A DNA stretch of 64,000 nucleotides from Calditrichales bacterium (GTDB taxonomy: Bacteria > Calditrichota > Calditrichia > Calditrichales > J004): NCBI GenBank assembly GCA_965267575.1, contig OZ254086.1, forward strand, positions 480,001-544,000, read 5' to 3'. The notes under the pieces are model-generated. The model was not told the origin of the DNA. It saw only the letters and a program-made list of their open reading frames with translations, and did no database searches. The first letter of the stretch is position 1. The number at the start of each line of letters is the position of its first letter. Positions 1-64,000 of this stretch are shown here, one piece after another. The position numbers and the translations under genes were made by a program.

Positions 1-28
1 GGGTGATGAAAAGGAGTATGAATCGCAT
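1..28 (-). CDS. 5' end of a probable third gene of the B12 uptake operon (MRFILLFIT..., runs off the window)
   Basis: ATG at 26-28 overlaps the TGA of the upstream gene (TGATG coupling); hydrophobic signal-peptide-like start; only 9 codons visible. Confidence 0.45.
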
Positions 29-1083
29 CAGAGTTGCTCGTTGAACGCGTAGACGAACACGATCTCACCGGGGATAATTCCGGCCTGATACGTATTATGA
101 TCGCTACCGCTCAAACCGTATACGTGCAATATGCCGGCCTGTTGATAATCCAACGGGTCCACTGCAAAAAGCCGATCGCTGACGTCATCCACGGCGATAT
201 CGTAAAAATTGCCGTTGGCTACTACACCGAGCAATGCCAGATTTTGCAGCTTAAAGGCGACAACGGCGCCATCAACAAAGTAATACCCGTTGCCATTGCC
301 AACGGTAAACCCGGAAGGGTGTCCCTCAATAACCAGGGAATCCTGCAAAACATCGGCGGTTGGGTCGATCACAAAAATACCCCCATCCGTATCATCCGAA
401 GGATCGTTAAAATCGCTGCCAAAACTGCCGCCGCACTGCACATAGACCCGCGCCCCAAAATCCTTAATCGCCACCGGGTTATCACCCACGCGGATTGTAG
501 CAATAACCTCGTCCCTGTTTATGTCGATCACCGAAACAGAATTTCCATAACCAAAACCGGAACAAGCCACATACGCCTTACCATTTGTGACGGTCAACTG
601 CTCCGGATTTGCACCCACATCAATCGTGTTGGTTATTTCCAGTGAGTTCAGGTTAACCACAGAAACAGAGTTAGCCGCCAGGTTAGTTACGTATGCCCGG
701 GAAGGACCTACCTGCGCCAGGTACCGCGGACCGCTGCCGGCGGGGAAAACAATCTCGCCCACCTTTTTCCAGTTTTTTACGCTGATCACCTTGATTACAT
801 CCGAGCCGTTGACGCAGATATAACCAAGCGTATCGATGAGGGTCATGCTGTGCACCACATCGCCGAGTTTTTCGCCGTTTACCGCTTCATAAATGTTGTT
901 TTGAATGGTTTTGTTTTCAAAATCATAAAATGAGAGCGAACCGTTATTCTGGCCCCAGGCGCCTTCATTCAGGATAAACGCCCCGCTCAGCGAAGTTACA
1001 ACCCCGCCATTGCTGTCGGTTGGCGATTCACTGCAGGAAAAAACAAAAGCCAGTAAAGCAATTAAAACAATCCGTTTAAACAT
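28..1083 (-). CDS. YncE/DUF5074-type beta-propeller surface lipoprotein, BtuG-like cobalamin-binding candidate
   Basis: Lipobox VFSC; LNEGAWGQNNGSLSFYD motif; repeated propeller blades; directly downstream of a TonB-dependent receptor under a B12 riboswitch. Confidence 0.8.
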   Translation of the reverse strand: MFKRIVLIALLAFVFSCSESPTDSNGGVVTSLSGAFILNEGAWGQNNGSLSFYDFENKTIQNNIYEAVNGEKLGDVVHSMTLIDTLGYICVNGSDVIKVISVKNWKKVGEIVFPAGSGPRYLAQVGPSRAYVTNLAANSVSVVNLNSLEITNTIDVGANPEQLTVTNGKAYVACSGFGYGNSVSVIDINRDEVIATIRVGDNPVAIKDFGARVYVQCGGSFGSDFNDPSDDTDGGIFVIDPTADVLQDSLVIEGHPSGFTVGNGNGYYFVDGAVVAFKLQNLALLGVVANGNFYDIAVDDVSDRLFAVDPLDYQQAGILHVYGLSGSDHNTYQAGIIPGEIVFVYAFNEQL

Positions 1084-1085
1084 GA

Positions 1086-3194
1086 TTAATCTCCTCGTGA
1101 TTGGTCCTGGTATTGTAAAGAAAATTTTAGCGAAAAAGTTTGTCCGGGCATGGGGTAGCCGTTCACCATGGCATAGGCTTCATCAGTGATGTTGCTTGCC
1201 GCGGGTGTGAGACTTACCTGCCAGGGGCCGCCGGAAAAAGCATAGCTGATCCAGGCGTCGAGCGTGGCCTGCGCGTCAAGCACATCGCGCGGGTTATTGT
1301 CCAGGTTGGCGTAACGGAAGCTCATAAACTGCCAGGTTGCTCCGGCGGAAAACGCGCCCCAGGCTGTGCCGGCCTGAAGCGAATATTGATGTTTCGGCAC
1401 CAGGGGCAGCATGTTGCCGGCCGTCTGGTCCCCGCTGAAGTCACTGCTGGTTTTGCGGGCGTTCGTAAAGCTGTAGGCGCCTCTCAGCATGTGGCGATTG
1501 TTTTTGTCGCTGAGCGTGACGGCTGTTTCCAGCCCCTCGCTTTTTATGCGGGTCAGATTGCGTGGACTCCAGACGCTCCCCTGCGGCAGCCAGCGGATAT
1601 TGTCTTTAACGCGGGTGTTGTAATAGACCGCGTTCCAGGCCAGGCGAAAAAATCCACCAACGTGATCACCCTGCAGTCCGGCTTCAAAGCTTTGCGACTT
1701 TTCCGGGGTCAAACCGGGGTTACCGCCCGGCTGCCAGTAGAGCGCGTTGAAATTGGGCTGGCGGAAATTGCGGCCCCACGATGCCCAGGCACTGAAATCG
1801 CCGTGAGAAAGATTAAGACCCGCGCCCGGCAGTAAAACCGCTTCGCCGGGTTGGGCCGTTTGCAGCCGCGCGGAAAGCTGGCTACTAAGTGCAGTGTGGC
1901 CGGATGCGGATTGCCAGAGCCGGGTACTGGCCAATAGGTAAACAGCCTGTACATCGCGTTGATGTTTCCCCGCCTCGCTGCTGCGGATATGTTGACGTAT
2001 AATTTCGCTGCCCCCGAGAAGAAGCAGGCGCGGGTGCAGCGCAAAACGTCCGCGTAAAAGCAAACCGCTTTCGCTGTTAAAATGCAGGCTGTTTATTGCA
2101 AAAACGGGGGCGCGGTAGTTCTGCCACTCGTTGCGGCGGTAAATCTGCCCGCTGACCTGCCCTGTTTCAAAATTGGCATCAAATCGCAGGCGGCTAAGGG
2201 TTTGGTCCTCTTCGCGGCGCGAACGGTTGGCTAGCTCGGAATTAAAGCCAGTGAAAGGCTTTGGTGAGCCGCCGTCGAAAACATGCTGTCGCACAAGCAG
2301 ATTGGCACGGATATTTCCGATTAAACCAAAATCGTATTGCCCCATCAGGATGCGGCGGAAGAAATCGCGGTTTTGCAGCTTTACATTTCCGCCGGGCGGG
2401 GTGTAGTTGTTTTGAGCGCCATCCCACGTACCCTGAAAAGCCAGGCCGCCATAAGCAACAGGCGCCGAGGCGCTGACACCGTGCCGAAGGCGTTCGAAGC
2501 TACCCAGGGTTGCGTCGTATTTCACCCGCGCACTTTCACCCGGACGTAGCGGACGGATATTGATGTTGCCACCGATGCTGCCGCTTCCGCCGAATAATGC
2601 TGAGCCTACACGGTAGATGTCCCACTCGCCGCGGGTGGCCAGCCCGCCAAAATCGTAGCTGCCCAGTTGCGGACTGTTAAGAGGAATGCCATCAAAAAGG
2701 AATTGCGTCTGTTCAGCGCCAAGACCGCGCAGGGCGATTTGCTGAAGCTGGCCTGCGGCCCCGTAGGATTTTACCAGGATACCTTCCTGCCGTTGCAGCA
2801 GTTGCGCCGGCTCAAGTGGTTCAGATGTGGTTTCGGGTGTCAATACGCTGAGTGAAGATGGCAGCAGCAGGCGCGCCGGTGAATCATCCTTACCGCTAAC
2901 ACTGATTTCGGCTGCCTGCTCTACAGGCTGCAAGTAAACGCGGCTGTCGTCACGCGGTGTTATCGTAATCGCAAAATAGCCGGGCGCCGATATTTCCCAC
3001 TCGCCTGTGGTATTGCGAAAAATGATCTGACCGGCGCTATTTGCCCGCAACGAATCCGCACCTCTTTCAGCAAAAGCCTGCGGCAGCGGCCGCTCATTCC
3101 AGGCATCATACACACGGACGCTGATGGTTTGGGCCTGCAACGTAAAAACAATCGTAAAAAAAAGAAAAAGCACCTGCCTAAAGATACAAAACAC
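1086..3194 (-). CDS. btuB: TonB-dependent receptor, cobalamin transporter-like
   Basis: Plug motifs (LRGLGAEQTQFLFDGIPLN, SALFGGSGSIGGNINI), FRQPNFNALYW and GNPGLTPEKS barrel motifs; cobalamin riboswitch upstream; GTG start with GGAGG SD. Confidence 0.85.
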   Translation of the reverse strand: MFCIFRQVLFLFFTIVFTLQAQTISVRVYDAWNERPLPQAFAERGADSLRANSAGQIIFRNTTGEWEISAPGYFAITITPRDDSRVYLQPVEQAAEISVSGKDDSPARLLLPSSLSVLTPETTSEPLEPAQLLQRQEGILVKSYGAAGQLQQIALRGLGAEQTQFLFDGIPLNSPQLGSYDFGGLATRGEWDIYRVGSALFGGSGSIGGNINIRPLRPGESARVKYDATLGSFERLRHGVSASAPVAYGGLAFQGTWDGAQNNYTPPGGNVKLQNRDFFRRILMGQYDFGLIGNIRANLLVRQHVFDGGSPKPFTGFNSELANRSRREEDQTLSRLRFDANFETGQVSGQIYRRNEWQNYRAPVFAINSLHFNSESGLLLRGRFALHPRLLLLGGSEIIRQHIRSSEAGKHQRDVQAVYLLASTRLWQSASGHTALSSQLSARLQTAQPGEAVLLPGAGLNLSHGDFSAWASWGRNFRQPNFNALYWQPGGNPGLTPEKSQSFEAGLQGDHVGGFFRLAWNAVYYNTRVKDNIRWLPQGSVWSPRNLTRIKSEGLETAVTLSDKNNRHMLRGAYSFTNARKTSSDFSGDQTAGNMLPLVPKHQYSLQAGTAWGAFSAGATWQFMSFRYANLDNNPRDVLDAQATLDAWISYAFSGGPWQVSLTPAASNITDEAYAMVNGYPMPGQTFSLKFSLQYQDQSRGD

Positions 3195-3324
3195 CGGTTC
3201 CTCCGCAGCTATGGCGGAAGGGACGGATGACGTATGTGACAGGCAGATTGGGTCGGCTAAAAGGCCTGAGCAGAATGCGGGTCATGATCCGGTTCCTCCC
3301 ACGAGAACGTTTTGTGGATGCGTC

Positions 3325-3475
3325 TTGCGGCCGGTCTCCTGACTTATGCGTCGTCCTACTTGCCCGCCTTCCCGTCTCCTGACAGTGGCATGTGTGGGCT
3401 TTCGTCGGCAATTACAGTTGCGGGGCAGTGGCGGATTTTCACCGCGCTTCCCGTCACCAACAAGCGTTTGGTTTA
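3325..3475 (-). ncRNA. Cobalamin (AdoCbl) riboswitch
   Basis: Minus strand reads GGGAAGCGCGGTGAAAATCCGCCACTGCCCCGCAACTGT...GCCACTG...GGGAAGG...AGTCAGGAGACC, the canonical B12-element motifs, upstream of btuB. Confidence 0.95.
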
Positions 3476-3490
3476 ATTAAAAGCTATCCG

Positions 3491-3522
3491 CAAATTTAAG
3501 GGGCCCGATGCCCGGGTACAAA
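3491..3522 (-). promoter_or_regulatory. Bacteroidota-type promoter (TTTG-N20-TAAATTTG) for the riboswitch/btuB operon
   Basis: Exact match to the -33 TTTG / -7 TAnnTTTG consensus just 5' of the riboswitch. Confidence 0.65.
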
Positions 3523-3586
3523 TGAAAATTTTGATTACCGCGTAAAGGCACATTATCAGTGCTGCGCGCAAAACTGTACAACAAAT

Positions 3587-4189
3587 ATGCGTTTACAACG
3601 ATCGTTTTATTGCCGCGATGATGTGGAATTGATTGCCCGTGAGTTGCTGGGCAAGATGCTGGTCACGGAGTTTGACGGTGTCCGGACATCCGGACGCATT
3701 GTGGAAACTGAAGCCTATGCCGGTAAAACGGACCGCGCATCGCATGCCTGGAACGGAAGGCGCACAAAGCGCACGGAGATTATGTATTGTGAAGGCGGCA
3801 CCGCCTACGTTTACCTTATTTACGGTATCTATGCCCTGTTTAACGTGGTAACTAATAAAAAGGATATCCCCTACGCTGTGCTGGTGCGCGGGCTGGAACC
3901 GCTCCAGGGCATTGATGTGATGTTGCGGCGCCGCGGCCACGAAAAACTGACGCCCAAGCTGAGCGCCGGACCCGGCACGCTGACAATCGCCCTGGGCATA
4001 ACAACAACACACCACGGTATTTCGCTACTGGGCAACAGCCCCATCTGGCTGGAAGATGACGGACATGAAGTTGATGCCGAAGACATTGCTGCCGGCCCGC
4101 GCATTGGCGTGGACTACGCCGGAAAAGACGCTCTGCTGCACCGCCGCTTTTGGGTAAAAGGAAACAGGTTTGTGAGTAAGGGGAAGTAA
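3587..4189 (+). CDS. mpg: 3-methyladenine DNA glycosylase (AAG/MPG family)
   Basis: GRIVETEAY, YVYLIYG, AVLVRGLEP, GPGTL, GPRIGV motifs. Confidence 0.95.
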   Translation: MRLQRSFYCRDDVELIARELLGKMLVTEFDGVRTSGRIVETEAYAGKTDRASHAWNGRRTKRTEIMYCEGGTAYVYLIYGIYALFNVVTNKKDIPYAVLVRGLEPLQGIDVMLRRRGHEKLTPKLSAGPGTLTIALGITTTHHGISLLGNSPIWLEDDGHEVDAEDIAAGPRIGVDYAGKDALLHRRFWVKGNRFVSKGK

Positions 4190-4280
4190 GTCTGATGACC
4201 TAAAACGTTTTAGTAGTTTCCTTGTTATATTTGTCTTTACCGCAAACGAACGGCCATTAACCATTATAAACCCGCCAAAA

Positions 4281-4700
4281 TTAATTTTGCTGTTCAGCAG
4301 GGATCACAATATCATCATACCTATACCAATTACCGGTATACGCATCTACAAATGCAGGGTATAGACCAAAAACTGTATCCAGGACGAGCATGAACGGCTC
4401 AATCTTACCATGCAATTCAAAAATCTCTTTTTTGCCGCCATATTTCAAGACAAGAATATGATTCTCTTTGGCGCGCAGATTTATTTTAGCCGTTACCGTA
4501 GCTTTTTCTTTGCCGGTATAGGGTTCTTTAAATGATAAGCTTTCTCTTTGAACGGGAATAGCTACCCCTTCATAAGTTTCAACCGATAAATCCTTTGGCG
4601 CGTTAACAATCTCTACTTCTTTTTGATAGCCATGGATGATTGTTGCACAGCTGCCACAAGAGAAAACGACGATGAGCATACCTGTAAATATCCGTATCAT
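4281..4700 (-). CDS. Hypothetical lipoprotein (AT-rich)
   Basis: SCATII lipoprotein N-terminus; C-terminal FVDAYTGNWY; SD AGGAG. Confidence 0.75.
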   Translation of the reverse strand: MIRIFTGMLIVVFSCGSCATIIHGYQKEVEIVNAPKDLSVETYEGVAIPVQRESLSFKEPYTGKEKATVTAKINLRAKENHILVLKYGGKKEIFELHGKIEPFMLVLDTVFGLYPAFVDAYTGNWYRYDDIVIPAEQQN

Positions 4701-4720
4701 TTCATTGACTCCTTTTAAAT

Positions 4721-6100
4721 TTAGCGCCTGCTGATGGCCTGCGGGTTCTCTGCTACAAATACGCGGTAGCCCCAGGGCTCCAAATCAAAATCTTTCGATT
4801 GCCCCATCACCAGCGCCACATTGCTGAACATTTCCGTATAGGCACCCTCCAGCCAGGGCGATTCCATAACCAGCTGACGCCGTTCACCGCTCAGGTTCAA
4901 CACAACGACAATCTTATCGTTCTCATGAACGCGAGCATAGGCGTAAACAGCCTCGTCACTTTCAGGCGAAATTTTGTGCATCTCGCCCCGGTACAATGCC
5001 GGATGCTGCCGATAGAGGTTGAACAGCTTGCTGTAAAATGGCCGCCACGTTTCACCATCGCTCCAGTCAATGGGATCCTTTTCAAAGAACTCCAGTCGCT
5101 TCTGCATACCCGCTTCCTGGCCGCTGTAAAGTAATGGCTTGCCGGGCAGTGTACTGTACAAGACGGCAAATGCCTTTAAGCCCTCGCCGTAAAGCTCAAA
5201 AACGGTTCCGTGCCAGGAATTCTCATCGTGGTTGGTAAGAAAACGCATGCGATAGGCATTTTCCGGGTATAGCTTTTTTTCTTTCATCAACAGGGAATCA
5301 ATGCTGCCAGCCTGCTTTTCCCCGGCATAAATAGCCCTCATTGTATGATACAATTCCCAGCTGTAGGTCATGTCAAAGGCGCGGTTGTGCATATATGCGG
5401 CTTCAGATTCTGCAAGCATAAAAACCGGTTTGATCGCATCCAACTCACGGCGCGCCTGGTCCCAGAAATCAATCGGTACAAGCTCCGCCACGTCACAGCG
5501 GTAGCCGTCTATGTCAAATTCGCGCACCCAGTATTTCAGGGCGTCCAGCATAAAGCGGCGCATCTCCAGGTTGTCATAGTTTAAATCGATAACGTCGGTC
5601 CAGTTTTTATTAGGCGGGACAAAATTTCCCTGGTCATCACGGTTAAACCACTCCGGGTGCGTTTCGGTAAGCCCGATATCCCACGCGCTGTGGTTGGCCA
5701 CCCAATCTATAATCACATACATCCCCCTGGCATGGATTGCATTCACCAGGTCGCGGAAATCCTGTTCCGTGCCGTACTCCGGGTTTACGGCCAGATAATC
5801 CTTTACCGAATAGGGGCTTCCCAGCGTGCCTTTGCGGTTTTTCTCGCCGATGGGATGGATCGGCATAAGCCAGATGAGTCCCACGCCCAGATCGGCAATC
5901 TCATCGAGTCGCTGTTCCACAGCTTTAAAGGTGCCCTCTTCGGAAAACTGCCGTATATTCAACTCGTAGATCGTAACGTTCTTGCTCCACTGCGGATGCT
6001 GAACAACGGAAACCGGCTTGCGGATCTCCTTCTCCTCGCGCCCGCAGGCAATAAACAGGCTAAAAACGGCAATTAAAATTAAGGCTTTGCGCAAATACAT
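4721..6100 (-). CDS. GH13 alpha-amylase-family lipoprotein
   Basis: Lipobox IAC; DWVANH, DGYRCDVA, LAESE, NHDE catalytic regions. Confidence 0.92.
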   Translation of the reverse strand: MYLRKALILIAVFSLFIACGREEKEIRKPVSVVQHPQWSKNVTIYELNIRQFSEEGTFKAVEQRLDEIADLGVGLIWLMPIHPIGEKNRKGTLGSPYSVKDYLAVNPEYGTEQDFRDLVNAIHARGMYVIIDWVANHSAWDIGLTETHPEWFNRDDQGNFVPPNKNWTDVIDLNYDNLEMRRFMLDALKYWVREFDIDGYRCDVAELVPIDFWDQARRELDAIKPVFMLAESEAAYMHNRAFDMTYSWELYHTMRAIYAGEKQAGSIDSLLMKEKKLYPENAYRMRFLTNHDENSWHGTVFELYGEGLKAFAVLYSTLPGKPLLYSGQEAGMQKRLEFFEKDPIDWSDGETWRPFYSKLFNLYRQHPALYRGEMHKISPESDEAVYAYARVHENDKIVVVLNLSGERRQLVMESPWLEGAYTEMFSNVALVMGQSKDFDLEPWGYRVFVAENPQAISRR

Positions 6101-6268
6101 TCTTACCTCGCTGGATTCGTGATCAAATTGTTACGGGACCGACTCGCTCCGGTGATACGGCGCTGTAACGGTCACCGGCAGTTGGCATCAAATCGATGTC
6201 TTTGAAAATAAAAGAAAAGAGAAATCTAAAAAAATAAATCGATTGCACTTATGGAAAAGGAGCATAAA

Positions 6269-7201
6269 ATGTCAGAAGCAAAACATTACAAAGTCATCAT
6301 TCTTGGTTCCGGGCCTGCCGGCTTAACCGCCGCTCTTTATGCCGCCCGCGCCGACCTGAGTCCGCTGATACTGGAAGGCCACCAGCCCGGCGGCCAGCTC
6401 ACCATCACCACCGACGTGGAAAATTATCCCGGTTTCCCCGACGGTATCATGGGACCACAGCTGATGGAGGATATGCGCAAGCAGGCGCAGCGTTTTGGCG
6501 CGGAAACCAAGTTCGAAATGGGTACGGTCGTCGACCTGAAAAAACGACCTTTCTACGTAAAAGCCGAAAGCGGCGAGTACACCGCGGACGCGCTGATCAT
6601 TGCAACGGGCGCTTCTGCGCGGTTGTTGGGGCTGGAATCGGAATCCAAGCTTATGGGGCACGGGGTATCCGCCTGCGCCACCTGTGACGGATTCTTCTTC
6701 CGCGACAAGGAAGTTATTGTTGTCGGCGGGGGCGATTCGGCCATGGAAGAAGCAACATTTTTAACCAAATTTGCCAGCAAAGTTACCATCGTACACCGCC
6801 GTGAGGAATTCCGCGCGTCGAAGATCATGCTGCAGAAAGCCGAAAAAAATCAGAAAATACATTGGCTAACAAATAAAGTGGTAGAAGAAATTTTAGGGGA
6901 TGGCTTGGTAACCGGTGTTCGCTTAAAAGATACAAACAGCGGTGAAACCATTGACATGAAGGCAGACGGCGTATTTATGGCCATCGGTCACGTGCCCAAC
7001 ACCAAGGTATTTAAAGGCCAGCTCAAAATGGATGAAAACGGCTACCTGATCACCGATGCCAAAAGCAGCAAAACAGAGATACCCGGTGTTTTTGCCTGCG
7101 GCGACGTGCAGGACCATGAATACCGTCAGGCCGTAACCGCGGCCGGTAGCGGCTGCATGGCGGCCATCGATGCCGAGCGCTATCTGGGCAGTTTGGAGTA
7201 A
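6269..7201 (+). CDS. trxB: Thioredoxin-disulfide reductase
   Basis: GSGPAG, CATCDG redox motif, [20 protein letters not shown]; start moved to the ATG at 6269 following AAGGAG. Confidence 0.97.
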
Positions 7202-7267
7202 CCCTTTGCGGCTTAAGGCAAGTCAGGCCTGCCTTTAAATAAATCAGATCATGATAGTGCTTATAAG

Positions 7268-7302
7268 AAAGCCCTTCCTTAAAAAACGGAAGGGCTTTTT
7301 TT
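7268..7302. terminator. Intrinsic (probably bidirectional) terminator
   Basis: AAAGCCCTTCC-loop-GGAAGGGCTTTTTTT between convergent genes. Confidence 0.8.
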
Positions 7303-7325
7303 ATAGATTTCAATCCGGGTCAGCC

Positions 7326-7634
7326 TTAGCTGAAATCCACGTTGCGGATGGTATAATGCGCCATCACTATGCTATCCGGATCGATAAGCACGCCAAAGGC
7401 CTGGCCCTCGGGTAGCGACATAATTTTGTCGGCGGCGGCTTTGGCCTGCTCCATGCTCTCCCAGATCACCACATCGAGCCATTCGCCGTCCTCGTGCTGC
7501 GCCAGGTAGCGCGCCTTGTAACCACCCATCTCTTTCAGGATGGGATTAAGTGCCTCGGCACGATAGACAAACATATTTTCATCGCTTTGCGGTGCCAGCT
7601 TAAAGCGCACCAATTCCACGACGTTTTTGCTCAT
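7326..7634 (-). CDS. ABM-like dimeric alpha/beta-barrel protein
   Basis: VELVRFKL...GYKARYL...WLDVVIWESMEQAKAA pattern. Confidence 0.7.
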   Translation of the reverse strand: MSKNVVELVRFKLAPQSDENMFVYRAEALNPILKEMGGYKARYLAQHEDGEWLDVVIWESMEQAKAAADKIMSLPEGQAFGVLIDPDSIVMAHYTIRNVDFS

Positions 7635-7696
7635 TCCATGTTCTCCGTTTTATTTAAATACCTCAATCCAATAATTCTACAATCCGCCAATTCAAT

Positions 7697-8167
7697 CTAC
7701 ATGTACGGCATTGGTGGCACCTTGCCCAACAGCCGCGTATAAGTGGCCAGCGAACCGCGGTGATGCGCCGTGTGCTCCACGATCGCGCCAATAATCCCGA
7801 AGCGCGGCAAACCGCCCATCACAGGGCCTTGCGGCAGCGGCGCCATCCAATCTTCCTCACTCATATCGCGAATCATGGAACGGGCGCGGTCAAAGGCTTC
7901 CTTCAGTTCGCCGCGTGATTTTTTAAGCGAATTGGCATTATGCAGAATGGCTTCATGTTTTTCGAAATCCATATCAAAGCCGTCGGGACTAAAGGCGCCG
8001 TCCAGGTACCAGTGGATGGTTCCGGCGATGTGCTTTACCTGCTGCGCGGCGCTGTACATCTCTTCCTTGGGGCGAAAATTGGAATCATCTTCAGCAAGCA
8101 TTTTGCTGCTGTTATTAAAAAACTGTTCGCTCACATCGAGCTCGGCAATAAGTTGCTGCTTTAACAT
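7697..8167 (-). CDS. DinB family protein
   Basis: His motifs KHIA and EHTAHHRGSLATYTRLLGKVPP. Confidence 0.9.
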   Translation of the reverse strand: MLKQQLIAELDVSEQFFNNSSKMLAEDDSNFRPKEEMYSAAQQVKHIAGTIHWYLDGAFSPDGFDMDFEKHEAILHNANSLKKSRGELKEAFDRARSMIRDMSEEDWMAPLPQGPVMGGLPRFGIIGAIVEHTAHHRGSLATYTRLLGKVPPMPYM

Positions 8168-8199
8168 AATTTGCTCCTATGGTTTGTGGTTGCAGAGAG

Positions 8200-8232
8200 A
8201 TTATACGGGAGGGGGGTGACAACCCTATGTCA
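8200..8232 (-). promoter_or_regulatory. Putative WYL-regulator operator TGACA-N6-TGTCA plus -10 TATAAT upstream of the DinB gene
   Basis: Perfect inverted repeat at 8217-8232, 11 nt upstream of TATAAT (8200-8205, minus strand); WYL gene nearby. Confidence 0.7.
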
Positions 8233-8356
8233 GCAGGAAATAGAATATTTGAAAATTGCGAGGAAGACTAACGCTTTTCTTTATCTTAATCTTTCTCTTA
8301 TTCATAATCTTCACTGCAGTAAAGGGCAAACACAGGAGTCTGCGCCAACTGTCACG

Positions 8357-8710
8357 CTAGAGCAGCGTTTTGGCCAGCAGCCACAAAACCGCGATGGTGG
8401 TAAGGGCCGTTAAAAAGGGCACAACCAGGGGCAGTAATTTTGGTGGCACCCATAAATCAAAAAAACCTTTGTCGTCTCCATAACGCTCGTGCAAAAACGC
8501 CAACGGACAGCGCCCGCCGTTAAGCGCCATGGCCGCACCTTCAGCAATCAAAAGTATCACGGCAGCCCATACCGTCCAATCCGTCCGTCCCGCAATCAGC
8601 GCATAATAGAGGTAGCCAATAAGGAAGATAAAGAAAACGGCAAAGATGCCGTGCAGCGTGCGCACCACATAAATGGCGCGCTTATTTCGCGGGCTGTTCA
8701 TAGCTGACAT
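8357..8710 (-). CDS. Small membrane protein (DUF2784-like)
   Basis: Three hydrophobic helices, GRCPL motif. Confidence 0.65.
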   Translation of the reverse strand: MSAMNSPRNKRAIYVVRTLHGIFAVFFIFLIGYLYYALIAGRTDWTVWAAVILLIAEGAAMALNGGRCPLAFLHERYGDDKGFFDLWVPPKLLPLVVPFLTALTTIAVLWLLAKTLL

Positions 8711-9650
8711 TTCGAGTGTGGTGCATGTAAGTTTTCATGGCTTCGGCGGCCAGCATATCGCGCAGTTCGGCGGGCTCCTGCACCACCACGGCGTCACGAA
8801 AGGCCAGCAGCCAGGGCATTATCCACTTCAGGTCGCCAACGATAAAAAGCATCTCCACACCGTTGAGCCCCTCTTTCTCCTCCATCAGGCCGTAGCTATA
8901 TTTATCGCGGATAATCGGCGCTACCTGGCGCATCACCCACAGGCGCACTTCGCGGGCATCTTCCATGCGCTCAAACTCCTTCAGGTAATCGACGATTGAA
9001 AAATCGGGGCGCTTGCGGAAGGTGTGGTCGGTTGTGCGCAGACGTTTGATACGATCACTGCGAAAATCGCGGTAATCCGTGCGCAGGCGGCACCAGGCAA
9101 TCAGGTGCCAGTGATCGGAGTAAAAAACCAGTCCCAACGGCTCCACGTAGCGCTGTGTGGTTTTATCGCTGGAAGGCGTGTAATAATCGATGTCCAGGAC
9201 ATGGTGCGAGACAACCGCTTTTTGGATTTCGGCCAGGTGCGCTGGGGCGTCATCCTGTTCAAAACGGTTAAACAGCGCGGTGCGATTGGATAGCTGCTCG
9301 ATGAAGCTGCGCGTCTCTTCCGGCAACACCGAGCGAATCTTGAGCAGTGCCTCATGGGCGTGCTTTTTCAACGAATCGTCGGTCATTTTGTCCACGAACT
9401 GCGCGCCCATAAACAGCGCCGAGGCTTCTTCAGCTGTAAACATCACCGGCGGCAGATGATAGCCCTCCACCAGGCTGTAGCCTTCCCCCGCTTCCGCGGC
9501 CACCGGCACGCCGGCTTCACTCAAGGCGCCCATATCGCGGTACACCGTGCGCAGGGATATATTAAAATGCCGGGCAATCTCGCGACCCGTTACGCGCTTT
9601 TTGGCCTGCAGCATCACGATCATCGCCACCAGGCGGTCTACTCTGTTCAT
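8682..9650 (-). CDS. YafY-family HTH_11-WYL-WCX transcriptional regulator
   Basis: SLRTVYRDM HTH, GEGYSL, WHLIAWCRLRTDYRDFRSDRI WYL motif. Confidence 0.95.
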   Translation of the reverse strand: MNRVDRLVAMIVMLQAKKRVTGREIARHFNISLRTVYRDMGALSEAGVPVAAEAGEGYSLVEGYHLPPVMFTAEEASALFMGAQFVDKMTDDSLKKHAHEALLKIRSVLPEETRSFIEQLSNRTALFNRFEQDDAPAHLAEIQKAVVSHHVLDIDYYTPSSDKTTQRYVEPLGLVFYSDHWHLIAWCRLRTDYRDFRSDRIKRLRTTDHTFRKRPDFSIVDYLKEFERMEDAREVRLWVMRQVAPIIRDKYSYGLMEEKEGLNGVEMLFIVGDLKWIMPWLLAFRDAVVVQEPAELRDMLAAEAMKTYMHHTRNVSYEQPAK

Positions 9651-9655
9651 GGAGT

Positions 9656-9724
9656 GTGTTAGAGTGCTTGTGTGTTAAAGTGTTATTGTGCTCTCATCAA
9701 GATCATGGTCCTGCCATGATCTCG
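9656..9724. repeat. GTGTTAnn octamer array followed by a degenerate GATC hexamer array
   Basis: GTGTTAGA GTGCTTGT GTGTTAAA GTGTTATT, then ATCAAG ATCATG GTCCTG. Confidence 0.6.
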
Positions 9725-9754
9725 CTTGAAAGATATTAATCAAGGTATTCGAAG

Positions 9755-10018
9755 TTACCTGGATTTAAGCGGGTATTTTTCGGGATGCCTGATAATTTTT
9801 AGACTCAAATCCACATCAATATCGGGCCAAAAAAAATGTCCTGGAGAAACCTCTTCGACTTTTATGATAGCACTAACCGGTTTTTCCTTAAACCAGGGAA
9901 AATCTTCATATGATAAAAAATACTCTTTGTTATTGTGTAGCAACCAAATCCCATGAGAAGAAATATTGGTTACCTCAGTGGTCGAAGTGCTGACGCCATG
10001 CTTCAATAAGTCTGTCAT
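9755..10018 (-). CDS. DUF2442 family protein (putative antitoxin)
   Basis: FLSYEDFPWF...WPDIDVDLS motif; overlaps DUF4160 gene. Confidence 0.85.
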   Translation of the reverse strand: MTDLLKHGVSTSTTEVTNISSHGIWLLHNNKEYFLSYEDFPWFKEKPVSAIIKVEEVSPGHFFWPDIDVDLSLKIIRHPEKYPLKSR

Positions 10019-10214
10019 AGTTCTCCTCTATTATAAACCTTATTTCTTTTAATTCTTTACTATTATAGCGATACTTTTTTGCAAGTCTTATTTCCGGTTC
10101 CAGCCAAAATTTTGCTTCGCCTGATGAGGAAACAACATGAATATGCATTCTTGGTTCCTCTCGTGAGAAAAAGAAGAAACGATAACCGCTCTTTATAAAC
10201 ACCGTCGGACTCAA
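9975..10214 (-). CDS. DUF4160 family protein (putative toxin partner)
   Basis: GYRFFFFSREEPRMHIHV...AKFWLEP...EAW; TTG start after AGGAG. Confidence 0.88.
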   Translation of the reverse strand: MSPTVFIKSGYRFFFFSREEPRMHIHVVSSSGEAKFWLEPEIRLAKKYRYNSKELKEIRFIIEENYDRLIEAWRQHFDH

Positions 10215-10370
10215 TAAAACTCCTAAAATCAGGGTGAAACCGGTTAGGTCTTTTATAGAATTAATCAGAGAATAGTTATTTTTTTTAGACTTTGCAAAGG
10301 GACAAAATAATTATCTGCTTAGAACGAAAGTACTTCAAGAGAAGATTAATTATTAAGATAAAGAACAATA

Positions 10371-13300
10371 TTAAAAGAAGGCCCGTACTTCGGCCTGGCC
10401 TGTATGGATCACATCACGGAAACCGGCTTCGTCACGGCCGGTGTATTGCAGTGTAAACAGGATATTTTTTGCCACCGTGTATTCCGCACGCAGGTTCCAC
10501 TTTTTGCTGACGCCTTCCTTTTTGCCCAGCGCCATCTCAAAGGGAACGGTTAAATCCAGCGGGTTGGAAAGCACACTCACCGACTGATATTCGTAGCGCA
10601 ACTGGACGCGCCCTTTGCCCGCCACCTGGTAATTCACTTCCGGCGACAGCACGCCAAACCACAGCTCCAGCGGGTAGCTTGCGGCGCGATTGTTTTCACG
10701 CCCGTATTCCAGGTCGATACCCAGCTCCCAGCGTTGGAAAGGTCGCCAGGAAAACTGCTGCTCCAGAAACCAGGCGTTGATATCGCGGTTGCGCAACGGG
10801 TTTGTCGGCGTATCGCGGATGGTCAGTTTTTGGCGGATCTCGCTTTGGCTGCGCAAAGTATTCGTGATACGCCAGTCGGTGCGGAAGCCGCGCTCAATGG
10901 TCAAACGGTCCTCATTTTCATCGGGATCAAGAAACTGGTTGAACAGGTCATCGCGGTAGCGGAAAAGCAGGCGGAAATTCAAATCACGGTTGCGGCGGTT
11001 GATGTACAAGTCCTGGTCGTAAACGATGCTGCCGCGCAGCGTCTGCCCCTTTTGAAATTTGGATAAATCAAGCAGGTAGATGGCCAGCAGGTCGTCTTCG
11101 CGGGTCTCCTCTTCCACACGAAAATAGCTGCTGCCGCTGATATAGCTGAGCAACTTTTGCCATTCTTCGCTGGGCCGGCGCCAGAATCGCGAGGGGTCGT
11201 AATTCAGGCGTAACGCCGATTCCATTTTTGTAACCGGCGTAAACTGTCCCGTGGGCAGGACAAACAAAACAAAGTCACCATCCGGGTCGGGTACATATTC
11301 CTGCAAATCGTCATCAAAGCGGAAGCTGCCACGGCCCTGACCCACCTCCAGGTACACCTTTTCACGCAATGCCGTCTGCTCCGTGGAAATGCGGTATTGC
11401 AGATTGATGCCCAGCGCGTTATTCCAGCGGTTATGAGTCACGCGCAATTCCGCCAGGTTGGTCTCGCGGTCCTGCCAGACCGTGTCCTGAACGGCAGCAT
11501 CGGCGTATTGCAATTTCAACGTATCGATGCGGATGTTCTCAAAGAAGGCGGTGAAATCTTTACTGCGCTGCACCAGCTCCAGGCTGGCCGAGGTATTGCT
11601 GATGTTGGTTAGCTCCAGTTTTAAGCGGGCCGTGCGCGATTCCGCCTGGGGCAGCAAAACACCTTTTTCCTCGATGTCATATACTTCGTCCCGTCGCAGG
11701 TTGTATTGCGTGTAGCCTTCCAGGTGCTGCCATTCGAACAGTGCCAGCCGCGCCCCGTAGTCGTTAAATCGAAAACCGCTTACACGCGTCGCTGTTTCGT
11801 TTCTGCGGCGTTCAAATTCATACAAAAACGCCGGTTTGAACCACCATATGGGCCGGGCAATTTCGCCGTTAAGCCTGCGCCAGGTGTTGCTGACGTCAGC
11901 CCGTTTCAGGTCACTGTTTACCTGTTCAAAACTCCATTGTGTCTCAAACCAGGAGCGCCGGTTAAATTGTAGGTTGCCCCCGGCACGCTGAGAATTCAAC
12001 TGCTCTTTTTTTAGCACGCCGCCGTTAAAGCCGAGGTTCAGATCATCAAAAGGACGGTAACGACCGGTCAGTTGAGCGCTCTGCTCTTCCCGCGATTGTC
12101 GTGCCTGTTCCAGCACGTTCCAGTAGCGCTGAAAATCGGGCTGCTGCACGCGGTCGGCGCTCTGAAAGTCGGCGTTGATTGACTTTAGCTGCAGGCGCGT
12201 ATCCAACTGACCCGCCGCGCCCAGGTCCAGGTTTTGCGCTTCCCCGCTGAAGGAAAAAGCCTGCCCGCGGTCGTCATCGCTATCCAGCGCGGAGAACGTA
12301 TTGCGGTCAAAATCGCTGATCGCCCATTCGCTTTTAAAACGCCATATTTTGTCAGGATTCCATTCCAGGCTGATGTCGGTCAGATGCTGGTCCTGCGGCA
12401 ATGGCACAAGGCGCAAATCGGTATAGGCGCCGCGGTTGGGTCCCACCCAGTTGTAACGCCCGATACGTGTGCGACTGTAATTCCCCTGCCCGCGTCCCAC
12501 AAAAGTGAAGCTCACATTGTAATCGCCTTCGCCGGCTCCTACAAAACGGAAATAACTAAACGTGCTGTCATTGAACAAAGTGTCGCCCTTTACATAGCTG
12601 CCCTTACCTGCGCCCACAAAAGTGCCGCCGGGCAGCGTTGCTTCCAGGAAATCATCACCGGCTCCGCGCAGTACATCGCGCTCTTCGTCGGTAAGCGCTT
12701 CCCCTTCGCCCAGCACCTGGTCTGTATTGTCCTGCTCTCGGTAGTAGCTCACGCGGTAGGAGAGATTACCCTCTTTCCATTCGCCGCCGGTCAGGCCGCT
12801 GAGAGCGTTGCGGTTAAATTTCTGTATCGCGGGGAAGTACTCAAAATCCACCTCAATGCGCGATTCGCTGGTGATCAGCCGATTGTTGCTGAAAACAATC
12901 TGCCCGTTGCCGTACTCGATGATGTAATCGTTGCTTTCGCCGCGCGTCATCTGCTGGCCGTTAACGTACACGCGCTCCGTCCCCGCCAGCACGATGATCT
13001 CGCGCTCGCCGTTTTTTCCGGTTAGCTGATAAGGCCCCTGGTTGCCCTCCTGCCCGATAAAGGTGACGCGATGGAAAAAACCGCGCGTGGTGGCATACGT
13101 AGCCCCCGCGTATTGATCAGAATAACGCCCCAACAGGCTAAGCCCCTGCAGCTTGCGCGACAAATTGGCGAATTCCGTGCCCTTGTATTCCAGGTTAAGA
13201 TCACCAACCGTGCCCTCCACGTTGGGGTGGCGAAACTGGATAAACACGCGATCCACCTCTTCCAGTGTTTGCGTGTTGCCCTCCGGCTGGATCGGCGTAG

Positions 13301-13868
13301 CCTCGTCCGTCAGCGCGGCGATAATCTCCACGTCGCGCGTAAGCTGCCCGCTCAGTTCCAGGTTCAACCCGGAATTGAGGGTCAGGTCGCGGTTTGTACC
13401 CACATTTACACCCCTGAAAATACTGCCGCTCTTTTGCAACCCGCCACCGATATCGGCAAAAGGATTTTCGATCCCTTTTGTGCGCAGGGCAACGCGCCCG
13501 CTGTCCTTAAACGAGCTGTCGGCAGAAAGCGTATCACGCTGGTAAAGGCTGTAACTGGGCTTGAAATTAAAGGGTAGGCGGCGGTAAGTAAGACGCAGGG
13601 TGTCACCGCTCTGCAAAGGCGGGAAAAAGCGTATCAGATTCTCTTCAAGCCGGTAGTCGCTGTTTTCCTTTAAAGGAGTTTGGTTTTGGTATACGCGCAG
13701 GCTTTGGCGTTGAAAAATATGGTTGGCCGGTATCTCAAACTGGCGCAGAGGTTTTGTTACAGCCATGAGGCTGTCCACCTGCCATTGCTGGGCATGAACA
13801 CGCCCGGTTGGCAACAAATAAAAAAAACAGGCCGTCAAAAAAAAAAGAAGTCGCAAAAGTCTGTTCAC
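10371..13868 (-). CDS. Large secreted/outer-membrane protein of unknown function (1165 aa)
   Basis: Signal peptide ending VHA-Q; extensive alternating beta-strand pattern; C-terminal aromatic (EVRAFF). Confidence 0.8.
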   Translation of the reverse strand: MNRLLRLLFFLTACFFYLLPTGRVHAQQWQVDSLMAVTKPLRQFEIPANHIFQRQSLRVYQNQTPLKENSDYRLEENLIRFFPPLQSGDTLRLTYRRLPFNFKPSYSLYQRDTLSADSSFKDSGRVALRTKGIENPFADIGGGLQKSGSIFRGVNVGTNRDLTLNSGLNLELSGQLTRDVEIIAALTDEATPIQPEGNTQTLEEVDRVFIQFRHPNVEGTVGDLNLEYKGTEFANLSRKLQGLSLLGRYSDQYAGATYATTRGFFHRVTFIGQEGNQGPYQLTGKNGEREIIVLAGTERVYVNGQQMTRGESNDYIIEYGNGQIVFSNNRLITSESRIEVDFEYFPAIQKFNRNALSGLTGGEWKEGNLSYRVSYYREQDNTDQVLGEGEALTDEERDVLRGAGDDFLEATLPGGTFVGAGKGSYVKGDTLFNDSTFSYFRFVGAGEGDYNVSFTFVGRGQGNYSRTRIGRYNWVGPNRGAYTDLRLVPLPQDQHLTDISLEWNPDKIWRFKSEWAISDFDRNTFSALDSDDDRGQAFSFSGEAQNLDLGAAGQLDTRLQLKSINADFQSADRVQQPDFQRYWNVLEQARQSREEQSAQLTGRYRPFDDLNLGFNGGVLKKEQLNSQRAGGNLQFNRRSWFETQWSFEQVNSDLKRADVSNTWRRLNGEIARPIWWFKPAFLYEFERRRNETATRVSGFRFNDYGARLALFEWQHLEGYTQYNLRRDEVYDIEEKGVLLPQAESRTARLKLELTNISNTSASLELVQRSKDFTAFFENIRIDTLKLQYADAAVQDTVWQDRETNLAELRVTHNRWNNALGINLQYRISTEQTALREKVYLEVGQGRGSFRFDDDLQEYVPDPDGDFVLFVLPTGQFTPVTKMESALRLNYDPSRFWRRPSEEWQKLLSYISGSSYFRVEEETREDDLLAIYLLDLSKFQKGQTLRGSIVYDQDLYINRRNRDLNFRLLFRYRDDLFNQFLDPDENEDRLTIERGFRTDWRITNTLRSQSEIRQKLTIRDTPTNPLRNRDINAWFLEQQFSWRPFQRWELGIDLEYGRENNRAASYPLELWFGVLSPEVNYQVAGKGRVQLRYEYQSVSVLSNPLDLTVPFEMALGKKEGVSKKWNLRAEYTVAKNILFTLQYTGRDEAGFRDVIHTGQAEVRAFF

Positions 13869-14758
13869 GGAAGTTGAAGTCGTCCGCTTTTAACGAGGTT
13901 CCCGTCCAGTACAAAAATCCGGATATCATTGCCGCTTTGCATCAGGGCCACATCTTGCGGCGCAGAAAGGGAATCCGCGAAATGCAATGCTTTAATCTCT
14001 TTACCGTCTTTGGAAACCCTGAAAACACGGCCCGCGGCGGGATCAGCCACAAACAGGCCCTGATTCGGCCCCACAGCCAGCCCGCGAGGACGTTGGAATT
14101 CCGGAGCACTAATCTTGCGCAGAAAACTGCCAAAAAGATCAAACACGACAACAGCCTTTTGCGGCGGATCGGAAACAGCCAACCGGTCAGCACCCCACAT
14201 ATCAAGCTGTTCGGGCGTATCCAGCTCGCCGGCGCCGGAGTCAAAACGGCCAAAGGCCTGCTCCGCTTCCAGGTTGCGGTTAAATTTCACAATTTTATAC
14301 TCTTCGTGGTCCAAAACGAAAAGGTCGTTCTGCGAAGTCACAACAGCGCTGGCCACTTCGCCAAATGTATATTGCTGCTCAATGGCCGGGTTACTGCCAA
14401 AGCTGGAAATCAGGTTCATCTGGCGATCGTAACGCTGCAGGCGGCGGTTATAATAATCGGAAACGTAAATATTATTCACGGAGCGCACCCAGATATCGCG
14501 CGGCGAATCAAACTGATCGGGCTGAAAACCAAAACCGCCAATACTTTTAATGTAGCTGCCATCCGCTTCAAAAAGCTGTATACGGTGATTACCCGTGTCC
14601 ACGACATAAATTGTCCCCGAAGGTGAGACATCAATTGCCAGCGGTTCATTGAACTGTCCCGCCTTGTTGCCAAAACCGCCCCAACTGCGCATATCGGTCA
14701 CGATCTGCGCAGCCGCTAAGCCAATGAAAATTATGAGGATAGATACAGTTTTGATCAT
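13865..14758 (-). CDS. NHL-repeat (6-bladed propeller) secreted protein
   Basis: Repeated GQFNEP..I.V...IYVVDTGNHRIQ units; 4-nt overlap with downstream gene. Confidence 0.9.
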   Translation of the reverse strand: MIKTVSILIIFIGLAAAQIVTDMRSWGGFGNKAGQFNEPLAIDVSPSGTIYVVDTGNHRIQLFEADGSYIKSIGGFGFQPDQFDSPRDIWVRSVNNIYVSDYYNRRLQRYDRQMNLISSFGSNPAIEQQYTFGEVASAVVTSQNDLFVLDHEEYKIVKFNRNLEAEQAFGRFDSGAGELDTPEQLDMWGADRLAVSDPPQKAVVVFDLFGSFLRKISAPEFQRPRGLAVGPNQGLFVADPAAGRVFRVSKDGKEIKALHFADSLSAPQDVALMQSGNDIRIFVLDGNLVKSGRLQLP

Positions 14759-14988
14759 GAAGCAATCTAAAAGGAGGGCATTTACAATTCAAGGCAATAA
14801 TAAAGCCTGTTAAGCCCAATTGACGATAATGATTATGAAAAAGAAAAAGACAAGATAGCAATCGTGTAATGAGCACTTACAAACAGATCACGACGACCTC
14901 ATAGACTCCCGGACTTCAGGACACCAGGACCGCCTGACAATTCTGGTCAATTCGGCAGCTCAAAGGCATTCAGCATTTTTCAGGATAT

Positions 14989-15020
14989 AAAAAAAGGCCG
15001 CCTGAAAACAGACGGCCTTT
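14989..15020 (-). terminator. Intrinsic terminator of rplU-rpmA
   Basis: AAAGGCCGTCTG-TTTT-CAGGCGGCCTTTTTTT on the minus strand. Confidence 0.85.
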
Positions 15021-15037
15021 AAACTTTTCGGCTAGCG

Positions 15038-15295
15038 TTAGTTCTTGGAATAAACGCTAACTTTCTTTTTATCACGTCCGGCACGTTCAAAAGCAACGAC
15101 ACCATCGATCTTTGCGAACAATGTATCATCACCACCACGACCAACGTTTTTGCCGGGGTGGAATTTTGTACCACGCTGACGAACAATTATGGAACCGGCG
15201 GTAACAAACGTTCCACCAAAGTTCTTTACACCGAGACGCTTGGCATTACTGTCGCGACCGTTCCGCGAACTACCAACACCTTTCTTATGTGCCAT
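15038..15295 (-). CDS. rpmA: 50S ribosomal protein L27
   Basis: [16 protein letters not shown]...[12 protein letters not shown]. Confidence 0.99.
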
Positions 15296-15835
15296 TTAGG
15301 ACTCCTTTTTCTCTTTGGTGGTTTTGGAATCATCTGCTTTTTTGGGCGCCGCTTTAGGCTTGGCCGCTGTTTTTTTAGCGGGAGCTTTCTTGGCCGGAGC
15401 CTTCTTAGCTGTTTTTGCTGCCGGCTTTTTCTCGGCTGCTTTTTCAGCTTTTTCCTCTTTTGCGGCTTTCGGGGCAGGCTTCTCGGCTTTTTCTTCCGCT
15501 TTAGTCGCTTTGGCAGCCGTACCCGCGCCTATCTTATCAATCTGGACAAGTGAAAAATCCTGGCGGTGGCCGTTCTTTTTCTGGTATCCTTTACGACGCT
15601 TTTTCTTGAAAACGATGATCTTCTTTTCCCGCCCGTGTTCCAGGACAGTGGCCGAAACTTTTACCTTATCAAGTAAGGGCGAACCAAATTGCACCTTGTC
15701 TTTATCGTCATGCAGCAGCAGAACGCGGTCGAATTCCACTTTCTTGCCGCTTTCGGTTTGCAGCAAGGGTACGCGAATCCGGTCCTTTTCCGCAACACGG
15801 TATTGTTTTCCAGCTATTTCAACAATGGCATACAT
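15296..15835 (-). CDS. rplU: 50S ribosomal protein L21 with Lys/Ala/Pro-rich C-terminal extension
   Basis: [14 protein letters not shown]...FKKKRRKGY...GHRQ; start at 15835 after AGGAG. Confidence 0.98.
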
Positions 15836-15920
15836 TAGGATCTGCTCCTGTTTGAGAATCAAAACGAGCCTTTAATATAAATTCCCGACAACGATTTATC
15901 AAGAGGAAAAATCGCCTTTT

Positions 15921-17507
15921 TTATGCGGCTTTATTTTCATCCGGCAAGCTTAATTCTTTTTTGTTTCTATGGTCGTATACTTTGAATTCCCCGATTTCCA
16001 GGTCGTCATTTTTATGCAACGTAATTTTCATCCAGTACTTCCACATCAACCTAAGGCGTTTGTTGTAGCGCCCTTTCAGCAGATGGTTATACATTTCCGG
16101 CGTAACGTGTATGGTAATGCGGCGATCGCCATTTAGCGCGCGGTAGCGTTGAATCCAGCGTTCCAGGCGCGATACGGCATTGGCCACCGTGGGAACAAGC
16201 CCTTTGCCCTCGCAATGCGGACATGGTTCGTACATGGAATGTATCACCCCGGAGCGTGATCGCTGACGGGTCATCTCCACCAGGCCAAAGCGGCTCATAT
16301 CCTCTATTTTAGTGATCGCGCGGTCTTTGGCAAACTCCTTCTTAAGCTCCAGAACAATCTTACGCTTGTTCTCTTCCTCAAGCACATCGATGAAGTCAAT
16401 TACCATCAGGCCGCCTATATCACGCAGACGTACCTGGCGGGCAATCTCCCGCGAGGCCTCCAGGTTGATCTTCAGCGAGTTGCTTTCATGGTCTTTGCGC
16501 CCGATAAATTTGCCGCTGTTAATGTCAATCGATATCAACGCCTCCGTCGGCTGGATGACAATGTAGCCGCCATTATTAAGCCATACTTTTGACTCGGTCA
16601 GTTTGGCGATCTCTTTTTCCACATCAAAATGGTCAAAGATAGGCATCTTGCCCTTGTAGTAATTGATCTTGTGAACCAGTTGTGGCGATACGTCTTTCAC
16701 ATAATCGCCAATCTCTTTCATCATGCGCCGTGAATCGACATGTATCTGGTTCACATCCGGGGTAAACAGATCGCGGATAACACTGGAAGCCATTGTCATG
16801 TCCTTGTAGATAAGACAGGGCCCCTGTTGCTCCTGGATATTCTCCTCCATTTTGCTCCATGTCTGAAGCAATTCCTGAAGGTCCTTTTTCAGGTCCTTCT
16901 CACTCTTGCCTTCGGCAACTGTACGGATAATAACCCCGAAATTGGGCGGCAAAAGCTGCCGTGCCAGATCTTTCAATCGGCGGCGTTCTTTGTGCTGGCT
17001 TATCTTGCGGGAAATCCCGATATGCTTTTGGTTGGGGATTAAAACGACAAATCGTCCGGCCACTGTAATGTCACTGGTTACGCGGCACCCTTTGGAGCTG
17101 ATTGGCTCCTTAACAATCTGCACCAGGATGTCCTGGCCTTTTTTCAACTCGCGCTCAACATCAAATCCGCGACGGTGAAATTTTTTCTTTTTACCGTTGC
17201 GGCGATCTCCGCGCTTATTGTTTTGGCCATTGTCATCATCATCTTCATCATCTTCCTCGTCCGCAAAAAAATCCTGAAAACCGGCGCTAACGTCCGAGAA
17301 ATGCAGAAACGCGTTCTGCTCATGACCAATGTCGATAAAGGCGGCTTTCATCCCGGGTAAAACCCGGCTTACTTTTCCTTTATAGATGTCGCCCACCATG
17401 CGCTCGTGTTCCGGGGCTTCTACAAATAACTCAACAACCCGTCCGTCTTCACGGATTACAACACGCGTCTCTTCATTGGTCGCGTTAATAATAATATCCT
17501 TTTCCAT
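15921..17507 (-). CDS. rng: Ribonuclease E/G family (RNase G length)
   Basis: S1 domain GDIYKGKV, IDINSGK, LRDIGGLMVIDFID, CPHCEG Zn-link. Confidence 0.93.
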   Translation of the reverse strand: MEKDIIINATNEETRVVIREDGRVVELFVEAPEHERMVGDIYKGKVSRVLPGMKAAFIDIGHEQNAFLHFSDVSAGFQDFFADEEDDEDDDDNGQNNKRGDRRNGKKKKFHRRGFDVERELKKGQDILVQIVKEPISSKGCRVTSDITVAGRFVVLIPNQKHIGISRKISQHKERRRLKDLARQLLPPNFGVIIRTVAEGKSEKDLKKDLQELLQTWSKMEENIQEQQGPCLIYKDMTMASSVIRDLFTPDVNQIHVDSRRMMKEIGDYVKDVSPQLVHKINYYKGKMPIFDHFDVEKEIAKLTESKVWLNNGGYIVIQPTEALISIDINSGKFIGRKDHESNSLKINLEASREIARQVRLRDIGGLMVIDFIDVLEEENKRKIVLELKKEFAKDRAITKIEDMSRFGLVEMTRQRSRSGVIHSMYEPCPHCEGKGLVPTVANAVSRLERWIQRYRALNGDRRITIHVTPEMYNHLLKGRYNKRLRLMWKYWMKITLHKNDDLEIGEFKVYDHRNKKELSLPDENKAA

Positions 17508-18008
17508 GGGCTCTTTCCTAAATCATCATACTGTTAAAAACTGTCCGCAAAAGGAAACAGCAATCCGTAATAAGCTGTGAGCCATATTTTTAGAATAAGG
17601 AAAGTGGTAAGATTTTCAGGTGGGTCGTGAAAGGTTTATTGTTTTTCTTGTGCTTCAAAGATAAAAGAGAAACTTTCTATTACGCCAATTTGATTATCGG
17701 GGGCGCGATGCTCTGCCAGGCAGGACCGACGCTGCAATAATAAACCGGCTTTTTGCTTTTCAATCAACTGCGGGGTTGACACCTCTGACACGATCCGATC
17801 CACATTCACTTATTTTATGGCCCGCATTTTTCAACACTTATACCGGATTCAATTAATAATATGCTGCTTTAAACAGAACTCCTTTCTTTTTAAATTAAAA
17901 ACCGTGCGGGAATTTTTAGAAAACTTCCGCTTTTATTGAATTGGTAAATGTAGTAAAAAGAATACTCAAAAGGCAACCAAATTATAATTGGTCAACAATC
18001 GAGGTTTT

Positions 18009-18332
18009 ATGACGAAACAGGAATTACTTAATTCCGGCTTTAAGCACTTTGCTAAAAGGGAATATGAAAAAGCACGGGATTTCTTTGAGCAGGCCTTAAA
18101 AATGGATGATGGCTTTGAAGCGGCTTACAGCGCACTGGCCGAAAGCTATAACCGTGAAGGAAAAGTAGATGAAGCTATCGTGGTTGTAAAAAAGTGGATT
18201 GAGATTAGCCCAAAGGACGCACTTGCCCACACTGCCCTTTCACGCCTTTATGTGCAAAAAGGGATGATTCAGGAAGCCGAAGATGAAATGGCCATCTCCA
18301 ACAGGCTGTCCCAGGAGAACTCCGGTTTATGA
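18009..18332 (+). CDS. TPR-repeat protein
   Basis: Three TPR-like repeats; start at 18009 after GAGG. Confidence 0.85.
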   Translation: MTKQELLNSGFKHFAKREYEKARDFFEQALKMDDGFEAAYSALAESYNREGKVDEAIVVVKKWIEISPKDALAHTALSRLYVQKGMIQEAEDEMAISNRLSQENSGL

Positions 18333-18910
18333 CGCGCAGCGATCACTGGCATGAACGTTGTGCTGTTTTTAAAGCCGACAGCGTTAACCCGGCACGCTCT
18401 GTCTTCCTGGGTGATTCCATCACTGAAGAGTTTCCCTTACATACCTTTTTCCCAAATCAAAAACCGGCCAACCGCGGCATCTCCGGCGACCATATCGACG
18501 GGCTGATTGAACGGCTGGATTTGTCACTGGGGCAGATTGATCCGCAACGCGTCTTTATAATGATCGGCATAAACGACGTTGGTGAACGCCGCGGGGATAC
18601 GATCATTACAGAGCGTTATTGCCGGCTTTTTGATTTGGTCCGCGCCAAGCTCCCGGCGGCTGACGTATTGGTCCAGGGCCTGCTTCCCGTTGATACACGC
18701 TACTTCCCGCACGATCCCGCCCAGATTTTGCGGCTCAATCTTTTTCTGGAGGACGAATGCAGAAACCGCGACTTTTCATTTATGAACATGTACCCTGTTT
18801 TTAAAGATAATGCCGGGCACCTGAATAACGATTATACGGAAGACGGGCTGCATCTGAATAATCGCGGATATGCCGTTTGGGCGCAGCAAATTGAGCACAT
18901 TGTAGTATGA
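18329..18910 (+). CDS. SGNH/GDSL hydrolase
   Basis: FLGDSIT, NRGISGD, GIND, DGLHLN blocks. Confidence 0.92.
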   Translation: MTRSDHWHERCAVFKADSVNPARSVFLGDSITEEFPLHTFFPNQKPANRGISGDHIDGLIERLDLSLGQIDPQRVFIMIGINDVGERRGDTIITERYCRLFDLVRAKLPAADVLVQGLLPVDTRYFPHDPAQILRLNLFLEDECRNRDFSFMNMYPVFKDNAGHLNNDYTEDGLHLNNRGYAVWAQQIEHIVV

Positions 18911-19815
18911 GCGATAAAACAATCAAACCTTTTAAAATAGTTTTTACGGATTCCGGGCTGGGTGGCATTTCCGTTATGGCCGACTTCTATAACAAGCTGC
19001 ACTATGACAGCATTTATACGGGACGCCACCATTTTGATCTCGTTTTTTTCAACGCGCTGCCGGAAAACGGCAAGGGCTATAATACCATGCCTTCACAGGA
19101 GCAAAAGGTCAGCGTTTTTAACAACGCGCTTAAAGTACTTCAACGAAGGCACAGTGCGGATCTTATCGCCCTTGCCTGCAATACGCTTTCAGCCATTTAC
19201 CCGCATACCGACTTTGCCGGCAGTAACCGCGTTTCTCTATTGGAGATCGTGTCCGTCGGGCGCGGCCAGATAGCGCTGCAACACGAAAAATACCCGGCCG
19301 ATCCCATATGCATTATGGCTACGCCGACAACGATAGCTTCGGCTGCTTACCACACGGCGGATACAAATACGCTTCTGATCTCCGGTGAAAGGCTGGCATC
19401 GGAGATCGAACTGGATGACAAAAGCCCGGCCATTGCCGATATCCTGGCCCGCGTGTTTGATAAAATCGCCCAAAACCTGAACGGCAAAAGGGACATTACG
19501 CTGTTTTTGGGTTGCACGCATTACGGCTACATCCAGGAAGAAATGCTGCGTTTATCTTCGAAATACGATTTTAACATAACCCGCATAATTAACCCCAACC
19601 TCACCTTTACGCAGCAGCTTTTGCAAATGGCCCGGCTTCCAGAAGCGGAGCAGCAAGAATGGAGTGACCGGCCGCCGAAAATAGACATCCGGGTTGAGTC
19701 GCAAGCCGAGATCGATCCGCGCGAGCTTAGCAATATTTCACGGCTGATCGAGAAGAACGCGCCGCGGGTTGCCGAAGCACTGCAAAACTACACACGCCTG
19801 CCCAGAGAATTTTAG
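18907..19815 (+). CDS. Asp/Glu racemase family protein (divergent MurI-like)
   Basis: DSGLGG, ACNT and LGCTHY with both catalytic Cys. Confidence 0.85.
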   Translation: MSDKTIKPFKIVFTDSGLGGISVMADFYNKLHYDSIYTGRHHFDLVFFNALPENGKGYNTMPSQEQKVSVFNNALKVLQRRHSADLIALACNTLSAIYPHTDFAGSNRVSLLEIVSVGRGQIALQHEKYPADPICIMATPTTIASAAYHTADTNTLLISGERLASEIELDDKSPAIADILARVFDKIAQNLNGKRDITLFLGCTHYGYIQEEMLRLSSKYDFNITRIINPNLTFTQQLLQMARLPEAEQQEWSDRPPKIDIRVESQAEIDPRELSNISRLIEKNAPRVAEALQNYTRLPREF

Positions 19816-19818
19816 CCA

Positions 19819-19850
19819 TTTGGATAAAACTTTCGGCCTTTTTAAGTTTG
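19819..19850 (+). promoter_or_regulatory. Bacteroidota-type promoter TTTG-N20-TAAGTTTG
   Basis: Consensus match about 30 nt upstream of the SH3 lipoprotein start. Confidence 0.55.
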
Positions 19851-19879
19851 CGGCTTTGCACATTTTCACGGAGAAAATA

Positions 19880-20782
19880 ATGTTTATGCGATTGTTTTTA
19901 TTGCTGGCAGCGGGCCTGCTGCTGCACACGGCATGCACACCGAAGGTTGCTACGAAAGGCACGGAAGCTGAAAAGCCCGTTCCCGAAAAATCCTACTATT
20001 TTGAAGGCTTTGTCATCCGTGATGACGTACAACTTCGCCAGGCGCCAAGCGACGGAGCACCATCCATTGCAAGCCTGGATGACGGCAGCGCGGTCAATGT
20101 TATCCGCAATAAAAACGGCTGGTACGAAGTGCTTACCGTTAATAACCGCCAGGGCTGGGTGCGCAGCGATCTGATCGGGCCGGAAGAACTGAGTTTTGGA
20201 CGCCGCGCAAGCACCTTCAGCGACAGTATCCTGCAGGAATACAACAGCACCATGTACATAGACGAAAACCGGCCCTATGAAGTGATCTACCTGGTGCTGC
20301 CGGAAGATTATTACCAAAGCAAGGGTATGGCCCGGCGCCACGCGCAAAAAATAGGCGAGCACTATCAAAACCATGTATACCCGGGCGAGGTGGAAATACG
20401 CATCCTGGAAGCCGACGGCAAGGAGCTTTATACAAGGGCCATTATGCAAAAGAAAGAATCCGCCGGCTACCGCGCGCCCTTTTTGCGTTTTGGCCGCCTG
20501 CATGATATCTCGCTGAACAACGTCTCGGAGCTGGAAATGACCGTGCTGATTCCGCCGACGGTTACTGATGAAATCCTGCTGGCCATGGCCCGCGAAATCA
20601 GCCAGGGTTACGATTTGTCGATCAGCAAAATCGAGATCTATTTTGTTAATGAAAATGAAGCCGGTATGGCTTTTCTGGAAAGAGGAACAACCACGGGCGA
20701 AGGTAACGCGCCCTGCCGTCTATATTATCTGGAAGACGCGGCGGGAGAAGATTTCAAGTTCGATTACTGCAGCGCGCTGTGA
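19880..20782 (+). CDS. SH3b-domain lipoprotein
   Basis: Lipobox HTAC; VQLRQAPS...NGWYEV...GWVRSD SH3_3 pattern; start adjusted to 19880. Confidence 0.8.
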   Translation: MFMRLFLLLAAGLLLHTACTPKVATKGTEAEKPVPEKSYYFEGFVIRDDVQLRQAPSDGAPSIASLDDGSAVNVIRNKNGWYEVLTVNNRQGWVRSDLIGPEELSFGRRASTFSDSILQEYNSTMYIDENRPYEVIYLVLPEDYYQSKGMARRHAQKIGEHYQNHVYPGEVEIRILEADGKELYTRAIMQKKESAGYRAPFLRFGRLHDISLNNVSELEMTVLIPPTVTDEILLAMAREISQGYDLSISKIEIYFVNENEAGMAFLERGTTTGEGNAPCRLYYLEDAAGEDFKFDYCSAL

Positions 20783-21762
20783 TCTTTGCGGCGCACAAGC
20801 AGGTAAACAAAAAAGGGCCCGCCCAGCAACGCCGTTATGATGCCGACCGGTAACTCGGCGGGAGCGATCACGGTGCGCGCGGCGCTGTCGCACAGGGCCA
20901 GAAAAACACCGCCACCCACCAGGCAGGCTGTAAACAGAACTTTGTGATCCGGCCCGAAAAGCAATCGCATAACATGCGGCACCACCAGGCCGACAAAACC
21001 GATAGGGCCGGACAAAGCTACGATAAAACCCACCAGCACCGATCCGCCGATAAAACCTACTTTTTGGATACGCCGGCCCTCTACGCCTTTGCTGAGCGCC
21101 ATTTCGTCGCCGGCCAGCAGGATGTTGAATGCCTTGTAATGCATCAGGAACCAGGCAAACAGTGGCAGCACCAGCAGCGCGAGAACAATCGGATAAGACC
21201 AGCCGGCCACATCCAGTGCGCCCATCATCCAGCGGATCATACGGTAGGTTTCTGTGAAATCGGCCATGTAATGGATAAACAGGTTCAGCGCGGAAAAGAA
21301 GAAGCTGATGGCCACGCCGGCAAGGATCAGCGTGTAAACGGAGATCATCCGGCCCCTGGCGGCGATGAAGTAGATGATGCCGATGGCCAGCAGGCTGCCG
21401 GCAATGGAAAAAAGGCTTACCGTGGAAAAGATAAACCAGCTGAACAGCAAATTGAGCTTCAAGGCGAGAACCGCCCCCAGCGCGCCGCCGGAAGAGACAC
21501 CCAACGTGTAAGGCGTGGCCAGGTCGTTACGCAGCAGCGCCTGAAAAACGGCCCCGATCAAAGCCAGGCCCGCGCCTACCCAAAAGGCGAAAAATACGCG
21601 CGGAAGACGTATCTGCCAGAAAATCTCAGCGTCCAGCGAAGACGCGTCACCAAAGACTTTGGAAAGATTAAGCGGCTGGCTGCCGATGAACGGCAAAAAC
21701 AGCATCAGCAATAAGGCGATCAGGAAAAAATAAGGAAGGCGGCGTTTTTGGGTTTGAGTCAT
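20764..21762 (-). CDS. FecCD/BtuC-family ABC transporter permease
   Basis: IRLPRV, FQALLRNDLATPYTLGVSSG, GPIGFVGLVVPH, ELPVGIIT. Confidence 0.95.
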   Translation of the reverse strand: MTQTQKRRLPYFFLIALLLMLFLPFIGSQPLNLSKVFGDASSLDAEIFWQIRLPRVFFAFWVGAGLALIGAVFQALLRNDLATPYTLGVSSGGALGAVLALKLNLLFSWFIFSTVSLFSIAGSLLAIGIIYFIAARGRMISVYTLILAGVAISFFFSALNLFIHYMADFTETYRMIRWMMGALDVAGWSYPIVLALLVLPLFAWFLMHYKAFNILLAGDEMALSKGVEGRRIQKVGFIGGSVLVGFIVALSGPIGFVGLVVPHVMRLLFGPDHKVLFTACLVGGGVFLALCDSAARTVIAPAELPVGIITALLGGPFFVYLLVRRKDHSALQ

Positions 21763-21843
21763 ACGTTTTCCGGACTTAAAATGACAATATAATTAAACCT
21801 TACAAAACAGAACAATCACGGCAAACGAAAAAGGGAGGCATGA

Positions 21844-22893
21844 ATGCAACGGAGGGCGTTTATTCGCAATACGTTCTGGGCCGGTTTGCTGGCAGGTGCC
21901 GGACTTAAAGCTGCTCCATACAAACCGCAATCCAATCTGATAAAGCCGCCGGCGTTACGACATGGTGATACGGTAGGCCTGGTAACACCGGCGTCGTCGC
22001 TGTTTGAGCGCAAACGGACACTGATCGAAGCCACGGAGAAAATGGAAGGGCTTGGCTATAAGGTCAAAACCGGCAAACATATCTTCGCGCAGAACGGTTA
22101 CCTGGCCGGAAGCATCAAACAGCGTGTGGACGATCTGCACGACATGTTCCGCGATCCCTTTGTCAAAGCGATCATCGCCATACGCGGGGGGTACGGCAGC
22201 GGGCAGCTTTTGCCTTACCTGGATTATGAACTCATCCGTCAAAACCCGAAGATCATTCTCGGTTACAGCGATATTACCTCGCTGCATATCGGTATTTACC
22301 AGAAAACGGGCCTGGTGACTTTTCACGGGCCGGTAGCCATCTCCACGTTTACCGATTACACCCGTGACCTGATGCAGCGGCTACTGAGTGAGGCAAAACC
22401 ATTAGGGTTGATTGCCGATGCCCCCTACGAAGACAATCTGCAAAAAAGCGCGCGTATATTAACACTGCGCGGCGGCCGGTCCGAAGGAAAACTGATGGGC
22501 GGAAACATGACCCTGATGCAGGCCACGCTGGGAACACCATGGGAGTTCGACAGCGACGACTCTATTCTGTTTTTCGAGGAAGTGGGAGAGCAACCTTACG
22601 ACATTGACCGCATTCTGAACCACATGAAAATGGCCGGCAAGTTTGATCGCTGTAAAGGCGTTATCTTCGACAAAATGCCTTCGGTGCGGCCGGGAGATGA
22701 CGCGGCGTTTAACCGCAATCTCAGCCTGGAAGAAGTGCTCGAGTTTCATCTTGGAGAATATGATTTTCCGGTTTGCCTGGGCTTTTCGCTGGGCCACATA
22801 AAAAACAAGCCGACAATGCCGTTAGGCATCCGCGCTGAGCTGGACGCCGATAAGGCGACACTGAATATAACCGAATCCGCAGTGCTGGAATAA
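21844..22893 (+). CDS. S66-family LD-carboxypeptidase with twin-arginine signal
   Basis: QRRAFI Tat motif; RGGYG, GYSDIT (Ser), FFEEVGE (Glu), LGH (His). Confidence 0.92.
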   Translation: MQRRAFIRNTFWAGLLAGAGLKAAPYKPQSNLIKPPALRHGDTVGLVTPASSLFERKRTLIEATEKMEGLGYKVKTGKHIFAQNGYLAGSIKQRVDDLHDMFRDPFVKAIIAIRGGYGSGQLLPYLDYELIRQNPKIILGYSDITSLHIGIYQKTGLVTFHGPVAISTFTDYTRDLMQRLLSEAKPLGLIADAPYEDNLQKSARILTLRGGRSEGKLMGGNMTLMQATLGTPWEFDSDDSILFFEEVGEQPYDIDRILNHMKMAGKFDRCKGVIFDKMPSVRPGDDAAFNRNLSLEEVLEFHLGEYDFPVCLGFSLGHIKNKPTMPLGIRAELDADKATLNITESAVLE

Positions 22894-22903
22894 AGAAACA
22901 AAT

Positions 22904-22935
22904 TTTGGCTTTGTCTATATAACAGTGTACATTTG
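22904..22935 (+). promoter_or_regulatory. Bacteroidota-type promoter TTTG-N20-TACATTTG
   Basis: Consensus match 26 nt upstream of the ORF at 22962. Confidence 0.55.
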
Positions 22936-22961
22936 CAATCGCAATTAACAGCGGAGAAAGC

Positions 22962-23246
22962 ATGGAATTTTTACTTGTACCTTTATTTTTTGCAGCCGCC
23001 CTGATTTTGCTGAATATCGGCAAGTTTATAGGCGGCAGACAGCTTCAGAACAGCTGTTCGGCGGGTAAGCACCTGCACCAGAAGGGACATGATGATGCTT
23101 CTTGCGGCGCCTGTGACAATGAAGATGTAAAATTTTACCTGAGCAAAGATGACGACGGACTTGATAAAGTGGCCAGCCTGGGCTACCCGGGACGCGATAA
23201 GCGTTTTATCGACAAACTGGATTTCAAGCCGGACCGTTTTAAATAA
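22962..23246 (+). CDS. Small single-TM Cys-containing protein, NqrM-like
   Basis: N-terminal TM, LQNSCS and SCGAC; apbE nearby. Confidence 0.55.
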   Translation: MEFLLVPLFFAAALILLNIGKFIGGRQLQNSCSAGKHLHQKGHDDASCGACDNEDVKFYLSKDDDGLDKVASLGYPGRDKRFIDKLDFKPDRFK

Positions 23247-23273
23247 TCGGGTTCAGGAAATAATTTTAAAAAG

Positions 23274-23300
23274 AAAAGGCTCCTTTGCGGAGCCTTTTTT
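23274..23300 (+). terminator. Intrinsic terminator
   Basis: AAAAGGCTCC-TTTGC-GGAGCCTTTTTT. Confidence 0.85.
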
Positions 23301-23358
23301 TATGGTCTGAATCTTTATGCGCTTTTCTCAGGCGAAGTAGTATTTTTATGCCAACAGC

Positions 23359-24273
23359 GTGGTTATCTTAAAGCAACAAAGGTGGTATATGCTAAAAATA
23401 ATGTGCTTAATTTCGATCGCAACGGGGCTTGCAGCCCAGGATTTTGAACCGGAAGACTTTTTTCCTTTTCATATAGGGGATATTTGGGAATACTCAACGG
23501 ACAGCGGACTAGAAAGACGAGAGCTTATCAGGGATTCAGTAGCAACTGAAGGCCATTATTTATTTATTAAAGGTCACACTTTTATTCCTGACGAGACATT
23601 GCCCGACTATTTAATTGATACGAGCCTATATGTTACAAGAAATCCATTTAACCCATTGTCCTGGGTCAATATCAAAAAGTATAAACTGGACGCGGATTCA
23701 GGTGATACCTGGCTGACGTATGCAGATACAAGTGGCCAGGAACGCGCGGTATTGAGAGACACCTATTGGTCATACGTTTTGGGCGCGATGACTGTGGTTA
23801 AGGAAATAGATTACTATGGGCAACAGTTGGGCGATACGAGCTTATGGGGCTCATTCATAGAAACAGATCATATTGCTGCCGGATTTGGCTTTATTTTTAG
23901 ATATAAAGAAGCAGACCATTGGCCATCTTATATAATCAGCGGCAGCGTGATTAACGGAGACACATCGGGAACCATAACCTCGCTTGAACAAGTTTCTAAA
24001 GCTGTACCCAAAGCATTTACACTTAAACAAAACTATCCCAATCCGTTTAATCCATTAACGACGATCGAATTTGAATTAGCCCGGAAAGAACAGATTGAGC
24101 TGGGCGTGTTTAATATGCTTGGCCAAAAAGTGGCAATTCTTGCTTTGGGTGAATATCCTCCGGGCACATATAAATTTGAATTTGATTCAAGCTATCTGTC
24201 ATCCGGTGAATATATTTATTACTTGAAGTCAAAAAGCCAAACGCTAACCGGGCGGATGATATTGATAAAATGA
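23359..24273 (+). CDS. Secreted protein with T9SS type-A-like C-terminal sorting domain (AT-rich; true start may be 23388/23401 region)
   Basis: LKQNYPNPFNPLTTIEF...LSSGEYIYYL...MILIK; N-terminal FFPFHIGDIWEY. Confidence 0.85.
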   Translation: MVILKQQRWYMLKIMCLISIATGLAAQDFEPEDFFPFHIGDIWEYSTDSGLERRELIRDSVATEGHYLFIKGHTFIPDETLPDYLIDTSLYVTRNPFNPLSWVNIKKYKLDADSGDTWLTYADTSGQERAVLRDTYWSYVLGAMTVVKEIDYYGQQLGDTSLWGSFIETDHIAAGFGFIFRYKEADHWPSYIISGSVINGDTSGTITSLEQVSKAVPKAFTLKQNYPNPFNPLTTIEFELARKEQIELGVFNMLGQKVAILALGEYPPGTYKFEFDSSYLSSGEYIYYLKSKSQTLTGRMILIK

Positions 24274-24370
24274 TTTTTACAACTTTGTCTTGATCAGGTT
24301 CTGGGAAATTTATGTCTGGTAAGGGGCTAAGCCTCCGCGCCCTCAGTGGGCTTTTTACTGCTCTCGTAGG

Positions 24371-24432
24371 GAGATCCCGGTGTTGGCTGCCCACCAAACC
24401 CCATAAAAGACATCTGGACAGGCCGGATGACA
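24371..24432. repeat. GTCAT-CCCGG REP-like palindrome carrying a ~24-bp insert
   Basis: GAGATCCCGGTG...ACC[CCATAAAAGACATCTGGACAGGCC]GGATGAC. Confidence 0.65.
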
Positions 24433-24574
24433 GGCACTTGTTCCCGCCTTTTGCCGAGAATAATCACGGTCACCACCAAATCGTGCTTTTCCGGATTCCC
24501 CGATCGGAGCCGGGAATGCCATTGCGCTTGTACAATGGTTGCGCGACATGAATGTCGCGTAACACAATAATTTC

Positions 24575-25582
24575 TTACTCATCCGCCACAAACTTCATAA
24601 ACCCGGAACTGACCACTTCGCGGAAGACGTCATCTTCGCGCAGGATGATCAGCGTCTCCACATCGGGTTTGGACTCCACCCAGGAGAGGCCGCGTTCTTC
24701 ACCCATCACCATAATGGCGGTCGCCATGGCATCGGCCAGCGTGCAATTTTCCGCAAGGACGGTTACGGAAGTTACACCGTTGCGCACGGGCCGCCCGGTC
24801 TGCGGATCGAGCGTGTGTGAATAAAGTGTATCCTTTGCAATGAAGTAATTGCGGTAATCGCCGCTGGTGGCAATGGCCCTGTCAGATAAAGCAAGTATGT
24901 GCTGTAACTGACGCTCCAGCCCGGAAGACGGCCGGTCCACACCTACGCGCCAGGCGTCGCCAAAGCGCGTACCCGCCAGCACCATTTCCCCGCCGATCTC
25001 CACAAGGAAATCGCTGTAACCTCTTTTACGCAAAAGCTGCGCCACCGCGTCCACTCCGTAACCTTTAGCCACGGCGCTTAAATCCAATTCCAGTGCGGCG
25101 TGTTTTTTCAGGATCGTATTATTGGCGATTTCCAGTTTATCCATGCCGATGCTTTGCAGCAACAGGGCGATGCTGTCGGCAGGCGGCGGGTCAATCCGGT
25201 CACCTTTTTTGCCAAAGCCCCACAGGTCCACCAGCGGTGCAATCGTGGCATCAAATGCGCCGCCGGATTCCACGTAAACCTGGCGCGATACACGCAGCAC
25301 ATCGCGGAAGCCGTTGGATATTTTAAACGCGCTTTCGGCAGGCAGGCGGTTGAAGCGCGAGATCTCGCTCTCCCTGATGTAGGTCGACATCTGCCAATTG
25401 ACGTCTTCCAAAAGGCTGTCAATGGATGATTGCAGGGCGGCTTTATCCGCATTGGTCGTTGTAGCGATCTTTATTGAGTAGGTGGTGCCCATGGTTTCGC
25501 CCTGCATGGCAAGCGGCTCCGGTCCGGAGCAACCAAGCATCCAGCCGAAAAGGGCAATCACCGCAAAACTAATTTTTTTCAT
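24575..25582 (-). CDS. apbE: FAD:protein FMN transferase lipoprotein
   Basis: MGTTYSI, DLSAVAKGYGVD, EIGGE, ATSGDYRNYF, SHTLDP, ADAMATA. Confidence 0.96.
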   Translation of the reverse strand: MKKISFAVIALFGWMLGCSGPEPLAMQGETMGTTYSIKIATTTNADKAALQSSIDSLLEDVNWQMSTYIRESEISRFNRLPAESAFKISNGFRDVLRVSRQVYVESGGAFDATIAPLVDLWGFGKKGDRIDPPPADSIALLLQSIGMDKLEIANNTILKKHAALELDLSAVAKGYGVDAVAQLLRKRGYSDFLVEIGGEMVLAGTRFGDAWRVGVDRPSSGLERQLQHILALSDRAIATSGDYRNYFIAKDTLYSHTLDPQTGRPVRNGVTSVTVLAENCTLADAMATAIMVMGEERGLSWVESKPDVETLIILREDDVFREVVSSGFMKFVADE

Positions 25583-27938
25583 CTTTATTCTCCACGGGGG
25601 TAAGGGTAGTTATAAAGGCCGTATTATTTTTAATGTGCGTTTTGTCCAGCGAAACACGGTGGTAATTTCCGGATTTCCAGTCATCAAACATATTCATAAA
25701 AAACGGGCTCTGTGGGTGGCCGGAATTGCCGGAAGGCAAAATCATCAGCGCCTCCTGCGGATTAATGAAATCTACAATGTAGCGCCAGCTCGGACCCATC
25801 ATTACATTAAATTTTCCACTCTGCCGATTGTAACTGGAGAAGGAGGCGTTTAGCGTGTTTTCCGTACCCGGCCAGGGCCACGGGCCATACTCCAGGCTCA
25901 ACAGAAATGCCAGCCCGGGCACCTGCGCCAAAGGATGTGCCATACGCAATTGCTGGATCTCGCCCCATTTCGCCGGCTCCCCGTCTGACCTAAGCGAATC
26001 AAAAACTGCCAGCAGCATATCCTCGCGTGATTCCTGAGAGGCAGTAGCCGTGTCATCATGGAACAGGCTTCCCGGCTGCCGGAAAACGTTGAGAGCCCAG
26101 CGCTGCGGAATGGATGTGGCGAAGCCGCCAAACTCATCTTCAAAGAGATCGCGGGTGTAGGTGCGCTCAAACAGGTTCATAAAAGCCGCCGCATAAGATT
26201 CCAGGTCCGATGTACCATCCCAGTTTTGAAGGCGGCTGCGTAAGAGCATCAAATCGGAACTGCTCTCATCCTTGGGCCAGGGCAGCTCTTTTTGCCAATC
26301 CCGCAACACCGCATCCACCACGTCGGCCTGCATCTTCTTAAAATCTTCCACTGTCATTTTATTGCTGTTGTCCAGCCATTCATACAAGCGGTTAATGCGG
26401 CCATTGAAATATTGCCCCGGGATATCATAGCCCAGTATTTCGGGAGATGCGGCTTTGTTGTTGGCCGTTGCCAGCCAGCCGCGCGCAGGATTTACCGAAA
26501 ACGGCGTTTCCTCCAGCGGCCGGTAGCCAGTCCAATAATTTTCAATCGTCTTTCCCTCAACGGGCAGGTTCCGGTAGTCATGCGGACGTATGGGTAAAGG
26601 CGTACCCAGCTGGTAGCCGATATTGCCGGCGCTGTCCGCGTAAACCCAGTTGGCATTCAAGGCTCCGAACCGGCTTACAATTTTGCGGAACTGTTCGATT
26701 TCCTCGACATGCCATAATGCAAAGCCCGAGGAAACAGCGGCCGACAGATCGGCATCGAAACCGGCCCAGTGCATTGTGTAGGCTACCTGCTTTTCATTAT
26801 GCCGGAACATCAGCGGGCCGTGGCGCGAAAGCAACACTGTATCCTTAACTACAGACTCGCCCGCCACAACTATCGTTTCTTCTATAAGCTCAAAGCGCTG
26901 CCAGCTATTACCCACACGATATTGCAGCGAATCTGCCGGGTTCAGCTGCTCTTCATAATATTCGCTGATGTCCACGCCGCCGGCCGTAAAAGCCCAGGCC
27001 GCCCTGCCATTATTGCCCATCACGATAAAGGGCAGGCCCGGCGTGGTCACACCCATGGCCCGGATGCTGTCGGCCACATGTATGCCGCAAAAAAACCAGA
27101 ACTGCGGCAGCCGGTTTATTTGCAGATGCGGATCACTGGCCAGCATGGCTTTACCGCTGCCGCTTTTGGAAGGTGCCACCACCCAGGCGTTGCTGGCCCG
27201 CGTCATCAGGGGCGGCAAGAAACCATTGATAAATTTTTCGGCGAAATAGCGCCGCGGGTCCTGCAGCATGCTCAAAGCCTCGCGCGGCAGGGTATACGGC
27301 GCGTCTTCGGGGTAGAAAATGGGCAGTTGCCGCATGGTATCGGCGCCCACTTTGCGGTAAAGGTGCAACAGAAAATCATCTTTATTCTGCAGTGCGTCAG
27401 AGTACCAGGACTGGAAGCTCTGCACAGTCAGCAAGTCATAAACATTCCAGGGCTCCGTTTCAGCTCTCAGGATATAATATTCAAAAGGTGAAGATGCCGC
27501 GTTTTCCAGCCAGAAGTTGATACCGTCGGCGTAGGCTTGCAGGCGTTTTCTGTCATTGTCCTTTAAATTCGGCAGGGCCGCGCGCGCCAGACGGCTGTGA
27601 CCTATGCGCCGCTGGTCTTTATCTGCACCAAGCGTCAGACTGCCCAGCAACTCACTTAACCTCCCCTGGGCAAAACGGCGTGTCAGATCCATCTGGAAAA
27701 AACGCTCCGAGGCATGCAGCCAGCCCAGGGCAAACAAAGCATCCATTTCGTGAGCAGCAAAAATATGGGGCACACCCCGTTGATCCCAGTGTATGTTTAC
27801 GGAATCCGCCAACGCAGGTGCCAGCAGGCGAGCCTGATATTCGGGCACATTGCCGCGCGCCACGCTGTAGATAAAAACAGCCAAACCGCCAACAACAATC
27901 AACGCCAGCGCCACTAAAACCAAAAGTATGCGTTTCAT
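25569..27938 (-). CDS. Penicillin acylase family Ntn-hydrolase (S45)
   Basis: GVPHIFA, ASNAWVV (Ser nucleophile), ASDPHL, ATANN. Confidence 0.93.
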   Translation of the reverse strand: MKRILLVLVALALIVVGGLAVFIYSVARGNVPEYQARLLAPALADSVNIHWDQRGVPHIFAAHEMDALFALGWLHASERFFQMDLTRRFAQGRLSELLGSLTLGADKDQRRIGHSRLARAALPNLKDNDRKRLQAYADGINFWLENAASSPFEYYILRAETEPWNVYDLLTVQSFQSWYSDALQNKDDFLLHLYRKVGADTMRQLPIFYPEDAPYTLPREALSMLQDPRRYFAEKFINGFLPPLMTRASNAWVVAPSKSGSGKAMLASDPHLQINRLPQFWFFCGIHVADSIRAMGVTTPGLPFIVMGNNGRAAWAFTAGGVDISEYYEEQLNPADSLQYRVGNSWQRFELIEETIVVAGESVVKDTVLLSRHGPLMFRHNEKQVAYTMHWAGFDADLSAAVSSGFALWHVEEIEQFRKIVSRFGALNANWVYADSAGNIGYQLGTPLPIRPHDYRNLPVEGKTIENYWTGYRPLEETPFSVNPARGWLATANNKAASPEILGYDIPGQYFNGRINRLYEWLDNSNKMTVEDFKKMQADVVDAVLRDWQKELPWPKDESSSDLMLLRSRLQNWDGTSDLESYAAAFMNLFERTYTRDLFEDEFGGFATSIPQRWALNVFRQPGSLFHDDTATASQESREDMLLAVFDSLRSDGEPAKWGEIQQLRMAHPLAQVPGLAFLLSLEYGPWPWPGTENTLNASFSSYNRQSGKFNVMMGPSWRYIVDFINPQEALMILPSGNSGHPQSPFFMNMFDDWKSGNYHRVSLDKTHIKNNTAFITTLTPVENKDEKN

Positions 27939-28248
27939 AAAAGCCTCCGCGAATGGGTCCTTAATTTAGGTGCGGGGGAGTTTTGTTGAAACCCCGTAAT
28001 TTTTTTATGCACCCGGCATGTTGACAGTGCGATGAAAAAAGGGCACCATTTTGTTTTGTCGATACTTTAATTCTGTCTGAATTTTTTTAAACTATTTAAA
28101 AAAACAATGGTTGTTTGCTGCCGGGCTATGCATTTATTGAAGGGATTGCCTGGCCAAAAGAGGATATTAATAACACTTAAAATTATTAATTCGTGTCAAT
28201 TTTGTAAATCCCCTCTGATTTTTGGGACTGTTAAGAGGAAAGTTGTCG

Positions 28249-29382
28249 ATGAAAATTATAAAGGTAATTCTGGGCGTTTTTGCGGTTTTGGCGGTTATTG
28301 TTATCGCGGCGATTGTTTTTATTGCCGGGCGTTACGGCAGCGGCACAGGCTACCCCGATCTGACATCGCAACCTCTGCTGCCCGATTCCGCGTTGCAGGC
28401 AGTGGTAACCAGCCCTGAGCCGGTTGGCAATGTGGCCGTTTCCGCCGATGGACGCGTTTTTTATACCATCCATCCCGAGGCACGCCCGCCGGGGCCAAAG
28501 GTTTACGAGTGGGCAAATGACGCCCCCAAGCCTTTCCCGGCGGCTGCTGTGCAGGATACATTGCTCGATACGCCGCTGGGCGTAATCATAGACAGGCAGC
28601 AAAGGCTCTGGCTGATTGATCACGGCATGCACGGATTGAAAACGCCGCAACTTGTGGCACTGGACCTGCCAAGCGGCGACATTGTTCACCGCTACCTTTT
28701 CCCGGACAGCATTGCCCCGCTGGGTTCTTTTCTGCAGGACTTGCAGATAGACAGCAGCGGTAACCATATCTTCATCGCGGATGCCGGTTTCTGGAATCAG
28801 CGGCCGGCCCTGGTCCACTACGATGTGCAGCAGCGCCGGGCAAAACGTCTTTTGGAAAAGCACCCTTCGGTGATGCCCCAGGAATGGATCATCAAAACCC
28901 CGATCAGGGAAATGCGCTTTTTGGGTGGCCTGGTTAATTTTCGTGTGGGCGTGGATGGAATCGCCATAACACCGGATAACCGCTTGCTGTTTTATGCCGC
29001 CCTGAACCATGACCGTATATACCAGATACCGCTAGCTGCTATTTTGCTTGCTCCGGAGCGCCTGAAACACCATGTGCAGAACATGGGGCCCAAGCCGCTA
29101 AATGACGGCATGAGCGCCGATACGCTGGGTCAGATTTACATAACCGACGTGGAACACGGGGCTGTTATCCGGCGCACACGTTCGGGCAAACTGGAAACGC
29201 TCGTAAAAAGTGATCGCATACGCTGGGCAGATGCCCTCTCTTTCGGGCCGGATGGCTATCTTTATATCGCCGACAGTGCTATACCGCACCTTGTGCTGCA
29301 AAGCCGCCAACATATCCGGGATCAGGCACCCTATTACATCTTCCGCATTAAAAATGATATTGGCGGCATAGCCGGGCAATGA
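28249..29382 (+). CDS. Major royal jelly/Yellow-like beta-propeller protein
   Basis: N-terminal TM; LWLIDHG, FLQDLQID, GVDGIAI, IRWADALSF; start at 28249 after GAGGA. Confidence 0.8.
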   Translation: MKIIKVILGVFAVLAVIVIAAIVFIAGRYGSGTGYPDLTSQPLLPDSALQAVVTSPEPVGNVAVSADGRVFYTIHPEARPPGPKVYEWANDAPKPFPAAAVQDTLLDTPLGVIIDRQQRLWLIDHGMHGLKTPQLVALDLPSGDIVHRYLFPDSIAPLGSFLQDLQIDSSGNHIFIADAGFWNQRPALVHYDVQQRRAKRLLEKHPSVMPQEWIIKTPIREMRFLGGLVNFRVGVDGIAITPDNRLLFYAALNHDRIYQIPLAAILLAPERLKHHVQNMGPKPLNDGMSADTLGQIYITDVEHGAVIRRTRSGKLETLVKSDRIRWADALSFGPDGYLYIADSAIPHLVLQSRQHIRDQAPYYIFRIKNDIGGIAGQ

Positions 29383-29495
29383 GCCCTATAAAATTCTTCA
29401 CAGAAGCGCCGAAAGCGTTTCCTTCTTTGTGTTCCTCTTCGTATGTTATACGTTGAAAATTTCAACAAACCGAAAATGCTAAGGAAGGACAAAAA

Positions 29496-30788
29496 ATGAC
29501 GCCTATAAAAGTCAATTCAGGCCTGGAAGCGGTCTCCATTATTGAATCCGGCGAGTGGATTTATACGCACTCTATGGCCGCGACACCTGTTTTATTGCTG
29601 GATTCTTTATACAAGCATGTTATTAAAAATGATAAAAAAGACGTGACGGTAATGCAGTTGCACACCGAGCAGCCCGGTGAGATCGACGCGGAAGAGCTCG
29701 AGGGTCATATTCGTAACCGTTGCTTTTTTGTAGGTTCTCCCACACGTAAACTGGTGCAGGCCGGCCAGGCCGATTATGTGCCGATTTTTCTTTCGGAAGT
29801 ACCTAAGCTGTTCCGCCGCAATTATCAGCACGTGGACACGGTGCTGGTACATGTTTCACCACCTGACAAGCATGGCAACTGCACACTGGGCATTTCCGTG
29901 GAGGCCACAAAAGCCGCCATCGAAAAAGCAGACCGGGTAATCGCCCATATTAATCCAAACATGCCGCGCACGCATGGCGATTCCTTTGTGCACCTGGATT
30001 TATTTGACCGCTATGTGGAGCAGGAATGGCCCATCCACGAGCACGCGCCGGCAGAACAAGATGCCACCACCACCAAAATCGGCCAGCTGATCGCCGACCT
30101 GGTTCCGGACGGAGCCTGCCTGCAAATGGGCATCGGCGCGATACCTGATGCGGCACTGGCAGCCATGGGCAACCACAAGGATTTGGGTATTCACACGGAA
30201 ATGTTCTCCGATGGCGTGCTGGACCTGCTGGATAAAGGCAACATTAATAACAGTCGCAAAAAGCTACACCCCGGCAAGGTAGTTACCAGTTTTGCCATGG
30301 GTACCAAGCGTCTTTATGAATTTATCGATGACAACCCGGAAGTGGTTTTCCTCGACGTGGAATATGTAAATGATACCAGCAATATCCGCCGCAATAAAAA
30401 CGTCTGTGCCATAAACAGCGCCCTGCAGGTGGATATCACCGGCCAGGTCTGCGCCGATTCCATGGGTACAAAAATCTACTCCGGCGTGGGCGGCCAGATG
30501 GACTTTATCCGCGGCGCGGCCCTCTCAGAAGGTGGTAAAGCGATTATAGCCCTGCCGTCTACAGCGCGCAACGACAGCATCTCGCGTATTGCCCCGACAC
30601 TCATGCCCGGCGCCGGCGTGGTTACTACCCGCGCCCACGTGCACTACATCGTTACCGAATACGGCGTGGCCGAACTGCACGGCAAAACCCTGCGTGAAAG
30701 GGCCAAGGCATTGATAGATATCGCCCATCCCAAATTCCGCGAAGACCTGGAAAAAGCGGCCCGTGAACAATGGGGTCTGAAACTGTAG
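29496..30788 (+). CDS. Acetyl-CoA hydrolase / 4-hydroxybutyrate CoA-transferase family
   Basis: LQMGIGAIP, GIHTEMFSDG, SGVGGQMDF, IAHPKFR. Confidence 0.95.
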   Translation: MTPIKVNSGLEAVSIIESGEWIYTHSMAATPVLLLDSLYKHVIKNDKKDVTVMQLHTEQPGEIDAEELEGHIRNRCFFVGSPTRKLVQAGQADYVPIFLSEVPKLFRRNYQHVDTVLVHVSPPDKHGNCTLGISVEATKAAIEKADRVIAHINPNMPRTHGDSFVHLDLFDRYVEQEWPIHEHAPAEQDATTTKIGQLIADLVPDGACLQMGIGAIPDAALAAMGNHKDLGIHTEMFSDGVLDLLDKGNINNSRKKLHPGKVVTSFAMGTKRLYEFIDDNPEVVFLDVEYVNDTSNIRRNKNVCAINSALQVDITGQVCADSMGTKIYSGVGGQMDFIRGAALSEGGKAIIALPSTARNDSISRIAPTLMPGAGVVTTRAHVHYIVTEYGVAELHGKTLRERAKALIDIAHPKFREDLEKAAREQWGLKL

Positions 30789-30817
30789 GCTTGTATTGAC
30801 TTTTCGAACCGATCTCA

Positions 30818-30853
30818 AGCCCTTCCTTTAATCTTCAGGGAAGGGCTTTTTTT
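30818..30853 (+). terminator. Intrinsic terminator
   Basis: AAGCCCTTCC-loop-GGAAGGGCTTTTTTT. Confidence 0.75.
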
Positions 30854-30934
30854 CCTTTTCTTGATCTTTCTCTTTAATCTACGGCTAAAGCAAAATACCG
30901 TTTATAAAAAACGTTTTTACCCTACACGTCAGGG

Positions 30935-31143
30935 ACCGATTTATCGGTGTTTACAGAGAAGTTAGCCGCCATAATAAACCGATGAATCGGTTGCCAGGCA
31001 GATCTTGTTTGCATCAAATCCCACGACTGAAGTCGTGGGTTAACGTGCTTGGCGTAATAGCTGCTTTGCCTGCACGCCAAACGCCGAAGGCGTGGCAGGA
31101 TTATAGCCAGGAGCAGCACAAAATCCTTCAATCCCGAAGGGAT
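30935..31143. repeat. Cluster of five short palindromes (REP/BIME-like)
   Basis: ACCGATTTATCGGT, AACCGATGAATCGGTT, CCCACGACTGAAGTCGTGGG, ACGCCGAAGGCGT, ATCCCGAAGGGAT. Confidence 0.75.
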
Positions 31144-31382
31144 GGCATTAACCCAAGCCCTTATTAAACCCATTCCAAACCCCTTCCCTAAATTTTAGGG
31201 AGGGCTTACTTTCCTCTTTTTCTCGTTTTCTTTCCTTTGGCATGGCAAGAAAGATCACGATAGTACAAACCTCAAGACCGCCTGACCTCAGGACATCAAG
31301 ACTCTCCAAAAACAATCAAGAAAGTTGACATCCGACCGAAGATAAGGGGCTGAAATCAAACCGGTCTAACACGGAAAAGAAA

Positions 31383-31940
31383 ATGAACATCCGCGGAAAA
31401 CGCGTGCTGTTGCGCGCCATCGAAGAAGACGATTTACAACTGCTGCAAAAGTGGGCCAATGAGCCGGAGATCTGTTACCTGCTGGCAGGCTGGCATTTTC
31501 CCACTTCGGCAAAGGACCAGATGGAATGGTTCAACCGCCTGTCGGTTTCTTCCAACCATCAGCGCTTTGCCATTGAAACGCCGGATATGGGACTGATAGG
31601 CACAGCCAACCTGGTGGATATCAACTGGAAAGATCGTAATGCTTTCCACGGCATGATGCTGGGGGATAAAGACATCCGCGGCAAGGGCTATGGCACCGAT
31701 ACGATTCTGGCCGTGATGCGCTATGCCTTTGAAGAACTTGGTCTGCAGCGGCTGGATGGTTCTATGATCGAATACAACCAGGCCTCGCTGGGCGTCTACA
31801 TTAAAAAATGCGGCTGGGTGGAAGAAGGACGCCAGCGCCAGTGGTATTTCCGCAAAAACAAATGGTGGGACAAAGTGGTCGTGGGTGTTACCCGCGGCGA
31901 CTATGAAGCGCTGATCAAAAAAACAGGCTACTGGGATTGA
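31383..31940 (+). CDS. GNAT N-acetyltransferase (RimL/PseH-like)
   Basis: LRAIEEDD, RGKGYGT, YAFEELGL, N.AS...KCGW..EG. Confidence 0.9.
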   Translation: MNIRGKRVLLRAIEEDDLQLLQKWANEPEICYLLAGWHFPTSAKDQMEWFNRLSVSSNHQRFAIETPDMGLIGTANLVDINWKDRNAFHGMMLGDKDIRGKGYGTDTILAVMRYAFEELGLQRLDGSMIEYNQASLGVYIKKCGWVEEGRQRQWYFRKNKWWDKVVVGVTRGDYEALIKKTGYWD

Positions 31941-31941
31941 A

Positions 31942-32841
31942 GTGACAGGCGACGAGAAAAAAATCTTGATTACCGGCGGTAGTGGCTACCTGGGCAGCGC
32001 CATAAGTCAGCAACTTTTACAAAGCGGCCATGGCGTCCACATCCTGGACATAATGCCCCCTGCCTTCAGTCACCCCGGGCAGCATTTTTTCCGCGGCGGC
32101 GTCGGCGACAGCACCGTTGTGAAGGAAAGCCTCGACGGTTGCGACTCCGTCATTTACCTGGCAGGTGTTTCCGATGGCCGGGCCGGACAGAAAGATCCCG
32201 AAGCCGCACGTAGCAGTAACGTCACGCACTTTAGAAGCTTTCTAGGTTCTCTTAACGGCAGTATAAAACGCTTTATTTTTGCCAGCACATTTGGCGTCTA
32301 CGGCAACGATTACCGCGAGCCGCTGACTGAAACTCTGGCAGTGAACCCTCAAGAGCCTTATTCGGACAGCAAAGTTGAGGCTGAACGGTTGTTACGGGAA
32401 ACAGTAAAGCGCATGCAGGTCATTGTTTTACGGTTGGCTATGGCTTTTGGTCCGGCCCCGCGTATGCGCTACGATTTTATCGTAAATACCATGTTGAAAG
32501 CTGCCTTGGAAAACGGCCGTATCGAAGTGTGGGGGGGGCGGCAGCGGAGACCGCAAATTGCCACCGGTGACGTCGCCATGGCCATACAGAAACTGCTCGA
32601 TGCGCACCTGCCCGGAAATTATAACCTCTATAACCTTGGTGGAAGTAATCCCTCGTTAGTGGAGATGGCGCGACAAATCCGCGAAGCGGTGAACGACGTA
32701 GAGATCGTAAAAAAGCCGGGCCGGGAGAATGAAAACAGCTTTGAACTGGACTCAACAAAAATCGAGCGCGAGCTGGGCATCACCTGCCCGACAACAATCA
32801 CGCAAGCCGCGGCGGAAATGGTAGCGTATTTGAATAAATGA
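31942..32841 (+). CDS. NAD-dependent epimerase/dehydratase (extended SDR)
   Basis: TGGSGYLG, ASTFGVYG, YSDSK. Confidence 0.92.
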   Translation: MTGDEKKILITGGSGYLGSAISQQLLQSGHGVHILDIMPPAFSHPGQHFFRGGVGDSTVVKESLDGCDSVIYLAGVSDGRAGQKDPEAARSSNVTHFRSFLGSLNGSIKRFIFASTFGVYGNDYREPLTETLAVNPQEPYSDSKVEAERLLRETVKRMQVIVLRLAMAFGPAPRMRYDFIVNTMLKAALENGRIEVWGGRQRRPQIATGDVAMAIQKLLDAHLPGNYNLYNLGGSNPSLVEMARQIREAVNDVEIVKKPGRENENSFELDSTKIERELGITCPTTITQAAAEMVAYLNK

Positions 32842-32868
32842 AATAACATGATGAGAAGAATTTTACTT

Positions 32869-32904
32869 GTCATCCCGGTCGGCGCTCGAGCCGCGCCGGG
32901 ATCC
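32869..32904. repeat. GTCAT-CCCGG REP-like palindrome
   Basis: GTCATCCCGGTCGGCGCTCGAGCCGCGCCGGGATCC; near-identical inverted copy at 41003-41038. Confidence 0.8.
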
Positions 32905-32991
32905 CCGGGTTTGGCAGGCTCCCGGATCTCTCACGTGCTTTCTGGAAGACAAAAATGGTTTTGATGGCGAATCGTTATTAAAGGAAAAAGT

Positions 32992-33933
32992 ATGAACTGG
33001 AAAAAAATGGGCAATATCTACTGCCCTGATGAAAAACACCCGGTGGTAAAAAGTCACGCCGCCCTACCTGTGGCAGACCTTCTGAATGAAAAACGCGCCC
33101 GCATTTACTTTGCCGGCCGTGACGAAAAAGGCCGCAGCACACCCACATTTATTGACGTAGAGGCAAATAAGCCCTCAAACGTTTTATACCAGCACGACAA
33201 ACCAATCATGGATTTGGGCGCCCGTGGTACATTTGATGACAACGGCATAATGCCTTCCTGCATCGTGAATAGCAGCGGCAAAAAATGGCTCTACTACATC
33301 GGCTGGAACCCGCAGGTGACCGTTTCCTATCGCCTAAGCATCGGGCTGGCCGTGAGCGAAGACGGCGGCGTTACTTTCAAGCGCGTTTCGCAGGGTCCGG
33401 TGCGCGACCGTTCCATCCATGAACCCTTTTTTAATACAGCCCCCTGGGTTTTGAAGGAGGGCGACAAATGGCACATGTGGTACGTCTCCTGCACCGGCTG
33501 GAAGATGATCCACGACTGGCCCGAGCCGCTCTACCTGATCCGCCACGTCACTTCGCCCGACGGCAAAGAGTGGCACCGTCCCGGCACCATCTGCATCGAC
33601 TACGACGATTTCACCGAAGCCATCGGCAAGCCCTACGTTTACCGTGAAGGCAATCGCTACAAAATGATTTACAGCTACCGCAACAGCGTGGATTACCGCA
33701 AGGACCCGGCCAAAAGCTACCGCCTGGGCTACGCCGAATCGGACGACGGCGTGCACTGGCAACGCATGGATGACAAAATGAATCTAAAGTTTTCCGCCGA
33801 CGGCTGGGACTCGGTGATGATGGAATATACGACCGGCTATACGTTAAACGGCAAACACTACCTTTTTTATAACGGCAACGGTTTTGGCGCCAGCGGCATC
33901 GGTTATGCCGTGGCTGACTTTGCGGGGGAATAA
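32992..33933 (+). CDS. Five-bladed beta-propeller glycoside-hydrolase-like protein
   Basis: Repeated Asp-box-like S.DGxxW/F motifs; FDDNG, LYYIGW, FYNGNGFG; no signal peptide. Confidence 0.7.
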   Translation: MNWKKMGNIYCPDEKHPVVKSHAALPVADLLNEKRARIYFAGRDEKGRSTPTFIDVEANKPSNVLYQHDKPIMDLGARGTFDDNGIMPSCIVNSSGKKWLYYIGWNPQVTVSYRLSIGLAVSEDGGVTFKRVSQGPVRDRSIHEPFFNTAPWVLKEGDKWHMWYVSCTGWKMIHDWPEPLYLIRHVTSPDGKEWHRPGTICIDYDDFTEAIGKPYVYREGNRYKMIYSYRNSVDYRKDPAKSYRLGYAESDDGVHWQRMDDKMNLKFSADGWDSVMMEYTTGYTLNGKHYLFYNGNGFGASGIGYAVADFAGE

Positions 33934-34988
33934 TGGCAACACGCTACATCCACATCGGCTATCCCAAAAATCTTTCCACCGCGCTGCAGCGGGGTTTTTT
34001 TGAGCCGCACCCGCAACTGCTGCACCTGGGCATTGGTATTGGCAGCAATGTCGATTACATAGACGCCCACATCAGCCGTATCTGTGAAAACGACCTTATT
34101 TACGCCAAGGACTTTTACTACAGCCGCCGGCAAAAAGAAAACAAACGTCATTTTGAAAACTGGTTTGCCAAAGCGGAAAATGATTCTGAAAAGCGTGCGG
34201 TTGGTATATCGCTGGAGTTGCTCTCCTTTAGCTTTACACCGGACATGCGCGACGTGACCACCAAAGCCAAACGCGTGGCCGAATTGTTTGAAGGGGACGC
34301 GAAAATCATCGCCATTATCCGCAGCCAGGAAGCGCTGTTCCGGTCGCTGTACCGCGAGAGCGTGCGCCTGGGTTACCCCGGCAGCTACCAGCAATTTGCC
34401 GAAAGCGCCTGGTTGATGCAGGACCGCAATTTCCTGAGCGATTTTTGCTATGATCGCATGTACGAATTGTACGCCCAACACTTTGGCCGCGACAATCTTC
34501 TGTTTCTGCCCATTGAAGAGGTACGCGCCGCAAACGGCGAACTGGTCAAAAACGGCGACCGTCTTTTACTGATAGAAAAAGTAGCGCACTTCTTGGGCGT
34601 GGACTACCTACAGCACGAACTGCCCCGCCAAAACGATCCGCTAACCGACGCGGTGCTGATTGAAAAACGTGAACTCAACGCCCGGGTGCGCCACGAAATT
34701 GGCAACGACCTGCTGGGCCGCGGGGCCAACTTCCACCGCATCAAGCATCACATCACCGACGTTTTAGGCTGGCCCTGGGATGAAAAATTTATCCACCGCG
34801 ATGTGATCCACAAAAGGCAAACCATCGCCTGGGCAGAGCAACTGGCAGGAAATGCCAAAGTGGATTACACCCTGCCCGACATGCTGCGCCAAAAGCTGGC
34901 CCAATTCTACGGCGAATCAAACAGGCGTTTCCAAAAGATTAGCGGCGTTAAAATCAGCGACGCTTACCATACGGTTTTTTCCGGCTAA
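33933..34988 (+). CDS. Sulfotransferase-family protein
   Basis: 5'-PSB-like HIGYPKNLST; KIIAIIRSQ...RSLY 3'-PB-like motif; FGRDNLLFL. Confidence 0.7.
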   Translation: MATRYIHIGYPKNLSTALQRGFFEPHPQLLHLGIGIGSNVDYIDAHISRICENDLIYAKDFYYSRRQKENKRHFENWFAKAENDSEKRAVGISLELLSFSFTPDMRDVTTKAKRVAELFEGDAKIIAIIRSQEALFRSLYRESVRLGYPGSYQQFAESAWLMQDRNFLSDFCYDRMYELYAQHFGRDNLLFLPIEEVRAANGELVKNGDRLLLIEKVAHFLGVDYLQHELPRQNDPLTDAVLIEKRELNARVRHEIGNDLLGRGANFHRIKHHITDVLGWPWDEKFIHRDVIHKRQTIAWAEQLAGNAKVDYTLPDMLRQKLAQFYGESNRRFQKISGVKISDAYHTVFSG

Positions 34989-35000
34989 CCCCGGCCAAAG

Positions 35001-37928
35001 CTACAAGTCCAACGGCAATTCAAAACTGTAGAAGAAGCGGAAATCAAGACGATCTTCACCCGGGAAAGGATCGCTGATGTAAACGGGGAAAATCAACTGA
35101 AATGCTTCTCCGCCCAGCTTTACACCAGTCTCGGCAAAAAAGCGGGCGTCCGGTATCTCGTCCAACGTTGCAGCCAATGACCCAACCCGACCATACACTT
35201 TTGGGACAAGCGGCAGATCAAACTCCAGGCCGGCGGCAAAACCGGCATTGTTTTTGAGATAGGTACGCCTGTAACTGCTGTAACCCAGCATCTTCATCCC
35301 CTCATTCATAGAAAAATGACGCAAGGGACCGGCACTGCCGCGGTAGGCCGGAACAAATTCTTCATGCTTTGGATCAACCCCGCCGCCGGCAAAAATCATC
35401 TCCTGCGAAGGAATGGCATCTCCCGAAACCGACGCGGCATAGACATCCAGCGTAGCCACGATATTGCGGGCCAGGTCGACAGGCAGGTTTTGGGCATATT
35501 CAAATTTTGTAAAGTCCGCCGTGGAATTAAAGGCATCGATGCTTTTTTCAAGCGATATATCCAGGTCCGATTTCCAGAGCATGTAGCGCCAGCGGCCTTC
35601 ATATTTGATTTTTGCCGTGGTATAGCGGCTTCTTTGGTAGATGCCGGGTTCGTGGTAAACCATATCGTGCAATTTAACCGTGGCCAGTTCAACACCCACG
35701 CGGGAACGGAAACGAAAACTTTCCGCAGAACGGATGGTAGTCTTCAGGCCGGTGCTGATACGCTTCAACCCGTCCTTGTCATAAATGCCCACATTAAAAT
35801 CGCTGAAGTTAGCAATAAACCCGGGAAGCCGGTGCTCAAATGCCAGGCTGTATCCGATGGCTGATGAGCCCAACCCGTAATAAACGCTGCCCTTTGTAAA
35901 GTAATGTTTTAAAATGGGATTGCCGCCCCAGAAACCGCCGCCCAGGCGCATTTTGTCTTCAAAATATTCATAGCCCACATAAGGAAAAAAGACGACTTTG
36001 TATTTTTCAAAGCTGGGCATGGGCCGCAGAAAGGTAAACTCAAAATCGGGCAGGCCCGCGTTGTTCAGGTAATCCGATTCGTAAAAAAGGTAATTGAGAT
36101 TAACGCCGACTTTTTTTAGCGACTGCTGATGCTCGAATACAACCGGTTCATCCTCGTTACCGCTCCAGCGTCCTTCCAGTGTGTCGCCGCTTTGGGTAAC
36201 CAGGTGCACGGGGGCCGGCAAACCGCGCATAGTCCCGTTGTCCGAAACAAATACGGTGGTTTTATAGCCCTCCGCTGTTTTTTCGGTCTCATAATTTTCA
36301 ATGGAAAAATCGGCGTAATGGGTGGTTTCCATCCATTCGTGGCGGAATTTTGCAAGGTCCATCCCGGAGACTTCTTCCATCACCTGCCAAAAGTCATCCA
36401 GCTCGGGGTGCCTAAAATGCCAGCGCTCAAAATAGGTGTGCATCGCTTTTACGAAGACGTGTTTGCCCATCATCCATTCCAAGGAACCGAGCATAAAGTA
36501 GGCTTTGGCGTAATTGGCCGCGCTGTAACTTTGCGGTGTGAATTTTTCTCCGCGCGTACTCATAGGCTGGATGGTATGTTGCAGCACCATTTGGCTGTAC
36601 TGCAAATAATCCAGGTGCCATTGCCCGATATCATCCAGCACGTTCAGCGGGCCCAGCAGGCTATCGAATTTAGTGGTATTGTAGCGGCCGTAATAATGCT
36701 CCATGTAAAGGTGATCATGGTAATTGGTCAGCCCTTCATCCAAGAACACCGAAGCACGCTCATTGGAGCCCAGCATCCCCTGGAACCAGTTGTGCCCCAC
36801 TTCGTGCGCGATTACACCCTCCAGCAGGTTGTGCCAGCTGGCGTAATCAATCGCGATAAGCGTAATCATCGGGTATTCCATGCCGCCAAATGTTTCCTGC
36901 GTCCCATCAATGACAACGGCTTTAGGCCACTTGTATTTACCGACACGCTCGCCAAAAAACCACAGGCTTTTTGCAATGTACTCCGGTGTGTCTTTCCAAT
37001 CGTAGCCATTGGCCGGCAAAACACATGCTTTTGCTAAAACGCCGTCTTCCGTCACTTTTTGATGAATCATATAATCTTCGCCGACGAACCAGGCAAAGTC
37101 ATGTACATTTTTTGCAATGAATCGAACCGTTTTCGTTTTGGCGTAATCCGTATTTTTACGACTCTCTTTTCTCCATCGTGCAATATAGTTGGCGCGCTGC
37201 TCTTCGTCGCTTATTTCCAAAAGTTTTTGTGTACCGGCAATAATCGAATCATTAAACGCTTTTTCCGCGGGATTGTCCTGCAACTCTCCGGTCGCTTCAA
37301 TCACGAAATTTTCCGGAAGCGTTATACTCACGTCAAAAGTCCCGAACTCACCATAAAATTCACCCACATCGTAATATGAATCGGGATGCCAGCCGTATTT
37401 GTCGTACACCACCACCTTGGGATACCACTGTGTAAAATGGAAGTAGCTGTTGCCCCAATGCCCGGAGCGCGAAAACACCGCCGGCGATTTACCTTTAAAA
37501 ACAAGATCGATTTCGATGCTCTCACCGGGTTTTAGCGGTTCCGGCAAATAAAGCTTTGCTTCATCGATGGCATCTTCCTTCAGCTCCCACTCTAAATCAA
37601 CGCCGGCCGTTTTCACTTCTTCCAGGTCCAGGTAGCCGCGCTCGGCTTCATCGGAAAAATAAAAGTCATCGCGGCCAAGGGCCTTTTCCTGGCGGGCAAA
37701 AGGCGACGTTTCATTTTTGTAAGCATTGGGATAAAGGTGCATCCAGATAAAGGAAAGTTCATCGGGTGAGTTGTTGGTGTAGGTCAGTTTTTGTGAACCG
37801 TGATAGGTTTTTGACGGGACATCAAGGGTCACGTCGATTTTATACTCAACGTCCTGTTGAAAGTAGCCCTGTTTTTGGGCGACGAGGGGGATCGTTAAAA
37901 TTAGAAGTAACCATATCAATCGCTTCAT
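35001..37928 (-). CDS. M1-family metallopeptidase with C-terminal beta-strand-rich domain
   Basis: Signal peptide; GGMEYP; HEVGH-x18-E (DEG). Confidence 0.92.
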   Translation of the reverse strand: MKRLIWLLLILTIPLVAQKQGYFQQDVEYKIDVTLDVPSKTYHGSQKLTYTNNSPDELSFIWMHLYPNAYKNETSPFARQEKALGRDDFYFSDEAERGYLDLEEVKTAGVDLEWELKEDAIDEAKLYLPEPLKPGESIEIDLVFKGKSPAVFSRSGHWGNSYFHFTQWYPKVVVYDKYGWHPDSYYDVGEFYGEFGTFDVSITLPENFVIEATGELQDNPAEKAFNDSIIAGTQKLLEISDEEQRANYIARWRKESRKNTDYAKTKTVRFIAKNVHDFAWFVGEDYMIHQKVTEDGVLAKACVLPANGYDWKDTPEYIAKSLWFFGERVGKYKWPKAVVIDGTQETFGGMEYPMITLIAIDYASWHNLLEGVIAHEVGHNWFQGMLGSNERASVFLDEGLTNYHDHLYMEHYYGRYNTTKFDSLLGPLNVLDDIGQWHLDYLQYSQMVLQHTIQPMSTRGEKFTPQSYSAANYAKAYFMLGSLEWMMGKHVFVKAMHTYFERWHFRHPELDDFWQVMEEVSGMDLAKFRHEWMETTHYADFSIENYETEKTAEGYKTTVFVSDNGTMRGLPAPVHLVTQSGDTLEGRWSGNEDEPVVFEHQQSLKKVGVNLNYLFYESDYLNNAGLPDFEFTFLRPMPSFEKYKVVFFPYVGYEYFEDKMRLGGGFWGGNPILKHYFTKGSVYYGLGSSAIGYSLAFEHRLPGFIANFSDFNVGIYDKDGLKRISTGLKTTIRSAESFRFRSRVGVELATVKLHDMVYHEPGIYQRSRYTTAKIKYEGRWRYMLWKSDLDISLEKSIDAFNSTADFTKFEYAQNLPVDLARNIVATLDVYAASVSGDAIPSQEMIFAGGGVDPKHEEFVPAYRGSAGPLRHFSMNEGMKMLGYSSYRRTYLKNNAGFAAGLEFDLPLVPKVYGRVGSLAATLDEIPDARFFAETGVKLGGEAFQLIFPVYISDPFPGEDRLDFRFFYSFELPLDL

Positions 37929-38082
37929 GAGCTGCTCCGTTTGATTTGTGATATTACCTTAGACAGGAAAATACGGATTTTAGTTTTTATGAGTCGCCTT
38001 TTTTATTATCGCATACTTTCTCGCCCGGCATACGCGTATAAAAATCTATTTTGATTTCTGGCAGAAATCTTTCAAATTTCTT

Positions 38083-39387
38083 GTGTTATCATTTCAGCAG
38101 GCGGAAAGCAAAGTGAACCCAGGTATAAAAACAGATACAATACTTCAGCGCCACGGCGTGCGGATTGCTTTTATTTACCTGGCGCTGATCGCCTGGCTGG
38201 GTGTATTGATGCGGGCGGTGCAGTCGGGGCTGCTCTCCCTGCCGCTGGATTTCAAGCACATTTTGCACACACATTCGCACAGCGCCTTTCAGGGCTGGCT
38301 GTATACCCTGCTATTTGTGGCGGCGGCCCTGCTTTTCCTGGATAAAGAAAAACGCAGTCGCTACCGCATTAAAACACAATTCATTGCTACGCAGGTTTTG
38401 CTGGCCGGCAGCTTTGTCGCTTTTTTGCTGCAAGGTTACGCATTCTGGTCCATTAAGCTGTCGTCGCTGTTCCAGCTTGTAAGCTATATTTTTGTCATCA
38501 CAATCTGGCGCGGCGCGGACGGCTGGCACGGTCGGCTCTCTTTCAGATTCTGGAAGGTGGCCATTGTGGCCATGTTTCTATCCACCTTTGGGCCCTGGGC
38601 ACTGGCCTACATCATGTCGCAGGGCCTGGGCGATACACCCGCGTATCCTGCGGCGATTTACTTTTTTCTGCACTTCCAGTACAACGGCTGGTTTTTGTTC
38701 GCCTTGCTTGGTCTCTATGTTTTGACGCTTGATGAATCAAAGATACCGTACAACTTTGTTCGCGCTGAGAAAGCCTTTTTCTGGCTGGCCGCAGCTTTGA
38801 TCCCTTCTTACGCCATATCCGTTGTTGATCTATTCCCCGGGCCTGCGGTGCATGCAACGGCGGTGCTGGGCGCGCTGATGCAACTGGCCGGTTTGTACTG
38901 GCTTATCGCTGCCGGAGGCTGGAAAAGCCTTATTAAAGGAACGCCTTCCAATATGCAGGGCTGGTGGCTACGTCTGGCGGCTTTTGGTTTTGTGTTGAAA
39001 GTATTATCGCAGCTGGCGGTCATATTTCCCGGTCTGCACAACGTGGCCTACGAAAACCGCCACGTGGTGATCGCTTACCTGCATTTATCACTGCTTGGTG
39101 TTATAAGCGCGGGGTTGATTGCCCTATTGGCACGGCGAGGACTGCTGCGTCTGCGCGGCCACTGGGCGGAGATGGGCAGCTTCCTGTTCTGGACCGGTTT
39201 CCTGGCCACGGAATTGTCACTTGGTATGACGCCCTTTATGATAAGCCCCATGTTTTTTGACGGACTGCTGGCGGCTGCGGCAGCCATGGCCGTGGGCCTG
39301 ACGATAATCGGGGTTATCCAGTTTGGGGGCGGGGAATCGGGGAAACCACAGAGTACGCAGAGTGTGGCACAGGGTACACAGAGTTAA
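38083..39387 (+). CDS. Polytopic membrane protein with intramembrane His motifs
   Basis: About 12 hydrophobic helices; HTHSH, LHFQYNGW, YLHLSLLG; start uncertain. Confidence 0.75.
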   Translation: MLSFQQAESKVNPGIKTDTILQRHGVRIAFIYLALIAWLGVLMRAVQSGLLSLPLDFKHILHTHSHSAFQGWLYTLLFVAAALLFLDKEKRSRYRIKTQFIATQVLLAGSFVAFLLQGYAFWSIKLSSLFQLVSYIFVITIWRGADGWHGRLSFRFWKVAIVAMFLSTFGPWALAYIMSQGLGDTPAYPAAIYFFLHFQYNGWFLFALLGLYVLTLDESKIPYNFVRAEKAFFWLAAALIPSYAISVVDLFPGPAVHATAVLGALMQLAGLYWLIAAGGWKSLIKGTPSNMQGWWLRLAAFGFVLKVLSQLAVIFPGLHNVAYENRHVVIAYLHLSLLGVISAGLIALLARRGLLRLRGHWAEMGSFLFWTGFLATELSLGMTPFMISPMFFDGLLAAAAAMAVGLTIIGVIQFGGGESGKPQSTQSVAQGTQS

Positions 39388-39483
39388 AAGAAAGTTAATA
39401 GAAGGAGTCTATCCAGCGTGACCTGACCGATGTAAAGCGAGGTGGGCATACTCTGAGCTTTTTTTGGCCAAATGGCACGAGCA

Positions 39484-39509
39484 TGGATTCCTGCATGCGC
39501 AGGAATGAC
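39484..39509. repeat. GTCATTCC-type REP palindrome
   Basis: TGGATTCCTGCATGCGCAGGAATGAC. Confidence 0.7.
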
Positions 39510-39668
39510 AAGATTATTGCAAAAGTCCGGTCATCTGCCAATGCATTCGGGAAAGTCAAGAAGACCTCACGACCGCAAGACTACAAGACTGCTTGACTAT
39601 TTGATAATGATTAAGATAATGAAAATGAAAAAGATGCTACCGCACCCTTTACTAATAAAGGAGACTTA

Positions 39669-39977
39669 ATGGACAAAGCACAAAACATCGCCCAGCTCAT
39701 CGACTACCAGGAAAACTCGGTGGTCAGTAAAACGCTGCTCAAACAAAAAAACGGCAACATCACGCTGTTTGCTTTTGACAAGGGCCAGGGCTTAAGCGAA
39801 CACACGGCGCCGTTTGATGCCTGGTGCCAGATTGTGGATGGCCGGGCCGCGGTAAAGGTCGGTGATACAACCCATGACATGAAGGCCGGCGACGCCATCA
39901 TCTTCCCGGCCAACATACCACACGCCCTGGACGGCAGCGAGCGTTTTAAAATGCTGCTGGTAATGATTAAGGAGTGA
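39669..39977 (+). CDS. Cupin-domain protein
   Basis: LFAFDKGQGLSEHTAPFDA...PANIPHAL. Confidence 0.92.
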   Translation: MDKAQNIAQLIDYQENSVVSKTLLKQKNGNITLFAFDKGQGLSEHTAPFDAWCQIVDGRAAVKVGDTTHDMKAGDAIIFPANIPHALDGSERFKMLLVMIKE

Positions 39978-40003
39978 TTGGGATACCCGCGCATTCATTA
40001 AAC

Positions 40004-40100
40004 CCCACGACTGAAGTCGTGGGTTAGCACAGCTTAATCTGCAAATAAGTTCTGTGGTGATTTCCTGACGAGAAAATTAACCTACGACTGCAGTCATGGG
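40004..40100. repeat. Two CCCACGACTGAAGTCGTGGG-type REP palindromes
   Basis: Exact copy at 40004-40023 (identical to 31020-31039); degenerate copy at 40081-40100. Confidence 0.8.
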
Positions 40101-40141
40101 CCTTATTAAGCATTTAAAAAAATGCAAACCATTTATCGGTT

Positions 40142-40882
40142 CTAACCCTGCGCCCATGTATCGATTAACCTTCGCATACGCTGGTAATGGCTGCCTTGCC
40201 AATAGACCTTGCCACATGAGCCGCATTGGTAAAATTTATCATAATATTTTTTGGTGAGCGGCTCGAGTCTGTGCAGGACATCCTTTTTAGCCACCTCCTC
40301 AATCAGACCGTTGCAGACCAGGCAGCGATGCATCGGCTGGATAAGGTTGCGCAGGTCGAAGCGGCGCAGAACTTCCTCCACCTGGTCACGGGGGTCGGGA
40401 GAACGCACCCAGTAGCCGTGCGTGATCACGCGGTGGTGCAGCAGTTTGCGGTCGTGGGTTAAAACCGCGCGACGGCCCTCCACAGAAAGCTCCACGATCT
40501 CGGCATCTCTGTAATCATTGCGATACAGGGTATCAAAACCGAGCATGCGCAGATAGCGGGCCAGCTTGCCCAGGTGCACATCGCAGATAAAGCGCGGGTC
40601 ACGCAGCGGCATTTCGCGCAGTTTCACCAGCGAAGAGATATCCAGGCTTTCAAACATCGGGTAAACGGCCACGCGGTCTCCATCCTGCAAACGGTAATCA
40701 AAGCCCACGGACTCGCCATTAACGACAATCAGTTCCACCTCCGTATGCGGCACGCCCAGCGCCTCAATGGGGTCTTTTATGGAAGGGCTTTCTTCAAAAG
40801 TGTACTCAATGTCCTTTTTCTTTTGCTGTTGCGGCAGGAAATCATTGAGCTCTTCGTAAAAGCGGAAAGTAGCGTTAAACAA
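40142..40882 (-). CDS. Ub-Mut7C + Mut7-C (PIN-like) RNase with Zn ribbon
   Basis: FRFYEELNDFL...LGVPHTEV; DVHLGKLARYLRMLGFD; RCLVCNG, CGSCGKVYWQGSH. Confidence 0.93.
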   Translation of the reverse strand: MFNATFRFYEELNDFLPQQQKKKDIEYTFEESPSIKDPIEALGVPHTEVELIVVNGESVGFDYRLQDGDRVAVYPMFESLDISSLVKLREMPLRDPRFICDVHLGKLARYLRMLGFDTLYRNDYRDAEIVELSVEGRRAVLTHDRKLLHHRVITHGYWVRSPDPRDQVEEVLRRFDLRNLIQPMHRCLVCNGLIEEVAKKDVLHRLEPLTKKYYDKFYQCGSCGKVYWQGSHYQRMRRLIDTWAQG

Positions 40883-40884
40883 AG

Positions 40885-41038
40885 GTGCTAACGTGTTTGA
40901 GTGTTATTGTGTTAATGTGTTAATGTGTTAATGTTTTCAAGCCCTATCTTGATCTTGATCGTGCTCATGATCATGATCTGAGCTTGCGTCACTCTGCAGC
41001 TCAGATCCCGGTGCGGCTGGGTCGCCGACCGGGATGAC
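40885..41038. repeat. Composite: GTGTTAAT octamer array + GATC hexamer array + REP
   Basis: About seven octamers at 40885-40940, GATCnT hexamers at about 40946-40980, AGATCCCGG...CCGGGATGAC at 41003-41038. Confidence 0.75.
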
Positions 41039-41083
41039 AGTCAGGTCAACAATTCATCAATTCAATAATTTACCAATCCGCTC

Positions 41084-41566
41084 TTAGTCACGGTAGTTTT
41101 CGAATTGCAGGGGTATGTCCAGGTTAGCGCCTTTAAGCATTTGGATTACTTCCTGCAGGTCGTCGCGTTTTTTGCCGCTTACACGCACCTTATCACCCTG
41201 GATGGAAGCCTGAACCTTCATTTTCGTATCACGGATCATCTTGCTGATCTTTTTGCCCGTTTCGGTTTCGATGCCCTGCTGCAGGGTAAGCTCCTGGCGC
41301 GCGCCTTTGCCCGATTCATGGATTGGGCCGGGCTTGATGAACTTCAGGTCCACATTGCGTTTGCTCAGCTTGGAACGCAGGATGTCCAGCATTTGCTTCA
41401 CCTGGAATTCACTGTCGGCCTGCAAATTGATGACACCATCGGCGATGCTGTATTCGGCGTTACTGCCTTTGAAATCAAAGCGGGTGGTCACTTCCCTGTT
41501 GGCCTGGTCCACGGCGTTGCTTACTTCGTGCATGTTCGGTTCGGAAGCGATGTCAAACGACGGCAT
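41084..41566 (-). CDS. yajQ: YajQ family nucleotide/c-di-GMP-binding protein
   Basis: MPSFDI...NAVDQ...RFDFKG...VRVSGKKRDDLQ...NYRD; start at 41566 after GGAGGA. Confidence 0.97.
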   Translation of the reverse strand: MPSFDIASEPNMHEVSNAVDQANREVTTRFDFKGSNAEYSIADGVINLQADSEFQVKQMLDILRSKLSKRNVDLKFIKPGPIHESGKGARQELTLQQGIETETGKKISKMIRDTKMKVQASIQGDKVRVSGKKRDDLQEVIQMLKGANLDIPLQFENYRD

Positions 41567-41596
41567 TGTTATCCTCCTTTTTTGCGATCTTTTCAG

Positions 41597-41628
41597 CAAA
41601 ATTAAAGCAGAGGCCGCACATGTACAAA
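41597..41628 (-). promoter_or_regulatory. Bacteroidota-type promoter TTTG-N20-TAATTTTG for yajQ
   Basis: Consensus match 30 nt upstream of the start codon. Confidence 0.6.
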
Positions 41629-41757
41629 TCATGCACACTTAGTAATGTAACAATCCGACAATACTTTTGGCTATTTAGCCCTGTTTGACATTTATCAAGG
41701 TTTGGCATGTAAGTTGATGCTAAGGAGAGCCAAAAATTGCACAATGAGGGAGCAGGT

Positions 41758-42180
41758 ATGATCCGTATGCTGGCAGCCGTGCTGACCATGTTTTGCTTTG
41801 TGGCAGCACAGTTTGCAACAGAAACGGAAAGGGTTGAGGCCACCGCAGATACAATCCGGATTGAAGACAGGCGTATATTCGCTTTTAAAAGCGCTGATTT
41901 CCGGGCCAGCTATATGGGGTTCGCCAACGTCCACGAGGAGATGCAGCTTATTTCGTTTAGAATTTTGACAACGGAGGTAGTTAACGATACGCTGACTTTT
42001 AGTTATGCGATGACCATGAACAGCGACCATTCGCAGGGTACGGGAAAAATCATTTTTGATGATGCCCGTATTGAGATTCCGCGTTTGCCCGAAGGGCGCG
42101 TTTCCCTGCCCGATGGCGGCAAAATAATTTTTGAATCCGTAGACAATACAAACCAATACTGGAAATTAAAGGAGATGTGA
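41758..42180 (+). CDS. Hypothetical secreted protein
   Basis: Signal-peptide-like N-terminus; 1 nt before the next ORF. Confidence 0.6.
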   Translation: MIRMLAAVLTMFCFVAAQFATETERVEATADTIRIEDRRIFAFKSADFRASYMGFANVHEEMQLISFRILTTEVVNDTLTFSYAMTMNSDHSQGTGKIIFDDARIEIPRLPEGRVSLPDGGKIIFESVDNTNQYWKLKEM

Positions 42181-42181
42181 G

Positions 42182-43045
42182 ATGAAGTTATTCATATTTA
42201 TTTTTGCGGGCATGCTTGTCCTGTCGTCCTGCAATCAGCAGAAAATGACGGAGATGCAGCAGGAGATTGATCAGCTTAAAACGCAAAACGATGTATTGCA
42301 GCAGCAAAGCGCCAGCAAAGATACGTTTTTGCAGGATTACACTACTACGCTGAACGATGTGTACGAAAACCTGGAAAACATTCGCAAGCGCGAAGGCCTG
42401 ATCACCCAATATTCCAAAACAATGGAAGAGGGCCAGGAAAACGACATTCGCAACAAGGTGCTTGATAACCTGAACAGCATCGACAGCTACATTATGAGCA
42501 GCAAAAAGAAGCTTAGCGCCCTGCGCCAAAAAGCCAGCCAGGCCGAAATGCAGAGCACCGCTTTTGAAGAAACCATCATGAAGCTGACCAACGAGCTGCA
42601 GGAAAAGGAGTTGTTCATAGCTCAATTACGTACGCAGGTAGATTCGCTGAACCAAGATCTGGATGAAGCCCTTTACGCGCTGCAGGAACGTGATGTACTG
42701 ATCGACGAGCAAACTGAGCGTCTGCATACGGCCTACTACATCATAGGTAACGACGAAGAGCTGGAGCAGAGCGAAGTGATCACCTATGAAGGCGGTATCC
42801 TGGGCTTGGGTAAAACCGCTGTTGTATCACCCAGGCTGAAAGAGGAGATGTTTACCGTTGCTGACATCACCATGATGGATAGCATCGAAATTGACGCCGC
42901 CCGTGAAGATGTGCGCCTGGTAAGCACCCACGCGCCGGGCACCTACGAGCTGGTTCAGAAAGATGAGCAGAAAAGCGTATTAAAGATCACCAATCCGGAC
43001 AGGTTCTGGAAAATGCGCTACCTGGTCATCGCTACCAAAAGCTAA
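42182..43045 (+). CDS. Coiled-coil lipoprotein (Cbp1-like)
   Basis: Lipobox LSSC; long heptad region; C-terminal AYYIIG...EGGILGLG...PDRFW domain. Confidence 0.75.
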   Translation: MKLFIFIFAGMLVLSSCNQQKMTEMQQEIDQLKTQNDVLQQQSASKDTFLQDYTTTLNDVYENLENIRKREGLITQYSKTMEEGQENDIRNKVLDNLNSIDSYIMSSKKKLSALRQKASQAEMQSTAFEETIMKLTNELQEKELFIAQLRTQVDSLNQDLDEALYALQERDVLIDEQTERLHTAYYIIGNDEELEQSEVITYEGGILGLGKTAVVSPRLKEEMFTVADITMMDSIEIDAAREDVRLVSTHAPGTYELVQKDEQKSVLKITNPDRFWKMRYLVIATKS

Positions 43046-43065
43046 GACCTCCATAGCCCCAAAAG

Positions 43066-43097
43066 AAAAAGGCGGGAAGAGCTTCCCGCCTTTTTTT
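43066..43097. terminator. Bidirectional intrinsic terminator
   Basis: AAAAAGGCGGGAAG-AG-CTTCCCGCCTTTTTTT between convergent genes. Confidence 0.9.
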
Positions 43098-43181
43098 ATT
43101 ATTAAGCCATTTGTGGGCTTGGAAACGGTTGGTTTAATGCAATTCAGGAAATTTAGAAACCGATTTGCCTGCAGATTGACA

Positions 43182-44075
43182 TTATTTGATTAAGAGCATC
43201 TTTTCTGAAAGTCTTTGTATTCCATTTGATAAAACATAATAATAGACACCGCTGCTAACTTCCTCTCCGGCTTGATTGGTACCGCGCCAAATCAGCGCAT
43301 GGTGACCTAAATTGTAGTGCCTTTTTCCAAAACTAAAGACTTCCCTTCCGATAACATCAAAAACAGCAACTTCTACTTCCTGAGGCTTTTGCACGCTAAA
43401 TTTTATTTTTGTACTACTATTAAAAGGATTGGGGCTGTTTTGATACAATGCTATGCCAGATGGAACAGACTTAGAGTTCATGCTAATAGATGTTACAAAG
43501 GTGGTATCGCCAAATAGCTGACTATCGATATAAGCGCCTCTCAATGTTTCATATCCTCCAGCTTCGTAGTACTGTTCATAGATACCTAAATTCTCAACAA
43601 GCCAAATTCCGTGAGCCACTAAACCAATCTTATTGTAAATAATGTTTTTTTGATCATTTTCATTAAATACATCGCTTACTTCCCAATAGCCGCCCCATGG
43701 ATCTTCAGGATCAGGAAAAGTGTCACCTTCAGCAACGTCAAGTTTTAGAAAAAAGCGCTCTTTTTCTTCGTAGAGACTTTTACTGTATACATCACTGCTC
43801 AAGCTATCGATTCTCCAAAATATGCTGTCTTCATCATACATATCATAAAAGATTTGCTTACGCTCAATAGTAAAATAATATCTATTGTTAATTATTGTAT
43901 CACTTATAACCTTTTTATATTCAGTTGCCACTAAAACTCCGCCGGAGCTGCGCTCTTCATAGACCCATAAGTCTCCTTGATTAAGTGGGAACATTTTTTC
44001 CCATTCATTGCTCTGAGCCCATGCGCTTTTTAATAGGCCAACTATGCACAGTAAACATGCAAACAGTCTTAACAT
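43182..44075 (-). CDS. Secreted protein with T9SS/FlgD-Ig-like C-terminal domain (AT-rich)
   Basis: Signal peptide AWA-Q; FPLNQGDLWVY; LYQNSPNPFN...WRGTNQAGEEVSSGVYYY...KMLLIK. Confidence 0.88.
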   Translation of the reverse strand: MLRLFACLLCIVGLLKSAWAQSNEWEKMFPLNQGDLWVYEERSSGGVLVATEYKKVISDTIINNRYYFTIERKQIFYDMYDEDSIFWRIDSLSSDVYSKSLYEEKERFFLKLDVAEGDTFPDPEDPWGGYWEVSDVFNENDQKNIIYNKIGLVAHGIWLVENLGIYEQYYEAGGYETLRGAYIDSQLFGDTTFVTSISMNSKSVPSGIALYQNSPNPFNSSTKIKFSVQKPQEVEVAVFDVIGREVFSFGKRHYNLGHHALIWRGTNQAGEEVSSGVYYYVLSNGIQRLSEKMLLIK

Positions 44076-44227
44076 GATGCTTTTGCTAGAAACTTTTAGC
44101 TTTTATTCAAATAATTGCAAAAAAAAACGGAGACGATTCCCATCTGTGTCTCGTTAATCCCAATTCGGGTTTTCACAGCAAAACGAAGCCACAGGTTCTA
44201 TCTTAAACCACTATCATTCACGAGAGT

Positions 44228-44290
44228 AGATCCCGGTGCGGCAAAACACAGCCGACCCCGATAAAAAATATCTGGACAGGCCGGGATGCC
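44228..44290. repeat. GTCAT-CCCGG REP-like palindrome carrying a ~25-bp insert
   Basis: AGATCCCGGTGCGGC...GCCGACC[CCGATAAAAAATATCTGGACAGGCC]GGGATGCC. Confidence 0.7.
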
Positions 44291-44360
44291 AGATGATGCA
44301 GGGTGCCTCTTTCTTTCATTCGTAATTCGTAATTCCCAAATTCGTAATTAAAGAATCCGG

Positions 44361-44558
44361 TTATCCTTTAAAGCGGGCGGCGTCTATTATGGACCAGATG
44401 TGGATGATCCAGCCCATGAAGATAAACCACAGCGCCCCCGCAGCCAGAAACATGATCAGGCCAATCAGAAAGCGCCCCTGCAGCCACTGGCCCAATCCGG
44501 GTATAAAAAAGCTGGCCAGCGCCGCGATTACATTGCCTGTTGATCCACGTCCCGCCAT
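44361..44558 (-). CDS. Small membrane protein (TM2-like, SFFIPGLGQ)
   Basis: ALASFFIPGLGQ...WIIHIWSIIDAA; SD AAGGAG. Confidence 0.85.
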   Translation of the reverse strand: MAGRGSTGNVIAALASFFIPGLGQWLQGRFLIGLIMFLAAGALWFIFMGWIIHIWSIIDAARFKG

Positions 44559-44628
44559 AGTGCAGCTCCTTCTTTTTCTTTGTTTAACGTTTTCCCGTTT
44601 CCGGGGGCAATTAATTTGTTAAGAACAG

Positions 44629-44654
44629 AGAGACGCAAAATTTTGCGTCTCTAC
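44629..44654 (-). repeat. GTAG-type REP
   Basis: Minus strand GTAGAGACGCAAAATTTTGCGTCTCT (24-bp perfect palindrome). Confidence 0.8.
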
Positions 44655-44726
44655 ATTCGTTGTCACCCCGGCCACTGCACCGGGTCTCTTCCATTCGTAA
44701 TTCGTAATTCCCCAATTCGTAATTGA

Positions 44727-47618
44727 TTACTCGTATTCTTCCATCGGGGGGCAGGCGCAAACCAGGTTGCGGTCGCCGTAGGTGTTATCCACACGGGCCA
44801 CCGCCGGCCAGAATTTATTAAAGCGGATATAATCGGCCGGGAAGGCAGCCTGTTCGCGGCTGTATGCGTGGTCCCAATTATCCGACGTTACCTCTTCGGC
44901 GGTATGCGGCGCGTTTTTCAGCACATTGTCTTCCTTATCCGCCTTGCCCGCGGCGATTTCCTGCATCTCATTATAGATATGAATTAAGGCGTTGCAGAAG
45001 CGATCCAGCTCTTCGCGCGATTCACTTTCTGTGGGCTCGATCATCATCGTGCCGGGTACGGGCCAGGAAACGGTAGGCGCGTGGAAGCCGTAATCCATCA
45101 GCCGCTTGGCGATATCCTCCACCTCCACCCCGGCTTCCTTGCGGAAACGGCGCAGGTCAATGATCATCTCATGCCCCACGTGTCCGTTCCTGCCGGCATA
45201 CAGCACATCGTAGTGGCCCTTCAGCCTTTCCTTAATATAATTGGCGTTTATGATGGCCTGTTCGGTCGCGGCACGCATACCGTCACCCCCCAGCATCAGC
45301 ATGTAGGCGTAGGAGATCAGCAGGATGCTGCTGCTGCCAAAAGGCGTAGCGGAAATGGCACTGATCGCCTTTTCGCCCCCGGTTTTTATAACCGGGTGTC
45401 CCGGCAGGAATGGCGCCAGGTGCTTGGCCACGGCGATCGGTCCCATGCCGGGTCCGCCTCCGCCATGCGGTATGCTGAATGTTTTATGCAGATTGAGGTG
45501 GCAGACGTCCGCGCCGATCACGCCCGGGCTGGTCAAACCAACCTGCGCGTTCATGTTGGCGCCATCCATATAAACTTGCCCGCCGTGTGTATGGATAATG
45601 TCGCAGATCTCGCGAATATCCTCTTCAAACACACCGTGCGTGGAAGGATAGGTGATCATCAGCGCTGCCAGGTTTTCCATGTGTTTTTCTGCCTTGGCCT
45701 TCAAATCGGTTACATCAACGTTGCCATTCTCGTCGCATTTCACGCTTACGATCTGCATGCCGGCCATATTGGCGCTGGCCGGGTTGGTGCCGTGCGCGGA
45801 AGTGGGCACCAGCGTGATGTTGCGCTGCGTTTCGCCGCGGTCTTCAAAGTAGGCGCGGATTACCATAAGCCCGGCATATTCGCCCTGCGCGCCGGAATTA
45901 GGCTGCAACGAAACGTCATCCAGACCGGTAATTTCACGGATAATGCGGCGCATATCATCTATCACCTCGGTGTAGCCGGCGGCCTGGCTCTGCGGTATAA
46001 AGGGATGCAACTGCCCGAATTCCGGCCAGCTTATCGGCAGCATCGCCGTGGCGGGATTCAGCTTCATCGTGCAGGAACCCAGCGGTATCATCGATGTGGT
46101 CAGCGAAAGGTCGCGGCTCTCCAGGCTCTTTATGTAGCGCATCATCTGCGTTTCCGAGCGGTGCATGTGAAAAACGGGATGTGTAAGGTATTCAGACGAG
46201 CGCTGCAGATCGTGCGGCCAGCTTAGTTCAACATCTTTTTCAAATTCAGCATCGTCAACCTGTGGCGCAGTGGCAGACGCCGCTTCGGCAAAAACGGCAA
46301 TCAAATCGCGCATGTCATTAAAGGAGACTGTTTCATCCAGTGACACGGTCAGATGCGTTTCATCCACGGTGCACAGGTTAATTTTATTGTCCGCGGCGAT
46401 CTTGTGAACCTTTGAGATCACCAGCGGCTTTGCTTTGATATTGAGTGTATCAAAATAGTTATCATTAAGCTGCTCATAGCCCATTTCCTTAAGGGCCTTT
46501 TCCAGGATGACCGTGTACTGGTGTACGCGCGCGGCAATACGCTTCAGGCCGTCCGGGCCGTGGTAAACACCATACATGGAAGCCATAATCGCCAGCAACG
46601 ATTGCGCTGTGCAGATGTTGGACGTGGCCCGCGCCCCGCGGATATGCTGCTCGCGTGTCTGCAGCGCCATGCGGTAGCCGTTGTTGCCCAGCCTGTCTTT
46701 GGAAACACCGATAATGCGTCCCGGCACTTGGCGCACAAAATCCTCGCGGGTGGCAAAAAATCCGGCATGGGGACCGCCGTATCCCGGTGGCACGCCAAAA
46801 CGCTGCGAGCTGCCAACCACAACGTCGGCGTCCCACTCGCCCGGAGGCGTAAGCAGGGTCAGCGCCAGCAGATCGGCCGCAAGGGCAACGCGCGCTTCGC
46901 TCTTGTGTGCTTCTTTGATCAGATCCGCATAATTCTCAATGCGCCCGTCGCGGCAGGGGTATTGCACCATGGCGCCAAATACATCATCAGAAAACGAAAA
47001 TTCCTTGTGCGGCATAACTTCAAGCTTAATGCCCAGCGGCACGGCGCGGGTTTTTAAAACAGCCAGTGTTTGCGGAAACAGATCTTCCGAAGCCAGGAAA
47101 ATGAGCGCGTCGTTTTTAACCTGCTCGCTGGAGCGCAGGCGGTAAAGCATGGTCATTGCTTCGGCGGCGGCTGTGGCCTCATCCAGCAGCGAAGCATTGG
47201 CCACTTCCATGCCGGCCAGATCGATCACCATCGTCTGGTAATTGAGCAATGCTTCCAGCCGGCCCTGTGCTATTTCCGCCTGGTAGGGTGTGTACTGCGT
47301 GTACCAGCCGGGATTCTCAAGTATGTTTCTGAGGATAACGCTGGGCGTGATGGTATTGTAGTAGCCCAGCCCGATATACGATCGGAAAAGCTTGTTTTTA
47401 GCGGCGATTTCCCGCGCCTTTTTAAGAAATTCAAATTCAGTGATGCCCGGCTCCAGATCCAGTTCTTTTTTTAGCCTGATACCCGCCGGCACGGTCTCGT
47501 CGATAAGCTTTTCCATGGAAGACACACCGATCGCCTGCAGCATTTCGCGGCGCGTTGCCAGGTTGGGGCCCAGGTGCCTTTTCAGGTATTCATGATGTTC
47601 GGCAATATTGATGGCCAT
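44727..47618 (-). CDS. gcvP: Glycine dehydrogenase (glycine cleavage P protein, single chain)
   Basis: YTPYQAEIAQGRLE, ATSNICTAQ, HLNLHKTF PLP-Lys, GDRNLVCACPP. Confidence 0.98.
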   Translation of the reverse strand: MAINIAEHHEYLKRHLGPNLATRREMLQAIGVSSMEKLIDETVPAGIRLKKELDLEPGITEFEFLKKAREIAAKNKLFRSYIGLGYYNTITPSVILRNILENPGWYTQYTPYQAEIAQGRLEALLNYQTMVIDLAGMEVANASLLDEATAAAEAMTMLYRLRSSEQVKNDALIFLASEDLFPQTLAVLKTRAVPLGIKLEVMPHKEFSFSDDVFGAMVQYPCRDGRIENYADLIKEAHKSEARVALAADLLALTLLTPPGEWDADVVVGSSQRFGVPPGYGGPHAGFFATREDFVRQVPGRIIGVSKDRLGNNGYRMALQTREQHIRGARATSNICTAQSLLAIMASMYGVYHGPDGLKRIAARVHQYTVILEKALKEMGYEQLNDNYFDTLNIKAKPLVISKVHKIAADNKINLCTVDETHLTVSLDETVSFNDMRDLIAVFAEAASATAPQVDDAEFEKDVELSWPHDLQRSSEYLTHPVFHMHRSETQMMRYIKSLESRDLSLTTSMIPLGSCTMKLNPATAMLPISWPEFGQLHPFIPQSQAAGYTEVIDDMRRIIREITGLDDVSLQPNSGAQGEYAGLMVIRAYFEDRGETQRNITLVPTSAHGTNPASANMAGMQIVSVKCDENGNVDVTDLKAKAEKHMENLAALMITYPSTHGVFEEDIREICDIIHTHGGQVYMDGANMNAQVGLTSPGVIGADVCHLNLHKTFSIPHGGGGPGMGPIAVAKHLAPFLPGHPVIKTGGEKAISAISATPFGSSSILLISYAYMLMLGGDGMRAATEQAIINANYIKERLKGHYDVLYAGRNGHVGHEMIIDLRRFRKEAGVEVEDIAKRLMDYGFHAPTVSWPVPGTMMIEPTESESREELDRFCNALIHIYNEMQEIAAGKADKEDNVLKNAPHTAEEVTSDNWDHAYSREQAAFPADYIRFNKFWPAVARVDNTYGDRNLVCACPPMEEYE

Positions 47619-47784
47619 TACGATAGTCCCTTCGTTTTTTAGCGCTTACATTTTTGCTGTATAAAACACTATCTAATTTAACACGATCAACATTCTTTAG
47701 AAACTCCCGCACAAAATTCCCGCGCTTTTTTCTGTGCTTTGAATTCGTGTAAATCACATTATAACGTTTATAAAAATAAAATAT

Positions 47785-47815
47785 TTTGAAGTTGGACAAT
47801 CGGCCTGTATTTTTG
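47785..47815 (+). promoter_or_regulatory. Bacteroidota-type promoter TTTG-N19-TATTTTTG for the ATPase/kinase operon
   Basis: Consensus match about 65 nt upstream of ATG 47881. Confidence 0.5.
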
Positions 47816-47880
47816 CGACTATTCCTTTTGACTGCTTGGCGTATGGCAGGGAGCTTCCAAATTTAACCTGGCAATTACCC

Positions 47881-50211
47881 ATGTTTAAACCTATTGCTAA
47901 TCCGTACATCGTCGGTAACCCCATAAAAACGCAGGACATGTTTTATGGCCGTGAGGATGATTTTGAATTCATCCGGCGCAAGCTTGAGAGCGGCGGCAAA
48001 AGCTACATTATCGTTTTATGCGGAGAACGCCGGAGCGGCAAGACCTCCATTTTATTTCAAATTCTGAGCGGCCGTCTTGGTGATAATTTTGTACCGATCC
48101 TGATTGACATGCAGACCATGGCCGGGCTGAAGAACGAAATGGAGTTTTTCGAAAAGTTCGCCCAGGAAACCGCCAAATGCCTGAAAAGTGACAGCGGCGT
48201 TAATTCCGATATTTTCAGCACGTCCGAAGACAGCTCCTACAAAACATTCTCCGGATTCCTGGAGGACATTCACAAAGCCTACCCCGGCAAGCATATTCTT
48301 TTTCTGATCGATGAATACGAGATTATTGAGGCCAAAATCGAGGAAGGCAGCCTCAGCGAAAACTTTATCCCCTACCTGGCCGGCATTCTCGAAAGCGAAA
48401 AGCTAGTCTCGTTTATCTTTACCGGCTCCAGCCGGCTGGAAGACCGTAAAGTCAGTATCTGGCACATCCTGTTTGGCAAATCGCTGTTCCGCAATGTGAG
48501 CTTTCTGACGCGGCCCGATACGCTGCGCCTGATCACGGAGCCGGTTGAAGGCCAGATTACTTATGACGCGGAAGTGCTGAATACGATTTACCGTATTACA
48601 TCCGGGCAGCCTTTTTACACGCAGGTGGTTTGCCAGAATATTGTTGATTACGTCAACCAGCAGCGCAAAACCCATATCCAGTTGGAAGACCTGGAAGTGA
48701 TCGTCAACGAAATACTGGACAACCCGCTGCCGCAGATGATCTATTTCTGGAACAGCCTGAGCGACGACCGCAAACTGGTTTTATCGCTGCTGGCTGAGAT
48801 CCTGGAAACGCAGGACTCCTATATCACCGCGGAAGAGATCATCAAAGAATCCAAACGCCGCAAGTTTGGATTGGAACTGACCCTAAAGGCGATCAACACT
48901 ACGCTTGAGACGCTGTATCATAACAAACATGTTTCCAAGGGCCAGCACGGCTACAATTTCCAGATGGACCTTTTCCGGCGCTGGATTAAACGCGACCATG
49001 CCATCTGGAGGGTGATGAAGGAGGTCAGCAGCCTGGGCCAGGCATCGTCTGTAGTGAGTCAGGTTTATGAACCGGGCGCAGAAAAGCCGGCAGGCGGCGG
49101 GGCTAAAAAAATATTAATGATTGTATTGCCGCTGCTGCTCGTAGCGGTGGTTGCCGGCTGGTGGCTGATGCAGCCGGGAGACGACGCACAAAGCGAGCCT
49201 ATTGGCCAGGCCGGCGAAACAGAAGAAATGAGCGCTTCAAATGATATGGATGCTCAACAGCAAGCGGAAACACCACCGCCACCACAAGAAACACAGCAAC
49301 AGGAAGCTGAACAACAGCCCGAAGCCCAAAAGAAACCGCTGGCCACAGAAGCATCCGAAGTGAAACGTCCGGCAGAGCGGCAGCGCCAGACGGCACGCAA
49401 TACGCAGCAGGAAGCACAGGCACGTCGCGACGCCCAGGCCCGTGAGGACGCGGTTTCTGCCAGGCAGGCCGCCCAGGATGCACGCACTAAGGCACAACAG
49501 GCCGGAGCCGACCAAAACGCAGCGGATGTGTTTGGACAAGCCCAAAGCCGCGAACGTCAGGGAGACGCCGCGCTCGGTTCGGCCCAATACGAATCGGCCA
49601 TAAGCCAGTACAATGATGCAGCCCGATTGTATAACCAGGCTGTTAGCGGCGCCGCCCAGGCGCTTAACGATCTGCGCGCGCAGGCCGATCAGCTCAAACA
49701 ACAGGTCAGCTCGGCCAAATCCGACGCCAGCGCCGACTACAACAACATCCCGGTATTCCGCCAGGCTTTAAAAGATGAGGCAAGCGCAGACAGGCAGTTG
49801 GAAAGCGGCAATCCGCAGGAGGCCATAAACAGCTACCGCTCGGCTTTACAGAGCCACGAGCAGGCCCGCTCCGAATACGCCGCCAAACGTCTTGGCATCA
49901 CCAAAGCGATCACTGCCTACCTTAACGCCATTGAAGAAGAGAGCATTACCAAGATGAGAAACAATCATGCCAACTTTAATGAGAGCCTGGAGAGCGACTG
50001 GCAGCGATTGTTTGATTTTGCTAACAACATCCGTGTCGGCCGCACAATACAGTCTATAAAACTGCAGGCAGAAGACGCCGCCAGCGCCACCGTGGAGGTG
50101 GACCTCCTTTTTGACGGCGCTGACCGTAACCAATCCAAAAATATCTGGAAGATGGAGCTCAACGAACAGGGCTCACGCTGGGTTATCAGCAATATTTCTG
50201 AAAATCGCTGA
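47881..50211 (+). CDS. STAND-like P-loop ATPase + single TM + exported helical and NTF2-like domains
   Basis: NPYIVGNP, FYGRE, Walker A GERRSGKT, Walker B LIDEYE, SGQP; TM at 49111-49170; Q/E/A-rich linker; start set at ATG 47881. Confidence 0.85.
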   Translation: MFKPIANPYIVGNPIKTQDMFYGREDDFEFIRRKLESGGKSYIIVLCGERRSGKTSILFQILSGRLGDNFVPILIDMQTMAGLKNEMEFFEKFAQETAKCLKSDSGVNSDIFSTSEDSSYKTFSGFLEDIHKAYPGKHILFLIDEYEIIEAKIEEGSLSENFIPYLAGILESEKLVSFIFTGSSRLEDRKVSIWHILFGKSLFRNVSFLTRPDTLRLITEPVEGQITYDAEVLNTIYRITSGQPFYTQVVCQNIVDYVNQQRKTHIQLEDLEVIVNEILDNPLPQMIYFWNSLSDDRKLVLSLLAEILETQDSYITAEEIIKESKRRKFGLELTLKAINTTLETLYHNKHVSKGQHGYNFQMDLFRRWIKRDHAIWRVMKEVSSLGQASSVVSQVYEPGAEKPAGGGAKKILMIVLPLLLVAVVAGWWLMQPGDDAQSEPIGQAGETEEMSASNDMDAQQQAETPPPPQETQQQEAEQQPEAQKKPLATEASEVKRPAERQRQTARNTQQEAQARRDAQAREDAVSARQAAQDARTKAQQAGADQNAADVFGQAQSRERQGDAALGSAQYESAISQYNDAARLYNQAVSGAAQALNDLRAQADQLKQQVSSAKSDASADYNNIPVFRQALKDEASADRQLESGNPQEAINSYRSALQSHEQARSEYAAKRLGITKAITAYLNAIEEESITKMRNNHANFNESLESDWQRLFDFANNIRVGRTIQSIKLQAEDAASATVEVDLLFDGADRNQSKNIWKMELNEQGSRWVISNISENR

Positions 50212-50243
50212 ACATAATAAATCCAAATTAGGGGGAGGTTTTT

Positions 50244-51557
50244 ATGCGCGTGTTACGCTATTTCACGGGTTTTGTCATGCTGTTTGCAATCCCGGCATCC
50301 CTGCAGGGGCAAACGCTGCAAGACCAGTTGGAAGGTATTTTCGAAGAACTGCTGAGCGTAAGCCTGGAAGGCAGTCCCGGCGCCCACGGCGAACACTTCA
50401 AGCCATCTAACGTGGCCAACAGCGGGCGCATTATCAGCAGCCTGAATAATTTCATTAGCAGCAGTGTATCCAATTTCCCGCTAAGCTCCACGGTGGCCGG
50501 TGTTACGTTCGATTTTTCCAGCGGCCGTCCGGTCAGTACTTCTACAAGTCTGGGACCTATTTTTGCCGAGCGTGCGCAAACCATCGGGCGCAACCGCATT
50601 AACTTCGGCTTCAATTTCTCGCACATCGATTTTACAAAAATCCGCGGCCTGGACACGGAAGACGTGCGCCTCACTTTTATCCACCAGGATGTGGGCAACC
50701 CCGGCCTTGGCGATTCGCCGTTTGAGTTTGATACCATTGAGCTTTTCCTCAATCTTAAAATCCGGGCGACGGTGTTTGCTTTTTTTACCACCTACGGTAT
50801 AACGGACAGGCTTGATGTTGGCGTGGCCATACCCTTTGTAAATGTGCGTCTGAAAGCGGACCCGCTGGCGATTATGGATAGCTACACCTATCTGGCAACA
50901 GGTCAGGCTTTCCATAATTTCGGGGGCACAAGTGAAGAACCGCAGCTAACAACCCGTCCCGCATCCATCGCCGATGACGCCACGGGAATCGGTGACATCG
51001 CGCTGCGCCTGAAATACAACATCCTGCGCGACAAAGGCGTGGATCTGGCAGCCCTGGCCGAATACCGTTTGGATACAGGCGAGGAGCCGGACTTCCTCGG
51101 CACCGGCGACGACCGTATTCGCCTGATGCTGGTGGCCTCCAGAGTGCTGGGCGATTTCGCGCCGCATATTAATCTTGGATATGAAATTAAGACAGGCGAA
51201 CTGGACCGCGATGAAATCGATATTTTTATCGGCTATGACCAGAAGCTTTCCGAGTCCCTGACGCTGGCCGTTGATTTTCTTGGAGAATATCAGATTGGCG
51301 AAGCAAAAGCGGAGCGGGAATTCCCGGAGCCCATCACAATAGAACCGGACGGGCTTCCGACGACCAGTTACGTCAAGCGCGTTAGTTTTACCAATATTCC
51401 GGATTTTGAAAGCGACCATAATGTAAACGGCTCGGTGGGTTTTAAATTCAGTCCCAAGGAATCGCTGATGATCATCGGTAACGCCATTGTGCCGTTGAAC
51501 GACGGCGGGTTGCGCGCGGATGTAATCCCCACGCTGGGCTTTGAATTCAGCTTCTGA
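50244..51557 (+). CDS. Outer-membrane beta-barrel protein (MetA/phenol-degradation transporter-like)
   Basis: Signal peptide; ERAQTIGR, GITDRLDVGVAIP, GIGDIALRLKY; C-terminal LGFEFSF beta-signal. Confidence 0.8.
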   Translation: MRVLRYFTGFVMLFAIPASLQGQTLQDQLEGIFEELLSVSLEGSPGAHGEHFKPSNVANSGRIISSLNNFISSSVSNFPLSSTVAGVTFDFSSGRPVSTSTSLGPIFAERAQTIGRNRINFGFNFSHIDFTKIRGLDTEDVRLTFIHQDVGNPGLGDSPFEFDTIELFLNLKIRATVFAFFTTYGITDRLDVGVAIPFVNVRLKADPLAIMDSYTYLATGQAFHNFGGTSEEPQLTTRPASIADDATGIGDIALRLKYNILRDKGVDLAALAEYRLDTGEEPDFLGTGDDRIRLMLVASRVLGDFAPHINLGYEIKTGELDRDEIDIFIGYDQKLSESLTLAVDFLGEYQIGEAKAEREFPEPITIEPDGLPTTSYVKRVSFTNIPDFESDHNVNGSVGFKFSPKESLMIIGNAIVPLNDGGLRADVIPTLGFEFSF

Positions 51558-51566
51558 GAAAGGCGA

Positions 51567-52634
51567 ATGGAAAGCGCAATCCTGCAACCGATAAAAGAGC
51601 CGGCTCAGTTATTTGGCCGCGGCTCGCTGGTAAATAAAATCTATGCGCGCATCGGCGCCGCCCGTCCGCAATCGGTTTCGCTTGTGGGCGATTGCAAAGT
51701 GGGCAAAACCTCCCTCCTGCTTTGCCTGGCCGCGAAAGAGACGTGTGCGCGCATGCTGCGGCGGCCCGAAGATTATGCGATCGTTTTCCTCTCAATCAGT
51801 GAGCTGAAAATAAAAAGCGTGGATGCCTTTGTTCAAAATTTACATAAGGCCATGCAGCCGCATTTGCCGGGTTCGAATGAGCTTTCGGCAAACGACAATC
51901 GTTACGACTGGTTTAAAAAAGCCGCCGAGGAATTTACGCAGCAGGGCAAAAAGATTATCCTCTTTTTTGATGATTTTAACCTGATCACTCAAAACGAGGA
52001 ATTTCCGCTTGAATTTTTTTCGTTTCTGCGCTCCGTGGCCAACAACTACAACGTGGCATACGTCACCACATCTTACCTTGATCTGCAGAAATTGTGCGTA
52101 TCCAAAGACGTGGAAGAATCACCCTTTTTTAATATTTTTACCAACATGATGATTAAAGGACTGGACAAAAACGACGCCAACGATCTTATGCAGGCAAAGC
52201 TGGACGGAATCAGTGAAACGCAGCGCGACAAGCTGTGGGCGCTTTGCGGCGGATTCCCTTACCTGATCAAGTTGGCCTGCGCCGCTTCCCGCGAAAAAAA
52301 CCTGCCACCCGATGACGAAGCATTTGAACGGGCTTTTTACAAACAGTCCAAGTCTTTTTTTGCGTTGCTTTGGGAGCGATTTGAAAGCGAGCACCGTCAT
52401 ATTCTGGAAAAAGTCGTGCGCGGCCAGAAGATCAATCCCCGGCAACATTATCTGCTGCATGATCTGGAACGCAAGGGTTACGTATACAGCAACGGCAAGC
52501 CAACGCTTTTCTCCCCGGCCTTTGCCAATTTTATAGCCGAGATCCGAAATATCGGCGTGCTTTCCGACTCTTCTCCCATGGGCCTGTTGAAGCGTATCTT
52601 TCAACGTATCCGTTCCACCTACAGGACGGCCTGA
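51567..52634 (+). CDS. Stand-alone STAND-like (AAA-like) ATPase
   Basis: LFGR, Walker A GDCKVGKT, Walker B FFDDF, SPFFNIF, GGFP. Confidence 0.85.
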   Translation: MESAILQPIKEPAQLFGRGSLVNKIYARIGAARPQSVSLVGDCKVGKTSLLLCLAAKETCARMLRRPEDYAIVFLSISELKIKSVDAFVQNLHKAMQPHLPGSNELSANDNRYDWFKKAAEEFTQQGKKIILFFDDFNLITQNEEFPLEFFSFLRSVANNYNVAYVTTSYLDLQKLCVSKDVEESPFFNIFTNMMIKGLDKNDANDLMQAKLDGISETQRDKLWALCGGFPYLIKLACAASREKNLPPDDEAFERAFYKQSKSFFALLWERFESEHRHILEKVVRGQKINPRQHYLLHDLERKGYVYSNGKPTLFSPAFANFIAEIRNIGVLSDSSPMGLLKRIFQRIRSTYRTA

Positions 52635-55318
52635 TGATAGGCAAGCAGTTATCACACTACCGCGTTTTACAAAAGATCGGCGAGGGTGGCATGGGCGAAG
52701 TATATCTGGCCGAAGATGTCAACCTGATGCGCAAGGCCGCGGTTAAAGTTCTTTCCCAGAAAACGGGCTATAAGGAAGAATTTAAGCGCCGCTTTAAGCT
52801 GGAAGCGCAAGCCGTGGCCGCACTTAACCATCCCAATATCGTTACGATTTACGAGCTGGGCGAGGATAATGACACGCCCTTTATCGTAATGGAATATGTC
52901 GATGGCCGTTCACTACGTGAGATATTGCATAAGCGCAGCAAGCTGAGCCTGGACGAAGCGCTGAATTATGCCTGCCAGGTCTGCGAAGGACTTACCAAGG
53001 CGCATTTTGCCGGCATTATCCACCGTGACATAAAGCCTGAAAATATTCTCATTGACAAGGAAGACCGTGTCAAGATACTTGATTTTGGCCTGGCCAAACT
53101 GCGCGGCAGCAACAGTAACATCACCAGGGAAAGCACCCGCGTGGGCACGCTGAAATACATGTCGCCCGAGCAGGTGCAGGGCCATGAGCTTGACCCGCGC
53201 TCTGACATCTTTTCACTGGGCATCATCTTGTATGAATTGCTGACCGGCCACATTCCGTTCAAGGGTGACTATGATGTGGCCATCCTCTACTCCATTAGCC
53301 ACGATCCGCCCGTGCCGCTGCGCGAACGTTTGGCCGACGCACCGGAGGTACTGGAGCAGATCATACAAAAGGCGCTGAAAAAAGACCCGGCTCAGCGCTT
53401 TCAGACGGTTGGCGAAATGCAGGACGAATTGATCCGTGTGCGCCAGGGCCGGGCGCAGGGTCGCGGCCAGGAAAGCAGCCTCAACTCGCCCAGCAAAGGC
53501 ATTGAGGAATTGCTGGAACATCGTGAGAAAATCGACAAGCTCATTGAGACACGCTATAAACGCGAAGTAGTGATCATGTTTGCCGACATCGCCGGTTCCA
53601 CGCAGTTTTTTGAGAAGCGCGGCGATATTGAAGGCCGGGCGATGGTACAGCGCTTTAACCGCCTCATGTTCCCGATCATTGAAGACCACCAGGGAGCCGT
53701 AATTAAAACCATGGGCGACGGCATTATGGCCTCTTTCGGCGACCCCGTCGCGTCCTGCCGCTGCGCCATCCGTATGCAACAATTGCTTTTTACGGACAAC
53801 AGCGCCCGCCTGGAAGACGATCAGATCGCCATGCGCGTGGCCCTGCATTTTGGCCGTGGCGTGATCGAAAAGGGCGATGTCTACGGCGATGTGGTCAATG
53901 TGGCGGCGCGCGTTGAGAAACACACCGAAGCGGGCACGATTGTGATGTCGCAATCGCTGTACGAAAAGGTAGAAGATGATGAAGCTTTCCGCTGCGGCTA
54001 TCAGGGCACGTTCAGCGTAAAGGGCAAATCGGAGCCGCTGGCACTGTACCGCCTAAGCTGGAGAACAGAAGAGAGTGGTGATGAGCCTGATGAAGGCCTA
54101 AAAGCAATCGCCGCAGAACCGGACAAAACAAGCCCGCCGCCACCGCCGCCGGCAAAAACAGAATCGTCCTATGAAGAAGTGGTACAGCCCGGTTTCCGGC
54201 TGACGCGTCCCTATAAAACGCCGCCCGCACCCGACGCCGAGACGCGCCACGACGCCATGCACGGCAACCCATACATGAATCGCGTCATGATCCGCAATGC
54301 CGATGAGTTTTACGGCAGGGAGCCGGAAGTAAGAAAAATTTACGCGCGCATCGGTTCTTCGCGTCCGCAATCAGTATCGGTTGTGGGCGAACGGCGCATT
54401 GGTAAGTCGTCCCTGTTGCACTATGTTTACAGCCACGAAAACCGGCGCCATTTTCTGCTAAATGCCGACGAGTATGTGATGGTCTTTGTCGATTTCCAGG
54501 AAAAGCGCGGCATCGGCATTCCGGAATTTTTTAAAACGATCCAGGAAAACCTGCTGAAAGAATTCCGCGGCACATTTACCATAAACCTTGATCCGGGCTA
54601 TGAGACATTCAAGCGCACGGTGAGTTTTCTGGAAGAGCAGGAGCTGAAGCTTGTGCTGGTTTTCGATGAATTTGAGCTGGTAACGCGCAACGATCGCTTT
54701 GACGCCGAATTCTATTCGTTCCTGCGCTCGATGGCCAATAATCATAATGTGGCCTATCTGGTAGCATCGGGCCGCAATCTGCAGACCATGTGCCACAGCC
54801 GTGAAATTTCCGATTCACCGTTCTTTAATATTTTTTCCAACCTGACGCTGAGCCAGTTTACGCACAAGGAAGCCGCGGAACTGATCACCGAGCCGGCGCG
54901 AAAGGCCGGAGTAAACCTGGAAGCGGAAGTACCGTTTGTCATCGATCTGGCCGGATACCATCCCTTTTTTATCCAGATGGTGTGCGCCTCGCTGTTTGAG
55001 TATGTGCGCGATAAGCGGCCGCTGGACAAGGAAGTAAAAAGCAACGTGCAGGAAGAATTTCTCGATGAGGCGCGGGTGCATTTTCAGCAAATCTGGGAAG
55101 TGTGTGATGAAGACACGCGCGAAATCATGCTGCTCCTGGCCCAGGGCAAAAGGCCAGATCCCAGCCGCGAGTACCTGGTGCAGGAACTTAGCAAAGCGGG
55201 CTATATCCGCGAGGAAAAAGGCAAACCCTTGCTGTTCTCCTCGCTCTTTGCCGACTACATCAGTGAGCGCTATCTGCCCGGCGGCAAAAAGAAAAAGCGG
55301 CGCTTTTGGCCGTTTTAA
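52634..55318 (+). CDS. Ser/Thr kinase - class III adenylate cyclase - STAND-like ATPase fusion
   Basis: GEGGMGEVY, AVK, HRDIKPEN, DFG, SPE; FADIAGST, IKTMGDG, GDVVNVAARV; GERRIGKS, VFDEFE, SPFFNIF, GYHP. Confidence 0.93.
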   Translation: MIGKQLSHYRVLQKIGEGGMGEVYLAEDVNLMRKAAVKVLSQKTGYKEEFKRRFKLEAQAVAALNHPNIVTIYELGEDNDTPFIVMEYVDGRSLREILHKRSKLSLDEALNYACQVCEGLTKAHFAGIIHRDIKPENILIDKEDRVKILDFGLAKLRGSNSNITRESTRVGTLKYMSPEQVQGHELDPRSDIFSLGIILYELLTGHIPFKGDYDVAILYSISHDPPVPLRERLADAPEVLEQIIQKALKKDPAQRFQTVGEMQDELIRVRQGRAQGRGQESSLNSPSKGIEELLEHREKIDKLIETRYKREVVIMFADIAGSTQFFEKRGDIEGRAMVQRFNRLMFPIIEDHQGAVIKTMGDGIMASFGDPVASCRCAIRMQQLLFTDNSARLEDDQIAMRVALHFGRGVIEKGDVYGDVVNVAARVEKHTEAGTIVMSQSLYEKVEDDEAFRCGYQGTFSVKGKSEPLALYRLSWRTEESGDEPDEGLKAIAAEPDKTSPPPPPPAKTESSYEEVVQPGFRLTRPYKTPPAPDAETRHDAMHGNPYMNRVMIRNADEFYGREPEVRKIYARIGSSRPQSVSVVGERRIGKSSLLHYVYSHENRRHFLLNADEYVMVFVDFQEKRGIGIPEFFKTIQENLLKEFRGTFTINLDPGYETFKRTVSFLEEQELKLVLVFDEFELVTRNDRFDAEFYSFLRSMANNHNVAYLVASGRNLQTMCHSREISDSPFFNIFSNLTLSQFTHKEAAELITEPARKAGVNLEAEVPFVIDLAGYHPFFIQMVCASLFEYVRDKRPLDKEVKSNVQEEFLDEARVHFQQIWEVCDEDTREIMLLLAQGKRPDPSREYLVQELSKAGYIREEKGKPLLFSSLFADYISERYLPGGKKKKRRFWPF

Positions 55319-55337
55319 AGTATTAGCATATCAAGAT

Positions 55338-55419
55338 CGTCATCCCGGCCCAAGCGCCGGGATCTCTTTTCTTTGGAACTATAGATCCCGGTGTGACAAA
55401 AATGCCACCATGGATGACG
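55338..55419. repeat. Inverted pair of CGTCAT-CC REP-like palindromes between convergent genes
   Basis: CGTCATCCCGG...CCGGGATCTC (55338-55366) and AGATCCCGGTG...GGATGACG (55383-55419). Confidence 0.75.
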
Positions 55420-55442
55420 CTTTTTTGTTTTTAGCGAAAGGC

Positions 55443-57092
55443 TTACTCCCTCTCAAAAACAATTTCCCCGCCAACTACCGTCATCAGCACATTTACATCA
55501 CGTATTGTTTCCGGCGCTATCTCAAACAGGTTTTGATCCAGCATAACGAAATCGGCCAGTTTGCCCTTTTCCAGGCTGCCAAGGCGGTCCTCATCGCGAG
55601 CAGCATAGGCGGCATTGATGGTGTGGGCCTGAAGCGCCTGCTCTACGCTGATCTTTTGCTGCGGCAGCCAACCGCCGGGATTCTTATCGTCCAGTGTACG
55701 ACGCGTAACGGCGGCATAGATCGTCTCCAGCGGTATGGGCGGCGCCACAAACCAGTCGCTGCCAAAAGCCAGTTTTGCGCCTCCATCCAGCAGGCTTTTC
55801 CAGGCAAACGATCCTTCAAGCTGCTTGTCGCTTAAAATCTTACCTGCCCAGCGCCCGTCATCGATGGCGTGATATGGCTGCACGCTGGCAATTACGCCAA
55901 GTTCTCCAAAACGCCCTGAATCAGCGGAGCCCACATGCTGGGCATGTTCTATGCGCATGCGCCTGTCACGCGGCGGATTTTCCTGCTGCACCTGCTCAAA
56001 AATATCCAGCAAAATGTGAATAGCACGGTCACCGATGGCGTGGATTACCGGCTGCAGCCCGGCGCGGTCACCGGCCATAATCCAGTCGCGCATGTTCGTT
56101 GTGTCGTTTACAAACAGACCCGTATTGTCGGGTTTACCCCGGTAAGCGTCAAAAAAAGCGGCCGTTTGCGAACCGAGGGAGCCATCCATAAAACCTTTTA
56201 AGCCTCCCCAGTGCAGCCATTCGTCACCGGAACCGTTTTCCGCCACAAACTGCTCCAGTCGCTGCCAGCCCAAAAGTGGCACGGAGGCGTAGATGCGCGT
56301 TTTCAGCAAACCTTTTTCCTGGGCGCGGCGGAAAAAATGCAGCTGGTCCCAGGAGCCCATATGATGCACCGCCGTTACGCCGTGGGAAGCGACATAATTC
56401 ATGGCGGCTTTCAATGCGCGCTCGCGGTCCTCTTCCGTCGGGTTCGGTACGTGTGGCCAGATCAGGTCCATGGCGTTATCCTTTAATACGCCGGTTAAAG
56501 CGCCGTTCTTGTCGCGCACGATTGTTCCGCCCTCCACGTCGGGTGTTTGGGTGGTAACACCGGCCAGTTGCAAAGCGAGGCTGTTGGCCAGGGCCATATG
56601 TCCGTCGAGACGGCTTACAAAAACGGGGTGCTCCGGCGTCAGGCTGTCGATCCAAATGCGGTTGGGCAATTCGCCGCCCCAGCGTTCATGGTCCCAGTCA
56701 CCCCCGGTAATCCAGGTGCCGGGCGGTACGGTTTTGGCAAAATCCGCAATGCGTTTGCTGAATTCTTCTGGTGTTGCCGCGTCGCGTAGCTGCACCGAGG
56801 CCAGACGAAACCCGCCTTCCATAAAGTGTACGTGGCTGTCAATAAAACCGGGCAGCAGCATCCGGTCCTGCGCCTCGATAATACGCGTACTGTCAGTTAT
56901 CAGCGCGGAAATCTCTTCGTTGCTGCCCAGGGCGATTATGCTGTCACCACTCAAAGCCATGGCCTGCGCCTGCGGCTGCTGTGGGTTGCCCGTCCATATA
57001 TTGGCGCTTAAAACAACCAGGTCCGCTTTTTGACCCATTGTGCATCCTCCAACTGCTAAAGCAATCGCTAAAAAAAGAAAAGAAACACGCAT
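55443..57092 (-). CDS. Amidohydrolase_3 (YtcJ-like) lipoprotein
   Basis: PGFIDSHVH, KGFMDGSLG, HAIGD, RIEHAQ, FGSDW; lipobox VGGC; start adjusted to 57092. Confidence 0.93.
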   Translation of the reverse strand: MRVSFLFLAIALAVGGCTMGQKADLVVLSANIWTGNPQQPQAQAMALSGDSIIALGSNEEISALITDSTRIIEAQDRMLLPGFIDSHVHFMEGGFRLASVQLRDAATPEEFSKRIADFAKTVPPGTWITGGDWDHERWGGELPNRIWIDSLTPEHPVFVSRLDGHMALANSLALQLAGVTTQTPDVEGGTIVRDKNGALTGVLKDNAMDLIWPHVPNPTEEDRERALKAAMNYVASHGVTAVHHMGSWDQLHFFRRAQEKGLLKTRIYASVPLLGWQRLEQFVAENGSGDEWLHWGGLKGFMDGSLGSQTAAFFDAYRGKPDNTGLFVNDTTNMRDWIMAGDRAGLQPVIHAIGDRAIHILLDIFEQVQQENPPRDRRMRIEHAQHVGSADSGRFGELGVIASVQPYHAIDDGRWAGKILSDKQLEGSFAWKSLLDGGAKLAFGSDWFVAPPIPLETIYAAVTRRTLDDKNPGGWLPQQKISVEQALQAHTINAAYAARDEDRLGSLEKGKLADFVMLDQNLFEIAPETIRDVNVLMTVVGGEIVFERE

Positions 57093-57232
57093 AACGGCCT
57101 CCTTTTCCGGCAAATTAGAGCCGCTTACGAAACGGTGCAAGCCTGTAGTGTATCGGGATTGTTTTTTAATATGTAACGATCGTATTATACCTGAGCTCTT
57201 GTTTGCTGAACACAAACCCAGGGGAGGTCATT

Positions 57233-57655
57233 ATGGTAAATTTTGATGTTTCGATCAACTATGTGGCATGGGCTGTTGCCGTGGTTCTCTATTATGCAGG
57301 TGGCGCTTTATGGTACTCGCCGGCACTGTTTGGCAAAAGCTGGATGCAGCTTACCGGGCTGACGCCTGAAAAGATGGAAGAGGCTAAAAAAGATGCCTGG
57401 AAATCGTATGTAACGTCGCTGATCTCGGCGCTGATCATCGGTTACGGGCTGGCCCGCCTGATGGCTTATTTGCAGGTGGAGACACTCACGGGCGGCATCA
57501 TCGCCGGGTTGTTTACGTGGATCTCTTTTGTGCTGACCACCATGGCCACCAACAGCAGCTTTTCGCGCCGGCCGGTAAAATTGCTGGTTATCGATTCGGG
57601 CTATCACCTCTATGGTTTCCTGGTGATGGGCGCTATTCTGGGTGCCTGGCAGTAA
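57233..57655 (+). CDS. DUF1761 membrane protein
   Basis: GALWYSPALFGKSW...LIDSGY-like motif; four TM helices. Confidence 0.88.
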   Translation: MVNFDVSINYVAWAVAVVLYYAGGALWYSPALFGKSWMQLTGLTPEKMEEAKKDAWKSYVTSLISALIIGYGLARLMAYLQVETLTGGIIAGLFTWISFVLTTMATNSSFSRRPVKLLVIDSGYHLYGFLVMGAILGAWQ

Positions 57656-57697
57656 GCCCGCCGGAAAAAGAATGAGAATCATCACCCGGATTAAGGG

Positions 57698-57722
57698 AGG
57701 CCGCACTGCTGCGGCCTTTTTT
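57698..57722 (+). terminator. Intrinsic terminator
   Basis: AGGCCGCA-CTGC-TGCGGCCTTTTTT. Confidence 0.8.
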
Positions 57723-57798
57723 ATTTACCGCGCCATAACCGGGGATGATACTAAACATTATTTTTGTATCTTTTGCCGTATTAAAAAACAGGTTGGAT

Positions 57799-58701
57799 AT
57801 GTCTCATAATCACAGTCATTCGCACACGCCTGAAACCAGGGATTTTAATAAAGCCTTTATTATCGGTATTGCGCTGAATATAATCTACATCGTTGTAGAA
57901 GTTACTTACGGGATACTTGTTGATTCGCTGGCCCTGATTGCAGATGCCGGCCACAACCTGAGTGATGTGCTTGGACTGATTCTGGCCTGGGCCGCGAGTT
58001 ACCTGGTCAAAAAATCGGCAACGGATAAATACACCTACGGATTTAAAAAGTCATCGGTGCTGGCTGCGTTTTTAAACGCCATGATTTTGCTGGTGGCCAT
58101 CGGCGTCATTATTTGGGAAGCCATCAACCGGTTCTCCGAGCCGCGTGAAATCCCGGGCACGACCATTATGATCGTAGCCGGAGTCGGTGTTGTAATAAAC
58201 GCGGTGACAGCATGGCTTTTCTTCTCGGGAAGAAAGCATGATCTAAACATCAAAGGCGCTTTTATGCATATGGCGGCTGACGCCGGTATCTCTCTGGGTG
58301 TTGTAATGGTGGGCCTGATCCTGACCTTTACGAATCTGTATTGGCTGGACCCCGTGGTAAGTATTGTCATCGCCCTGATAATTTTCTGGGGTACATGGGA
58401 CCTGCTTAAAGATTCCACCAGCCTCGCCCTGGACGCTGTGCCCAGGGATGTTGATAAAGAGGGCGTGGAAAATTATCTGGACTCTCTTCCCGAGATTGAC
58501 GGCTTTCACGATCTGCACATCTGGGCGATGAGCACAACCGAAACGGCCATGACGGTGCACGTGGTGGTACCTAAAAAAGATGACAGGAACAAACTTATCA
58601 CAAAAATCAGCACTGATCTTCGCGAAAAGTTTGGTATTGTCCATACCACAATCCAGACAGAAGATGCCGGCGAGGAAGAGTGCACCCAAAATCCAATTTA
58701 G
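57799..58701 (+). CDS. Cation diffusion facilitator (CzcD/ZitB-like)
   Basis: His-rich N-terminus; SLALIADAGHNLSD, HMAAD, HDLHIW, HTTIQ. Confidence 0.95.
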   Translation: MSHNHSHSHTPETRDFNKAFIIGIALNIIYIVVEVTYGILVDSLALIADAGHNLSDVLGLILAWAASYLVKKSATDKYTYGFKKSSVLAAFLNAMILLVAIGVIIWEAINRFSEPREIPGTTIMIVAGVGVVINAVTAWLFFSGRKHDLNIKGAFMHMAADAGISLGVVMVGLILTFTNLYWLDPVVSIVIALIIFWGTWDLLKDSTSLALDAVPRDVDKEGVENYLDSLPEIDGFHDLHIWAMSTTETAMTVHVVVPKKDDRNKLITKISTDLREKFGIVHTTIQTEDAGEEECTQNPI

Positions 58702-58716
58702 CGTGGCGGGAAAATC

Positions 58717-59565
58717 TTAGTCACCCGCAAAGGTGTATTGCATGTTTTTGATTTTTCCCCGCCAGTAAGGTAAGCGACCTTGGGGCAGCAGCCAGGCCAC
58801 CTCTCCTTCCGTTGGCACCAGCATGCCGGCGTGTTCCTCATAGGCCCACCATCGTCCTTCCCATGGAACCGGAATAGATTTGCCATCCACGGTTCTGTCG
58901 CGCTGCGCCGCCGAGACGCGTTCCAGCAGATCATCCCCGTTGAAGTGGAAGGTAAGTGTTACTTCATTGAGGCCATCTTGAAAAACACATTTGGCAGATG
59001 TGCTGTCTATTGGCTGCCAGGATAGACCGTTGCCCGGTAATAATACGGTGGGATAGAGCGGCGCCTCAGCCACAAAACGCATCAGTTCGCCGCGGGCAAT
59101 TTCCGCTGTGCCGCGCATTTCCATAACCGTGAATAAGCCAAGCAGCGAGGCTTCCAGGATGCCCTCACCGGCTACGTAAGCATCGTGCACATAAACGGAT
59201 AAACCCGGCATCATGTTGATCTTCGCGTTCCAGACAAAGCCGGGCCGCGATGCCGTTACAGTTTGATCAGCGGAGAAAGGCTTCCACTGCTCGTCTTCCT
59301 GCGACATATTGAATGTGCCGCTTTGCTGCAAATTGAGCGAGGCTACAATCGGCTGACCGCTTTTGAGCACTTTGCCAAGATAGCGTTTCACCGGCTTGGG
59401 CAGCGAATCTGTCATCGATGAGTCATACGCTGAGCGGGTGTTTTGTTGAAGCGATTGGTCAAGCGTTTGAAAAAGCTCCGCGCTTTGGCTCTTCCAGCGC
59501 TGCGTGCCATACAGCACAAAAGTGGCAACAATCACAATCAGAATAAGAAGAATTTTCCACCACAT
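58717..59565 (-). CDS. DUF6544-like protein with N-terminal anchor
   Basis: LPKPVKRYL, WKPFSADQ, PGFVWNA, ELMRFVAEA.LYP, VPTEGEVAW. Confidence 0.75.
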   Translation of the reverse strand: MWWKILLILIVIVATFVLYGTQRWKSQSAELFQTLDQSLQQNTRSAYDSSMTDSLPKPVKRYLGKVLKSGQPIVASLNLQQSGTFNMSQEDEQWKPFSADQTVTASRPGFVWNAKINMMPGLSVYVHDAYVAGEGILEASLLGLFTVMEMRGTAEIARGELMRFVAEAPLYPTVLLPGNGLSWQPIDSTSAKCVFQDGLNEVTLTFHFNGDDLLERVSAAQRDRTVDGKSIPVPWEGRWWAYEEHAGMLVPTEGEVAWLLPQGRLPYWRGKIKNMQYTFAGD

Positions 59566-59758
59566 AATATTACCTCATTACGGTATATCAAGAGTGGAAT
59601 TTAAGCAGGCAAGAGGGAAGGATTCAAAAGAAAATTTGCTGTTTTTATACAATGTCGGAGTGTCATCTCAAAACCATACCAAGACTGAAGGAATCCGGGT
59701 TTTTCCCAAGGAAATCAGTAAGGGAGAATACAATCTCACGTGCGGTCGTGATAACAGT

Positions 59759-59887
59759 GTCATCCCGGTTGGCATGTTTGTGCCACACCGGGATCTTCCG
59801 GTGATCAAGTACAGGATCAAGATCATGATCATGAACAAAGACTTGAATACCTTAACACGCACTTTAACACCTTAACACACTAACACG
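59759..59887. repeat. Composite REP + GATC hexamers + TAACAC octamers (inverse of 40885-41038)
   Basis: GTCATCCCGG...CCGGGATCT at 59759-59796; GATCAA/GATCAT hexamers at 59803-59836; TTAACAC units to 59887. Confidence 0.75.
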
Positions 59888-62800
59888 TTAGTGCGATTCA
59901 TATCCTTTCAACCCGCCTTTGGGCACAATTAATTTGAACGCATCGCTATTGAATTCAATCATCTTGCCCTGCACATTAAGGTATTCCGAGCCGTTCTTTT
60001 TGTACAACGGAATATTGGACAGGTCAAACATCTCGCGCAGGCGCGGCCGGAAATAATCCCATGTTTCATCGTCGATTGCTTCCACTTTGCCGTGCGTGTA
60101 CTGGGCTTCGAGCAGGCGTTCCTCAGGATCAAAAAACAGGAAGCGTCCGCGTGAGGCGCCACCCAGCATTTTGGTTCCCAGGTATGGCCGCTCATTAAAG
60201 TTTAGCCGGCCCTTCTTGTTAAAATGCAAACCGCTAAAGATAAACTGGCCGCCCATCAGCGATTCGCCGGCATACTTGGTGGCAGACCCAAGAATGGTCA
60301 CTTCCAGCGGCTGGCAGCGGCTGTCATTTACGGAGTTGGTCCAGCAGCGGTCGACCACGTTGCCCATAATGAACACCTTGCCGCCTTTGCTGGCATACCC
60401 GCACACTTTGCCGGCGTTGCCAAAGATATAGAGGTTGCCGTGATGCATGCACATAGCCGTAAAGTTCTGCGCGTTGCCGTGCAGGCGTATCGTACCGCCC
60501 TGCATGAAGGCGCCAAAATATTCACCCACCGAGCCGTAGACGTCCATTTCCACATCATCGGTGTTGCCTCTGCCCATTACCGCCGTGGAGATAAGACGCT
60601 GGCCGTGCAGCTTGAAAAGGATGAATCGCCGCCAGCCCAATTCATAGGCGCGGTTCAGAAAGGAAGCCAGCACAAAATCGGGATCGCTGCCCTCCGGCAG
60701 AAAACCCCTGGCATTTACGATCAGTGTTTCATCCTTCGCGGGCTTTTCGTTGAAGGTTACCCCCTGCTCCATGCTGAAATAGCGATAGCCGCGGTAGTCA
60801 TGCTTCGCCGCCCGTTGCAGCAACCTGTTTATATAATACTGCGCCATATCCTGCAATGAGCTGATCGCCTTTTCGCCGGGATCAAGCGTGCACAGATAAT
60901 CACGCAGCCAGGTGAGAATTTCCAGGTTGCGCATAAAAAGGCGGGCGTTTTCCGTTCCATCAACGAGCTGATGCAACAGCCAGTGCAGATCGTTGAAGCT
61001 GAGCGCGGCCAGGTTCTTGGTCATAAAACTGCGGTGATTGTCTTCCCAGCCGCTGAAGTCTTCCTGTGGTTTGTTGAGGATACGGGCACGGCGCACGCTG
61101 TAGTGCAGACCCGCTTCATCCAGTTGCATGCGGTTTCCGTAGCGGTCACAGAATTCGTAATCGTGGATTTTGCTTTTCTCGTCAAAACGGTAGCGGCTGA
61201 TCATGCCGGGGCTGACCGTCGTATGGTCGGCCATTGCGCCATCGATAAGGCCCTCTTTGTCCATCAGGTGAAGCATACGCTGTACCGCCTGCTCTTCCGA
61301 AGCGATCATCGTAAAAGCACGCTTTTTACCGTTGTTCTGATCATGCCAGAATGCGGTCACGTTGGGCCGCAGGTCTGCCGGATCCTTAATGTCCACGCGT
61401 TCGCTGACTTTGCGGTAGGGATCGTGGCGCAGGCACAGGTACTGGTAAGGTCCGTCCGGCGAGCTGGCAAATTCCACGCGCTGCACCGCTTCAAGCTGGG
61501 CGCGCAGTTTTTCATCCACGAGCTCAAGGTCATCGCCGGTGGTAGGTGAAAGACTCTCGAAAATAGCCCAGTCCGGATAACCCCACTCATCAGCGATCAA
61601 ATGGAATTTCAGCGCTGCCACCTCGGTATCGGTACTGGCAAGCGGGTAAAGATTAAACTGCTCCACACGTTGTTTGAGCGCCTCGAAATTGGTGGTTTCC
61701 CCGTTGTGCGTAAGTGCCGTATGCAGCTTGGCAAACGGATGCGAATTCATCTGTTCCACGACGGAGCCGGTGGCCAGACGCACGTGGATGATGTTGTTGG
61801 GCGCATCAGGCGTCTGCCAGGGGATCACGCGGCCGGCCGTTTTCCAGGTGGCGAAGTTTTTGCCGCAACTCATCACCGCGGCAATCTTGTAACTGCGGTC
61901 TTTGTAAAGCTGGCGGTTGCGCTCGTAGGGATAGGTGTTAATAAAGCGGCGCAGGTTGGTCAGCTCCTCTTCGCTGACATTGCCGTCATGGTGCGCGGGA
62001 TGGCCGTCGTCTCCCATCAGGGATGTATCCGCGGCTTCGGAAACATACAAAACCCGCGTCAGGTTCAGTGAATGATCAAAGACATAAAGGTCTTCCGCTT
62101 TTTGAATAAACTCTTCCGACTTTTCATAATTTTCTTTGGTCACATCCGGGAACTGGTGCTCCAGGAATTTTGACCAGTCGTATTTGAGCAGCGTTTTCTC
62201 AATATAATTGTGAACAGCCTCTTTTTTGGCGCGCACAAAGAAACGGAAAATATCACCGGGATCCGTATCGGGATTGCCGAACTCGCGGTAATCCATTTCA
62301 TTGCCCTGTTCATCGCGCTTGTAGGCATCGCGGGCCATCTCCACGCGCGTTTCGCCCACATAGTCAAAATAGGGGTCAAGAAAAACTTTTTTGATTCTTT
62401 CCATCAGCCGGGAGCGCATGAACAGCGTCATCTTGCGCGCTTCTTTGCGCAGATCGTCTTCGCTGAAATCCTGGCCGCTTGTTTGCCACTGCAGGCGCAG
62501 ATTGTTTTCGATCTCCCTCTGTTGTACGCCCTTAACCATAATGCTGTAGGCATAAGCGTCGGGATACTCCGGGAAGCAGAGGGTTTTGGCGATGCCGACG
62601 CCGTCCATGCCGCGGTTTCGCATGGCCTCCAGCGCTTTGTCCAGAATGTAACCCGGAATGGGTTCGGTGCCGTTTACCGCCGCGACACCGCAGTTACTCT
62701 GACCCGTTTCATGTTCCAGGCGTTGCAGAAACAGCTCTTCATCCTTCATGATCGCTTTCTGGATTTCCTTGTTGATGCGGAAGCGGTGGTCCACGCGCTC

Positions 62801-64000
62801 CTTCAGGCCGATCCAGTGGATTTTATCAAAGCGCCCGCGCAGCTCACGGATATCTTTCATGCCCAGCGCCGCCAGCGCGCGCATCACCTGCATCTGCATC
62901 ATGATAAAGGCGTTGATCATCTGCCGCGTGTTGCTGTCCACGTCGCGCAGTTTTTGCATGGTGAGATTGCTGGTGGCAATACCACGGCTGCAGCCGTCGT
63001 GACAGTTGCGGTTGCGGTCGCAGCCCACGCTCACCAGCGAAGCCGTTCCCCAGATAACGCCGTCAGCGCCCAAGGCTACCGCCTTAACCACATCTTCGTA
63101 GGTGCGGATACCGCCGGAGACGACGAACTTGACGTTATTGCGCAGCCCGTCGCGCACCAGCCGGTTGTGGATCAGCGGAATGGCGTATTCCAGGTGCATA
63201 CCCATCTGGCCTTTGATGATGTTAGGGGATGCGCCGGTGCCGCCACGAGGACCATCCAGCCAGACTTCAATCTTCATGCCGTGCTTTTTGGCGTATTCGC
63301 GAATTTCCTGTGAACGCTCGTGGTCTTTGGTGGTGCCGAATTTGGCGCGCACGATTTCATCGGTGTTGTCGCGCGCGATACGAGCCAGGCCGGCGGCAAT
63401 AAACTCAATGTCGATCGACGGTGACACCTTGACAGAAATAACCGCCCCGGGATTGATCATGTGCACCACATCGATGAACGCTTTTACATCTTCAATGGAA
63501 TAGCAGTTGTGGAAGGGAAACGGCGATATAATGCTGCTGTAGCTATGTTTCACCACCGATTCGCAGGCCTGGATAATGTTTTCAAAATCGATTTCGTCAA
63601 TGCTTTTTTCACCGTAAAGGCGATAGACCTCATCCTGGATAGCCAGCAGCGTTTCCTTCAGCTCATCGCTGACGGCGCCTTCCTGCTGCAGCGCGTCCAG
63701 CTTGCGGATGTGCGCCTCAGCCGCCTTTTTCAGGGCATGCTCTTTCTGCTTGCTGATATGGATCAGCCGCTTGATCAGTTTTTCCAGCTGGCTGTTGTCC
63801 AGCTGCTCCAGTCCCTCCACACCACGCAGGTAGGAGACCAGCTTGTTTACCTTTTGTGCCAGGATATGCCCGCCAATACCCATTTTGGCCCCTTGCGAAT
63901 AGGCGATCACCACGCGGCGCGCCTTGCGGATGGTCTGCTTACTGACGCCAAACAGGCCGGTCTTCAGCTCGGTGGAGACAAACGGCTCGTCTTCCTTGTC
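59888..64000 (-). CDS. Glutamate synthase-related multidomain protein (FMN domain - class II GATase - GXGXG), 5'-truncated by window edge
   Basis: Frame open to base 64000 (…STELKTGLFGV…); QGAKMGIGGH, DGPRGGTGASP, SGGIRT, CDRNRNCHDGC; internal SNCGVAA, HVRLAT, HNGE, DTEV, DGPY; C-terminal GAFMQGG/GESLMGG beta-helix. Confidence 0.88.
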   Translation of the reverse strand, partial: DKEDEPFVSTELKTGLFGVSKQTIRKARRVVIAYSQGAKMGIGGHILAQKVNKLVSYLRGVEGLEQLDNSQLEKLIKRLIHISKQKEHALKKAAEAHIRKLDALQQEGAVSDELKETLLAIQDEVYRLYGEKSIDEIDFENIIQACESVVKHSYSSIISPFPFHNCYSIEDVKAFIDVVHMINPGAVISVKVSPSIDIEFIAAGLARIARDNTDEIVRAKFGTTKDHERSQEIREYAKKHGMKIEVWLDGPRGGTGASPNIIKGQMGMHLEYAIPLIHNRLVRDGLRNNVKFVVSGGIRTYEDVVKAVALGADGVIWGTASLVSVGCDRNRNCHDGCSRGIATSNLTMQKLRDVDSNTRQMINAFIMMQMQVMRALAALGMKDIRELRGRFDKIHWIGLKERVDHRFRINKEIQKAIMKDEELFLQRLEHETGQSNCGVAAVNGTEPIPGYILDKALEAMRNRGMDGVGIAKTLCFPEYPDAYAYSIMVKGVQQREIENNLRLQWQTSGQDFSEDDLRKEARKMTLFMRSRLMERIKKVFLDPYFDYVGETRVEMARDAYKRDEQGNEMDYREFGNPDTDPGDIFRFFVRAKKEAVHNYIEKTLLKYDWSKFLEHQFPDVTKENYEKSEEFIQKAEDLYVFDHSLNLTRVLYVSEAADTSLMGDDGHPAHHDGNVSEEELTNLRRFINTYPYERNRQLYKDRSYKIAAVMSCGKNFATWKTAGRVIPWQTPDAPNNIIHVRLATGSVVEQMNSHPFAKLHTALTHNGETTNFEALKQRVEQFNLYPLASTDTEVAALKFHLIADEWGYPDWAIFESLSPTTGDDLELVDEKLRAQLEAVQRVEFASSPDGPYQYLCLRHDPYRKVSERVDIKDPADLRPNVTAFWHDQNNGKKRAFTMIASEEQAVQRMLHLMDKEGLIDGAMADHTTVSPGMISRYRFDEKSKIHDYEFCDRYGNRMQLDEAGLHYSVRRARILNKPQEDFSGWEDNHRSFMTKNLAALSFNDLHWLLHQLVDGTENARLFMRNLEILTWLRDYLCTLDPGEKAISSLQDMAQYYINRLLQRAAKHDYRGYRYFSMEQGVTFNEKPAKDETLIVNARGFLPEGSDPDFVLASFLNRAYELGWRRFILFKLHGQRLISTAVMGRGNTDDVEMDVYGSVGEYFGAFMQGGTIRLHGNAQNFTAMCMHHGNLYIFGNAGKVCGYASKGGKVFIMGNVVDRCWTNSVNDSRCQPLEVTILGSATKYAGESLMGGQFIFSGLHFNKKGRLNFNERPYLGTKMLGGASRGRFLFFDPEERLLEAQYTHGKVEAIDDETWDYFRPRLREMFDLSNIPLYKKNGSEYLNVQGKMIEFNSDAFKLIVPKGGLKGYESH

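Follow-up and report, generated by a model that had tools for sequence, protein, structure and literature searches.

STAND and NLR-type ATPases are cytoplasmic switches that operate in immunity, in cell death and in the control of transcription. In the 64,000-nucleotide stretch of Calditrichales DNA analysed here (the window), genes for three P-loop NTPases, one of them fused to a kinase and a cyclase, lie together with the gene of a beta-barrel protein, which raises the question of what kind of system such an operon encodes. Our reading, to which we assign a probability of about 0.5, is that of a transmembrane, possibly trans-envelope receptor-NTPase system in which nucleotide-dependent co-assembly activates the kinase and the cyclase.

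Organisation of the operon

Four co-oriented and tightly spaced genes had been predicted, and the ORFs were found at these positions, with gaps of 32 nt and 9 nt between the first three and a one-base TGATG overlap between the last two. The locus comprises the following features:

44727-47618, minus strand: gcvP (Pfam GDC-P, 8.6e-194)
47619-47880: AT-rich intergenic region, common to g1 and the divergent gcvP; presumed promoter region of the operon
47881-50211, plus strand: g1, putative receptor-type NTPase, 776 aa, ATG start
50244-51557, plus strand: g2, outer-membrane beta-barrel, 437 aa (Pfam, AF2, Foldseek)
51567-52634, plus strand: g3, stand-alone nSTAND2 NTPase, 355 aa (Pfam, motifs)
52634-55318, plus strand: g4, kinase-cyclase-nSTAND2 effector NTPase, 894 aa (Pfam, catalytic motifs)
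55342-55363, plus strand: terminator-like hairpin, 24 nt past the g4 stop (8 pairs, 6 of them G-C, T-rich tail)
55418-55404, minus strand: weaker hairpin

Since homologues of g1 start at an ATG-encoded MFKPI..., the ATG at 47881 was taken as its start in preference to an in-frame TTG upstream at 47836. Sigma-70-like matches upstream of g1 were weak only (47753-47782, 9/12). At the other end, the REP pair described in the original prediction is rather the terminator-like hairpin followed by the weaker one on the minus strand, and copies of the hairpin 8-mer are merely scattered. The plus-strand hairpin likely marks the operon end and has the most G-C pairs among the 13 terminator-like sites found between 47400 and 55600, a number of sites that is no excess over the shuffle mean of 11.3. 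The four ORFs are taken to be real genes and not chance, given their identical order in two related genomes and the recurrence of the parts across phyla.

A membrane-anchored ATPase with an exported domain

g1 had been described as an ATPase linked through a transmembrane helix to an exported domain, and this topology holds in the AF2 model (mean pLDDT 77.3; aa 25-385 mostly 70-92). The following parts were assigned:

aa 1-385: cytoplasmic Orc/Cdc6-STAND-like ATPase with winged helix
aa 409-429: transmembrane helix
aa 432-500: disordered Pro/Gln-rich linker
aa 502-685: periplasmic helical bundle
aa 689-774: putative NTF2-like alpha+beta domain

Members of the STAND/Orc-Cdc6 clade of AAA+ NTPases have a P-loop domain, a helical domain, a winged helix and a GxP motif. 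In the model, the ATPase of g1 is predicted to adopt the NTPase, helical and winged-helix fold of this clade, and Foldseek matched it to Orc1/Cdc6 (2v1u, E 1.2e-08), Cdc6 (1fnn), NRC4 (9cc8) and CED-4 (2a5y) as well as to the archaeal ATPases 2qen and 2fna, with modest TM scores of 0.4-0.5 by target. For the C-terminus, secondary structure in the model and an Atlas assignment of aa 660-776 to Cds6_C NTF2-like (0.88, under the bar of 0.9) serve as a lead only towards an NTF2-like domain. Foldseek searches with the whole model were dominated by the ATPase.

Among Pfam profiles, ATPase_2 reached 29.2 bits, under its cut-off of 33.2, and AAA_14 and AAA_22 were also matched, while the nSTAND2 profile (PF20702) gave no match to g1 at E<=0.01. 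When the nSTAND2 module of g4 was used in phmmer, most of the listed g1 homologues were matched, at about 1e-4 to 1e-18. By this sequence comparison, the g1 ATPase is a sister family distinct from nSTAND2 and a distant homologue of it. The three NTPases had been proposed to carry the same type of P-loop module, which is borne out by FxGR, Walker A/B and GxP in all three proteins but not by their families, as only g3 and g4 belong to nSTAND2. Invariant among g1 homologues are the motifs NPYIVGNPI, GERRSGKTS, DEYE, GQPFYTQ and NPLPQM.

An nSTAND2 pair with kinase and cyclase domains

g3 matches Pfam nSTAND2 (1.7e-28) and contains Walker A GDCKVGKTS and Walker B FFDDFN; GK[TS]S and DDF[HN] are kept in stand-alone nSTAND2 homologues (n=29). 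Searched against PDB chains, the g3 sequence gave nothing significant (best E 0.12), and a search for related loci with g3 alone returned 66 pattern matches, none of which was confirmed. Related loci were then gathered via an alignment of g1 homologues instead. g3 is dispensable, being present in four and missing from three of the seven further Calditrichota loci that extend as far as the effector gene.

g4 is composed of:

nt 52658-53407, aa 9-258: Ser/Thr kinase (Pkinase 3.8e-60)
nt 53558-54034, aa 309-467: class III cyclase (Guanylate_cyc 1.3e-20)
between cyclase and nSTAND2 module: Pro-rich linker
nt 54359-55147, aa 576-838: nSTAND2 module (Pfam 2.2e-50)

Walker A of this module is GERRIGKSS, a sequence shared by 51 of 57 effector-type homologues, and Walker B is VFDEFE. 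Catalytic motifs were compared in an alignment of the window protein with 53 kinase-cyclase-nSTAND2 homologues (54 rows). For the kinase, HRD was found in at least 49 rows and DFG in 49; for the cyclase, KTxGD occurred in at least 50 and NxxxR in at least 41, and the listed variants include FxD[IV]xGST-type sequences in at least 36. GERRIGKSS is present in 48 of these rows. The genome encodes 12 cNMP-binding domains and four class III cyclase domains, so that cyclic-nucleotide readers exist in the host.

Outputs were also surveyed in the 120 closest effector-type nSTAND2 proteins. Kinase-cyclase (57) and kinase-only (52) proteins prevail, followed by cyclase-only ones (7), and the remainder carry SpoIIE/PP2C (2) or RND/SecDF-type transporter domains (2; P0167 and P0168). 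Nuclease, protease and TIR families were absent from the precomputed Pfam lists of these 120 proteins.

Outer-membrane proteins in the second position

g2, predicted as an outer-membrane beta-barrel with a C-terminal Phe, has a signal peptide, a helical N-terminal region and the C-terminus ...EFSF. Its AF2 model, with a pLDDT of 70.5 only and built from an alignment of 8 rows, agrees with this prediction: by Foldseek it matched FapF (5o65, E 1.2e-14, TM by target 0.62-0.69), the COG4313 channel 4rl8 (E 1.1e-10, TM by target 0.69) and FadL. With the barrel fold and 25.4 bits against Phenol_MetA_deg (PF13557; cut-off 22), g2 was classed as a COG4313/Phenol_MetA_deg protein. The barrel match to 5o65 and 4rl8 goes along with a sequence identity of just 11-14%, and g2 is about 150 residues longer. 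Unlike the settings of FapF and COG4313 channels, there are no fap or aromatic-degradation genes near g2, which is instead located in an NTPase operon.

The barrel gene follows g1 in 9/9 Calditrichota-type loci with downstream room. In spirochaete loci the second position is taken by a protein of about 305 aa. It has a signal peptide, ends in ...FTF and falls close to porin/OMP_b-brl_2 clusters in the Atlas (features 0.96; structure TM 0.47). Homology of this protein to g2 was rejected, as hhalign against the g2 family gave a probability of 2.8%, and it is therefore treated as analogous. Blastocatellia loci lack an outer-membrane barrel.

Binding of the barrel to the periplasmic domain of g1 had been suggested as a check and received weak support from complex prediction, with a score of 0.52 for g1(500-776) and g2(22-437) against 0.08 for the best of three controls, in a range (0.60 or lower) where a pass is oftener wrong than right unless the pairing is likely a priori. 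Of 80 solved complexes, 58 pass the mark for such predictions, and of 110 mismatched pairs, 2 do; only 7 of the solved complexes passed with a score at or below 0.60, as did both of these mismatches. Contact agreement among the g1-g2 runs was at least 63% and the partner pLDDT at least 76.

Conservation, modularity and mobility

That the four genes form a conserved unit would have been called into question if their homologues failed to co-occur elsewhere. Instead, alongside the shared order in the two related genomes, 63 of the 80 loci with a g1-type ATPase, spread over several phyla, also contain an nSTAND2 gene close by, at a median gap of 593 nt. Among the 17 loci without such a neighbour, 8 have less than 1.5 kb of contig downstream and 9 have room. 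The family is sizeable, with 1082 cluster representatives (50% identity) of the g1 ATPase domain at E<=1e-30 and 205 loci in species-representative genomes.

Across phyla the g1 ATPase is about 50% identical and the extracytoplasmic part is variable, being NTF2-like in Calditrichota, PEGA in spirochaetes and FGE-sulfatase or TPR elsewhere. In the Blastocatellia type, N-terminal Ig-like domains and Reg_prop propellers are followed by the transmembrane helix and a C-terminal ATPase. Of the versions seen, that of Calditrichota is the richest, as it combines a large FapF-like barrel with a protein that carries two outputs.

Within Calditrichota, 12 of 86 genomes (5 of the 53 high-quality ones) have the g1 ATPase, as a single copy per genome and with no paralogue expansions. 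In two genomes (G004 and G007) the cassette is located between SDF and PilZ, and these two genes are adjacent in the genome studied here, leaving an empty site. The cassette moves as a block between chromosomal sites. Compared with G004, cassette proteins are 43-61% identical and most flanking orthologues 65-81%. The neighbouring amidohydrolase was discarded as a synteny anchor, its matches being 35-38% identical and probably paralogues.

Relation to described systems

The closest described relatives of this operon, as far as the available part of the source goes, are the paired nSTAND2 genes predicted to form a mobile two-gene counter-invader system (Kaur, Iyer, Burroughs & Aravind, eLife 2021; PMC8195603). 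According to that part of the text, the effector-bearing nSTAND2 module has eroded NTP-binding motifs, GT4 glycosyltransferases and HEPN RNases are its most common effectors, and an arginine finger conserved in the two proteins implies a toroidal hetero-multimer. g3 and g4 correspond to this arrangement as adjacent nSTAND2 genes that overlap by one base, with a variable output domain on one gene and a hetero-oligomeric NTPase assembly as the proposed principle; the operon is likewise mobile, as judged from its presence in 12/86 genomes and its other site in G004/G007. In contrast to the system as summarised there (PMC8195603), all P-loops are intact here, the effector module included, and kinase, cyclase, PP2C or transporter domains take the place of GT4 or HEPN as outputs. 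The available text of PMC8195603 mentions neither a membrane-anchored third NTPase nor an outer-membrane protein, although its source data may list variants.

From the same group, membrane-proximal NTPase conflict systems with a transmembrane segment and PEGA, OmpA or NTF2 domains have been reported, among them iSTAND ternary systems and GAP1-N2 GTPase systems (Kaur et al., eLife 2020; PMC7159879). As described in the available part of that paper, they resemble g1 in the order NTPase switch, transmembrane segment and extracytoplasmic PEGA/NTF2-type domain, in their modularity and in having cyclases among the associated domains. Their NTPases, however, are inactive STAND proteins with MoxR-vWA, or GTPases, and paired nSTAND2 genes and an outer-membrane barrel do not figure in the systems set out in that part (PMC7159879), where the external domains are read as peptidoglycan-associating effector parts and not as sensors.

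Like the TOMM system kinase/cyclase fusion proteins of NCBIfam TIGR03903, g4 combines a Ser/Thr kinase, a class III cyclase and a P-loop oligomerisation module, but the match is limited to aa 34-447 and scores 180.1 bits where 705.75 are required, and the NTPase of g4 is nSTAND2 and not of the AAA_16/TPR type. Assignment of g4 as a TOMM kinase/cyclase or a PknB-type kinase was rejected, both being under the curated NCBIfam cut-offs. Mycobacterial cyclase-STAND-HTH regulators follow a domain logic similar to that of g4. Both these and the TIGR03903-type proteins are soluble regulators encoded by single genes, and unlike g4 they have no receptor partner in the membrane. In hybrid two-component sensors, periplasmic Reg_prop propellers are connected through a transmembrane helix to a histidine kinase with receiver domain. 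The Blastocatellia g1 type resembles them in its large periplasmic Ig and Reg_prop part, transmembrane helix and cytoplasmic transmitter, and differs in its transmitter, an Orc/STAND-like ATPase with an nSTAND2-kinase as partner.

The original prediction did not recognise the architecture as a named system. This view holds for the complete operon, for which PADLOC-DB v2, NCBIfam (no equivalog match for the operon proteins) and literature on STAND/PEGA/ATPase/cyclase combinations yielded no description; it does not hold for the core, which is partly described already through the two-gene nSTAND2 prediction, as given in the available text of PMC8195603.

Proposed mechanism

In the receptor-NTPase reading, g1 would be the receptor, whose periplasmic bundle and NTF2-like domain on a long flexible linker would sense a periplasmic or outer-membrane cue, possibly mediated by the g2 barrel. 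The invariant juxtamembrane ATPase of g1 would then switch its nucleotide or oligomeric state and co-assemble with the nSTAND2 modules of g4, to which it is homologous; g3 would join as an accessory subunit in those loci that have it. Such co-assembly would gather the kinase domains of g4 for trans-autophosphorylation. Class III cyclases work as dimers, and the same co-assembly would pair the g4 cyclase domains into a dimeric active site. The output would consist of protein phosphorylation and a cyclic nucleotide, probably cAMP, acting on cNMP-binding proteins of the host. Gene structure, domain content, modelled topology, the conservation of the gene set and of its catalytic motifs, the swapping of sensors and outputs and the block movement of the cassette are observations, whereas we infer how the proteins contact one another, which way the signal runs, what the ligand is and what the system does for the cell. 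The same holds for the hetero-oligomer relay and the kinase and cyclase clustering put forward in the original prediction.

Counting for a receptor are the conserved linkage of g1 and nSTAND2, the swappable sensors, the signalling enzymes as outputs, the intact catalytic and P-loop motifs, the housekeeping flanks and the cNMP-binding domains encoded by the genome; for its trans-envelope extension, the non-homologous outer-membrane proteins at the second position in two lineages. On the other side stand the lack of a reader or substrate gene linked to the operon, the weak g1-g2 binding prediction and the nine roomy loci without nSTAND2 neighbour. The patchy distribution, the movement of the cassette and its divergence above that of the flanks also count against this reading, being typical of defence cassettes as well.

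Alternative explanations

The main rival, which we regard as unlikely though far from negligible, is an nSTAND2-type counter-invader (anti-phage or anti-plasmid) system, in which the membrane NTPase and the barrel would detect envelope perturbation, phage adsorption or injection, the NTPases would assemble, and kinase and cyclase would bring about growth arrest or engage a downstream effector. It can draw on the membership of g3 and g4 in Pfam nSTAND2, for whose paired operons this function is predicted in the available text of PMC8195603, and on the membrane-proximal NTPase conflict systems with PEGA or NTF2 domains in that of PMC7159879, and it would suit the patchy presence in Calditrichota, the block movement with an empty site and a cassette more diverged than most flanks. 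The effector-bearing NTPase is, however, not the inactive one, contrary to the published system in the text at hand (PMC8195603). In PADLOC-DB v2, g4 matches PD-T4-6 (1.3e-103) and mad6 (2.8e-85), but the listed matches are confined to the kinase domain (aa 1-302) and span generic kinase sequence only; no family matched g1 or g2, g3 gave just E values of 0.003-0.007 (best 0.0029), and none of the known anti-phage systems represented there (PD-T4-6, MADS mad6, Mokosh MkoA and others) matched beyond the generic kinase domain. The flanks are housekeeping genes in the window and in 13 of 14 sampled loci (132 flanking ORFs), clear defence-type neighbours being confined to one of these loci (L022; HepT-like, PIN and AbiEi). 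Three sampled Blastocatellia loci (L045, L052 and L062) share common flanks and are mutually syntenic, and the single copy per Calditrichota genome without paralogue expansions also speaks against defence. Nuclease, protease, TIR and pore-type effector families are likewise missing from the 120 closest effector proteins. Neither the housekeeping context nor the range of effectors favours the earlier hint at an Avs-like, anti-phage role.

Improbable is an envelope transport or secretion module, in which g2 would conduct a hydrophobic compound or polypeptide, g1 would gate or energise it in a TolA- or TonB-like manner, and the kinase-cyclase protein would report flux. In structure, g2 indeed matches best the amyloid secretion channel FapF and two channels for hydrophobic compounds, COG4313 and FadL; in g1, a Pro-rich linker and a long, helical part in the periplasm come with a sub-threshold match to TolA (15.3 bits, cut-off 59.45), and two nSTAND2 relatives (P0167 and P0168) are fused to RND/SecDF-type transporter domains. 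The barrel, however, is lineage-specific, being replaced by an unrelated small outer-membrane protein in spirochaetes and missing from Blastocatellia loci, whereas the invariant partners are signalling-enzyme NTPases, and no conserved cargo gene adjoins the operon. Moreover, we know of no way in which a cytoplasmic Orc/STAND-type ATPase on a single transmembrane helix could energise an outer-membrane channel.

Least credible, and already disfavoured, is a set of neighbours that share an operon but not a function, namely a general Ser/Thr kinase-cyclase regulator with two orphan ATPases and a porin unrelated to them, which would accommodate the loss of g3 from 3/7 related loci and the nine g1-type loci with room but without nSTAND2 neighbour, but not the order and tight spacing kept despite 43-61% protein identity, the joint movement of all four genes between chromosomal sites or the g1-nSTAND2 linkage across several phyla (63/80 loci).

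Significance of the proposed receptor-NTPase system

Beyond this operon, the receptor-NTPase reading can be tentatively extended to g1-type proteins in general, which may be receptors of an unrecognised mode of transmembrane signalling in bacteria, on a par with histidine kinases, receptor Ser/Thr kinases, chemoreceptors and membrane cyclases: a juxtamembrane ATPase controlled by an extracytoplasmic sensor would nucleate a hetero-oligomeric nSTAND2 'signalosome' of kinases, cyclases or phosphatases, extended in diderms such as Calditrichota and spirochaetes to the outer membrane via a barrel co-receptor and giving a trans-envelope relay with a dual phosphorylation and cAMP output. We consider this a realistic possibility that falls short of even odds. 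As all its parts are intact, the Calditrichota operon is a good candidate for reconstitution. If the proposal is true, a STAND-type switch would be wired to an extracytoplasmic sensor, and in diderms to an outer-membrane protein, to drive second-messenger and phosphorylation outputs. It would then represent a new and sizeable class of receptors for bacterial signal transduction, and would offer a simple modular model of how NLR-like oligomerisation activates enzymes by proximity.

Operon structure and genomic surroundings

The four genes g1 to g4 form a real, conserved and so far uncharacterised operon, which lies on a single 4.73 Mb contig of the source genome (the window being G000:C1:480001-544000) and has the following features.

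Features of the operon (window coordinates)
262 nt directly 5' of g1: AT-rich spacer, common to the operon and the divergent gcvP
47881-50211, + strand: g1 ORF, membrane-anchored receptor-type NTPase
50244-51557, + strand: g2 ORF, outer-membrane barrel
51567-52634, + strand: g3 ORF, stand-alone nSTAND2 NTPase
52634-55318, + strand: g4 ORF, kinase-cyclase-nSTAND2 effector
55342-55363: terminator-like hairpin, 24 nt past the g4 stop codon

The first two intergenic gaps measure 32 and 9 nt, g3 and g4 overlap by one base (TGATG), and a convergent amidohydrolase gene follows the hairpin. The original prediction of three STAND-like ATPases, an outer-membrane barrel and a kinase-cyclase effector in one operon was borne out except in two details. 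Its 'REP pair' is the terminator-like hairpin, for which a repeat family could not be demonstrated, and the P-loop modules of the three ATPases are not of one type, as the g1 NTPase represents a sister family to the nSTAND2 modules of g3 and g4 and falls outside their Pfam family.

Several other genes of the window were recorded. An ORF of 1165 aa (10374-13868, - strand) had no Pfam family at E<=1e-8 and is translationally coupled to an NHL-repeat beta-propeller gene (13868-14758, - strand). The gene of a WYL/HTH_11/WCX regulator adjoins a DinB_2 protein gene and a small familyless ORF (8685-9650 and 7700-8167, both - strand); defence or DNA-damage modules are frequent neighbours of WYL regulators. 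The gene for a Mut7-C RNase with a fused ubiquitin-like Ub-Mut7C domain (40145-40882, - strand) adjoins a DUF520 (YajQ-like) gene (41087-41638). Just past gcvP, a stretch of low GC (0.38-0.41) contains the gene (43182-44075, - strand) for a protein that ends in a sorting domain of type IX secretion (CHU_C / Por_Secre_tail).

The membrane-anchored NTPase g1

g1 (776 aa) lacks a signal peptide. In its AF2 model (mean pLDDT 77.3, alignment of 40 rows), a P-loop domain, a helical domain and a winged helix (aa 25-385) precede a single TM helix (aa 409-429). Lysines before this helix and acidic residues after it fit an N-in, C-out topology. A disordered linker rich in Pro and Gln (aa 432-500) leads to a confidently modelled helical bundle (aa 502-685) and an alpha+beta cone (aa 689-774). 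In Foldseek searches the N-terminal part grouped with Orc1/Cdc6, plant NRC resistosomes, CED-4 and the archaeal ATPase_2 proteins 2qen and 2fna. The last 117 residues lay nearest to Cds6_C NTF2-like clusters (Atlas 0.88), which is taken as a lead only. Immediately ahead of the FxGR box, the motif NPYIVGNPI (g1 aa 5-23, window 47881-47950) showed no variation among 14 aligned g1 homologues, which come from several phyla; its region is modelled with very low confidence (pLDDT <50), and it could serve to dock a partner subunit.

Outer-membrane proteins at the second position

g2 (437 aa) carries a signal peptide, ends in EFSF and scored above the Pfam cut-off for Phenol_MetA_deg. Its model (pLDDT 70.5) matched FapF and COG4313 barrels with TM scores of 0.62-0.69 by target. 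None of the four spirochaete gene-2 proteins checked had a Pfam family; these proteins combine a signal peptide with a TPR-like N-terminal half and end in a sequence of the ...FANLxIYxFFTF type. One of them was placed beside porin/OMP_b-brl_2 clusters in the Atlas (features 0.96, structure TM 0.47), and its C-terminal 165 residues matched small OMP barrels with TM 0.7-0.77 by target. Homology between g2 and the spirochaete proteins was undetected by hhalign (probability 2.8%). Two seemingly unrelated outer-membrane proteins in the same operon position provide the best comparative argument for a link to the outer membrane.

A complex of g1 500-776 and g2 22-437 was predicted with a score of 0.52 (best control 0.08), which lends weak support to an interaction. 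With a score no higher than 0.60, the mark was reached by only 7 of 80 solved complexes and by both passing mismatches (of 110 mismatched pairs), and a pass at this level is wrong more often than right unless the pairing is likely beforehand; the predicted contact is read as a hint only. In the relative G007 the barrel gene (L009:6600-8200, G007:C50; also L011:6791-8137) contains an in-frame stop (...SG*FNMGF...) and reads as two ORFs, being either a pseudogene or an assembly error. The barrel gene of L019 and the g3-like gene of L016 are likewise each split into two overlapping ORFs.

The effector g4 and its relatives

g3 (355 aa) is a bare nSTAND2 module, and g4 (894 aa) joins such a module to an intact Hanks-type kinase and an intact class III cyclase. 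The kinase retains the Gly loop, VAIK Lys, HRD, DFG and SPE, and the cyclase its two metal-binding Asp, an Asn and an Arg, together with a Lys that we take, from class III cyclase motifs, to be at the adenine-specifying position. These motifs were conserved in the window protein and 53 kinase-cyclase-nSTAND2 homologues. Walker motifs are retained in all three NTPase families, the stand-alone nSTAND2 type having a STAND-like DD Walker B.

Outputs of the 120 closest effector-type nSTAND2 proteins were kinase plus cyclase (57), kinase (52), cyclase (7), SpoIIE/PP2C phosphatase (2) and RND/SecDF-type transporter domains (2); a nuclease, protease or TIR family occurred in 0/120 of their precomputed Pfam lists. 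The close g4 relatives P0167 and P0168 (~1450 aa) are fused to the transporter domains (PF00873, PF02355) and P0185 and P0238 (~600 aa) to the phosphatase domain (PF07228), which widens the output repertoire of the clade. At the Calditrichia locus L054 (L054:8035-9558, L054:14189-17812) an extra stand-alone Ser/Thr kinase gene lies 5' of g1, and the effector (1208 aa) has two kinase domains, with no more than a weak match to a cyclase.

Conservation, layouts and movement of the cassette

Two relatives of the same family, G004 and G007, have all four genes in identical order, with protein identities between this genome and G004 of 51% (g1), 61% (g2), 43% (g3) and 54% (g4). At least 584 relatives of g1 were present in a set of 5.8 billion proteins, and at E<=1e-30 its first 385 residues had matches in 1082 representatives of 50%-identity clusters. 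In species-representative genomes, 205 g1-type loci were confirmed by an alignment-driven scan, and 80 of them were kept for comparison; these were labelled Calditrichota, Spirochaetota, Acidobacteriota (mostly Blastocatellia), Cloacimonadota, Krumholzibacteriia, Desulfobacterales and others. An nSTAND2 gene lay near the g1-type gene in 63/80 (median gap 593 nt). Eight of the 17 remaining loci end <1.5 kb from g1, and in nine of the 80 the partner was absent despite enough room. One of those nine, the Deferribacteres-labelled L021:11968-20217, has a g1-type gene followed by ORFs of 239 and 2487 aa.

Layouts of the system
Calditrichota: g1, barrel (9/9 loci with room), optional g3 (4/7 loci reaching the effector gene), kinase-cyclase-nSTAND2
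Spirochaetes (15 loci): g1 with PEGA domains, ~305-aa protein, g3-like gene, cyclase-nSTAND2
Blastocatellia and others (32 loci): ~1400-aa g1-type protein, nSTAND2-kinase

The ~1400-aa proteins start with a signal anchor, continue with Ig-like and Reg_prop propeller domains and a TM helix, and end in the ATPase. Across the three layouts, the g1-type ATPase is thus always at the cytoplasmic face next to the membrane, and the extracytoplasmic part is freely swapped, on either sequence side of the ATPase. The Calditrichota form is the fullest version among those compared, combining a FapF-like barrel with a single protein that carries both kinase and cyclase.

In three Blastocatellia loci (L052:5000-6934, L062:4907-6853, L045:3180-5219) a 645-680 aa protein with PPDK_N, a PEP/pyruvate-binding ATP-grasp domain, is encoded directly 5' of the g1-type gene and in the same orientation. 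The two genes are 4 nt apart in L052, and a GGDEF protein gene intervenes in L045. The PPDK_N protein could be an additional component of the system or one of its substrates.

In G004 and G007 the four genes and a glucose/sorbosone dehydrogenase (GSDH) gene lie between SDF symporter and PilZ genes. In this genome only 88 nt separate the orthologues of SDF (81% identity) and PilZ, which are neighbours and form an empty site (L091:8034-9867, G000:C1:587034-588866; compared with L012:8458-19008), and the cassette is found ~52 kb away beside gcvP.

Signalling or defence

We give receptor-NTPase signalling a probability of about one half. In its favour, PADLOC matches were confined to the generic kinase domain, the window neighbours are metabolic and housekeeping genes, and the genome encodes 12 cNMP-binding and 4 class III cyclase domains; the effector outputs and the retained Walker motifs point the same way. 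No NCBIfam model reached its cut-off with the operon proteins. Over the 132 ORFs that flank 14 loci, clearly defence-type genes (HepT-like, PIN, AbiEi) stood beside one locus only, L022, and three Blastocatellia loci had common flanks, with PPDK_N 5' and FeoB, poly(A) polymerase, cytochrome c and class II tRNA synthetase 3'.

A counter-invader role in conflict, which we consider rather unlikely, would suit an accessory cassette that moves as a block and whose proteins are more diverged than most flanking orthologues. The g1 ATPase was found in 12/86 Calditrichota genomes (5/53 high-quality ones), spread over 7/8 families with one copy per genome. A role in transport is improbable, and that the four genes function independently of one another is more improbable still.

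Possible mechanism and relation to described systems

The anatomy, conservation and modularity of the system are observed, and we infer every interaction and the direction in which information flows. The mechanism proposed draws on the analogy to STAND and Orc-type switches and on the hetero-multimer suggested by Kaur et al. (2021). The extracytoplasmic part of g1 would sense a cue, possibly via g2, upon which the juxtamembrane ATPase would shift its nucleotide or oligomeric state and recruit the nSTAND2 modules of g4, plus g3 where present. The resulting proximity would then let the g4 kinase trans-autophosphorylate and the cyclase dimerise, activating both.

The architecture was without description in the openly accessible literature searched. 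NCBIfam TIGR03903 covers kinase-cyclase-ATPase fusions, and g4 scored far below its cut-off. Among described systems the nearest is the nSTAND2 two-gene operon predicted in PMC8195603, which shares paired nSTAND2 genes and mobility with this locus. There the effector-bearing module is predicted to be inactive and the effectors to be mostly GT4 or HEPN, two features that were not found here. This locus further encodes an outer-membrane protein and a receptor NTPase in the membrane, both absent from the passages on that operon. The iSTAND and GAP1-N2 systems, outlined by the same group in passages of PMC7159879, combine TM with PEGA or NTF2 domains and offer a thematic parallel. Taken together, the operon belongs with the predicted nSTAND2 multi-NTPase systems, from which it is set apart by its TM receptor NTPase, its outer-membrane partner and its pure signalling outputs.
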